Source: Aciduliprofundum boonei T469 (lineage in GTDB: Archaea > Thermoplasmatota > Thermoplasmata > Thermoplasmatales > Aciduliprofundaceae). From it: a stretch of 32,000 nucleotides of DNA. The notes under the pieces are model-generated. The model had not been told where the DNA came from. It worked only from the letters and a program-made list of their open reading frames with translations, and did no database searches. Both the position numbers and the translations under genes were made by a program. Shown piece after piece: positions 1 through 32,000 of the stretch. Where the stretch lies: positions 720,001 to 752,000 of the forward strand of contig NC_013926.1 in NCBI RefSeq assembly GCF_000025665.1, given 5' to 3'. Numbering within the stretch: position 1 is the stretch's first letter; every line of letters starts with the position of its first letter.

Positions 1-459
1 AAAATTGTTAGGAATTTCCGTCAAAGATTTCCCGAGATGACTCTGTCCACTGATATAATTGTTGGATTTCCTGGAGAGAATGATGAGAGCTTTGAAAATA
101 CGATGAAATTGATAAAAGAAATTAAACCTGAGATTCTCAATATAACCAGATTCTCCCCAAGGCCCAAAACTCCTGCTTATAAATGGAAAAGGCCAAGCAC
201 GAATAAAGTTAAAGAATGGTCTCAGAAATTAGCTGCACTGCATATGGAAAATATGCATAAAAGGTTTGAGAGTATGCTTGGAAAGGAATTTAAGGTTATA
301 GTTCCATCTAGGGGAAAGAGGGGCAAATACCTTGCAAGAAGCCAAAATTATGAACCTGTGGTGCTGGATAATGCGGTGATTGGCAGAGAGTATATAATTC
401 GGATAACTCACTACGAGAAAAGCCATCTGGTGGGAAAAATATTGGAAAATGAAGCATAA
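1..459 (+). CDS. MiaB/CDKAL1-like radical-SAM tRNA methylthiotransferase, C-terminal part (5' end lies outside the window)
   Basis: Frame 1 is open from base 1 (KIVRNFRQRFPEMTLSTDIIVGFPGENDESF...). The STDIIVGFPGE motif and a C-terminal TRAM-like segment (GKEFKVIV...G..LARSQNYEPVVL) are typical of this family. Confidence 0.75.
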   Translation, partial: KIVRNFRQRFPEMTLSTDIIVGFPGENDESFENTMKLIKEIKPEILNITRFSPRPKTPAYKWKRPSTNKVKEWSQKLAALHMENMHKRFESMLGKEFKVIVPSRGKRGKYLARSQNYEPVVLDNAVIGREYIIRITHYEKSHLVGKILENEA

Positions 460-515
460 TTGAGGAAAAATTTTTATTCATTGAAATTCTTACCCTCTTA
501 TAGAGGTGGTTTAAA

Positions 516-887
516 ATGCCAAGTTTTCTGAAGAGGAGGTTAAAGCCAGAGGGTTTCGGTACACCGCAGCCAAGGAAGTATATAGATTTGAATGAGTATG
601 ATACTGGAGTTGATATAACTGCCACTGGCCCAATGGTCAGGGTGGCTGAGATTTACAGATATGAGGATTTGCGACATCTCTCCGATTTTGTGTATAACGG
701 AGATGTTTTGATATTGGATTACACATCTATAGCAAATGACGATTTGACTTTGAGACGCATAATAAGTGAGCTCAAGAGCATAGCTAAGGATGTTAACGGC
801 GATGTTGCGGGGATTGGCAAGAATTTCTTGATGGTTACTCCTACGGGAATGAAGATAAGCAGAAAGAAGATAAGGGGTACTGAATAA
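516..887 (+). CDS. sepF: SepF-like (DUF552) cell-division protein
   Basis: 123 aa. The core (VRVAEIYRYEDLRHLSDFVYNGDVLILDY...RRIISELKSIAKDVNGDVAGIGKNFLMVTP) matches the SepF fold pattern. ATG start is preceded by GAGGTGG. Confidence 0.7.
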   Translation: MPSFLKRRLKPEGFGTPQPRKYIDLNEYDTGVDITATGPMVRVAEIYRYEDLRHLSDFVYNGDVLILDYTSIANDDLTLRRIISELKSIAKDVNGDVAGIGKNFLMVTPTGMKISRKKIRGTE

Positions 888-1967
888 TTACTCTACCCTC
901 ATCAATTTATATTTTCCATACCCAACTAGTACTTTATAATATCCCCTGAATTTTTGAGCATTTTCTAAATCAATTCTCAATTTTTTCAACTCTCTTACTT
1001 TTCTCGGAGTGGCTACGATTATAATGTTTTCCTTCCCAACCTTCTCTAAAACTCTCTCACTAAATTGCTGGTTACCACGCCCGAAGATAAATCCTTGAGA
1101 ACCAATGGGCGTGATAACTATCTTTACCTTTGGATACTTATCTATCAATTTCAAAATATCATTTTCGCTTAAGTCCCTCGCAATTATTTTCCCGTTGTAG
1201 AGTCCATCCACGCCGAGAAGCGTTTTTTCCACGCCCAAAGCTTCTGCAATTTTATTAACAGTGGTTCCAGCACCTAGGAGATATAATGTGTTTCTATCCA
1301 TATTTTCCACAAAAAACTCAGCGATCCATTTTTTATCTTCCTCCTCTTCCTCATCTACATACTCGCTCTTGCTGCTTTGAATTAAATCTTCTACATAGGG
1401 AGTTTTTGCATAGGCAAATAGTTTTATTCTCAACTTATTTTTTCGGTAAGCATCTTCATCGATGTCCAGCACTTCAGAATCCATCAATTTTGTTTTTCCC
1501 TCTAAAAAATATACCACAACTTCTGCCGCTTTTTGAGGATTAACTGCAAAGATTGAAGAGTACATTTTAACGCCACTTGGCACGCCCAAAATTGGTATTT
1601 TTGAATCGGCAATCTCTACAACATCCCTTGCAGTCCCATCTCCACCTACAAAAACTATGAGCCTTGCATTTTCCTTCACAAACTCCTTTACTGCTCTCTT
1701 TGTATCCTCCGCGCTTGTGTTTTCAGGAGCATTATAAACGAGTTTGTATGGAAACTCAAATTCTTTCAAAATGTTCTCTCCCATTTTTCCAGATGCCGTA
1801 AGAAATTCAATATTCCCCTTCAAATTCTTTAAAAACTCCCTTGCCCTCTTTGCCGCTATGGGCCTTGCTCCCCGCTTTATTGCCTCATCTAAAACTCCAT
1901 CTGTGCCCTTGAGAGCCACAGCTCCACCCATTCCAGCAATTGGATTAATTACGAATCCTATCCGCAT
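888..1967 (-). CDS. ATP-NAD kinase family protein (COG3199-like)
   Basis: 359 aa with N-terminal INPIAGMGG and the VFVGGDGT motif of the NAD kinase/diacylglycerol kinase-like fold. ATG start with GAGGTGG upstream. Overlaps the ksgA 3' end by 23 nt. Confidence 0.7.
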   Translation of the reverse strand: MRIGFVINPIAGMGGAVALKGTDGVLDEAIKRGARPIAAKRAREFLKNLKGNIEFLTASGKMGENILKEFEFPYKLVYNAPENTSAEDTKRAVKEFVKENARLIVFVGGDGTARDVVEIADSKIPILGVPSGVKMYSSIFAVNPQKAAEVVVYFLEGKTKLMDSEVLDIDEDAYRKNKLRIKLFAYAKTPYVEDLIQSSKSEYVDEEEEEDKKWIAEFFVENMDRNTLYLLGAGTTVNKIAEALGVEKTLLGVDGLYNGKIIARDLSENDILKLIDKYPKVKIVITPIGSQGFIFGRGNQQFSERVLEKVGKENIIIVATPRKVRELKKLRIDLENAQKFRGYYKVLVGYGKYKLMRVE

Positions 1968-2676
1968 ACTGCACCACCTCGCATATTTCCTCTGGGCTCA
2001 GTTCTTCCACTCGCCTATCTCCGTATGGTACCTCTCCTAATATATTTCTTATCTTCTTTCTCCTTTGTTCAAAAAGTTTGCGTACAAATTCATTCAATTT
2101 ATCCTTATCGTAGCAGAATCTATCTTTTTTTGTTATTTTGACTATTGCAGAATCGACCCTTGGTACTGGCCTGAAATTGCCCCTCTTTACCCTTTTCAAT
2201 ATCCTCGCTTCACCGTTGTAGTACATCATCACACTTAACCTGCCATATCTTTTGCTCCCTGGTTTTGCAACCAAGCGTTCAGCGAATTCATATTGAAGCA
2301 TAAGTATGCCCCTCTCAAACTCGTACTCTAAAATTTTAAAGAGGAGAGGTGAGGAAATGTGATAAGGAATATTTGCTACAATCTTATTGAATTTAGGAAA
2401 ATTAACCTTTAAGGCATCTCCGCATATAAGATGCAATCTACCATCCTTTATATCATCTTGAAAAATTATGTTCAGGTATTCACACAGCGTTTTATCAATC
2501 TCAATAGCGTAAACTTCGCATTTTTCAAGAAGTTTGCCCGTTAGTATGCCCTTTCCTGGGCCTATCTCCAAAACTATATCGTTTGGCTTTATCTCTGCTT
2601 CTTTGACGATATAGTCTGCAATTTTTGGATTTATTAAGAAGTTCTGGCTGTAACGGGACATTAGCTCTAAATGCAT
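1945..2676 (-). CDS. rsmA: 16S rRNA (adenine-N6,N6)-dimethyltransferase KsgA/Dim1
   Basis: SQNFLINPKIADYIV plus the SAM motif VLEIGPGKGILT and the NIPYHISSP motif. The true start may be the second Met (MSRYSQNFL). Confidence 0.9.
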   Translation of the reverse strand: MHLELMSRYSQNFLINPKIADYIVKEAEIKPNDIVLEIGPGKGILTGKLLEKCEVYAIEIDKTLCEYLNIIFQDDIKDGRLHLICGDALKVNFPKFNKIVANIPYHISSPLLFKILEYEFERGILMLQYEFAERLVAKPGSKRYGRLSVMMYYNGEARILKRVKRGNFRPVPRVDSAIVKITKKDRFCYDKDKLNEFVRKLFEQRRKKIRNILGEVPYGDRRVEELSPEEICEVVQYADRIRN

Positions 2677-2878
2677 TTTGGATATTAAAAGAATGTCTAT
2701 ATTCTGGTGGTTGCCAGTATTATTATGGTGGTTACTATGTAATCTATTGAGGCCACCAAACCTGCAATGGCAAGGACTTTCAATATTCTTTGAAATGTTG
2801 TGGAGTTCATTAGAGAACTTAACTTCTTATGTCTTTATTAAGCTTATTCAAAAAATAGTAAGAGAAGAATAGAAATTA

Positions 2879-4111
2879 TTAAGGAGTTTTCGGTGGTTGT
2901 TGTATTTGTGTCTTCTCTTTTTTGCCTCTTGATACCTTTACAATCAATATTATAATAAGAACTATGATAACTATGGCTATTATTATTCCTCCAAGGCATG
3001 TTGTAGCTATGACATTACTCATTTGTTCTACATCCGAAGAACCGGTTTTTAAATGTGGAGTTATTGTATAGTTAACCGTGTTGTGATATTCATATGCAGT
3101 AACTTTAATATAAATTGTTCCAGATTCCCCCAAAGTTTCTGTGTTTACATATCCTTTTGTTCCGTATTTCCAGTCTACTACATTGCCGGCGGAATTATAT
3201 AAGGTAACATCTATCTCTCCACCATTGCTGGTAAATGAGACATTTAGTAATTTTCCTTTGGGAACATTTATTTTATACCAATGTGCCTCAAAAGAGCATT
3301 TTATTTCATCAGAAATTGTTTGTCCATTTGAAATCCCTTGAGCACCGGCCATAACATCTCCCGGTCTAAACTCGGCTCTTAGGGTATATCCACTATATTC
3401 CGAAAGTTTGGAATTAGCAATTCTGAGATATACAGTATAAGAAGATGTAGACTTGGCATCATAAAATGTTGTATCGCTACCCCCATTCTCTGCATATGCC
3501 GGTGAACCAATACTTTCACGATTTTTGTTATACAGTTCTAGTTCTATTTCTGAGTTACTTTTTGCTGTGAGTGTAACTAAAAGTGCCTTGTAAGGTGGAA
3601 CATTTATTTTGTACCAATGTGCTTCTAATGAACCTTTCAACATACCTGATATATTCTTGCCAGGCTCTATTTCCTGTGCGCCAGCCATAACATCTCCCGG
3701 TCTAAACTCGATTTGTATAGTATAATTACTAGATGTAAAAAAGTGAAGATTTGATATTTTGATATATACCGCATAGGAAGTGACTGATTTTCCATCATAA
3801 AATGCGTAATCTTTTTCACCATCATTTGCACTAGCATGACCCCATAATCCTACATCTTGTCTTTCATTATTATATATTTGGAGAGATACCCACGCGTTAT
3901 TTCCTGCAGTCAAAGTCACTAAGATTGCCTTATATGCTGGTACATTTACCTTATAATAGTAGTCACTAGTAACCATTCCACTATAAGTTCCCTGGCCAAT
4001 TACTTTTGCGTCATCAAAACTTGTTCCCTCTGCTGCCGCAAATATGGCAAAAAACCCAGTAAAAATCATTGCGGCAGCAATGGTGGTCACTAATATTTTA
4101 GCAGCTCTCAT
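2879..4111 (-). CDS. Secreted, C-terminally membrane-anchored protein with three PPC-like (pre-peptidase C-terminal type) beta-sandwich repeats
   Basis: 410 aa with an N-terminal signal/TM segment. Three units of about 110 aa each carry (Y/W)YK(V/I)NVP..K..L(V)..T and Y.VY(I/L). The C-terminal TM (GGIIIAIVIIVLIIILIV) is followed by a K-rich tail. GGTGAT lies upstream of the ATG. Confidence 0.8.
   Translation of the reverse strand: MRAAKILVTTIAAAMIFTGFFAIFAAAEGTSFDDAKVIGQGTYSGMVTSDYYYKVNVPAYKAILVTLTAGNNAWVSLQIYNNERQDVGLWGHASANDGEKDYAFYDGKSVTSYAVYIKISNLHFFTSSNYTIQIEFRPGDVMAGAQEIEPGKNISGMLKGSLEAHWYKINVPPYKALLVTLTAKSNSEIELELYNKNRESIGSPAYAENGGSDTTFYDAKSTSSYTVYLRIANSKLSEYSGYTLRAEFRPGDVMAGAQGISNGQTISDEIKCSFEAHWYKINVPKGKLLNVSFTSNGGEIDVTLYNSAGNVVDWKYGTKGYVNTETLGESGTIYIKVTAYEYHNTVNYTITPHLKTGSSDVEQMSNVIATTCLGGIIIAIVIIVLIIILIVKVSRGKKEKTQIQQPPKTP
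3047..4030 (-). repeat. Three tandem coding repeats of about 330 bp (PPC-like modules)
   Basis: The 27-nt string gccataacatctcccggtctaaactcg is identical at 3348-3374 and 3684-3710 (336-nt = 112-codon period). The protein junction EFRPGDVMAGAQ occurs twice. Confidence 0.75.
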
Positions 4112-4215
4112 TTAATCACCGATGAAGTATATATTTTTTAACCTATTTAATCTTTTTCTTGTAATCTTGTTTCAGTGTAATCGATTTTTATTTTAAATCC
4201 TATTAACTTGCAGAC

Positions 4216-4383
4216 ATGAAAAAAGATTTCTTTGCTTTAGCAAAAGTTACTATAAGAAAGCAGATAGCAATTCCCAAGAAGGTGCAGGATAAATTGGGTG
4301 GTGTTGAAGAAGGCGAGTACATACTTTTTTACGAAGAAAATGGTAGAATATACATAAGAAAGGGTAAAATCAAGCCCTTATAA
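4216..4383 (+). CDS. AbrB/SpoVT/MazE-type small DNA-binding protein (55 aa, below the ORF-track cutoff)
   Basis: My translation is MKKDFFALAKVTIRKQIAIPKKVQDKLGGVEEGEYILFYEENGRIYIRKGKIKPL*. The pattern (v)tI(r)kq..IPkkv...lg..eGe.l.f.e..g.i.i.k is the swapped-hairpin AbrB signature. It is divergent from the PPC-repeat gene. Confidence 0.65.
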   Translation: MKKDFFALAKVTIRKQIAIPKKVQDKLGGVEEGEYILFYEENGRIYIRKGKIKPL

Positions 4384-4440
4384 TTTATACACAAAAAAGA
4401 GAGTAAATTATGAAAATCAAAAATTTGTGACTTCTACAAA

Positions 4441-4995
4441 TTATCTTGCCACGAATATCTTGTACTTCTCGTGCCTGTGTTGGAGCTCGTAGAGAATGCG
4501 GTTCACAATGAGTTTAACAGGATGATGAGTAAGTTTTACTCTATTGCGCAGATCCTCAAAATCCTTAAAAGGACCTTTTTTTCGCTCTTCGAGTATAGCC
4601 CACATTGTTTTCTTGCCCAATCCTGGAAGAAGCTCAAGCATATGTAAGCGAGTAGTTATTGGATGTGCTTCGTTGAAGAATTTGATAAAGAACTCTTCTC
4701 GATTTTTCACTATATCCTCTAAAACATAGGGAAGTTCGCTCTTTGCTGCGTGTGTGAGTTCATCATATGCGATTCTCCTTTTCACATGCTCAATCTTCTC
4801 CCTTTTGTTCAAATCTTTTCCTATGTAGACTCTCTCTCCAATTACAATAGAGACATTTGGCTTGGGTATTAGTTCAAAAAGTTTAAATTCATTATCTCCC
4901 ACAGCTATGGCTAGTGGAGTTCTCCTAAAACTTTTTTCTTCAGCCCTACCCTGTGGTAAATAATCCAAAATATATGCATAATCTTCCAATTTCAA
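4441..4995 (-). CDS. DUF655 family putative RNA-binding protein (OB-like N-terminus plus helix-hairpin-helix)
   Basis: YAYILDYLPQG at the N-terminus and the HhH-like LELLPGLGKKTMWAILEER. Sits just downstream of rpoF, as is usual in archaea. The first codon is TTG and there is no in-frame ATG nearby. Confidence 0.8.
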   Translation of the reverse strand: MKLEDYAYILDYLPQGRAEEKSFRRTPLAIAVGDNEFKLFELIPKPNVSIVIGERVYIGKDLNKREKIEHVKRRIAYDELTHAAKSELPYVLEDIVKNREEFFIKFFNEAHPITTRLHMLELLPGLGKKTMWAILEERKKGPFKDFEDLRNRVKLTHHPVKLIVNRILYELQHRHEKYKIFVAR

Positions 4996-5001
4996 ACCCC
5001 C

Positions 5002-5316
5002 TTAGATGTACTTGGCCACAATATCCAGAATCTTCTTTATGTCTTCAGGGGGAAGAACTATTTTCTCTTTTGTATAAAGAACTCTAACCTGGTCTGGATG
5101 TATTGGTAATATATCTGCAATTTTTACAGCATGTCTCTCATCTACAAAATCAAGTTGCATAAGCTCCTCTACAAGCTTCCTGGAATCTTCAGCACTAAGT
5201 TTTGCAAATTCCTCAGCATGAGCTAATGCAGATTTTTGTAAGGAATTCAAATCTCTCTTTTCATTCTCCTCTCTAAGAATATCCTTAACCTCCGCAAGAG
5301 TGAGGTATTTAGCCAT
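5002..5316 (-). CDS. rpoF: DNA-directed RNA polymerase subunit Rpo4 (RpoF)
   Basis: 104 aa (LTLAEVKDILREE...HAVKIADILPIHPDQVRVL). TAATG overlap with the L21e stop, and GGTGA lies upstream. Confidence 0.85.
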   Translation of the reverse strand: MAKYLTLAEVKDILREENEKRDLNSLQKSALAHAEEFAKLSAEDSRKLVEELMQLDFVDERHAVKIADILPIHPDQVRVLYTKEKIVLPPEDIKKILDIVAKYI

Positions 5317-5606
5317 TACTTCACCTTCCTAAGATGTACAGGATGCACGATTAATGTCTTGTATTTTCCCCCATCTCTAATCCTAACTTTGTAAGCACGA
5401 CCCTGCATACCCACAATCTCCCCAGTATAGCCATGAAAACGGTGATGTGGGAAACCATGGTGTACGGAAGGATCTATAACTATGGAAGCTTTCTCACCAA
5501 TCTCAAATTTAGCAAGGTATCTGCGTATGGGAGCCATACCTCTCTCCCTAACCTTCTTCCTCATCTTCTTTCTCGACCTTGCCCTTGGACCATGTGACAT
5601 CTTCAT
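5316..5606 (-). CDS. rpl21e: 50S ribosomal protein L21e
   Basis: MKMSHGPRARSRKKMRK...HHRFHGYTGEIVG...AYKV is the canonical L21e sequence. Confidence 0.95.
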   Translation of the reverse strand: MKMSHGPRARSRKKMRKKVRERGMAPIRRYLAKFEIGEKASIVIDPSVHHGFPHHRFHGYTGEIVGMQGRAYKVRIRDGGKYKTLIVHPVHLRKVK

Positions 5607-5657
5607 TCATATCACCTTTATGGAGTGGGTATAAAAGATATGCCATATATAAGTTTT
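5607..5657 (-). promoter_or_regulatory. Promoter/leader of the L21e-rpoF-DUF655 unit
   Basis: The minus strand reads ...aacTTATATATggcatatcTTTTATAcccactccataaaGGTGATatgaATG, giving TATA-like boxes and an SD-like GGTGAT. The IS end lies directly upstream. Confidence 0.45.
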
Positions 5658-5665
5658 CCTTATGA
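5658..5665. repeat. Target-site duplication, left copy (CCTTATGA)
   Basis: The same 8-mer occurs at 6603-6610, immediately outside both inverted-repeat termini of the IS. Confidence 0.65.
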
Positions 5666-6602
5666 GGTTAAGTTGAATTCCTCGAAAAACATGAAAAAAG
5701 AAGAATAAAAATAAGGAAGGATTAGACATAGAGATCATAGGCAAGAACTTTGAAGAGCAGGAGTTTAGAAGCACCAGAGAAAGAATGGGAAAATATGTAA
5801 TCTCCAACAACTCTTTTGAAAGAGTGGAAGACTGATTCAATTACATTTCTATGCGAGTACTTCTTTTTCCAGTCAGGTGATTTGCTCTTTTCTAACAATC
5901 TCCTTCGCAATCCTCTTCTTGCTTTATTACGGATTGCTATGTATGGAGTTCCTCCTTTATTCAGAACAAATCGTATGTTACGTAGAGAATCATAGCCCTT
6001 ATCTGCATACACTTCTTTTACTCTCTCTTCCTCCAAAAGAGGAATGAGGTACGGTGAATCGTTAGTGTGCCATTTTGTAACTATTGCATTGGTAATGAGC
6101 TTCCTCTCAATATCCACAGCAGCATGCAATTTCAATCCTTCTCTTATTTTTCCTACTTCTCCGATTCGCTGTGTGTAGTAGTATGAACGGTAATAAATTT
6201 GAATACCTGTGGAATCCACTGCAAATTTATTGGGTATTCCCATTATTTTCACTATTTCTCTAAGCACAATGCGAATCCATCGTTCTGGTATTCTTCTCAA
6301 CTCTCTTGAAATTGTGCTTTTATGGGGGATTTTCTTCAATCTCATTACCCTCTTTATCTTTCTCATTTCTCGCACAATCTGGAGCATTCTTTCTATGCTT
6401 CCTGCATACTGCACCAGCACTATCAGCATTATGTGCTGGTGCAGAGTGTAGTCCTTCCTAGAATACTTGCTCCAGTAAAGCGGGAGTTTCGCCCTCTTCA
6501 TTGCTCTTAATCCTATCTTCACAATCTTGTATAACTCTAATTTCCTGCTCATCCTTTATTTATCTCTCCTATTTTATTTTTCTGTAGGGTTGCAACTTAC
6601 CC
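5666..6602 (-). mobile_element. IS4/IS5-superfamily insertion sequence (about 937 bp)
   Basis: Imperfect terminal inverted repeats: GGTTAAGTTGAATTCCTCGAAAAAC on the left versus the reverse complement of the right end, GGTAAGTTGCAACCCTACAGAAAAAT. Contains a single DDE transposase ORF and is flanked by 8-bp direct repeats. Confidence 0.75.
5722..6552 (-). CDS. DDE transposase (IS4/IS5 type)
   Basis: 276 aa. DDE candidates are AVDSTG, YADKGYDS and the Y-2-R-3-E-6-K signature in YSHRNVIESVFHSFK. Confidence 0.85.
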   Translation of the reverse strand: MSRKLELYKIVKIGLRAMKRAKLPLYWSKYSRKDYTLHQHIMLIVLVQYAGSIERMLQIVREMRKIKRVMRLKKIPHKSTISRELRRIPERWIRIVLREIVKIMGIPNKFAVDSTGIQIYYRSYYYTQRIGEVGKIREGLKLHAAVDIERKLITNAIVTKWHTNDSPYLIPLLEEERVKEVYADKGYDSLRNIRFVLNKGGTPYIAIRNKARRGLRRRLLEKSKSPDWKKKYSHRNVIESVFHSFKRVVGDYIFSHSFSGASKLLLFKVLAYDLYV

Positions 6603-6610
6603 CCTTATGA
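6603..6610. repeat. Target-site duplication, right copy (CCTTATGA)
   Basis: Identical to 5658-5665. It overlaps the UbiD stop codon (6605-6607). Confidence 0.65.
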
Positions 6611-7840
6611 AACCCTCTTAAACTCATCTAATTTACCTAATGGTGCTGTAGCATCTATACCAATTTTTGTAGTTAAATGCTCCTTACCATAAGAGCTTGG
6701 ATCCAAGGAACTTCCCCACACCCTCTCATATATCACAAGATCTCTATCTCCCTGGAACCTGGTAGCTATGGCAAACTCTACATCCTGCATATTGTGAATA
6801 TCTATGTCTTCATCCACTATGACCACATGCTTCAAGCTCCCGTGTCCCTTAAATGCGGCCTCTATTGCCTTCTTGCCATCCTCTTCGTCTTTTTTGCGAA
6901 TCTTCACAACTCCATGCAGCCATGAGCATCCACCGGGAGTGAGATACACATCTTGAACATCCACACCCTTATTTTTTATTTCCCTGTATATTGTCGGCTC
7001 CCGAGGCATGCCCATGAGGTTGTAATGCTCGTAGCCACCGGATAAAAGGAGGTGGAATATGGGGTTGCCTCGATGATAGAATTTCTCAAATACAACCACG
7101 GGCTGTTTTCGTACAATATCGTATGTGCCTGTAATGTCCACGAATGGCCCCTCATCCACATACTCATCTATTATTCTTCCCTCCAGCACAATTTCAGAAT
7201 TGTAGGGTACGAGAATACCATTGGGAAGACGCATAACTTCCTCCTCTCTACCGAGAGCATTTAGCTTTATGGCCGAGGATATGCGCAATTCTTCGTGCTC
7301 CGAAGATGTTGCAGCTGCAAGGAGCATATTCGGCTCGTTGCCTATTGTAACTGCTATTTTCAGTTCTTCCCCATGCTCTACAGCATCCTTATGCATTCCG
7401 TAAAGGTCCCTGGGCACCAGGCGAATGGCGGCTCTGTGCTCATCTAAGAGCATCATGCGATGGAAGGATGCATTTCTTTTTCCCCCGTATTCTGCATATA
7501 CTATCGCTGATGTGATGTATCTGCCCCCATCTTTGGGATAGTATTTTGGAAATGGAAAATATAATAATGAGAAATCCTCACTGCACATATCCAAATCAAC
7601 AATTTTGTAATCTTTTGGCTCTTCTATGCTCTTTAACAGGAGGGGAAGCATGTGCATATTAAAAAACACCTCAAATCTCCATCTCTCGCTCCAGAGATTG
7701 GCTACTGCATTGTATCCATTTATATCTTCAAAATAGAGAATTTTCTTTCGCTCCTTCTTCATCTCCTCTGCCACTTCCTCTAAGCTTAATCCCTTAAAAT
7801 TCACCACATCCCCAAAGAGTTCTATGTAATTGGCAAGCAT
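6605..7840 (-). CDS. UbiD-family (prenyl-FMN-dependent) decarboxylase
   Basis: 411 aa. GGRYITSAIVYAE...NASFHRMMLLD..AAIRLVPRDLY and GPFVDITGTYD are typical UbiD blocks. Confidence 0.85.
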   Translation of the reverse strand: MLANYIELFGDVVNFKGLSLEEVAEEMKKERKKILYFEDINGYNAVANLWSERWRFEVFFNMHMLPLLLKSIEEPKDYKIVDLDMCSEDFSLLYFPFPKYYPKDGGRYITSAIVYAEYGGKRNASFHRMMLLDEHRAAIRLVPRDLYGMHKDAVEHGEELKIAVTIGNEPNMLLAAATSSEHEELRISSAIKLNALGREEEVMRLPNGILVPYNSEIVLEGRIIDEYVDEGPFVDITGTYDIVRKQPVVVFEKFYHRGNPIFHLLLSGGYEHYNLMGMPREPTIYREIKNKGVDVQDVYLTPGGCSWLHGVVKIRKKDEEDGKKAIEAAFKGHGSLKHVVIVDEDIDIHNMQDVEFAIATRFQGDRDLVIYERVWGSSLDPSSYGKEHLTTKIGIDATAPLGKLDEFKRVS

Positions 7841-7855
7841 AGTGGCATTATGTAT

Positions 7856-8722
7856 TCAATTCTTATAAGGGTTGCCGTATCTATCGCGCAACTTGCAAAA
7901 AGCGCAAATTTCACCACTTGTAGGCTCACCGCATTTTTTGCATTCTCGCAGCTCTCTCCTCTCCTCTGGAAAGAAATCTGCCATCTCCCAAATGGAGAGA
8001 ATCATCTGGTACCTGAAATTCTTCTTTTCTGCCTCTATTTCGTAGAATATCTCTTTCCAGCCTGAGAACTTTGCTAGGGGACATTTATCAGAGGAGTAGG
8101 GCACATTGTTGAGCTTTGCATACATCCCTATCTCCTTATCCCCTAAGAGATAGAGAGGTCGAATCTTTGGAAGCATCTTTGGGTGCTCGCTTGGTAAATA
8201 CGGTACCATGTTTCTGTTCCACTGATAATTTTTGGCAAGTGTATTTTTGAAGAAGAAATCCAGGAAATCATCCATATTGTGCCCCGTGGTAACAACGCTT
8301 GCTCCATTCTCCCTTGGCACCTTGTTCATCAGGTACCTCTTCACCGTTCCGCAGGCGGAGCAGGGTTTTCTTCTCACATTTTCAATTCCGAACCCATACT
8401 CCTCTCGGAGGTTTGTGACGATGAGCTCCACACCATATTCTTTACAAGCATTCCTTACTAATTTCTCCATCTTATCCGAATGCTCGCCGATTCCCAGGTT
8501 TATAAAATACCCAAATATATCGTAATCTCTCTCAGCAAAGTAATGCAGGAGCACCATACTATCTTTTCCTCCGCTGAGAGCTATGGCAATTTTTCCTTCA
8601 GGCTTGTATTTCTTTAGCACTTTTTCAATTCTTCTCTCAAATAACCTGTTGAAATCCTCCTTGCAGAGGTTCATTCCGAATGCGTACGTAACTGCCTCTT
8701 TACCACAAATCTTACACCGCAT
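7856..8722 (-). CDS. PP-loop ATPase, TtuA/Ncs6-type tRNA 2-thiolation enzyme
   Basis: PP-loop SGGKDS. N- and C-terminal CxxC zinc fingers (CKICG...C; CKKCG...CAFC). Fe-S ligand candidates PCSACG and DKCP. Confidence 0.8.
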   Translation of the reverse strand: MRCKICGKEAVTYAFGMNLCKEDFNRLFERRIEKVLKKYKPEGKIAIALSGGKDSMVLLHYFAERDYDIFGYFINLGIGEHSDKMEKLVRNACKEYGVELIVTNLREEYGFGIENVRRKPCSACGTVKRYLMNKVPRENGASVVTTGHNMDDFLDFFFKNTLAKNYQWNRNMVPYLPSEHPKMLPKIRPLYLLGDKEIGMYAKLNNVPYSSDKCPLAKFSGWKEIFYEIEAEKKNFRYQMILSIWEMADFFPEERRELRECKKCGEPTSGEICAFCKLRDRYGNPYKN

Positions 8723-8726
8723 AAAA

Positions 8727-8811
8727 TGCGGGGGGTGGGATTTGAACCCACGAAGGCCTACGCCACCGGATCTTAAGTCCGGCCCCTTTGGCCAAGCTCG
8801 AGAACCCCCGC
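8727..8811 (-). tRNA. tRNA-Leu (anticodon UAA), class II with a long variable arm
   Basis: Minus strand: GCGGGGGTTCTCGAGCTTGGCCAAAGGGGCCGGACTTAAGATCCGGTGGCGTAGGCCTTCGTGGGTTCAAATCCCACCCCCCGCA. The 7-bp acceptor stem, anticodon loop CTTAAGA and T-loop TTCAAAT were folded by hand. CCA is not encoded. Confidence 0.9.
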
Positions 8812-8833
8812 CTCCAAGGATTATGGGATTTTA

Positions 8834-8841
8834 GATAAAAA
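8834..8841 (-). promoter_or_regulatory. TATA box for tRNA-Leu
   Basis: Minus-strand TTTTTATC lies at about -23 to -30 relative to tRNA position 1. Confidence 0.5.
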
Positions 8842-8865
8842 TCTTTTGGGCAATAAAGATTTATC

Positions 8866-9150
8866 ATGTGCCTCTATTATGTTATTGTGGTTGTGAAAGA
8901 TAAGATTGGAAGAAGAAGGTATATATTGCTTAAAAATGAGCCCAAAATTAGAAAATTGATAAATGAGATTAGAAAAATAGATTCTTGGGCAAAAATCGTG
9001 TATTATGATGATAATTTTGCAATATTAAGATGCAGACATTGGTACAAGGATGATATTTTAGAAATATTGCACAATAATGGAATAAAAACTTACAGAACAT
9101 CTGGAACAATTAAAAAAACAAAAAGAATAATGCAAGGAATCAAACTTTAA
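8866..9150 (+). CDS. RNase P protein component 2 (Pop5/Rnp2), short form
   Basis: GRRRYILLK, AILRCRHWYKDDI and TSGTIKKTKR line up with the RYIAF, IIRC.R and VSGTIKRLKR blocks of archaeal Pop5. The start may be the ATG at 8866 or a nearby GTG. Confidence 0.65.
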   Translation: MCLYYVIVVVKDKIGRRRYILLKNEPKIRKLINEIRKIDSWAKIVYYDDNFAILRCRHWYKDDILEILHNNGIKTYRTSGTIKKTKRIMQGIKL

Positions 9151-9877
9151 TTGCCTTAACAATTTCTGATACAGCAGCTTTTATATCCTCTACCTCTTCA
9201 ACAAGGGTTCCTGTTACAATGATATCTGCACCTGCTTTTACAATATTCCTTGCATCCTCTGCTTTCCTTATTCCTCCACCGACAATTAACGGAATATCAA
9301 TCCAATCTTTAACCACTTTAACCATCTTCGGTGGTACTGGCTCTGGAGCTCCACTTCCTGCTTCTAGATAAACTAGCTGCATACCAAAGTACTGAGCTGC
9401 AAGAGCATATGCAGCAGCCATTTCTGGCTTATCTCTCCTTATCAACTCCGCCTTACCAACTTTTCCCACAGTCATCCCTGGCTCTATGATTATGTAGCCC
9501 ATTGAAATGGGCTCAATTCCAAGTTTCTTTATTATTGGCGCGCCCATCATTTGCTGCCTAATTAAGTATTCAGGGCTATTTGAGTTCAGTAAGCTCATAA
9601 AGTAGATGGCATCTGCGTATTTCGATATAACATGTGCACCGCTTGGGAACAGAATTATTGGAATAGGAACCGCTTCCTTTATCTTTAGAACTGTTTCATC
9701 GACCTTTTCCCTGCTTAGATCTGTGGAACCTCCTATCATTATTGCTCCTGTGCCAGCCTCGTACGCCTCTTTCGCCATTTTCGCTGCTTCTTCCGGACTT
9801 TGCTTTGCAGGGTCTATTAAAGTCATATGCATTTTTCTGGCACGAATCTCATTTATTATGTAATCCATAACTTTCAT
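9140..9877 (-). CDS. Geranylgeranylglyceryl phosphate synthase (PcrB/GGGPS family)
   Basis: 245 aa TIM-barrel pattern: HMTLIDP, IMIGGS, YLEAGSGA, IVGGGIR. GGTGAT lies upstream. The 3' end overlaps Pop5 convergently by 11 nt. Confidence 0.9.
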   Translation of the reverse strand: MKVMDYIINEIRARKMHMTLIDPAKQSPEEAAKMAKEAYEAGTGAIMIGGSTDLSREKVDETVLKIKEAVPIPIILFPSGAHVISKYADAIYFMSLLNSNSPEYLIRQQMMGAPIIKKLGIEPISMGYIIIEPGMTVGKVGKAELIRRDKPEMAAAYALAAQYFGMQLVYLEAGSGAPEPVPPKMVKVVKDWIDIPLIVGGGIRKAEDARNIVKAGADIIVTGTLVEEVEDIKAAVSEIVKAIKV

Positions 9878-9885
9878 TTTATCAC

Positions 9886-10707
9886 CTATGTTAATCCTCC
9901 AATCATGTATGCAATCAAACCTATTATCATTCCAACTTTGGCATATTGCTGTCCTTTCCTTGGATTTTTAAATTGGATTAATGCGGCATATATGAATATT
10001 GCGTCTGAAATTAGAACGGTGGAGAGATAGTAAATACTAAAACCCATACATACATATGGTAAAGGACTAAATGCAACTGCAAGGATGAAAAATATTAGGG
10101 CTATTATACCTGCCTCTGTTCGTCCAACTTTTTTTGGAAGTGTTATACGATTTATATCCCCTTCCATATCCTCAATATCCTTGACTATCTCCCTTCCCAA
10201 ATTTGAAGCAAAGGCCATTAGAGCGAATATGGTTATTCGAAGTATGGCTTCTACGCTAAAAATTGCAGCACCAAATATGAAAATTAGGCCCACAAGGATA
10301 CTTATAGTGGTATTCCCAGAAAGCCCTTTGTTTTTCAAATTTGATTCATAAACATACATGGCTATTTCTGCCGCAATAGCAATTATCAATGTAATAAAGT
10401 TGATGAGAGATGAAAAAATTAGAGCCAATATAAACATAGATATGCCAAAAATTAGAGCATTCTTAGGCTTGATCTTACCAGATGGTATGGGTCTCTCGGG
10501 GTGATTAATCAAATCCACTTCCTTATCATAATAATCGTTTAGAGCGTTTCCCCCTGCAACTGCAAAAAACACAACAAACATTCCAAATATTATATTAAGC
10601 CAGTAATTGCCTATGGTATGACCCTTAACTATTATGGCAACCATAATTATCGCTATGGATGCCATTGCGCAGTTGATGGGACGCATTAATTTAATGTATG
10701 CATTCAC
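9886..10707 (-). CDS. UbiA-family prenyltransferase, digeranylgeranylglyceryl phosphate synthase-like
   Basis: Multi-TM protein with Asp-rich motifs NALNDYYDKEVD and KDIEDMEGD. GTG start with TATTATAA about 25 nt upstream (leaderless-type). Confidence 0.85.
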   Translation of the reverse strand: MNAYIKLMRPINCAMASIAIIMVAIIVKGHTIGNYWLNIIFGMFVVFFAVAGGNALNDYYDKEVDLINHPERPIPSGKIKPKNALIFGISMFILALIFSSLINFITLIIAIAAEIAMYVYESNLKNKGLSGNTTISILVGLIFIFGAAIFSVEAILRITIFALMAFASNLGREIVKDIEDMEGDINRITLPKKVGRTEAGIIALIFFILAVAFSPLPYVCMGFSIYYLSTVLISDAIFIYAALIQFKNPRKGQQYAKVGMIIGLIAYMIGGLT

Positions 10708-10747
10708 AAGAGGGAAAATAGAAGGGAGTATTATAATACTTTTCCAC

Positions 10748-11809
10748 TCAGTTCAATTTTATCCTTTCAACCTGCAACTTATCCCAAGTTGGATATTCTT
10801 CAACTTCGTATGCATCCCATGGCAGTTCCCCAGCAATATCCTCGAGAATGTAGGGGGAGATTTCAACCCTATTGCGTTGAGAATTTATAGAGATTAAGTT
10901 ATCAGGAATATTGTACCTATCCTTCAAATATTGGTATATTTCTTGTAAATTTTTTCCCTCGATTATCCCTAAAATCAAAGTGGCATCCTCCGTGATTTCC
11001 TCATAATCCTTCTTTATATTCTTTGCTCTTCTCATAAGCCTTCTGCGCATTTGTATTCCATCCTTGAAGGCAGAAGAGCAGTAATGCACTACTATGTCCC
11101 AGTCCATACCAACAACCTCATAGGCAACTTCTTCGCTTCCTTTCACTGCGGAGGAAATATCATTCTTTGGCTCATAACCGCGCATATTTAGCTCCCTATA
11201 ATTTGTTTCAGAGAATTCAAGCTCGTTTAGATTTACAAAAACGCCCATATCGTTTGCAAATTTTACCAACGCAATAAGCTCATCTTTCATATCAGGAAGC
11301 ACGGGTACTTCAATTCCCGTATCCATTCTACTTTCAATTGCCCAATTTAAGCGCTTCTCGTATATGCTTCCCTGCATTTTTGTCCATAATTGAGGAGGTG
11401 GATGAAAGCGAATCTCATCTAAGCCTGCATCTGCCAATTTCTCTATTTTCTCTTTGCTTCCTGAAGCAGTATAAAGGTGTATGTGGTGCTCTTCTCCGAA
11501 ATTATCCTTGAGAAGATGAATATAGTGAATAACTCTATCAACCATCTCCATGGGATCTCCGCCTGTTATTCCTGTTCCCTTCGAATCTATCAATCTTGCC
11601 TCCAAAAGAACATCCTCATCGCTATGCACGGGCATTTCATCTGCAAAAATGACATCCCTATTCATCTTCTCCTTGCTGAGAGGGCAGTAGAAGCACCCGG
11701 CATGGCATATACCCGTTACGAAAAGAACCATCTTTGCCCCTTCTTCACAAAGTTTACAACCTCGTACAACCGGTTTATTCGTAGCAGCACCCAGTGGTAA
11801 GAGAATCAT
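10748..11809 (-). CDS. Radical SAM protein (COG2108-like, function unknown)
   Basis: CHAGCFYCP (Cx3Cx2C) and GITGGDP. The ORF-track start at 11848 is a TTG. I prefer the ATG at 11809, which has TTTTATAT about 25-30 nt upstream. Confidence 0.8.
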   Translation of the reverse strand: MILLPLGAATNKPVVRGCKLCEEGAKMVLFVTGICHAGCFYCPLSKEKMNRDVIFADEMPVHSDEDVLLEARLIDSKGTGITGGDPMEMVDRVIHYIHLLKDNFGEEHHIHLYTASGSKEKIEKLADAGLDEIRFHPPPQLWTKMQGSIYEKRLNWAIESRMDTGIEVPVLPDMKDELIALVKFANDMGVFVNLNELEFSETNYRELNMRGYEPKNDISSAVKGSEEVAYEVVGMDWDIVVHYCSSAFKDGIQMRRRLMRRAKNIKKDYEEITEDATLILGIIEGKNLQEIYQYLKDRYNIPDNLISINSQRNRVEISPYILEDIAGELPWDAYEVEEYPTWDKLQVERIKLN

Positions 11810-11844
11810 AAAAGTAGAGAAAGAAAGTGATATAAAATTGTTTC

Positions 11845-13632
11845 TCAAAAACTGTATGCTGCCACGAAGATAATGAGCAAAAGAGTCAATAGGATGTAGA
11901 GAACATATCTCCTGTCGTTTCCGGGCATTAGGGCTTTCCTGAATCTCTCCGAGGAATACACTGCAAATTTGGATATGGAAAGGTATGAGTTATGAACCAT
12001 GTCTCTCTGTTTCATCTCCTCCGTTCTGAAGAGCCATTTCTGCGTTAGAAGTAGTATGGAAGAATGCCCTCTGGTTGGATACTCCTCGTTCCTAAGACCT
12101 CCGCTCCACGGCTTCACCTTTCTTATTTTCCACTTTGCTCTCATGGCAGCGTAAACTATGCCAAAGTTTATGGCTATGAACAGAGCAATCATCGTAGGAG
12201 ATAGCACACCGAATCCCTTACCGGAGATTATCAGCATCCCATTGGGTATTCCCAATAATTTCCCGAGATATTGCTTAGAGGATATCCCGGTTATCCCCAT
12301 AACCGTCGGAGAAATTATTGAGAAAATATACTGGGGAAAGATACCTGCAAGAAGAAGCACTCCAGCGCCTATTCCAAAGCCGATGTCCCCCAAATTCGCA
12401 TTCTTTCTCTCTCTTCTTTCTACCCCGTGGACTATGAACTTGCTCATGGCGATTATGCTTATCCCCGCAGTTAGAGCAACCAGTGCCCCGATAACCACGG
12501 TCACAAGGCGAACCAGTATGTCGGATATGTAGAAAGATTGGAACATGGATTCAAGGGCTGCCCACTCTCCGATGAACCCTGGCAACGGCGGGACGCCCGC
12601 GAGGGAAATGGCAGCTAAGTACCCTGCAAGGGCTGTCCATCTTGTAAGCGAATATTTATTTCCCAAATATTCTCCCCCACTCTTTTCCAGATGCCCGGCA
12701 ACAGCAAATAAAAGAGATTTCGCGATTGTGTGCGCAAACGCAAAGAACAATAGGGCGAGAAGGATGAATCCTCCGATGACCTGTTGAACTTCGTACGTTA
12801 CTATTAAAGCTCCGGTCATAGCTATTAGGACTCCATCATTCTCAACTGTGCTGTACGCTGGCAATTTCTTAACATGGTCACAAACAGCGGCGTAGAAAGC
12901 ACCGATTATTGCCGTTATGCCACCCATTATCAAAATCACGAGGCCAACCCATGATGCAGGGATTCCGAATTGTAAGAACGAAATCATGCCGAAGAGTCCC
13001 ATGAGAGTCATAACCGCACTGAGCTGCGAGGACATGTTTGCAGGGGCCTTTGAGTGTGCTTCCGGAAGCCATATATGGAAGGGCACCACGGCCATCTTAA
13101 TCATGAATCCCAAGGCAAGGAGAAGGTAAATTAGGCTCCAATTACCCAAGGCATGCCACGCGGAGAATATTATGCTTCCAGATTCCGCGGATGCCCAAGC
13201 GAAGCCGGTGAGTATCAAAAGAGTGCTCAGTTCTCCAAACGCGAGAAACATGTAGGCAGCTCTCTTTGAATCCTTATGTAAATATATGCTCACGAACGAT
13301 GCGATGGTCATTCCTTCCCATCCGATTAGGAAAGAAAGGGCATTGGTTGATGTGAGAATTATAGTCATTGCTCCCGTGGTGAACGCAAAGGTGCTGGCCA
13401 GCAACCCGCTCTTTTTATCGTAGCCTACAGAGTAGAGGGATAGAAATAGCCAAGCAATGGAGGAGAGAATTATGAAATAACCGCTTATTTCATTTCCAAT
13501 TTCACCCAAGAAAGAGAAGTACAACAGCAGCGATGAGCCGATGGCAGTAAGAAGGTAAGATGTCATTTTAAATTTAAATCCGAGGAGTCCAGCGAGCAGA
13601 TAAACTGAGAGAACAATCAAAATGGGATTCAT
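11845..13632 (-). CDS. Antiporter-like membrane subunit (NuoL/HycC/HyfB-like) of the hydrogenase-related complex
   Basis: Polytopic protein with the WLPEAHSKAPANMSS..SAVM block of the proton-conducting transporter family. ATGA overlap with the upstream gene's stop (ATG at 13632). Confidence 0.85.
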   Translation of the reverse strand: MNPILIVLSVYLLAGLLGFKFKMTSYLLTAIGSSLLLYFSFLGEIGNEISGYFIILSSIAWLFLSLYSVGYDKKSGLLASTFAFTTGAMTIILTSTNALSFLIGWEGMTIASFVSIYLHKDSKRAAYMFLAFGELSTLLILTGFAWASAESGSIIFSAWHALGNWSLIYLLLALGFMIKMAVVPFHIWLPEAHSKAPANMSSQLSAVMTLMGLFGMISFLQFGIPASWVGLVILIMGGITAIIGAFYAAVCDHVKKLPAYSTVENDGVLIAMTGALIVTYEVQQVIGGFILLALLFFAFAHTIAKSLLFAVAGHLEKSGGEYLGNKYSLTRWTALAGYLAAISLAGVPPLPGFIGEWAALESMFQSFYISDILVRLVTVVIGALVALTAGISIIAMSKFIVHGVERRERKNANLGDIGFGIGAGVLLLAGIFPQYIFSIISPTVMGITGISSKQYLGKLLGIPNGMLIISGKGFGVLSPTMIALFIAINFGIVYAAMRAKWKIRKVKPWSGGLRNEEYPTRGHSSILLLTQKWLFRTEEMKQRDMVHNSYLSISKFAVYSSERFRKALMPGNDRRYVLYILLTLLLIIFVAAYSF

Positions 13633-14168
13633 GGGTTCCACCTCCCTGTGAGCATCAGGAGAGCTTTAAGTATCGCAATAGGTTGCGGGGGACAGCCGGA
13701 GACGCGGGCATCCACTTTTATTATTTTCTCTATTTTCTCGTTGGCACAGGCTCCAGCGGTCACAACTATTTTTGGTTTGGGCATTTGCTCATACGCCTCT
13801 TTAAGCACTGGAATCATCTTCTCCGTGGGCTCGCCTATCACGAGGAGGATGTCCGCATGCCTTGGCACGGGCGTGAAGAAGAAGCCGAGGCGATTCATAT
13901 CGTACTGTGGAGCACCTAGCAATGAGATTTCCCTATTACATGAGCTGCAAGAGCCAACATCTAAAACGAATATGTGCACCGATTTATTGAACGGTATTTT
14001 CCTACGCACTTCTATTTCATCATCCCTTTCTTCGCATCCATTCATGCACGAGTTGAAGCAGGAAAATCCGCAATCTTTGTCATAGAGTGATTTCGGTATG
14101 GATTTATCCTCCTCTTTTGGGAATTTCGTTGTTATTGTGCCTCTTTTTAGGCCTTTTGCAAGCCACAT
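13629..14168 (-). CDS. NuoB/HycG-like small subunit with a HycF-like N-terminal stub
   Basis: The four cluster ligands are kept: VGSCSSC, GACA, GCPPQP, plus PRHADILLV. The N-terminus KGLKRGTITTKFPKEE resembles the HycF N-terminus. TGATG coupling occurs at 14168 (alternative GTG at 14177). Confidence 0.85.
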   Translation of the reverse strand: MWLAKGLKRGTITTKFPKEEDKSIPKSLYDKDCGFSCFNSCMNGCEERDDEIEVRRKIPFNKSVHIFVLDVGSCSSCNREISLLGAPQYDMNRLGFFFTPVPRHADILLVIGEPTEKMIPVLKEAYEQMPKPKIVVTAGACANEKIEKIIKVDARVSGCPPQPIAILKALLMLTGRWNP

Positions 14169-15406
14169 CACCCCCACCTCCCGAAAATGTCCGCGTCTGA
14201 GAAATACGCACCGAAGCTGTCCAGAGCGAAGGGGAAATCGGTGAACACATTGCCCCGAATTCCCACGGAGAAAGCGTGATACATCACCAGAGAGGGCGGA
14301 CGTATGATTATTTCTCTCACCCTCCCTTTTTCAATTTTCACACCCATGTAAATGTCTCCGGGGGGCGCTTCCGCCATACCCTCGTAGAAACCATCCTTCT
14401 TCGCGTTTCTCTTAACTTTGCATTCTTTCAGCTCTATACTCTCAAGTATTTCAAAACTCTTTTCCACCTCTTTCACTCGTATCAAAAATCTTGAAAGCGA
14501 GTCGCCGTAGCTCTCCATGGGCGGAGAATAATCCCCATATAGATCTTTGAAAATTCCAATTTTTCTCGCATCTCTCAGAACCCCGCTGGCCCTCGCCGGA
14601 ATACCAACCCCATCGTTCCTTAAAATATCCAGCTTTTTAAGAATGCATGTGGTCTGAAGTCTATCGATGAATATTCTCGAATCGGATAATTCTTCCGCTG
14701 TCTCTAAGAACCATTTTTTCAGCTCGCTTAAATTTTCATGGAATTTATCGTATTTCCTCGGACCGGTACGCAGGAAGTTCATGCCGTAGCGATGGCCCAG
14801 AGTTTTAAGATTGAGGCGCAAAAACTCTTCTGTTATGGCAGCGAGATGCATGTTTGCCACCTTCTGCGACGCATCCCCCGCGAGCTTGTGCATAACCCAG
14901 ATGTGATTGTGCACCCTCTCCAACTCTTTCGCAAATAGTAAATAATCGGGGCAATCAATTCCAAACACCAGCCCGTAGAATAGCGAGGCGTAGGAAATTG
15001 AAAACTGCCCGGTTATTCTCTCCACGTAAGGCAAAGCTTCCCATGGCTCCTTTCCGATGGCTTTATTTAACATTTCTCTCTTTTTGAATCCCAGATATGG
15101 AACGAGGGAATCTATTCTCTCACCGCAGGTTGCTATTTTGAACGCTCCCGCCTCTCCAAGTCCACCAGCGGCTGGGCCATAAGTAAGCACCTTTCCGCAA
15201 TCCTTCGCTTCTATCTCATAATTATTCATGAAAGCCCTCGCGAGCGGTCTTCTTTCGTAGAATCCCTCTGGTATATTTTCCCACAAAGTGTGCTTTATCT
15301 CTCCGTTTTCGTAGTTTGTCCAGATGAAGCGATAACCATTATTTTCAGGGAGTATGGCAGTCAGCGCGTCATTGATTTTCATGGGGTCTTTGAACTCCTC
15401 GCTCAT
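14168..15406 (-). CDS. NuoD/HycE-like large subunit lacking the NiFe-binding cysteines
   Basis: YGPAAGGLGEAGAFKI..GERI...LGFKKREMLNK..ERITGQFSISYAS aligns to the GP.HaG..EPGHF...GE.I..LGY.HRG.EK...ER.CG.C...H blocks. The C-terminus is DSFGAYFSD instead of DPCxxCxDR. The start was reset to the ATG at 15406 (ATGA overlap); the ORF-track N-terminus overlaps the upstream gene. Confidence 0.85.
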   Translation of the reverse strand: MSEEFKDPMKINDALTAILPENNGYRFIWTNYENGEIKHTLWENIPEGFYERRPLARAFMNNYEIEAKDCGKVLTYGPAAGGLGEAGAFKIATCGERIDSLVPYLGFKKREMLNKAIGKEPWEALPYVERITGQFSISYASLFYGLVFGIDCPDYLLFAKELERVHNHIWVMHKLAGDASQKVANMHLAAITEEFLRLNLKTLGHRYGMNFLRTGPRKYDKFHENLSELKKWFLETAEELSDSRIFIDRLQTTCILKKLDILRNDGVGIPARASGVLRDARKIGIFKDLYGDYSPPMESYGDSLSRFLIRVKEVEKSFEILESIELKECKVKRNAKKDGFYEGMAEAPPGDIYMGVKIEKGRVREIIIRPPSLVMYHAFSVGIRGNVFTDFPFALDSFGAYFSDADIFGRWG

Positions 15407-16749
15407 AGGTTCCACCCCCAGAAGTAAATAATGAGGATTAGAAATAGAGATGCAATTGAGATTCCGAACGGAACCATTGACTCGGATAATTTTATCCTCC
15501 CCTCTTCGCCGTCGGAGAATAGCATTGATACTACGTGATAATTGAGCGCTAGAAAAGAGAGCAGAACTCCGGAAATCAGGAAGAAGAACAGCCATGGATG
15601 AGCGATAAGCGCGATGAAAATTCCAAACTCTCCGAAAAACATTGCAAATGGCGGGGCTCCTGTGACTGTCAGTGCGGATACCAGAATTGCGAAACTGAGT
15701 GTCTTTGAAGTTTCAATTAGATTTCTTATCTCACTTATTTCCTCTTTTCCGTGCCTCTTGAGCGTGCCTGCCGAGAGGAACAGCGCGGATTTACCGAACG
15801 CATGAGCGAGGAATACAACGAGTACAAAGTAAATGGCGCTGGGATAGAAATAGGTCAGCGATATTCCAACGGTGGCTATTCCCATAACATCCATACTGGA
15901 ATAGGCGAATAATCTCTTCGTTCTTTTCTGAGAGATCATAAGCAAAGATGCGACCCAGATCGTGAGAATTCCCAAAATCGCCGTGAGGTAGAATAGAGGA
16001 AGAGAATGCATGACCCCGTAAATCCTGTAAAAAACAATAAGTGATGAGGGTAAAAGGGCTCCGGATAGAAGGGCGCTCACGGGGGAAGGTGCAGTACCAT
16101 GGGCATCGGGGAGCCATGTGTGCATGGGAAACAGCCCCGCTTTGGTTCCAAACCCGATGAGAGCGAGGGAGCCAACTAAAAGCGCACCTTTTGAAATCGT
16201 TGCGTTTACCCATGTGAACCCTCCCGTGATTCCTCCGTAGAGAATTATTGAAAATAGCCCAATTGCAAGGCCTGATGAGGCGATGAGGACATAGCGCCAT
16301 GCGCTCTCAACATGGCTCTTTTCCTTCTCCATGAGAATGAGAGCTGCACTAATCACGGTGGATGCTTCCAGCCACAGCCACGCATAGCCCAATGAGGGTG
16401 TGCTTACTGCCAATAACATAGTGAGAGTAAAACCGGCCAGCAGAGACCAGCCGTAGTTGGGCGAGATGAAGAATCTTTTTATGTTTCGCATGCAAACATT
16501 GGCATGGAGGGCGGCGAAGAGGTAAATCATGGTGATGATGAGAAACATAACCTTCGTTACAAAGTCCACATACAGCCAAGAATTGTGGAAATCTGGCTGG
16601 ATGAGAAGATAGAGGGACAGAATGAAAGCCACAGAAGAAGCAAGGATATTGCTCAGTGTGGCCAAGGTGTTATTCTTAATCAGCGAAATAAGAGAGGCCC
16701 CGAGAACGGCGACAAATATTCCATATATTGCAATTTCCTGCATTTTCAT
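15403..16749 (-). CDS. Antiporter-like membrane subunit (NuoN/NuoM/HyfF-like)
   Basis: GTKAGLFPMHTWLPDAHGTAPSPVSALLSG block and about 14 predicted TM helices. Stop-start coupling at both ends. Confidence 0.8.
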   Translation of the reverse strand: MKMQEIAIYGIFVAVLGASLISLIKNNTLATLSNILASSVAFILSLYLLIQPDFHNSWLYVDFVTKVMFLIITMIYLFAALHANVCMRNIKRFFISPNYGWSLLAGFTLTMLLAVSTPSLGYAWLWLEASTVISAALILMEKEKSHVESAWRYVLIASSGLAIGLFSIILYGGITGGFTWVNATISKGALLVGSLALIGFGTKAGLFPMHTWLPDAHGTAPSPVSALLSGALLPSSLIVFYRIYGVMHSLPLFYLTAILGILTIWVASLLMISQKRTKRLFAYSSMDVMGIATVGISLTYFYPSAIYFVLVVFLAHAFGKSALFLSAGTLKRHGKEEISEIRNLIETSKTLSFAILVSALTVTGAPPFAMFFGEFGIFIALIAHPWLFFFLISGVLLSFLALNYHVVSMLFSDGEEGRIKLSESMVPFGISIASLFLILIIYFWGWNL

Positions 16750-17375
16750 CACCCCGCAAGCTCCTCAATTTCCATGGGTCCGTACTCTTTCTCCGCGCTG
16801 AGAATTACCGCGAGAAGAACTGCGCCAATCACATCTAACAAAATTCCAACTTCCAGCAAAAACCCGATGGGGTAAAAGACGATTCCTAAGTAAAGTAAAG
16901 CGTTCTCTTCCACAATGTACCCCGAAATTTGGGCCAGTGCGTTTCTCCGCATAACAATTATCAAAAGACCGAAGAGAAGCAGAATGAATGGGATCATGCC
17001 CTTCCATGTGCCTATGACATTGTAAATGACGAGGTACGCTATGATTCCAACTATCGCGGTTATTATTCCCGCAATCAGAGAGGACTTTGCCTTGGCTCCG
17101 AACTCTCTGTGCTCCCACACTCTCTCCTTTTTTATATCTTTTAGAAGAATATTGGGAATTAGCCATGCCCTGAAAATCAGCGTGAATATTGCTAGAGCTA
17201 TAAGCTCCCACATTCTAAGGTAGAACCCAACTATTCCTATGAGAAGCGATAGAATTATGGTCTGCGCCTGAAGATGCCTTATAACGCTGTGAATATAATT
17301 CTCCGCAATTATTACAAATCCGTAGAGGAGAATGAGAACTCCTAAAAAATCTATTGTGGCCTCGTATGCTATCAT
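16749..17375 (-). CDS. HyfE-like (NuoK-related) small membrane subunit
   Basis: 208 aa, entirely hydrophobic helices. Size and position match hydrogenase-4 component E. ATGA overlap with the upstream gene. Confidence 0.65.
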   Translation of the reverse strand: MIAYEATIDFLGVLILLYGFVIIAENYIHSVIRHLQAQTIILSLLIGIVGFYLRMWELIALAIFTLIFRAWLIPNILLKDIKKERVWEHREFGAKAKSSLIAGIITAIVGIIAYLVIYNVIGTWKGMIPFILLLFGLLIIVMRRNALAQISGYIVEENALLYLGIVFYPIGFLLEVGILLDVIGAVLLAVILSAEKEYGPMEIEELAG

Positions 17376-18331
17376 TGGGGCACACCTCCCACCAGGAAGA
17401 AAGATATCACAGCTAAGAGCGCGGTGAGGTACGAGAAGGTGAGATAATCAATAATTTTGAACAGGCGAATCTTCGCCACGGAAATTTCCACCAAAACGAT
17501 GGCAAATATCACAACGAGCATTTTCACAAAGAGCAAAGCAATACCGTACAGGATAGTAAGAGCATTAACCTGAAGGGGTATGAACCACGGCATTGCAAAT
17601 ACATTTATGAACACGGAGAAGAGGATGAACTGCTTCATGTATGAGCCCCACGATTTTAACGCGTATAGCGGCCCAGAATATTCCAAACCCATTCCCTGCC
17701 CGATCATTCCCAATTCTCCCATTCCGTGACTCTCTATGGGCAATTTTCCGGTATCGAAGAGAAGAAGAAGGAAGAACGCAGTAATGAGAAGAATATGCGT
17801 GGGGGAGAGCATCCACGATAGATTATTCCTCAACGTTTCATTTGTCAGGAAAGGATTGTTCGTTCCCGTGATTAGTGCGACTCCAAAGAAAACGGTGATA
17901 AGGACAGGTTCGGCGAAGGCGCCGAATGTAACTCCTCTTGTGGCACCTATGCCCGTGTAATACGAGCCAGTTTTTTCAGTTCCAATCACAGAGAAGAAAG
18001 ATGCGAATCCAAATAAGAACGCCCCGCCAAGGAAATCCACCAGCGGTGCGAACCACGAGGGAGAGCCGAACACTATGGGCACAACCCATGGTAGAATCAG
18101 GTATGCGGTGAATGAGAGCATGGGCGCCAAGATAAAAAGAGAACCCGCATCTTCTGGCACAACTATCTCCTTCTTGAAGGACTTGGCAAGGTCGTAGTAC
18201 GGCTGGAAAATGGATATACCCTTTCTGGATTCAAATTTAGCTTCCCATTTCTTCAATATACCTACCATTAACGGCGAAAGGGCTAACACGGTCAATACCT
18301 GCACTAAACCTGCTACTATCTCAGGGATCAT
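17372..18331 (-). CDS. NuoH/HycD-like membrane subunit
   Basis: The N-terminus ...LSPLMVGILKKWEAKFESRKGISIFQPYYDLAKSFKKE matches the HycD/NuoH signature (k.kA..Q.R.GP...QPy.Dl.Kl..K). GAGGTGA lies 6 nt upstream of the ATG. Confidence 0.85.
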   Translation of the reverse strand: MIPEIVAGLVQVLTVLALSPLMVGILKKWEAKFESRKGISIFQPYYDLAKSFKKEIVVPEDAGSLFILAPMLSFTAYLILPWVVPIVFGSPSWFAPLVDFLGGAFLFGFASFFSVIGTEKTGSYYTGIGATRGVTFGAFAEPVLITVFFGVALITGTNNPFLTNETLRNNLSWMLSPTHILLITAFFLLLLFDTGKLPIESHGMGELGMIGQGMGLEYSGPLYALKSWGSYMKQFILFSVFINVFAMPWFIPLQVNALTILYGIALLFVKMLVVIFAIVLVEISVAKIRLFKIIDYLTFSYLTALLAVISFFLVGGVPQ

Positions 18332-18410
18332 ATGGCGTCACCTCATGCGAAAAGGCGTCATCAGCCACGCGGGCGTTTCGGGGTGGACGCCATCACCCGA
18401 AGCAGAGGTG
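18332..18410 (-). promoter_or_regulatory. GC-rich structured 5' leader of the hydrogenase-related operon
   Basis: Minus strand: cTTCGGGTGatggcgtcCACCCCGAAacgcccgcgtggctgatgacgccttttcgcatGAGGTGAcgccatATG. An 8-bp hairpin (plus-strand 18376-18402) sits next to a repeated TGACGCC motif, in an otherwise AT-rich spacer. Confidence 0.3.
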
Positions 18411-18776
18411 AATTTTGAGTTTAATATTTAATGCTTTCCATTACCCACAGTGTTCAGGGGTGAGGGTAATCGGTGCTTTATTTTTTTATATTTCTCATCT
18501 ACCTCACAAATTTATTGGATAAAGACCCCTCAGCACCACTGTGAGATGTAATCATATAATGCCTTTGGGACTCTCTTTCTAAACTCACCCATTTAGAATT
18601 CTTTTAGGATAAAACACTTTTCTCAAGAACCACCAGCGAGTTCCTAAAAGTCCCTTTAGAAAAGGTGCCATAGCTCTGCTAAAGCAGTGCGTGTTCGCAT
18701 CTCGCGATGCTCATTTACCCCCAAACATAGTAGTTTTTACCTCCTGCAACCTAAGAATGAATTTCTTTCGAGATGA

Positions 18777-18830
18777 AGCCCCTTTTAATTCTTTGGGGGT
18801 AAAGCACCTTTCTTCCCAAGAAAGGGGCTT
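18777..18830 (-). other. Long hairpin directly 3' of tRNA-Pro
   Basis: AAGCCCCTTT ... AAAGGGGCTT form a perfect 10-bp stem enclosing about 34 nt. It starts 2 nt after the tRNA discriminator base. Confidence 0.35.
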
Positions 18831-18832
18831 AG

Positions 18833-18958
18833 TGGGGCCGCCGAGATTTGAACTCGAGTCTCCGGCTTTTCCGGTTGGGGCAAGGAAGGGTTTTGAAAGG
18901 GGAACTTTGGTGCCCCTTCACCCGAAGCCGGAAGGATGCCAAGCTACCCCACGGCCCC
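18833..18958 (-). tRNA. tRNA-Pro (anticodon CGG) interrupted by a 53-nt intron at position 37/38
   Basis: Exons: GGGGCCGTGGGGTAGCTTGGCATCCTTCCGGCTTCGGG / AGCCGGAGACTCGAGTTCAAATCTCGGCGGCCCCA. They give a 7-bp acceptor stem, anticodon stem CCGGC/GCCGG and T-loop TTCAAAT. The 5' part is the typical archaeal tRNA-Pro sequence. Confidence 0.85.
18868..18920 (-). other. tRNA-Pro intron (bulge-helix-bulge substrate)
   Basis: Hand fold: the central 4-bp helix pairs U32-U33-C34-G35 with intron CGGA. It is flanked by 3-nt bulges GG^U and AA^A, each carrying a splice site. Confidence 0.75.
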
Positions 18959-18982
18959 ATAAAGGCGGTAATACAAAAAAAG

Positions 18983-18990
18983 ATAATAAA
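18983..18990 (-). promoter_or_regulatory. TATA box for tRNA-Pro
   Basis: Minus-strand TTTATTAT lies at about -25 to -32 from tRNA position 1. Confidence 0.5.
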
Positions 18991-18997
18991 TTTTTAG

Positions 18998-19014
18998 AAT
19001 AAAAAAGAAAAATA
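18998..19014 (-). terminator. Oligo-T terminator after the large surface-protein gene
   Basis: Minus-strand TATTTTCTTTTTTATT begins 6 nt after the stop codon, consistent with archaeal oligo-U termination. Confidence 0.4.
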
Positions 19015-19019
19015 GGGGA

Positions 19020-22000
19020 TTATTCCTCAAGATCTTCTTCTGAGGATCCTTCCTCTGTTTCTTCGGAATTCTCTTCTTTTTCCATTTCTTTTTCTCTGAC
19101 TTCCCTTGGTTTTTTACCCTTTTTCACCATTGCTACTGCTATCACTATAATTATGATTATTATCACTAGTATAGAAAGCCCAATGACGAGGCTAGTCATG
19201 CCACCTGCTTCTTTGATTTGGAAGGTTATTTTGGCTGTGTTCGAATTGCCGGCTTTATCTACTGCTTTGATGATTACGGTGTGTTGCCCCACGCTTAAGC
19301 CTGTGAAGTTGTAAGATGTCTGTGTTTCAACTTTTGTCCAGCTTCCGTTATCTATCTTTATCTCGTAGTATGCGATTCCGAGGTTGTCGCTACCGCTCCA
19401 AGATACTACCACATAGTTATTCGTTGTATTGTAGTTCTCCGTTGGAGAAGTGATCTCTATTGTAGGCGCCTGTGTATCTACTGTTATTGCTATGGATTTC
19501 TCCTTGGAATTTCCCGCTTCATCTACTGCTTTGACATAAATGGTATGCTGTCCATCCTGGAGATTTAAATTATATGATGTGGAATTTCCAACATTCTTCC
19601 ATGCTCCATTATCCACTTTTATTTCATAGTATGCAATTGCAAAGTTATCGCTGCCGCTCCATTTTACTGTGATAGAAGAGCTGTTTGTTATCATGTTATT
19701 CTCTGGAGCAGTTATATTTAATGTTGGAGCTTTTGTATCTACTTTGAAGCTAAAGGATGTTTGATTGTAATTTCCAGCTTTGTCATATACTCTCAAGACA
19801 ACATTATGCAAACCGTTGCTTAGATTTGTAAATGTGTATTCGTTCACATTGCCTATGTTATTCCAGTTGCTGCCATCTAATTGAATTTCAGAGTAATTCA
19901 CAGCTACATTATCACTTGCAATCCATTTTAGTGTAATAGTATTTGTGTTTATCCAAGAGCCACTTTGAATACTCATATTCCACTGCACTGTTGGAGGTAT
20001 AGTATCTATTGAGAAGTTCAAATATACTGTTCTCCTGTTTCCTGCAGCATCCATGCCCAAAAGGGTTACTTCATGTTTTCCGCTTTTCAACCCTTGGGCT
20101 AAGTACTGTGTATTGCTTCCAACAGGCATTGGAAGATTGTTATCGATAGTGATCATAAATATAACCTTGCTTTCATCGCTATATGTCCATTTTATCAATA
20201 CATTTGATGTGTTAACATAAGAATTCTCCTTTGGAGATATGAAGTGTATCTGTGGTGGAGTTGTATCAACCTCAAACGATACCTGTGCGATTGCGGAGTT
20301 ATTGGAGAAATCAAATGCTTCTACATACACTGTATGCTGTCCATCTTTAACATTGTTGAATGTGTATTTGGTTGCATTGCCGACATTTATCCAGCTTCCA
20401 TCATCTAGCTTCACCTGATAATGGGATATGCCGATGTTATCTGTACCGTTCCAGTAAACCGTTATTGAAGAGGTTGCCAATATTTTTCCGTTTGTGGGTG
20501 AGCTTATTGACACTTTAGGAGGCACGGCATCCCAAGCTTTCATGAGTGGATAATAATCTTTTGCAGAGCCTCCGGGTATTACATAAGGAGTATCTCCGAA
20601 TCCATCATGGTTTGCATCGGTACCGTTGTAATCGCTCCAGTAATTACCTCCAACTGGCGGCGCTAAAGACCATGTGTTGTTCTCATTGTCATATGCTTGA
20701 TATTTGTTATTTATGAAATTATTGTGATATATCGTGTTATTATAAGAACTGCTAACCCTCAGGCCGTATCTATTGTTTGAGAAAGTATTGTTGTTTATGA
20801 CACTATTCTTAACACTGTACATCACTATTCCGAATATGTTGTTTGTGAAATAGCTGCCAAATACCTTTATGGAATTGGAATACCTTATGGTAACTCCCCA
20901 GTAAGAGCTATTCACCATGCTGTAGAGAACTTCTACATTGGATGAACGCTCTATGAATAACTCGCCCACGCCATCTATGGTCACATTATTTAGAGTTACA
21001 TTTGTTGAGTAAAATACTCCAATATACCCTGCGTCTACATTTGCTAGTGTATATCCATCCTTGTTATTGATGTAGTAAAGCGGTTTACCACCAACTGTAT
21101 TGTTTGAATATATGGTTTGATTGTAATAGAGAGCTTTTGGATATGAGGACACATATACTGGATGTGTGTTGTTAAAGAATTGGTTTGATGCAAGGGTATT
21201 GTGATAAGAAGCGTAGAAGAATACACCATAGTAATTGTCGTAGATTTTGTTCTTCATTATATATCCATTTTGTACATTATGAAGCCCTATACCATAGCCA
21301 CTTGAAGTATTATGTAAGTAACATTTTTCAATTATGAAGTAGGCGGTTGTATTGGTAATGCTTATTGCATAAGAACTACCATTGGCATCTATGTCCCACC
21401 AACCTATGATGTATGGATTATCTTTAGTGCCATTGCCTCCTATGACACCGTTGCTTGCAGTGAAATCTGAATTCGAGTTAATTTTTATTGTATGGAATGG
21501 TTGTATTGGCCTAAGATATGCTCTGACAATTGCATCATGCGAAGAGTCCTGTAAAGCAGGGACATCGGGAGAGTTATCGGATACCTGATATGGTTTTCCG
21601 GGTATGTACTTGTTGGGGTAATATTCGATGTGGAATGAGGTAATTATCATCTTCTTGCTCCATTTGTGTGCATAAAGGAAGAATTCATTAGAGGAGTTAT
21701 AACTGAAGTTGCCCATAAAGTCAGTCAAATCCACTGCTAAGAATGTTGGGAATGGATGGTCTCCTCCGTTATAAGAGGTCGGCGAGATGTTTCCAAATAT
21801 TGAGCGTTTTATCTGAATTGGATGAGAAGGTGAACCAATACCAAGGTCTATTGGAGTGATTCTCGTACCTGGATGATTTGGATCAACATTCCATGTGGCT
21901 AATAATTTTGGCTGGTAGTTATGTCTAGGTGTCATATAATAAGCATCAGGCCAACCCTGACCCATGGCTAGTATTTTGTACATTGCTTTATATGTTATCC

Positions 22001-23018
22001 AGTAGTAACCTCCTACACCCCAGCCGGTTCCCCAGGAGTTAACTATCTTGAAAGCTCCTTGATCTCCATTATCCTTTATAGTATCATTCCAGCCAACTAT
22101 TGTTTGGGCATGATTGGGAGAACCGCTTGCATCATACTCACTGTACGAAATTATGTAATTTCCTCCGTTATTGAAGATATTGTCATATTCATCTGCATCT
22201 ATTGCAAAATTAACTGTGTAGCCTTCAGCAAGTACAGCTTTTATGGCATTGGTTAAGTTATCAACTTGCTGTTGTGTTGGAGCGTTGTTTGTTCCTACAG
22301 TAGTGTTTATTATGGCACTCACATTTAGTACATATCCATCCTGTATCCTATATAATGGGGCTTCTCTCCAAGCAGCTTCATCTCCCCAAGAGACAGCATC
22401 ATGGTCGTTGTAGGGCATTGTGTACATTGTAGCTCCTCCCAAACGATATAGAACTAACATATTTGCTATGAAACTTGAACCTTGATCAGAGCCACCATTC
22501 ACTTTGTTGTAAGTCCATGCAGGACTCATAAGATGATGCTTGTTGTAGCCATAGTGGGCATCTGTCCAGTTATGTGTGTATGCCTGGAGCCAACCCTCGC
22601 TGTAATATGTTACAGCCCAAGCTGCACAAGAACCCTGGGCACCCTGATTGCCTACTTTAGGAAATCTCGGATCCTTTGATAAATCTAGAGTTGAGGGAAA
22701 TCCTCTTGGAGCATATACAGAATTTACTACCATTAACTTTCCAACAGAGTTTTCTATGGTGTGCCTAGAGGGTGTTTTGAAACCGGTATAATATCCTCCA
22801 GCTTTCAAATTACCCGTTTGTATATCCTTTATATGTTCCATCATGAACTTTGCGTCACCTTGATTGAAATAATGGATGTCGTAAGCAATAGGTTCATCTA
22901 CAGGTTTGAATAAATGTTGGGTATTGCTATGATGTGCCTGTGCAAGAGCTGGTATCACTGAAAAGCCACTGAACAACAATACACTTATCACTATTATAAC
23001 TATCAACGCCTTTTTCAT
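19020..23018 (-). CDS. Large membrane-anchored surface protein: signal peptide, papain-like (C1) cysteine peptidase, beta-sandwich linker, NosD-like right-handed beta-helix, five Ig-like repeats, TM, charged tail
   Basis: C1 catalytic set Q..GSCAAWA, NHAQTIVGW and NSWGTGWGVGGYYWI. Beta-helix repeats (NNTFSNNRYGLRVSSSYNNTIYHNNFINN) end in GGNYWSDYNGTDANHDGFGDTPYVIPGG..DYYPL. The TM is LVIGLSILVIIIIIIVIAVAMV. The ORF-track start at 23045 is a TTG. The ATG at 23018 (MKKALIV...) has GGGTG and AATATTAATAAA upstream. Confidence 0.9.
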   Translation of the reverse strand: MKKALIVIIVISVLLFSGFSVIPALAQAHHSNTQHLFKPVDEPIAYDIHYFNQGDAKFMMEHIKDIQTGNLKAGGYYTGFKTPSRHTIENSVGKLMVVNSVYAPRGFPSTLDLSKDPRFPKVGNQGAQGSCAAWAVTYYSEGWLQAYTHNWTDAHYGYNKHHLMSPAWTYNKVNGGSDQGSSFIANMLVLYRLGGATMYTMPYNDHDAVSWGDEAAWREAPLYRIQDGYVLNVSAIINTTVGTNNAPTQQQVDNLTNAIKAVLAEGYTVNFAIDADEYDNIFNNGGNYIISYSEYDASGSPNHAQTIVGWNDTIKDNGDQGAFKIVNSWGTGWGVGGYYWITYKAMYKILAMGQGWPDAYYMTPRHNYQPKLLATWNVDPNHPGTRITPIDLGIGSPSHPIQIKRSIFGNISPTSYNGGDHPFPTFLAVDLTDFMGNFSYNSSNEFFLYAHKWSKKMIITSFHIEYYPNKYIPGKPYQVSDNSPDVPALQDSSHDAIVRAYLRPIQPFHTIKINSNSDFTASNGVIGGNGTKDNPYIIGWWDIDANGSSYAISITNTTAYFIIEKCYLHNTSSGYGIGLHNVQNGYIMKNKIYDNYYGVFFYASYHNTLASNQFFNNTHPVYVSSYPKALYYNQTIYSNNTVGGKPLYYINNKDGYTLANVDAGYIGVFYSTNVTLNNVTIDGVGELFIERSSNVEVLYSMVNSSYWGVTIRYSNSIKVFGSYFTNNIFGIVMYSVKNSVINNNTFSNNRYGLRVSSSYNNTIYHNNFINNKYQAYDNENNTWSLAPPVGGNYWSDYNGTDANHDGFGDTPYVIPGGSAKDYYPLMKAWDAVPPKVSISSPTNGKILATSSITVYWNGTDNIGISHYQVKLDDGSWINVGNATKYTFNNVKDGQHTVYVEAFDFSNNSAIAQVSFEVDTTPPQIHFISPKENSYVNTSNVLIKWTYSDESKVIFMITIDNNLPMPVGSNTQYLAQGLKSGKHEVTLLGMDAAGNRRTVYLNFSIDTIPPTVQWNMSIQSGSWINTNTITLKWIASDNVAVNYSEIQLDGSNWNNIGNVNEYTFTNLSNGLHNVVLRVYDKAGNYNQTSFSFKVDTKAPTLNITAPENNMITNSSSITVKWSGSDNFAIAYYEIKVDNGAWKNVGNSTSYNLNLQDGQHTIYVKAVDEAGNSKEKSIAITVDTQAPTIEITSPTENYNTTNNYVVVSWSGSDNLGIAYYEIKIDNGSWTKVETQTSYNFTGLSVGQHTVIIKAVDKAGNSNTAKITFQIKEAGGMTSLVIGLSILVIIIIIIVIAVAMVKKGKKPREVREKEMEKEENSEETEEGSSEEDLEE
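19212..20531 (-). repeat. Five tandem Ig-like modules of about 87-89 aa (coding repeats)
   Basis: Each unit follows (T/A).PP.(V/I)...SP.N......(I/V).(V/L).W.(G/A)SDN..(I/V).(Y/H)Y.(I/V)K.D.G.W..VGN.T.Y.F..L.DG.HT(V/I).V.A.D.AGN. Boundaries are good to about +/-3 nt. Confidence 0.75.
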
Positions 23019-23069
23019 TTTATGCACCCGGGCGGAGTATATCAATCTTTATTAATATTTTTTTCGTCT

Positions 23070-23744
23070 CTATGCAAAATTGGAAAGTTCCTGGATGAGC
23101 TTTTTCAATTGTTCATTCAGTTCTTTCATAACTTTCAAGTTTTCTTTATGAGAAGTTTTTCCATCTACATAATTTACCACGATGCAGATAGGTTGATAGC
23201 ATAAATTGAGTTCTTTTGCAAGTTTTGCTTCTGGAGCAACGGTCATACCAACTATATCGGCTCCTAAAATTCTTAGCATATTCGCCTCTGCAGCCGTTTC
23301 AAATTGGGGGCCTTTCATGGTTGCGTATGTGCCACCTACAGGGATGCTCAATTTTTCGTTAATTTTTTCTCTTAATTCTTTGCAAAATGGCTCGTACATG
23401 TTCACATGGTACAGCTCATTGTCGTGATATGTCCATACCCTATTTGTAAAATCAAGCAAATTAGCGGGCAGCAGGAAACTCCCGGGCTTTATATTATCCT
23501 TCAATGAGCCTACAGTGCTTATTGCAACTATATTTTTCACATTTAATTCTCTGAATGCCATTATATTGGCGTGGTAATTGACCCTGTGTGGGGGCTTTGG
23601 AGGATTACTATGGCGGGATACAAATGCAAAGTTATCACCTATGAAAACCTTTACATCTCCATACTCTGTTTTCTCAATTTTCTCCTTGCCGTCTATACCT
23701 TCAATTCCATCGTATAACCCGCTTCCACCTATTATTCCTATCAT
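23070..23744 (-). CDS. MTAP-family purine nucleoside / 5'-methylthioadenosine phosphorylase
   Basis: MIGIIGGSGLY..., FVSRHSNPP..PHRVNYHANI, GGTYATMKGPQFETAAE and GADIVGMT blocks. ATGA overlap with the upstream gene. Confidence 0.8.
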   Translation of the reverse strand: MIGIIGGSGLYDGIEGIDGKEKIEKTEYGDVKVFIGDNFAFVSRHSNPPKPPHRVNYHANIMAFRELNVKNIVAISTVGSLKDNIKPGSFLLPANLLDFTNRVWTYHDNELYHVNMYEPFCKELREKINEKLSIPVGGTYATMKGPQFETAAEANMLRILGADIVGMTVAPEAKLAKELNLCYQPICIVVNYVDGKTSHKENLKVMKELNEQLKKLIQELSNFA

Positions 23745-24613
23745 TTTTTCAACTCTCCCAAAGTCGTGATGCGCTCTGCGAAGGCATTGTGTTTGTGTAT
23801 ACTCTCCTCACTTTCACTCCTCACTATTATTAACACATCATCTGGAAGTTGTTTGTACTTCTGCAATATTCTATGGAGTATCTCCCTTACAACATCTTCA
23901 ACGAACTTTGGATTCTCATGCGCTCTCAGCACGACCTCTCCTTCATCTCTTCTTTTAAGAATTTCATAGGTTGGAGAAGAAACAGAATTTTCTATGATTT
24001 CTATCAAATCGTTTGCTTCGATTTCATATCCTTCTGGAACTTCGAGCATCACAGTCGCCATGTTTCTCTGGTTATGGGTTGGCACGGGTATCTCGTTGAG
24101 CAAAGAATCTTTGTATTTCTCTTTTAGAATAGTTCTAACAGTCTCCATTGCACATGGGCATGCAGTCATACCAACAACTTCAACCCCAACCATTTTTTTT
24201 ACCCCGCTCTCATCCATTTTCGCCCTTCCTATGAGCCCATACCTCTCTATTGTTTTTCTTCCTAAAGGGGTTTTTCTTTCAAGGAAATAATCAGCCTTTA
24301 AATTAACCTCGGCATAAGTCGCATATTCATGTTTTCTCATAACCTTCTTTACTATCTTGCTTGCTAAGTTTTCTATGCCTGTGCACGGAGTAGTTATACT
24401 CTCTTCTAAAATCTCAGATATGACCTCCATATTGCGAGACATATCGGAGCCCTTCTTTGATGGTGGTAAATCCACGAATATGTCTATCGTTGTTACAAGA
24501 GTGACTGTTTTATCCCCCCTCTTAACGAATATGGGCTTTACCACATTCTTAACTCCTACGCGGGTTATCTTGTACCTTTTTTCTGGCTGAAGACCTTGAA
24601 CATCAGGATACAT
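23741..24613 (-). CDS. mptA: GTP cyclohydrolase, FolE2/MptA family
   Basis: YPDVQ......ITRVGVKNVVKPI N-terminal block, GSDMSRN and MTACPCAME blocks. The start was reset to the ATG at 24613 (MYPDVQG), which has its own TATA-like box upstream. Confidence 0.8.
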   Translation of the reverse strand: MYPDVQGLQPEKRYKITRVGVKNVVKPIFVKRGDKTVTLVTTIDIFVDLPPSKKGSDMSRNMEVISEILEESITTPCTGIENLASKIVKKVMRKHEYATYAEVNLKADYFLERKTPLGRKTIERYGLIGRAKMDESGVKKMVGVEVVGMTACPCAMETVRTILKEKYKDSLLNEIPVPTHNQRNMATVMLEVPEGYEIEANDLIEIIENSVSSPTYEILKRRDEGEVVLRAHENPKFVEDVVREILHRILQKYKQLPDDVLIIVRSESEESIHKHNAFAERITTLGELKK

Positions 24614-24671
24614 ACTTGGAGATTGGCACTTGGGATAAAAAGATTTTTGGGAGGTATGAACATTCAGTTTT
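24614..24671. promoter_or_regulatory. Divergent promoter region (mptA to the left, M16 peptidase to the right)
   Basis: The 58-bp spacer holds a near-palindromic AT box, gggatAAAAAGATTTTTggg. It sits about 25-30 nt from both start codons. Confidence 0.4.
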
Positions 24672-25784
24672 ATGAAAGTTAAATCTGTGAATGGACCCAA
24701 GAAACTCGCCAATGTTTTGCTAAGCGTGAATGTTGGCTGGAGCCATGAGCCCGTGGGAATGAGAGGAATATCCCATTTTCTCGAGCATTCTGTTTTTCTC
24801 GGAAGTGGTGAGCATCCAGAGCCCGATATGGATGTGGGAAAATATGGAGTTATGCTAAATGGGGAGACGCAAGCGGATAGAACGAATTTCTTCTTTTCAT
24901 CCCTTCCTGAAGATGCTGAAGATGTTTTGGAGATTCTATTGTCTCTCGTTTACCATCCATCATTTCCACCCGAGAAGGTAGAGGAGGAGAAAGAGAGCAA
25001 AATAATTCCTGCCGTTGTAAAAGAGAGCGATTTCTATCCATGGGAATTAGCTTATGAATGGGCTCGCAACCTAATTTTTGAATGGGATTTCAGGTACAGT
25101 ATGGGAACAGAGGATGAGTTCCGCAGCATAGGAATTGAGGAGTTAAGGGAATGGCACAGGAAACACTATCACTCGGGAAATTCTCTTCTTCTTGCTTCTG
25201 AGGGTATTGATATTCCAAACATTACCATACCTGAGGGGCACAGCAGACCTGAAGTGCAGAGAATAGTATATGGGGAAAGGGAGAAAATAATTGAAAAGGA
25301 TATGAAAAACGCTGAAATCGTGTGCGCATTTCCTTTGGACAAATATGATATTCGCACATATCTTCTAAGCATCTTACTCGGAAACTATGCAACCTCCAGG
25401 CTGTGGAGAGAGTTTCATAGGGATGCGTACATGGTTGAATCGAAAGTGGAATGGCACAATGGAAAAGGAGGATTTTTCCTCTATGTGGGGGCAAATTCCC
25501 GTGATTTTAAGAGTATATGCGAGAGAATGGAGAATCTATTGGAGGGTTTGCATTTTACTGGTGAGGAAGTGGAAATAGCGAAGAAAATTTTTGCAATAGA
25601 AATACTGGAGAGAGATAACAGTGTTTATAGGATGGAAAGCATTTTAAATATTGATCCCGAGTTGAGATTTGGAAGTGTGGAAAAAATTTTGGGTGCAATA
25701 GGGGAATTGGAATTGCACGATGTCGATGAGTACGCTTATCAAGTTTTAAATTTAGAAGAAATGAGGAGAGTTGTGGTGAAGTAA
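24672..25784 (+). CDS. M16 (pitrilysin/insulinase) family zinc peptidase, short single-chain form
   Basis: Inverted zinc motif HFLEH (GISHFLEHSVFLGS) with a downstream E in LNGETQADRTNFF. Confidence 0.8.
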   Translation: MKVKSVNGPKKLANVLLSVNVGWSHEPVGMRGISHFLEHSVFLGSGEHPEPDMDVGKYGVMLNGETQADRTNFFFSSLPEDAEDVLEILLSLVYHPSFPPEKVEEEKESKIIPAVVKESDFYPWELAYEWARNLIFEWDFRYSMGTEDEFRSIGIEELREWHRKHYHSGNSLLLASEGIDIPNITIPEGHSRPEVQRIVYGEREKIIEKDMKNAEIVCAFPLDKYDIRTYLLSILLGNYATSRLWREFHRDAYMVESKVEWHNGKGGFFLYVGANSRDFKSICERMENLLEGLHFTGEEVEIAKKIFAIEILERDNSVYRMESILNIDPELRFGSVEKILGAIGELELHDVDEYAYQVLNLEEMRRVVVK

Positions 25785-25793
25785 TACCCAAAT
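25783..25793 (+). repeat. Left copy of the direct repeat bracketing the ABC cassette (AATACCCAAAT...)
   Basis: aatacccaaatTTctgAGtttgtaaaga here versus aatacccaaatctgtttagaaaca at 29020. The 11-nt core is exact, with looser similarity over about 28 nt. Confidence 0.45.
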
Positions 25794-25859
25794 TTCTGAG
25801 TTTGTAAAGATAATAATGCCAAAAAATATATTTATTGGAAGAACATAACATCCCACACT

Positions 25860-26732
25860 ATGAAAATTGTGTCTATAATTGCATTTGCATGCACAATCCT
25901 ATTACTATTTTCGTTAATAAATATATCTAATTTAAATGTAGAGAGCAATAAAGATGCCTTGGCAAAATCTGCGGACTTCTACAATCCCAATACGCCACCG
26001 AAAACATTTGAAGACCTGTTTCTCCCGCATTGGTTTGAGAATGGAACATTTACTTTTAATGTGCCTCAATATATGCATCATTTTAAATTGGCAGGTACAT
26101 TTGAATGGGCGCCATATTACCACTATGGTGCTCAAAAAGGTAGACCTGCTATTCTTAATGTAACAGATAATTATGGAAATGTTGTATGGCATGCGAATAA
26201 TACTATTTATAATCAGCCGATAGGTGCTTCCGGGAGATCAAAAACACCTATTAAAGGAGATAAAATATTTATAAGAGTTAAAGGAAAGGTATTATTACAG
26301 TTTGGGATTTGGGGAGACTGGACAGAGAACATTCTTAACGGTGGAATTTATTCGCTTACCTTCAATGCAGGTAAAATAGCGTTGTATATGGATTACTACA
26401 ATCCAACGAATCTAAACACCTTCTATTTTAAATCCTCTCAACCTGTATATGCATATCTATTTGATGCAGAAGGGAGATTAATAGATCACACAGAAAAGCC
26501 AGTAAAAGAAGGTTCAGTAACAGAGCCCTATGACGCGTCACCGTTTCTGACATTCATCAGGCCCAATGGAGAGAATGGAAATGTAACGGTGCAATTCTGG
26601 GTTGGGTACGAAGAGAAGAAGAGCAGTCCAACAGGTGCGTTTATAGTGATTGGGATATTGGTAGTGATAGCGGTAGCGATGTATATTTATGCAAAGAGAG
26701 CAGTGTATGAAAAGAGGAGGAAGAGAAGGTGA
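25860..26732 (+). CDS. Hypothetical secreted protein with a C-terminal TM anchor (cassette gene 1)
   Basis: 290 aa with signal-like N-terminus MKIVSIIAFACTILLLFSLINIS. A beta-rich ectodomain carries WAPYY and GIWGDW motifs. The TM IVIGILVVIAVAMYIY is followed by a KRRKRR tail. TATA-like ATATATTTA lies about 35 nt upstream. Confidence 0.75.
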   Translation: MKIVSIIAFACTILLLFSLINISNLNVESNKDALAKSADFYNPNTPPKTFEDLFLPHWFENGTFTFNVPQYMHHFKLAGTFEWAPYYHYGAQKGRPAILNVTDNYGNVVWHANNTIYNQPIGASGRSKTPIKGDKIFIRVKGKVLLQFGIWGDWTENILNGGIYSLTFNAGKIALYMDYYNPTNLNTFYFKSSQPVYAYLFDAEGRLIDHTEKPVKEGSVTEPYDASPFLTFIRPNGENGNVTVQFWVGYEEKKSSPTGAFIVIGILVVIAVAMYIYAKRAVYEKRRKRR

Positions 26733-27586
26733 ATGCCATAGAGGTCAAAGATCTGAATGTATGGTACGGAAAATTTCAAGCTTTAAATGAGATTAATTTT
26801 TATGTACCGAAGGGATTGATAGCGGGGCTTATAGGACCCAATGGTGCAGGAAAGACCACTTTAATAAAGAGCATTGTTGGCATACTACCCTATGAGGGAG
26901 AGATAGAGGTTATTGAGGGAGATAACATAGGGTATCTGGCGGAAGATGAGGGATATTACGGGTACTTAACGGGCTACGAGTATCTAAGATACTTCAGCGA
27001 CCTTTACGGATTTGATAGAGATAAAATATATGAATTACTGAAATTGGTAGGATTGGATGGCAAGGAGAATGTTTTAATTAGCAAGTATTCCAAGGGTATG
27101 AAGAGAAGGTTGGGCATTGCGAGAACTCTTTTATCGCACTCTAGTGTAATAATATTAGACGAGCCTCTGAGCGGTTTAGATCCAAACATAAAGAGCGAGC
27201 TCAGAAAGATAATCTTGGAGATATCCAAAGAAAGGACTTTTTTAATATCCTCGCACCAGTTGAGGGATATAGAAGAAATTTGTGACTGGATAATAATGAT
27301 AAACGAGGGAAAGCTCTTGGGATTTGGCAAGCCTGAAGATTTATTAGAAGAAGTTAAGCCGGTTAGGGAGATAATCATACAGGTAAAGGATGTGGATGAA
27401 AGCGTAGTTGAGGAACTAAAAAGGATAGAAGGAGTAAAAAATGCAATTTTAAGGGGAAATATAATAACGATAGAATACGGTGGAGACGATGATTCTGAGA
27501 TTTTCAAGTATTTGCTCTCAAAGGGATTGAAATTTAATTTGAAGAGTGATACATTAGAATCCATATACAGGGAGGTATACAGATGA
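26729..27586 (+). CDS. ABC transporter ATP-binding protein (ABC-2/CcmA/NosF-like)
   Basis: Walker A GPNGAGKTT, signature YSKGMKRRLGIA and Walker B VIILDEPLSGLD. GTG start in a GTGA overlap, with AGGAGG upstream. Confidence 0.9.
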   Translation: MNAIEVKDLNVWYGKFQALNEINFYVPKGLIAGLIGPNGAGKTTLIKSIVGILPYEGEIEVIEGDNIGYLAEDEGYYGYLTGYEYLRYFSDLYGFDRDKIYELLKLVGLDGKENVLISKYSKGMKRRLGIARTLLSHSSVIILDEPLSGLDPNIKSELRKIILEISKERTFLISSHQLRDIEEICDWIIMINEGKLLGFGKPEDLLEEVKPVREIIIQVKDVDESVVEELKRIEGVKNAILRGNIITIEYGGDDDSEIFKYLLSKGLKFNLKSDTLESIYREVYR

Positions 27587-28326
27587 AGGCATATCCTATA
27601 ATAAGAGAGAGTGTGAGGAGTTCAATTTTAGATTTTTCATTTCCTTTGGTTGCAATATTGCTTTTAATCGTGGATATTGTAATAGGTGTTGAAAACAAAA
27701 TATTCACAGAGACACCCACACCTTATCCGTTCTGGCTCATATTCTTTTTTGATTCTTTCATTTTCATGATATACGGAGGATATTTGGGCACAAAATACTT
27801 TGCGAGAGAGTTTGATAAAAACACGATGATATCCTTGGTAGTCACTCCTGCTGGGCGCAATGGAGTTTATGTTGGCAAGTTGGTTGGAGGATTGATAGTG
27901 ATAGGTACCCTATCTCTAATTGTGTTCTTTCAAATTTTGGCATTTTTGGGAGTGTGGGGAGATATAGCTTATCTTTTATGGTACTGGTACGGAATGCACA
28001 CACTTGTATTGTTCATCTCTTCTTTATTTACCATGTTCTTGGCAATTGCCATAGGGGTACTGGTTAAAAAAACAGGTGCAACTCTCTTGGTCTCCTCTTT
28101 TTATGTTATTTTATCTCTTTTCATTCTCGCATTTATGCCCATGAGATACGCTGTGGATGATAGAGTGTATTATTCCATATTTTTCCCTAACTTGGGAATA
28201 TGGTACTTGAAATTATCCATATCCTCCTACGCTATAGTATATTCTTTCCCCATATTGCTAGGTGTGATAGGAACTATATTTATTGCATTAATTTCATTTT
28301 TCCTGTTCAAGGGGGTGAGATTGTGA
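27583..28326 (+). CDS. ABC-2 type permease (six TM, NosY-like architecture)
   Basis: 247 aa polytopic protein. ATGA overlap with the ATPase stop, and GGAGGT upstream. Confidence 0.8.
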   Translation: MKAYPIIRESVRSSILDFSFPLVAILLLIVDIVIGVENKIFTETPTPYPFWLIFFFDSFIFMIYGGYLGTKYFAREFDKNTMISLVVTPAGRNGVYVGKLVGGLIVIGTLSLIVFFQILAFLGVWGDIAYLLWYWYGMHTLVLFISSLFTMFLAIAIGVLVKKTGATLLVSSFYVILSLFILAFMPMRYAVDDRVYYSIFFPNLGIWYLKLSISSYAIVYSFPILLGVIGTIFIALISFFLFKGVRL

Positions 28327-29000
28327 ATTTGAGGATAATTGCCATGTTCATTACGGTAATATTCTTGTTCAGCATCTTTGCCTCTGCTGGAGCCCATGCC
28401 GAAGGAAGTGAGGAAAAATATTACAATTTTTTCAGTTTGTTCTTTCCCGGATCTCAAAAATATGCAATTTCTATTAGTTACTCTCCCGGTGGTGTGATTC
28501 ACATAGAGCCCTATAAGCTTAGCAGTTTGAAGGTTTACATAGATAAGATTAATGCCAGTGTAAATCCAGATTTCTATTTGAAGTTTATAGTAACTAAGGG
28601 ATTCTGGGTTCCCTACTACACGCCATCAGCTTTCAATCCTATGGCATACTACGAGAAAGTTAAAAGGTTCAATGAGTGGCTAAATGCAACAGGTTCTCTC
28701 ACGGGAAATGTTGCCTATGTAGAGCCGAAGATGGTTCACTTTAAAAAAGGGATGGATAATCTAACGGTAAATTTGAAAGTCAAGATATATGGATGGGGAA
28801 ATGATTGGGGTATAACGATTTTGGCAAGGGAGCACAATGCCAGTATGTGGATTCCAGTTAGCGGCGTGCCTTTGAGCGTGCACAAAGGGAGCGATTTATG
28901 GAGCATTTTACCTTATCTCTATTCTTCGGCTATTATAGGAACATTGATTTTCATAATCTTCAAACTTAGGTATCTTGATAGAAAGAAAAGAGAGAAATAA
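28323..29000 (+). CDS. Hypothetical secreted protein with a C-terminal TM anchor (cassette gene 4, distant paralog of gene 1)
   Basis: The start was reset to the GTG at 28323 (GTGA overlap with the permease stop); the ORF-track start at 28200 lies inside the permease gene. Signal peptide LRIIAMFITVIFLFSIFASAGAHA, motifs WVPYY and YGWGNDW, TM IIGTLIFIIF and a KKREK tail. Confidence 0.7.
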   Translation: MNLRIIAMFITVIFLFSIFASAGAHAEGSEEKYYNFFSLFFPGSQKYAISISYSPGGVIHIEPYKLSSLKVYIDKINASVNPDFYLKFIVTKGFWVPYYTPSAFNPMAYYEKVKRFNEWLNATGSLTGNVAYVEPKMVHFKKGMDNLTVNLKVKIYGWGNDWGITILAREHNASMWIPVSGVPLSVHKGSDLWSILPYLYSSAIIGTLIFIIFKLRYLDRKKREK

Positions 29001-29019
29001 ATCTAATTTTTTAGTATAG

Positions 29020-29030
29020 AATACCCAAAT
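29020..29030 (+). repeat. Right copy of the direct repeat bracketing the ABC cassette
   Basis: See 25783-25793. It lies 20 nt after the stop of cassette gene 4 and about 50 nt upstream of thiC. Confidence 0.45.
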
Positions 29031-29081
29031 CTGTTTAGAAACACTTATTTACCTTTGCACAATGAAGGTTTGGTGAGTTCT

Positions 29082-30365
29082 ATGCAGATGAAGAGTGCGA
29101 AGAATGGGGAATACACCGAAGAAATGAGATATATTGCGAAGAAAGAAGGAGTAGATATTGAAAAGCTCCGCAGGGCTGTTGCTAAGGGGCATGTTGTTAT
29201 ATTGAGGAATACCAAGCATAATGTTGAGCCCGTTGGAGTTGGCTCTGGATTGAGGGTTAAGGTTAATGCAAATATAGGCACTTCAATGGATATTGTGAAT
29301 GTTGAGGCCGAAGTGCGTAAGGCAAAAATTGCCAAAAAATATGGGGCGGATACCATAATGGATTTGAGCACGGGAGGCAATCTCCCCGAGATTAGGCATA
29401 GGATAATGAAGGAAGTGCCAATGGTAATAGGTACCGTGCCAATATATGAGGCAGCATGGCAGATGCTTGAGAGAAAAAAAGCAATTGTGGAGATGAGCGA
29501 GGATGATATGTTCAATGCAGTTGAATCACACTTGAGAGATGGTGTGGATTTCCTCACGATTCATGTTGGCGTAACGAGGGAGGCAGTGGAGAAGATGAAG
29601 AAGCATCCTCGCGTTGTGGGCACTGTTTCTCGGGGCGGCACATTCCATGCGGCTTGGATTCTGCATAATGATAAAGAGAATCCCTTTTACGAGAATTATG
29701 ATTATCTTCTTGAATTACTTGCCGAATATGATGCCACCATAAGTTTAGGCGATGGATTGCGCCCTGGAGGCTTGCCAGATGCCACCGATTTTCTGCAAAT
29801 TCATGAGTTGTATACCATAGGAAGGTTGGTGAAAAGGGCTAGGGAAAAAGGTGTGCAGGCAATGGTAGAAGGCCCTGGACATATTCCAATTGATCAAATA
29901 GAGGCAAATGTGAAGATGGCAAAGATTGCCACGGATAATGCACCTTTTTATGTTCTTGGTCCCCTTGTGACGGACATCGCGTCTGGCTATGACCACATCA
30001 CCGCTGCCATAGGGGGTGCCATAGCAGCCAAGGCAGGCGCTGATTTCCTGTGCTATGTTACTCCTGCCGAGCATCTTGCTTTGCCCAATGAGGAAGAGGT
30101 AAAACTGGGGGTAATAGCAACGAGAATAGCTGCACATGCCGTGAATCTAACAAGGTTTGAAGATGAATACAAATGGGATTACGAGATGTCTAAAGCCCGT
30201 GCCTCCCTTCGTTGGGATGAGCAACTAAATCTCAGTATAGACAAGGAGAATGCAATAAAAATAAGGAAAGAGAGGTATCCACACAGTCCGCAGGTATGTA
30301 CAATGTGTGGAGAGTTTTGTGCCATAAAAATATTGAGAGATTATCTAAACGAGGGAAAAGAATAA
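29082..30365 (+). CDS. thiC: Phosphomethylpyrimidine synthase ThiC
   Basis: Conserved throughout (NANIGTS, TIMDLSTGG, VEGPGHIP, C-terminal CTMCGEFCAIK). The ORF-track start at 29055 is a TTG. The ATG at 29082 is preceded by GGTGAG. Confidence 0.95.
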   Translation: MQMKSAKNGEYTEEMRYIAKKEGVDIEKLRRAVAKGHVVILRNTKHNVEPVGVGSGLRVKVNANIGTSMDIVNVEAEVRKAKIAKKYGADTIMDLSTGGNLPEIRHRIMKEVPMVIGTVPIYEAAWQMLERKKAIVEMSEDDMFNAVESHLRDGVDFLTIHVGVTREAVEKMKKHPRVVGTVSRGGTFHAAWILHNDKENPFYENYDYLLELLAEYDATISLGDGLRPGGLPDATDFLQIHELYTIGRLVKRAREKGVQAMVEGPGHIPIDQIEANVKMAKIATDNAPFYVLGPLVTDIASGYDHITAAIGGAIAAKAGADFLCYVTPAEHLALPNEEEVKLGVIATRIAAHAVNLTRFEDEYKWDYEMSKARASLRWDEQLNLSIDKENAIKIRKERYPHSPQVCTMCGEFCAIKILRDYLNEGKE

Positions 30366-30391
30366 TATGCCTTTGAGAAATAGGGTAAAAT

Positions 30392-31258
30392 GTGCTAAGT
30401 ATAGGAATCATTGTATTAACCTTGGCCATAATAGTCGTATTTACGGTAATATCCTTCAAGAAAAATCCGGTGTTTTATCTCTCCCTAGCATTTGTCATGG
30501 TGTATTTGATTGAACTCTACTCTTATTACCAAGGTTCAATATTACAATTCTATGAAGTATTTGCCTGCAAGTCCAATATTTTTGATTTAGGTATATTTAC
30601 AGCCATCTATGTGCATAGTTTGAATCCTGGGCATATATTTTTCAATATTCTCATATTCTTTTTAGTTGGCATACCTTTTGCCCAGAAAGTTGGAAACTTT
30701 AAATTCACAAGCATATTCCTTGTTTCTGGGCTCCTTGCCAACATTGGTTATTCTCTATTTCTAAGGATGAGTGGCATAAACTCGTTTCTTATAGGCGCCT
30801 CTGGAGCGATATTTGGTATAATGGGTGCGTTTTTAATTTTATATCCGAACGAGGAGATAACAATGTTTTTAGGTCCAATTTTGATGCCTCGTGTGAAGGT
30901 AAAGTATGCGGTTCTCGCTTTCATGGCCGTTGAATTCCTTGCCACACTATTCTGGGTAAATGATAATGTGGCACATGGTGCCCATGTAATAGGTGCTGTG
31001 AGTGGTGCCCTATTTGCCTATGCTTTGAGAAATTATGGGGTAGAAAGAATTAGAATTAAAAGCCTAAATTATGAGATTATAGATGAACTTGCAGATACAC
31101 CCGAGCTCCAAAGCATTGCAGAAAAGATAAAAGGAGAGAGGGATGAAATAATACGCAGCTCTTGGCTCCTTGAATTTTTCAGAAAGAAGAATGGAGACGC
31201 CGAATTTGAGGGAAAGTATATTAAGAGCGGAGGTAAGAAATACAGAATTTATAGGTGA
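30392..31258 (+). CDS. Rhomboid-family intramembrane serine protease with a soluble C-terminal extension
   Basis: Catalytic GASGAIFGIMGA and AHGAHVIGAVSGA motifs within six TM helices. GTG start. Confidence 0.85.
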   Translation: MLSIGIIVLTLAIIVVFTVISFKKNPVFYLSLAFVMVYLIELYSYYQGSILQFYEVFACKSNIFDLGIFTAIYVHSLNPGHIFFNILIFFLVGIPFAQKVGNFKFTSIFLVSGLLANIGYSLFLRMSGINSFLIGASGAIFGIMGAFLILYPNEEITMFLGPILMPRVKVKYAVLAFMAVEFLATLFWVNDNVAHGAHVIGAVSGALFAYALRNYGVERIRIKSLNYEIIDELADTPELQSIAEKIKGERDEIIRSSWLLEFFRKKNGDAEFEGKYIKSGGKKYRIYR

Positions 31259-31263
31259 TTTCT

Positions 31264-32000
31264 ATGCTCATTGATGGCTCTTATGGAGAGGGAGGTGGCC
31301 AAATTCTTCGCACTTCCATAGCCCTTTCAGCCATTTTAGGAGAGGATGTTGAGATTATAAATATTAGGGCAAAGAGGAGAAATCCAGGATTGGCAGCGCA
31401 GCATCTCTGGGGTATAAAGCTTGCAGGAATGATGAGCAACGCTAAAGTTTCAGGGCTCAAAGTTGGCTCACAGCGTGTAGTTTTCTCCCCAAATAAGATA
31501 AAGGGAGGGGAGTATAGAATTGACATAGGAACGGCAGGAAGCATAACTCTCCTTCTTCAAACTGCCATTCCCATAGCCATATTCGCTGATGGTAGGGTGA
31601 TATTAAAAATAACAGGGGGCACAGATGTATCATGGTCGCCACCAATTGATTACTATCGCTATGTTCTTTCATACTTTTTGCGAAGAATGGGGGTCAAGAT
31701 TGATATTGAAGTTATTGAGAGAGGTTACTATCCAGAGGGTGGAGGCAAGGTTAAGGTTGAGATTGAGCCAGCAGGGCTTGAGGGATTGAGTATATTGAAA
31801 AGGTGTGAAATGCTCGGTAAAATGGCTTATATAAATATGAGGGGATTGCCTATCCATGTTGTGAAAAGAATGAGTAAAGTTCTAAGAGAATATAAGCTCT
31901 TTGAAGATGTGGGAGATGAGGGCAGAAGTAAGGGCTGTGGATTGGTTATTTTGGAAGAGTACTCCAATACCATTCTTGCAGGAGATTCTCTGTGCAAAAG
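31264..32000 (+). CDS. rtcA: RNA 3'-terminal phosphate cyclase RtcA (3' end outside the window; absent from the ORF track)
   Basis: My translation is MLIDGSYGEGGGQILRTSIALSAILGEDVEIINIRAKRRNPGLAAQHL...IGTAGSITLLLQTAIP...ITGGTDVSWSPPIDYY. The frame stays open to base 32000. Confidence 0.85.
   Translation, partial: MLIDGSYGEGGGQILRTSIALSAILGEDVEIINIRAKRRNPGLAAQHLWGIKLAGMMSNAKVSGLKVGSQRVVFSPNKIKGGEYRIDIGTAGSITLLLQTAIPIAIFADGRVILKITGGTDVSWSPPIDYYRYVLSYFLRRMGVKIDIEVIERGYYPEGGGKVKVEIEPAGLEGLSILKRCEMLGKMAYINMRGLPIHVVKRMSKVLREYKLFEDVGDEGRSKGCGLVILEEYSNTILAGDSLCK

Follow-up and report, generated by a model that had tools for sequence, protein, structure and literature searches.

Predicted fluoride riboswitch control of an Ehr-type, hydrogenase- and complex-I-related six-gene operon in Aciduliprofundum boonei

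Ehr complexes, e.g. that of Geobacter sulfurreducens (EhrA-D, L, S; GSU0739-45), contain NuoL-, NuoH-, HyfE- and NuoN-like subunits, together with a small subunit and a large one that lacks the CxxC NiFe motifs (PMC7894505; PMC10284858). Their function has been described as unknown (PMC10284858, PMC6349859, PMC7894505), in line with the original prediction for the locus analysed here. Genes labelled 'formate hydrogen lyase' form a class of the fluoride-riboswitch (crcB motif) regulon (Weinberg 2010; Baker 2012 as cited in PMC11139923); as published, the label would mean that H2 is produced from formate and that metabolism shifts to fermentation. These genes and Na+/H+ antiporters are among those most commonly associated with fluoride riboswitches (PMC11139923; PMC2864571), the antiporters being the second most common class (PMC11139923). 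HF that enters the cell lowers the cytoplasmic pH and depletes the proton-motive force (PMC11139923; PMC2864571). The Ehr class has been described before, as has the association of fluoride riboswitches with 'formate hydrogen lyase' genes, but we found no paper that joins the two.

Gene content and relation to known complexes

We analysed a window of 32,000 nucleotides from the DHVE2 archaeon A. boonei T469 (NC_013926.1, positions 720,001 to 752,000). Six overlapping ORFs, all on the minus strand, occupy positions 18331-11845, followed by a seventh gene:

17372..18331, minus strand: gene 1 (H), NuoH/HyfC/HycD-like membrane subunit (EhrB-like), 319 aa; PF00146, E 2.3e-31
16749..17375, minus strand: gene 2 (E), HyfE-like membrane subunit (EhrC-like), 208 aa; NF008556, E 5e-14
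15403..16749/16752, minus strand: gene 3 (F), HyfF/NuoN-type antiporter-like subunit (EhrD-like), 448/449 aa; PF00361, E 3.7e-38
14168..15406, minus strand: gene 4 (L), NiFe-ligand-free large subunit (EhrL; NuoD/HycE/MbhL fold), 412 aa; PF00346
13629..14168, minus strand: gene 5 (S), small subunit (EhrS; NuoB/MbhJ-like), 179 aa; PF01058
11845..13632, minus strand: gene 6 (B), HyfB/HycC/NuoL-type antiporter-like subunit (EhrA-like), 595 aa; NF005046, 736.9 bits; PF00361
10748..11848, minus strand: radical SAM/DUF8061 gene overlapping the gene 6 stop codon; PF04055, PF26257

The longest ORF of gene 5 has 182 aa, starting from a GTG at 14177, and that of gene 6 has 598 aa. The stop-start junctions are ATGA (H/E), GTGATG (E/F), ATGA (F/L), TGATG (L/S) and ATGA (S/B). 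ORFs, junctions and profile matches agree with the original prediction of a co-oriented, hydrogenase- and complex-I-like six-gene module; the four profiles it had proposed for searching (PF00346, PF01058, PF00361 and PF00146) each matched the expected subunit. The NF005046 score of gene 6 is above the model cutoff of 460 bits. The gene 2 match to NF008556 ('hydrogenase 4 membrane subunit') falls under its model cutoff, and gene 2 has no Pfam match and no relative by sequence in the PDB; its position is kept in every locus whose contig spans it. Among the lineages compared, only DHVE2 (loci L001 and L003) has the radical SAM/DUF8061 gene downstream of the operon. It may be co-transcribed with the operon in the A. 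boonei lineage only, and probably does not belong to the complex proper.

Compared by kind, the six subunits are the same as those of the Ehr complexes, and the family profiles, the NiFe-free large subunit and the retained proximal-cluster cysteines bear out the predicted assignment: the locus is an Ehr-type module of hydrogenase ancestry. Its gene order in Ehr letters is B-C-D-L-S-A, unlike that of Geobacter, which we take to be ehrABCDLS.

Among solved structures, the membrane subunits are closest to those of Escherichia coli formate hydrogenlyase FHL-1 (Hyc), with HycD (7z0s_D, E 8.7e-30) for gene 1 and HycC (7z0s_C, E 2.6e-26) for gene 6, and FHL-2 (Hyf) shares the HyfE- and HyfF-like subunits. 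In contrast to both, the A. boonei complex has no NiFe ligands, no ferredoxin subunit (HycB, HycF, HyfA or HyfH) and no FdhF, and no hyp genes lie nearby, so it cannot be a formate hydrogenlyase; we rejected this identity. When L, S and H were matched by sequence to the PDB, MbhL, MbhJ and MbhM of the Pyrococcus furiosus MBH ranked first or second. This organism's MBS/Mbx is a precedent for a hydrogenase-derived complex with an altered catalytic site. However, these P. furiosus complexes have 13-14 subunits rather than six, the Mrp-type Na+ module (MbhA-G) is missing here and all four NiFe cysteines are gone. Complex I (NDH-1) and the locus share the core folds of NuoB, D, H, L and N as well as conserved Lys and Glu residues of the antiporter-like type, but NuoA, J, K, I, E, F and G are absent here.

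No separate NuoC, NuoI, NuoEFG or hyp genes were present among the window ORFs scanned. The prediction thus held for NuoEFG and hyp, and for NuoC and NuoI as far as separate genes are concerned; the two subunits described below carry a NuoC-like remnant (L) and an N-terminal four-cysteine stretch (S).

Catalytic site and iron-sulfur ligands

In the large subunit, the motifs RITGQF and DSFGAYFSD lie exactly where they had been predicted (15002-15019 and 14195-14221). When aligned by HMMER with MbhL of P. furiosus (6cfw_L), RITGQFSISY stands opposite RMCGICSFSH; the alignment stops at MbhL residue 372, one residue short of PCxxC. Together with the published numbering of the MbhL NiFe cysteines (C68, C71, C374 and C377; PMC9585477), it places T132, F135, Y401 and D404 at the ligand positions. 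None of the five cysteines of the protein is at any of these, and the C-terminal DPCxxC motif occurred in 0 of 120 among the homologues listed. The suspected replacement of all four ligands was thereby upheld. Since they are replaced, the complex is predicted to be unable to make or oxidise H2 and, judged from its sequence, is not a hydrogenase.

The quinone-pocket His and Tyr of complex I, whose inspection had been suggested, are both absent, with G84 and G133 in their places. The proton-relay Glu (MbhL E21, here E85) is invariant. The AF2 model (pLDDT 88.7) had its best fold match in HycE (TMq 0.82), and in it the first ~70 residues look like a vestigial NuoC-like domain, which is larger in HycE. 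The old active-site region is strongly conserved as the family motifs RITGQFSISY and NVFTDFPFALDSFGxxFxDAD, and D390 and F398 are invariant in archaeal and bacterial members, including those free of FeS ligands.

The small subunit keeps the four proximal [4Fe-4S] ligands, as predicted: C74, C77, C141 and C159, supported by alignment of GSCSSC, GAC and GCPP to MbhJ (6cfw_J). A 12-residue deletion removes the PSST loop of complex I beside this cluster. An N-terminal CX3CX3CX3C stretch (C33, C37, C41, C45) has atypical spacing and no Fer4 match, whereas in many relatives the stretch is a ferredoxin-like CP...CxxCxxC with weak Fer4 matches. All archaeal and actinobacterial members retain the four NuoB cluster cysteines, at 36-95% identity. 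In five Spirochaete-type loci (L021-L023, L025 and L029) all four FeS cysteines are gone and the whole operon is kept, suggesting that the core function of the family may need no redox chemistry and weakening the assumption that redox activity is a necessary property of its members.

Loss of the catalytic cysteines and the deletion beside the cluster could also be signs of a hydrogenase operon in decay. Yet the six ORFs are intact, gene order is kept from archaea to Spirochaetes and residues are invariant throughout the family. The dN/dS values of the operon genes, 0.03-0.12 (0.08-0.09 for the large subunit), show purifying selection. Together these observations effectively refute a non-functional relic. 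Invariant positions of the HyfF-like subunit, wherever the aligned region is present, are the TM5 Glu, TM7 Lys, TM11 His/Lys and TM12 Glu; this holds for the FeS-free variants too. The HyfB-like subunit likewise has the TM7 Lys.

A fluoride riboswitch upstream of the operon

The original prediction had missed a fluoride riboswitch that ends 13 nt upstream of the gene 1 start codon, just outside the coordinates it covered. The upstream features are:

18345..18406, minus strand: full-length aptamer of a fluoride riboswitch (crcB motif, RF01734); Rfam 45.0 bits, E 1.6e-9
18420..18431, minus strand: TTAAATATTAAA, TATA-like element and putative archaeal promoter, read from the sequence; upstream of riboswitch P1 by about 25-30 nt
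18329..18344, minus strand: expression platform GAGGUGACGCCAUAUG, with a Shine-Dalgarno sequence, a copy of the aptamer GACGCC strand and the start codon

The RF01734 gathering score is 34, and the match spans model positions 1-64 of 64. Among 17 distinct homologous sequences, P1, P2 and the pseudoknot were 96% paired; double changes occurred at 8 of 14 pairs, a level reached by 0 of 500 shuffles. A comparable A/T-rich box is found at equal distance in five further loci (L003, L009, L014, L016 and L019), and TTAAATATTAAA is a putative promoter element of the operon. Transcription would start about 25-30 nt downstream of this box, a position from which the mRNA would begin with the riboswitch.

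In the unliganded MFE fold, the aptamer segment AUGGCGUC-CACC pairs with GGUGACGCCAU and covers the Shine-Dalgarno sequence. Equivalent helices sequester this sequence or the start codon in the Archaeoglobaceae, Spirochaete, L028 and L030 loci, and alternative helices of this kind were present in every lineage examined. The arrangement suggests an ON switch. Without fluoride, the 3' strand and loop of aptamer P1 (AUGGCGUCCACC) would pair with GGUGACGCCAU and hide the Shine-Dalgarno sequence; with fluoride bound, P1 and the pseudoknot would lock, exposing the ribosome-binding site and allowing expression of the six translationally coupled genes.

Of 25 assessable loci, 18 have the riboswitch directly before an operon of the same order, H-E-F-L-S-B; these cover about 12 lineages of both domains (DHVE2, other Thermoplasmata, Archaeoglobaceae, Spirochaetes and one actinobacterium). 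It was not found directly upstream in the other seven (L018, L020, L026, L027, L031, L032 and L034). The FeS-free loci L021-L023 carry riboswitches, including the two highest-scoring ones found; the contigs of L025 and L029 end before the operon start. Like the 'formate hydrogen lyase' genes of the crcB-motif regulon, the A. boonei operon lies directly downstream of this RNA. As all members examined here are without a NiFe site and some without FeS clusters, that label is probably a mis-annotation of Ehr complexes.

The prediction of an energy-coupling machine stands with regard to the Ehr-type module, but a riboswitch conserved across two domains moves the reading from a housekeeping to a fluoride-stress module. 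A. boonei is reported to be a sulfur- and iron-reducing peptide fermenter, and its complex has kept the FeS ligands and the residues for proton pumping, as would suit an ordinary energy-conserving respiratory oxidoreductase passing electrons from ferredoxin to quinone or polysulfide in the manner of MBS/Mbx or an Fpo-like complex, with an incidental or fine-tuning link to fluoride. For Mbx of P. furiosus, a complex related to hydrogenases, a redox function has been cited (PMC6349859). We consider this very improbable, since the riboswitch is shared by lineages of very different physiologies and a housekeeping enzyme would not stay OFF without fluoride. The FeS-free members and the missing Mrp module and MBS-type subunit set likewise argue against it.

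Proposed role in fluoride stress

The position of the riboswitch directly before the operon suggests that the complex probably helps to protect the cell from fluoride. We propose, with a probability of roughly 0.55, that the operon is fluoride-inducible and encodes an Ehr-type complex that translocates ions to help the cell in fluoride stress. The product would be a six-subunit, complex-I/FHL-like membrane assembly of a HycD-like, a HyfE-like and two antiporter-like subunits with the NiFe-free large and NuoB-like small subunits. Its conserved role would be ion translocation, most likely of protons or cations, to offset the fall in cytoplasmic pH and in proton-motive force that follows HF influx, which would be a particular problem for an acidophile such as A. 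boonei. In A. boonei, the complex is probably still driven by electrons passing through the [4Fe-4S] cluster(s) that the small subunit has kept, with ferredoxin as the likely donor. Against this reading weigh the FeS-free Spirochaete-type operons, the lack of a neighbouring electron donor or acceptor module in any lineage, the missing quinone-site His and Tyr, the atypical N-terminal cysteine spacing of the small subunit, the seven assessable loci where the riboswitch does not directly precede the operon and the absence of a fluoride exporter gene from the window.

Ion movement could also be independent of redox chemistry, in the form of an Mrp-like cation/proton antiporter on a hydrogenase chassis that, once induced by fluoride, would expel H+ while taking up Na+ or K+. 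L and S would then serve only as a cap, structural or regulatory, and an FeS cluster, where present, would be structural. We regard this as possible but doubtful. It would fit the FeS-free small subunits in five complete operons, three of them with riboswitches, the invariance of the ion-translocation residues even there, and the prominence of Na+/H+ antiporters in the fluoride regulon. Moreover, no electron donor or acceptor module adjoins the operon in any lineage examined. However, the cluster cysteines kept by archaea and actinobacteria and the added ferredoxin-like motif, or separate Fer4-like gene (L027), make a case for electron transfer; equivalents of MrpB, C, E, F or G are absent, and purifying selection on the large subunit exceeds the needs of a passive cap.

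In most loci no exporter gene adjoins the operon, and no fluoride exporter gene was found in the A. boonei window. Together with the tight riboswitch control and the conserved motifs of the old active site, with invariant D390 and F398, this would be compatible with export of F- or HF by the complex itself: the former NiFe/quinone cavity, lined by conserved Phe, Ser and Asp, would bind fluoride, whose expulsion would be powered by protons flowing through the antiporter-like subunits, or else by redox energy, like complex I in reverse. Such a function seems unlikely. The idea is purely inferential, the subunits have no similarity to Fluc or CLC-F, and to our knowledge no anion path exists in a hydrogenase/complex-I-type architecture. 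In L027 the operon adjoins crcB genes, which argues that it is no replacement for crcB there.

The link to fluoride is further supported by the surroundings of other actinobacterial Ehr-like operons, which adjoin crcB-DUF190-crcB, MutS_V pairs or further fluoride riboswitches. A Usp gene was located downstream of the operon in three loci.

The six-gene operon and its lost NiFe site

The minus strand of the window carries, from 18331 to 11845, six co-oriented genes that we call H, E, F, L, S and B in 5' to 3' order. Successive genes are joined by stop/start overlaps (ATGA, GTGATG, ATGA, TGATG and ATGA). These junctions and the profile searches listed here agree with the original prediction of six overlapping genes in this subunit order.

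Subunit genes of the operon (window coordinates, profile on which the assignment is based)
17372-18331, minus strand: gene H, NuoH/HyfC-like subunit (PF00146)
between H and F, minus strand: gene E, HyfE-like subunit (NF008556, under its cutoff; no Pfam match)
between E and L, minus strand: gene F, HyfF/NuoN-like subunit (PF00361)
14168-15406, minus strand: gene L, NuoD/HycE-like large subunit (PF00346)
13629-14168, minus strand: gene S, NuoB-like small subunit (PF01058)
11845-13632, minus strand: gene B, HyfB/NuoL-like subunit (PF00361 and NF005046, 737 bits, above cutoff)

The best PDB matches for the large and small subunits were MbhL and MbhJ of the P. furiosus MBH complex, and a sequence search for a solved-structure relative of the HyfE-like subunit detected none. 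L is 94-95% identical to proteins of A. boonei T469 and of metagenome-assembled genomes (MAGs) of the archaeal lineage DHVE2, and the A. boonei locus used for comparison (L001) is syntenic with the window. Five subunits (H, E, F, L and S, the Cys-less L included) were compared with two relatives and gave dN/dS values of 0.03-0.12, from which we conclude that the operon is functional and not decaying. The GC content of the six genes is 43-47% vs ~35-41% in most of the flanking sequence, a difference that may stem from amino-acid composition or from horizontal transfer in the past.

The NiFe cysteines of MbhL are C68, C71, C374 and C377 (numbering of PMC9585477). HMMER aligned RITGQFSISY of L opposite RMCGICSFSH of MbhL and ended one residue short of the C-terminal PCxxC; by this alignment, T132, F135, Y401 and D404 of L occupy the places of the four lost cysteines. 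The motifs RITGQF (15002-15019) and DSFGAYFSD (14195-14221) lie exactly where they had been predicted. The ligands (L1 RxCGxCxxxH and L2 DPCxxC) are likewise missing in 24 aligned relatives, and among the homologues listed the C-terminal DPCxxC occurred in 0 of 120 and an RxCGxC-like string in only two. Both the MbhL alignment and the relatives thus uphold the claim that all four NiFe cysteines are replaced; conserved cysteines, which would have revealed a shifted manual alignment, did not appear, and no relative with intact motifs was found. The alignments indicate that the Cys-less homologues form a coherent NiFe-less clade. Where the active site used to be, its members share motifs of their own, ER-I-[TC]-G-x-F-S and NVFTDFPFALDSFGxxF[AS]DAD.

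A proton-relay glutamate is kept, E85 of L corresponding to E21 of MbhL. In the HMMER alignment, the quinone-site His (β1-β2 loop) and Tyr of complex I NuoD are replaced by G84 and G133, and the site in L is not a quinone site. The confident AlphaFold model of L (pLDDT 88.7, pTM 0.90) resembled E. coli HycE (TMq 0.82) and NuoCD (0.78-0.81) more closely than stand-alone NuoD (~0.70), suggesting that the first ~70 residues of L are probably a vestigial NuoC-like domain.

The small subunit, as predicted, retains the four proximal [4Fe-4S] cysteines when aligned to the MbhJ ligands (C74, C77, C141 and C159). Its N-terminus carries C33-x3-C37-x3-C41-x3-C45. The same region is a ferredoxin-like CP...CxxCxxC with weak Fer4 matches in many relatives and is absent in L006, L016 and L019; in some actinobacteria it has a small gene of its own or forms a longer fusion. 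All four NuoB cluster cysteines are lost in five Spirochaete-type loci (L021-L023, L025 and L029). Relative to MbhJ and NuoB, S has lost 12 residues between its GAC and GCPP ligands (residues ~142-153). In complex I, this loop borders the quinone cavity; L012-L015 retain part of it.

On its sequence features, the locus belongs to the Ehr (energy-converting/Ech-hydrogenase-related) class by every defining feature tested. L and S are homologous to subunits of group 4 [NiFe]-hydrogenases and to NuoD and NuoB, L has no NiFe Cys ligands, and membrane subunits of the NuoL, NuoH, HyfE and NuoN/HyfF types stand in one cluster.

Other classes were rejected. A group 4 [NiFe]-hydrogenase (Ech/Mbh/Hyc/Hyf) would carry the L1/L2 Cys ligands, which are absent, though the proximal [4Fe-4S] ligands of S are present. 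For a formate hydrogenlyase (FHL-1 or FHL-2), genes for formate dehydrogenase H and HycB/HycF (HyfA/HyfH) are not in the window, and across 34 related loci no FHL formate dehydrogenase or ferredoxin subunit is conserved next to the operon. Respiratory complex I is opposed by the replaced quinone-site His and Tyr and by the presence of homologues of only B, D, H, L and N out of NuoA-N; the ORFs of the window include nothing similar to hyp, NuoEFG or a separate NuoC or NuoI. An Mrp-type antiporter would fit the two PF00361 subunits, but no MrpB, C, E, F or G was detected.

The fluoride riboswitch in the window and among relatives

A regulatory element that the original prediction had overlooked precedes the operon.

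18406-18345, minus strand: fluoride riboswitch (Rfam RF01734, crcB motif), 45.0 bits (gathering score 34), E 1.6e-9, model positions 1-64 of 64

Thirteen nt separate the 3' end of the aptamer from the ATG of gene H. A TATA-like box stands ~25-30 nt upstream of stem P1, so that the mRNA would start with the aptamer. The stretch that follows it, GAGGUGACGCCAUAUG, holds the Shine-Dalgarno (SD) sequence and a second copy of the GACGCC strand of the aptamer. In the predicted minimum-energy fold without ligand, AUGGCGUC-CACC of the aptamer pairs with GGUGACGCCAU and buries the SD. Stabilization of P1 and the pseudoknot by the ligand would then free the SD, as is usual for translational ON switches. 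In archaeal loci the aptamer is followed by a short U-tract, so control may also have a transcriptional component. The full-model RF01734 score, the covarying pairings and the position in a 5' leader with an expression platform all fit a fluoride riboswitch.

We collected 34 related loci (L001-L034), many of them from MAGs. Wherever the contig covers the genes, the order H-E-F-L-S-B is kept in L001-L025 and L028-L030 and also in L027, L033 and L034, where one more small gene separates L from S; the loci of Streptomyces and Actinoallomurus differ (S-B-H-E-F-L). RF01734 matched at or above its gathering score directly 5' of H in L001-L003, L006, L011, L013, L016, L019, L021-L023, L028 and L030, and ~370 nt upstream of H in L033. 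L021-L023 are thus riboswitch-bearing despite their FeS-free small subunits, and L022 and L023 gave the top two scores found (63 and 62.5 bits); the contigs of L025 and L029 end before the operon start. A covariance model built from ten of these sites, which it matches by construction, gave non-seed matches only in L009, L014 and L015 (54-56 bits; also obvious by eye), L028, L005, L013 and the near-identical L001 and L002. Altogether, 18 of the 25 loci that could be assessed have a riboswitch 5' of the operon; these 18 are not phylogenetically independent and were counted as ~12 separate lineages. The archaeal lineages are two DHVE2 paralogues, another Thermoplasmata archaeon, Archaeoglobaceae and other archaeal MAGs; further ones are Spirochaetes, two unassigned metagenome contigs and a Solirubrobacteraceae actinobacterium.

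In an alignment fitted to a model that contains P1 and P2 but not the pseudoknot, 96% of the cells of P1, P2 and the pseudoknot were paired across 17 distinct sequences (slid controls: 35-65%). Double changes were found in 8 of 14 pairs, and the pair-change count was equalled by 0 of 500 shuffles. Each lineage is predicted to fold its own helix joining an essential aptamer strand to the SD or start codon.

Three loci without a riboswitch directly upstream have notable neighbours. L027 is adjoined by crcB-DUF190-crcB, a further DUF190 gene and two MutS_V genes (L027 1-4625), and L034 has a DUF190 protein and two more fluoride riboswitches within 2 kb. In L031, MutS_V pairs adjoin the operon (L031 12409-15464). 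On the evidence of the riboswitch, its covariation, the expression platforms and these neighbourhoods, the link to fluoride is a property of the family and not an accident of the window.

Several details of these neighbourhoods deserve mention. L027 and L031, with their tandem MutS_V genes, are both from Acidimicrobiales, and L031 has two divergent Ehr-like operons back to back. In the actinobacterial L034, the extra riboswitches [12482-12542 (+) and 14135-14199 (-)] flank the 3' side of the operon; one precedes a HEAT-repeat protein gene, and the DUF190-domain protein lies upstream. DHVE2 genomes appear to hold two paralogous Ehr operons with ~52% identity in L (L002 and L010 from the same MAG; L009), and the paralogous operon with an available 5' end (L009) has a fluoride riboswitch with the CCUAAUGA core variant. 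In the DHVE2 MAG locus L005, a second fluoride riboswitch [3937-3996 (-), 35.6 bits] just downstream of the Ehr operon faces two short coiled-coil ORFs of 107 and 138 aa; the pair is duplicated upstream. These ORFs matched no Pfam family and are candidate new fluoride-responsive genes.

All-against-all clustering of the flanking ORFs of 31 sequences (the window and 30 loci) found only the six genes conserved. A conserved partner for electron input or output, or an exporter, was rejected, the RIO kinase, KH, SpoU, Usp, Amphi-Trp and radical SAM neighbours being lineage-specific. In L012, L013 and L024, the gene after the operon encodes a universal stress protein.

A proposed function in fluoride stress

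In the HyfF-like subunit, the TM5 Glu, TM7 Lys, TM11 His/Lys and TM12 Glu are invariant in MAFFT columns of all members, FeS-free ones included. The HyfB-like subunit has the TM7 Lys, which is missing in E. coli HycC. Across the aligned family, the NiFe site is gone everywhere and the FeS clusters are dispensable in one clade; the conserved and selected parts are the ion-translocating membrane arm, the L/S/H junction and the control by fluoride. The reading best supported by these comparisons is that of a fluoride-induced ion-translocating complex. HF that enters the cell lowers the cytoplasmic pH and runs down the proton-motive force; among the gene classes under fluoride riboswitches, Na+/H+ antiporters rank second in frequency (PMC11139923). 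An extra proton or cation translocator would fit these conditions, especially in an acidophile such as Aciduliprofundum.

As every archaeal member keeps the cluster ligands, a redox-driven pump seems somewhat more likely for the complex of the window than a pure secondary antiporter; its electron donor would probably be ferredoxin. A search of the window for crcB or CLC-F found none. The complex may itself act directly in fluoride export. A bolder reading makes Ehr a fluoride-defence machine on a hydrogenase/complex-I chassis with a redox-free core, either a pmf-driven F-/HF pump whose anion site is the former NiFe/quinone cavity or a proton/cation transporter of high stoichiometry that fluoride induces. 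We consider it unlikely, at roughly one chance in seven. If it were true, the labels 'formate hydrogen lyase' and 'NADH dehydrogenase' would be wrong for thousands of genes beside fluoride riboswitches.

Ehr complexes are widespread in bacteria and archaea. They received their name in 2005 and, to our knowledge, no function has been established for them since. Papers of 2019, 2020 and 2023 still give their function as unknown or never investigated (PMC6349859, PMC7894505, PMC10284858). 'Formate hydrogen lyase' genes downstream of crcB-motif RNA have been noted since 2010 (PMC2864571) and are among the commonest fluoride-riboswitch genes in riboswitch papers; a 2024 review read the link as a shift to fermentation (PMC11139923). 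Among the papers covered by our literature search, none tied the riboswitch-associated 'formate hydrogen lyase' to Ehr or noted the absent NiFe site. What is new here is a link between known kinds: judged by its genes, the riboswitch-controlled 'formate hydrogen lyase' is a NiFe-less Ehr complex, in some bacteria without any FeS cluster, and Ehr function thereby becomes testable with fluoride. These orphan relatives of complex I would gain a concrete inducer and a testable phenotype (fluoride or acid tolerance), which raises the possibility that complex-I coupling machinery has been reused beyond redox-driven pumping.

Other features of the window

5722-6552, minus strand: DDE_Tnp_1 transposase gene (E 8.6e-23)
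9140-9877, minus strand: GGGP synthase gene (PcrB)
9886-10707, minus strand: DGGGP synthase gene (UbiA)
10748-11848, minus strand: radical SAM/DUF8061 gene
18830-18958, minus strand: tRNA-like gene
19020-23045, minus strand: gene for a 1341-aa secreted or S-layer-like protein

The transposase gene is missing at the syntenic position in A. boonei T469 (L001); it probably marks the insertion of an IS between the UbiD and L21e genes. At its stop codon, the last Ehr gene overlaps the radical SAM/DUF8061 gene, which is followed by the UbiA and then the PcrB gene; the radical SAM protein may be a lipid-modifying enzyme. This arrangement next to Ehr was seen in DHVE2 loci only.

The tRNA-like gene has acceptor, D and T arms (GGGGCCGUGGGGUAGC...CUCGAGUUCAAAUCUCGGCGGCCCCA) and a ~60-nt insertion, which is probably an intron. 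ARAGORN made no call at this gene. A tmRNA was rejected, the Rfam tmRNA-clan score (23 bits) being sub-threshold and the match covering the tRNA-like end only. Directly upstream lies the gene for the 1341-aa protein, which combines a papain-like Peptidase_C1 domain with NosD/beta-helix and numerous Ig-like domains and has a membrane anchor at its C-terminus.

Follow-up and report, generated by a model that had tools for sequence, protein, structure and literature searches.

A probably mobile ABC-2 exporter cassette with two membrane-anchored beta-sandwich ectoproteins in Aciduliprofundum boonei

The window, i.e., the whole stretch of DNA analysed, comprises 32,000 nucleotides of the genome of Aciduliprofundum boonei T469 (contig NC_013926.1, positions 720,001 to 752,000) and contains a cassette of four coupled genes in the order UnkA, ABC ATPase, ABC-2 permease and UnkB. 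The cassette, its repeats and the two housekeeping genes beside it all lie on the forward strand. On the left, a gene for an M16-family peptidase (24672 to 25784; Pfam Peptidase_M16 and M16_C) ends with a TAA stop codon (25782 to 25784) that overlaps the left 11-bp direct repeat, AATACCCAAAT (25783 to 25793). The repeat is followed by a cassette-borne upstream region (25794 to 25859), which is 93.6% identical to that of the sister species G001 and contains a TATA-like TATATTTA at 25827 to 25834, ~30 nt upstream of the UnkA ATG, that may be the cassette promoter. UnkA (25860 to 26732; 290 amino acids, ATG start) belongs to an orphan family. Its stop codon is overlapped by the GTG start of the ATPase gene (26729 to 27586; 285 amino acids), which in turn overlaps the permease gene (27583 to 28326; 247 amino acids). 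The last gene, UnkB (28323 to 29000; 225 amino acids), starts with GTG and represents a second orphan family. The stop/start overlaps, read directly in the sequence, are GTGA (26729 to 26732), ATGA (27583 to 27586) and GTGA (28323 to 28326), so that open reading frames and overlaps agree with the original prediction of four translationally coupled genes in one ABC-2 cassette. Judging from these overlaps, the four genes would be co-transcribed. The 3' spacer (29001 to 29019) has a T6 run at 29007 to 29012, which is likely to be an archaeal oligo-T terminator, and the right repeat, again an exact AATACCCAAAT (29020 to 29030), starts 19 nt past the UnkB stop. It is followed by the conserved thiC upstream region and thiC (29031 to 30365; Pfam ThiC_Rad_SAM, 1.5e-190). 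The upstream region holds AGAAAC and CTTATTTA at 29044 to 29051, and the start codon of thiC is likely the ATG at 29082 rather than the TTG at 29055.

The ATPase matches ABC_tran (PF00005) at 2e-23, and its translation contains GPNGAGKT, SKGMKRRLG, VIILDEP and SSHQ, i.e., Walker A, ABC signature, Walker B and H-loop. It has a C-terminal extension and falls into a DrrA/GldA-like class. The best NCBIfam match of the ATPase, GldA (TIGR03522), runs end to end (residues 3 to 283), but its 183 bits stay below the cutoff of 402.6, and the match to the lantibiotic-protection model TIGR03740 (6.9e-42, 143.6 bits) is also below its cutoff (309.75). The models for NosF and NosY were not among the best NCBIfam matches. 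The permease reaches ABC2_membrane_2 (PF12679) with 27.3 bits (cutoff, 27.2) and ABC2_membrane_4 (PF12730) with 27.4 bits (cutoff, 27.0), and its homologues on other contigs show the same weak matches. By these matches, the ATPase and the 6-TM permease are predicted to form an ABC-2 type exporter, with the permease qualifying by a small margin.

As had been predicted, UnkA and UnkB both begin with a hydrophobic segment, followed by a beta-rich ectodomain, and end in a TM helix and a basic tail, and neither has a known domain, with nothing found for either in Pfam and NCBIfam; when PADLOC and the PDB were included, there was no sequence match for UnkA, UnkB or the associated protein UnkC (see below). 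In the AF2 model of UnkA, two tandem beta-sandwich ectodomains (about residues 57 to 157 and 164 to 251) lie between the N-terminal hydrophobic helix and the C-terminal TM helix. In the AF2 model of UnkB, a signal-peptide-like N terminus (AHA|E) precedes a single Ig-like beta-sandwich, into which a helix (106 to 127) is inserted, and the TM helix and the basic tail follow. The two proteins had been proposed to be paralogous, but they do not look related: BLASTP of one against the other found nothing, the family HMMs did not recover each other in hmmsearch of the genome, and hhalign aligned nothing but the N-terminal LFFP motif (10% probability) or the C-terminal TM (22%), leaving the ectodomains unmatched. 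The two shared motifs on which paralogy had been based do exist in these two sequences, but neither W.PYY nor GIWGDW is invariant in either family. Foldseek neighbours of UnkA are two-domain jelly-roll, CUB and CBM-like folds, including carbohydrate-binding and SID1-ectodomain beta-sandwiches, and those of UnkB are single Ig, Fn3 and MG-like folds; the top neighbours do not overlap, and the matches are generic beta-sandwiches with TM-scores of 0.2 to 0.35. A short N-terminal Y..F..LF(F)P motif is common to both proteins. The UnkA family is rare: of 401 genomes sampled from the phylum, only 1 had it; seven further matches, which covered only the C-terminal ~55 positions, were taken as spurious.

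The genomic site of the cassette is known in empty and in occupied form. In four genomes from two genera (G002, G003:C99, G004 and G007), the M16 stop is followed by a single copy of the 11-mer and then by thiC, exactly as expected from the predicted 3.2-kb insertion with duplication of the 11-mer. The occupied site was also found in one sister species, G001. As the alignment of these sites shows, in the A. boonei clade the cassette apparently went in precisely between the stop codon of M16 and the promoter of thiC, and the inserted unit would have brought along its own upstream region and T-run while the 11-bp target AATACCCAAAT was duplicated. A circular intermediate could have integrated through a single crossover at the 11 identical base pairs, or the insertion could have followed a staggered cut and been catalysed in trans; both fit. 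With the tree (G000,(G001,G003)), in which G000 is A. boonei T469, polarity takes two events whatever the model.

Between A. boonei and G001, DNA identity is 76% in the M16 gene and 94 to 96% in the cassette, with the step exactly at the left repeat. Indeed, dS is 1.2 to 1.4 in the M16 gene and stays so up to its last 100 codons, drops to 0.09 to 0.22 (about 0.2) in the cassette and in thiC rises from 0.35 near the cassette to 0.7 to 0.9 farther away. Since cassette dS is ~0.2, compared to 0.35 to 1.4 in the flanks, these values argue for horizontal exchange, in which the cassette, once inserted, passed between species; codon constraints could account for part of the low cassette dS. The genes for ATPase, permease and UnkB have a dN/dS of ~0.05 to 0.1 (permease, dN 0.02 and dS 0.22), and the ATPase is 98% identical at the amino acid level to its counterparts in G001 and at locus L040. 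It is highly improbable that the cassette was instead ancestral between M16 and thiC and was lost from the empty genomes by recombination between the 11-bp repeats: such a deletion would leave exactly one copy, as seen at the empty sites, and G003:C99 is empty despite being the sister of the occupied G001, but the empty sites are spread over four genomes in two genera, cassette dS between the two occupied species is 3 to 6 times below that of the flanks, and a fuller five-gene form with UnkC is found elsewhere, in many other contexts.

One segment of the cassette departs from this pattern. In codons 76 to 146 of UnkA (26085 to 26297), a mosaic patch within the first beta-sandwich, DNA identity to G001 falls to 59% within surroundings of roughly 95%, and dS is about 2.0 (dN 0.40) compared to about 0.2 around it. 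The patch also has the lowest ectodomain conservation across 12 homologues. This hypervariable segment is a new observation.

The repeat by itself is only mildly unusual: AATACCCAAAT occurs six times in the genome, with 2 to 3 copies expected. The third copy within the window is at 8506, and all four copies other than the bracketing pair are inside long ORFs; the 11-mer is not a common intergenic word. The looser flanking similarity that had been reported beyond the 11-mer did not hold up, since 1388/2000 and 1912/2000 shuffles scored as well. The right repeat of G001 is AATACTCAAAT, with one mismatch to AATACCCAAAT, and in G014, where the context is unrelated, the UnkB stop is followed by a version of the motif that agrees at 10/11 positions, for which the chance probability was estimated at roughly 0.01. 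The insert is filled by its four ORFs and contains no recombinase, integrase or transposase gene, and we found neither an inverted repeat pairing the two cassette ends nor an attC-like structure; the term "mobile" is therefore used here on comparative evidence only. Having neither terminal inverted repeats nor a transposase or casposase gene, the cassette is not an IS element, transposon or casposon. The target duplication of the A. boonei casposon is 14 to 15 bp, and that of the cassette, with 11 bp, is shorter. The cassette resembles small genomic islets with short direct repeats, be they target-site or att-core duplications, in its exact insertion, the 11-bp duplication with one copy at empty sites, the sharp divergence boundaries and the intact signals of the adjoining genes, but it lacks a transposase or integrase and has neither terminal inverted repeats nor a tRNA target or an attC-like hairpin. 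As for an integrase-mediated integrative element, the direct repeat agrees with the single copy at the empty sites and would have to be the att site, the insert encodes no recombinase, and such an enzyme may have acted in trans.

This set of four genes, in unchanged order, was found in at least 8 other contexts, among them relatives at about 20% identity. They include G014 (L019), L025, L026, L027, L040 and L045; L029 and L031 are distant relatives, for which the UnkB homologue was confirmed by hhalign (96.8%). With their order and overlapping stops and starts kept to about 20% identity, the four genes form a fixed unit. In other contexts, a gene for a secreted protein of about 237 amino acids, UnkC, usually lies head-to-head with UnkA. 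UnkC has an ordinary Sec-type signal peptide. It is intact and head-to-head with UnkA in L025, L040, L044, L045, L029 and L030, and in at least six contexts the two divergent genes share the promoter region that separates them. In G014, where the codon of an invariant W reads TAG, and in L027, UnkC is decayed and the cassette is intact. A search of the A. boonei genome revealed no UnkC, and the cassette also stands without it in G001 and L026. The upstream region of the A. boonei cassette is unlike that in L040, L025 and L027, where the divergent UnkC gene sits, and at the 3' end the similarity to the L040 cassette stops just past the stop codon.

Of the known ABC systems, LanFEG with the LanI lipoproteins and LanH/NukH (also McbEF, SkfEF and BcrAB) resembles the cassette in that the genes for a DrrA-class ATPase and an ABC-2 permease are accompanied by those for small extracytoplasmic accessory proteins anchored in the membrane, and also in its link to a secreted product and its patchy distribution with "orphan" copies that stand without the producer gene. 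There is, however, no sequence or family membership: the TIGR03740 match is below cutoff, one permease gene takes the place of LanE plus LanG, and no lantibiotic genes were found in any cassette context examined (L025, L026, L027 and L040). Moreover, the accessory proteins are C-terminally anchored beta-sandwiches instead of lipoproteins, the host is an archaeon, and the product linked to the cassette is not a modified peptide but a folded protein of about 237 amino acids. The resemblance to LanFEG/LanI is thus only a functional analogy, and immunity is putative. The gliding-associated GldAFG of Bacteroidota, with the auxiliary protein GldG, is similar in that GldA is the best match of the ATPase and the permease is of the PF12679 type. 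In GldG, a large extracytoplasmic domain is flanked by a hydrophobic segment at the N terminus and a TM at the C terminus, and the ectodomains of UnkA and UnkB are placed in the same way. Yet, the cassette lacks gliding genes and has not one but two accessory proteins, each half as large as GldG, the ATPase stays far below the GldA cutoff, and UnkA and UnkB do not match PF09822 (ABC_transp_aux).

Taken together, the cassette is probably a lineage-restricted, horizontally mobile accessory operon for an ABC-2 exporter and two membrane-anchored beta-sandwich ectoproteins. We propose that UnkA, ATPase, permease and UnkB form one envelope complex, in which UnkA and UnkB, placed above the permease, would present the substrate or recognise it, and the hypervariable first beta-sandwich of UnkA may be the recognition surface. 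Judged by gene order, the association with UnkC is equally compatible with immunity, cargo handling and anchoring. We tentatively favour, by analogy to bacteriocin immunity through LanFEG plus LanI/LanH, a pump for protection from or immunity to UnkC-type proteins secreted by neighbours over a dedicated secretion device, since the A. boonei copy is under purifying selection yet has no UnkC. Somewhat more speculatively, UnkC and the four genes may possibly constitute a hitherto undescribed archaeal system of a secreted toxin ("archaeocin") and ABC-2 immunity. In it, UnkC would act as the effector that is secreted, and its core may resemble a cradle-loop or double-psi barrel; the four-gene pump would be the immunity determinant, whose specificity would be set by the recombining hypervariable beta-sandwich of UnkA; in A. 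boonei, the cassette would then represent an orphan immunity islet that spreads among vent archaea by horizontal gene transfer.

A generic envelope exporter that exports or flips a lipid, glycan or small hydrophobic compound, as GldAFG, NosFY or Wzm-Wzt do together with extracytoplasmic adaptors, and for which UnkC is an unrelated fellow traveller, appears rather unlikely. The best families of the ATPase (GldA and DrrA-type exporters), the PF12679/PF12730 permease, the carbohydrate-binding, CUB-like and SID1-ectodomain folds among the matches of UnkA, and the persistence of cassettes under purifying selection in the three genomes or loci that have no UnkC would all suit such an exporter, but hitch-hiking hardly explains why the head-to-head linkage to UnkC persists down to about 20% identity, and a patchy distribution driven by horizontal transfer together with a hypervariable patch in UnkA is atypical of a housekeeping envelope exporter. 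It is more doubtful still that the cassette is dedicated to the release, maturation or surface tethering of UnkC and that the A. boonei copy is a leftover without client. The shared divergent promoter region is what one would expect of such a function, and the four genes, being coupled stoichiometrically, would suit a machine; however, with its Sec-type signal peptide UnkC needs no ABC exporter, and a machine without client would not be expected to remain whole and under purifying selection, as the cassette does where UnkC is absent or decayed (G000/G001, G014 and L027).

The original prediction, in which paralogous ectodomain proteins and a NosFY-like unit act with the NosD-like beta-helix of a giant surface protein encoded 2.8 kb away, is already largely refuted and very improbable. 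The common architecture and N-terminal motif of UnkA and UnkB speak for it, as do the NosD and Beta_helix Pfam matches in the giant protein and the general likeness to NosDFY(L) copper/sulfur-delivery systems, in which ATPase and ABC-2 permease also have an extracytoplasmic beta-rich partner. Against it are the dissimilar ectodomains, the variable motifs, the different fold neighbours and the ranking of the NosF and NosY models. Furthermore, the giant protein, a protease/Ig surface protein, is retained with its synteny in G002, which has no cassette, and the link to NosD is therefore unsupported. The neighbours of the cassette vary by context, and in other contexts carrying Pfam annotation no NosD-like gene was called beside it and there was no common neighbourhood. 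The cassette has no NosD, NosL or nosZ, and UnkA and UnkB, which have no NosD or Beta_helix match, are beta-sandwiches, not beta-helices, in the AF2 models; we therefore reject membership in NosDFY.

The analysis corrects two tempting but unsupported readings of this locus, the paralogy of the ectoproteins and the NosDFY-like link, and defines three unannotated protein families, UnkA, UnkB and UnkC, as one conserved functional unit around an ABC-2 exporter. With both empty and occupied alleles at hand, it also provides a rare case, resolved to the base pair, of a recent cassette insertion and interspecies exchange in Aciduliprofundum. For this cultivable thermoacidophile from deep-sea vents, it offers the testable hypothesis that archaea may antagonize each other and carry the matching immunity.

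The genome of Aciduliprofundum boonei T469 is a single contig of 1,486,778 bp with 39% GC, of which the window covers positions 720001-752000, and the cassette lies in it between the genes for an M16 peptidase and ThiC. It consists of the genes for UnkA (25860-26732), an ABC ATPase (26729-27586), an ABC-2 permease (27583-28326) and UnkB (28323-29000), with UnkA and UnkB being membrane-anchored ectodomain proteins. Successive genes overlap by GTGA, ATGA and GTGA, exactly as described in the original prediction. As read directly, the insert also carries a TATA-like TATATTTA at 25827-25834 upstream of UnkA and a T6 run at 29007-29012. In Pfam and NCBIfam scans, the ATPase matched ABC_tran, with GldA and DrrA as the best equivalog-type matches, every one below cutoff, and the permease was matched marginally by PF12679 and PF12730. 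UnkA and UnkB had no match in Pfam or NCBIfam. None of the scans against Pfam, NCBIfam and PADLOC, nor such PDB searches as were made by sequence or profile, gave anything informative for these two proteins or for UnkC, a secreted protein encoded beside the cassette in other genomes. The closest database entry to UnkA was [quoted passage not shown] and a literature search found no mention of a UnkA-ATPase-permease-UnkB cassette.

The cassette had been proposed to be an insertion between M16 and thiC, and this was borne out by relatives that have the two genes side by side with a single copy of the bracketing repeat. In A. boonei, the 11-mer AATACCCAAAT is present exactly at 25783-25793, where it overlaps the M16 stop, and at 29020-29030. 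In four relatives (the complete genome G002, G004 and contig C99 of G003, all of the same genus, and G007 of another genus), the M16 stop precedes a single (A/T)TACCCAAAT copy, directly after which come the conserved upstream region of thiC and thiC itself. The closest empty site, that of G003:C99, reads GAGATAATACCCAAAT followed directly by ATGTTTAGAAATGCTTATTTACC, i.e., the A. boonei left junction joined to the right junction. In the sister species G001, the same site is occupied, and the right repeat copy has one mismatch. Therefore, the insert comprises 3237 bp with an 11-bp duplication. Direct reading showed that it leaves intact the M16 reading frame and the promoter-like BRE/TATA of thiC (AGAAAC plus CTTATTTA). 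The latter, which is conserved, precedes the thiC ATG at 29082 (window 29055-29084); the longest thiC ORF begins at TTG 29055, but conservation in five genomes favors ATG 29082 (MQMK...). At the empty sites, the spacer between M16 and thiC has too little room for a TPP riboswitch. The metagenome-assembled genome (MAG) G003 at first seemed to have both alleles, empty in C99 (L024) and occupied in C31 (L003). C31 is 2.7 kb long and G001-like, carries a frameshifted M16 fragment and the cassette, and has lost the left repeat by a deletion of about 28 nt. This contig was probably mis-binned or comes from a second strain, and the two-allele reading of G003 was set aside.

By itself, the 11-mer is only weakly meaningful, and its significance comes from the sites in the relatives. 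Six copies are present in the genome, all on the plus strand, versus 2 to 3 expected from Markov models; 4/6 lie within 33 kb of one another, and chance repeats of similar length number dozens in the 3.4-kb cassette region. The "looser flanking similarity" claimed beyond the 11-mer was no better than that of shuffles. We also checked whether the 11-mer is a common intergenic or promoter word genome-wide and rejected this because the four noncassette copies are all inside long ORFs, in antisense orientation. These copies are at window 8506-8516 and at genome positions 495685, 761373 and 1455006.

A. boonei (G000) and G001 were then aligned over the whole locus, with synonymous divergence calculated according to Nei-Gojobori and thiC read from ATG 29082. 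M16 has 76% DNA identity; the value rises abruptly to 94-96% at the very position of the left repeat, is held through the cassette and falls to 89% in thiC. Likewise, dS is 1.2-1.4 in M16, the last 100 codons included, 0.09-0.22 in the cassette, 0.35 in the first 100 codons of thiC and 0.7-0.9 further on. The identity step and the dS pattern show that the cassette is much younger than the species split and was exchanged between the lineages; the exchange tract has a sharp left edge at the repeat, with recombination tailing off within thiC. The ATPase, permease and UnkB genes have dN/dS values of about 0.05-0.1, which shows that they are functional. An origin of the empty sites by loss of the cassette is disfavored, since the four empty genomes are spread over two genera, since deletion conflicts with the dS pattern and since a fuller form of the unit exists elsewhere. 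No recombinase is encoded in the insert, and no terminal inverted repeats were detected at the cassette ends.

One segment of the cassette behaves differently. UnkA codons 76-146 (window 26085-26297) have only 59% DNA identity between A. boonei and G001, with a dS of about 2.0 and a dN of 0.40, whereas their surroundings in the cassette are 94-96% identical with a dS of about 0.2. Across 12 homologues, these codons are the least conserved segment of the ectodomain. A. boonei UnkA is 84% identical to that of G001 and 71% identical to that of L040, the cassette of a close relative, while the ATPase shares 98% identity with both counterparts and UnkB 96%. Because dS is so high, the patch looks like a mosaic replacement via recombination with divergent alleles, as is usual for recognition surfaces.

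Unrelated neighborhoods also contain these four genes, with their order and the overlaps at their junctions preserved: after SRP54 and gltD-like genes in genome G014 (L019), near an ECF transporter at L025, near ZnuA and a radical-SAM gene at L027 and L028, and adjoining a DDE transposase and hyp genes at L026, with a second UnkA upstream. The cassette is also present at L040 and L045, and at L044 only UnkC and UnkA are visible before the contig end. At L026 (3-374 and 3791-4543), the second UnkA is represented by its C-terminal part at the contig start and precedes the UnkA of the cassette in tandem, and the DDE transposase gene comes after the cassette. Directly after the L025 cassette, at about 10175-10310 (minus strand), the sequence looks by eye like an intron-containing tRNA gene (GCCCGAG...GGTTCGAATCCCGGCTCGGGCA, minus strand); ARAGORN reported no tRNA there. 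When 1.8 billion representatives were searched with a profile, UnkA relatives sharing about 20% identity were retrieved. Among the distant loci, L029 has all four genes, the fourth being a UnkB homologue (hhalign, 96.8%); L031 has UnkA and the ATPase plus a third gene that is cut off; and L030 has two UnkA-like genes, one of which is followed by an ATPase gene. A match of the UnkA profile to the Calx-beta repeat protein P0021 was judged spurious, as it consisted of nine short stretches on a GKG.GQF repeat. The UnkA family is rare: in a sample of 401 genomes from across the phylum, A. boonei alone had a full-length match.

In most other cassette contexts, UnkA is accompanied by UnkC, an unannotated family without a Pfam match. 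UnkC is a secreted protein of 208-239 amino acids that carries a signal peptide, lacks a TM helix and is encoded head-to-head with UnkA at L025 (6210-6929, minus strand), L040 (3882-4595), L044 (4229-4933, minus strand), L045 (2378-3088, minus strand), L029 (1-624, minus strand) and L030 (2330-2989); at L043, it is head-to-head with a gene cut off at the contig end. The motifs SPYPR.GG.GY, IG...GAYVDV and WKVVSGWW are conserved. Profile positions 116-153 weakly matched designed double-psi beta-barrels (7du7 and others; E = 1.7e-4, ~12 bits per half), which may reflect a cradle-loop or GD-box element, or chance, and is taken as a lead. UnkC is absent from A. boonei and G001, and the A. boonei insert begins inside the region that elsewhere is the divergent UnkC/UnkA promoter region. 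In G014, the UnkC gene (L019, i.e., G014:C24, 5680-6393, minus strand) has a TAG at a family-invariant Trp codon next to an intact four-gene cassette, and the UnkC gene of L027 (2908-3279) is fragmented. In G014, moreover, GAATACCCACAT at L019 9690-9701, 7 nt past the UnkB stop, matches the A. boonei repeat at 10/11 positions in a completely different genomic context (estimated chance probability, about 0.01), a hint that this word might move together with the unit. An apparent left copy, TTACCCAGAT, upstream of G014 UnkA was rejected; it aligns with the nonrepeat promoter spacer of L025 and L027.

UnkA and UnkB had been described as paralogues, but this was unsupported by BLASTP, profile-profile, HMM and fold searches. 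BLASTP found no similarity between them, and profile-profile comparison gave probabilities of 10% (12- and 6-sequence profiles) and 22% (20- and 10-sequence profiles), with the alignment confined to an N-terminal Y..F..LF(F)P motif or the C-terminal TM helix. Each family HMM recovered only its own protein in the A. boonei genome, and the supposedly shared motifs, W.PYY and GIWGDW, vary within the enlarged alignments. AF2 predicted two tandem beta-sandwiches for UnkA (pLDDT 78) and one Ig-like sandwich with an inserted helix for UnkB (pLDDT 77). Foldseek neighbors, all at low TM-scores, were SID1/SIDT ectodomains, Vip3 C-terminal domains, CUB and HA70 for UnkA and Ig, Fn3 and macroglobulin-type domains for UnkB. 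The common architecture and the shared LFFP motif at the N-terminus may stem from both proteins docking to one partner, not from common descent.

A link to NosD had been suggested by a giant surface protein with papain-like protease, NosD-like beta-helix and Ig-repeat parts (window 19020-23045, minus strand). However, the cassette-less G002 keeps this protein beside MTAP, MptA and M16 (L017 9563-13579), and the other contexts of the cassette have no common neighborhood. Its nearness to the cassette in A. boonei is incidental. Thus, the insertion part of the original prediction stands, whereas the paralogy and the Nos interpretation do not.

Translational coupling and invariant gene order suggest that the ABC-2 exporter and the two C-terminally anchored ectoproteins would form a stoichiometric membrane complex. 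By analogy with LanFEG plus LanI/LanH, we tentatively favor a protection or immunity pump against UnkC-type proteins. The hypervariable UnkA patch, the patchy distribution and the horizontal mobility of the unit speak for such a pump, and a generic envelope exporter appears rather unlikely. UnkC is a Sec-type substrate, so no ABC exporter would be needed for it, and the cassette persists, under purifying selection, in genomes with a lost or broken UnkC; both points favor the immunity pump, and a machine for the handling of UnkC is improbable. As an immunity pump, the A. boonei cassette would be an orphan immunity islet. The accessory cassette itself is real, cleanly delimited and recently transferred, and it extends the ABC-2 systems by a variant whose accessory families are novel.
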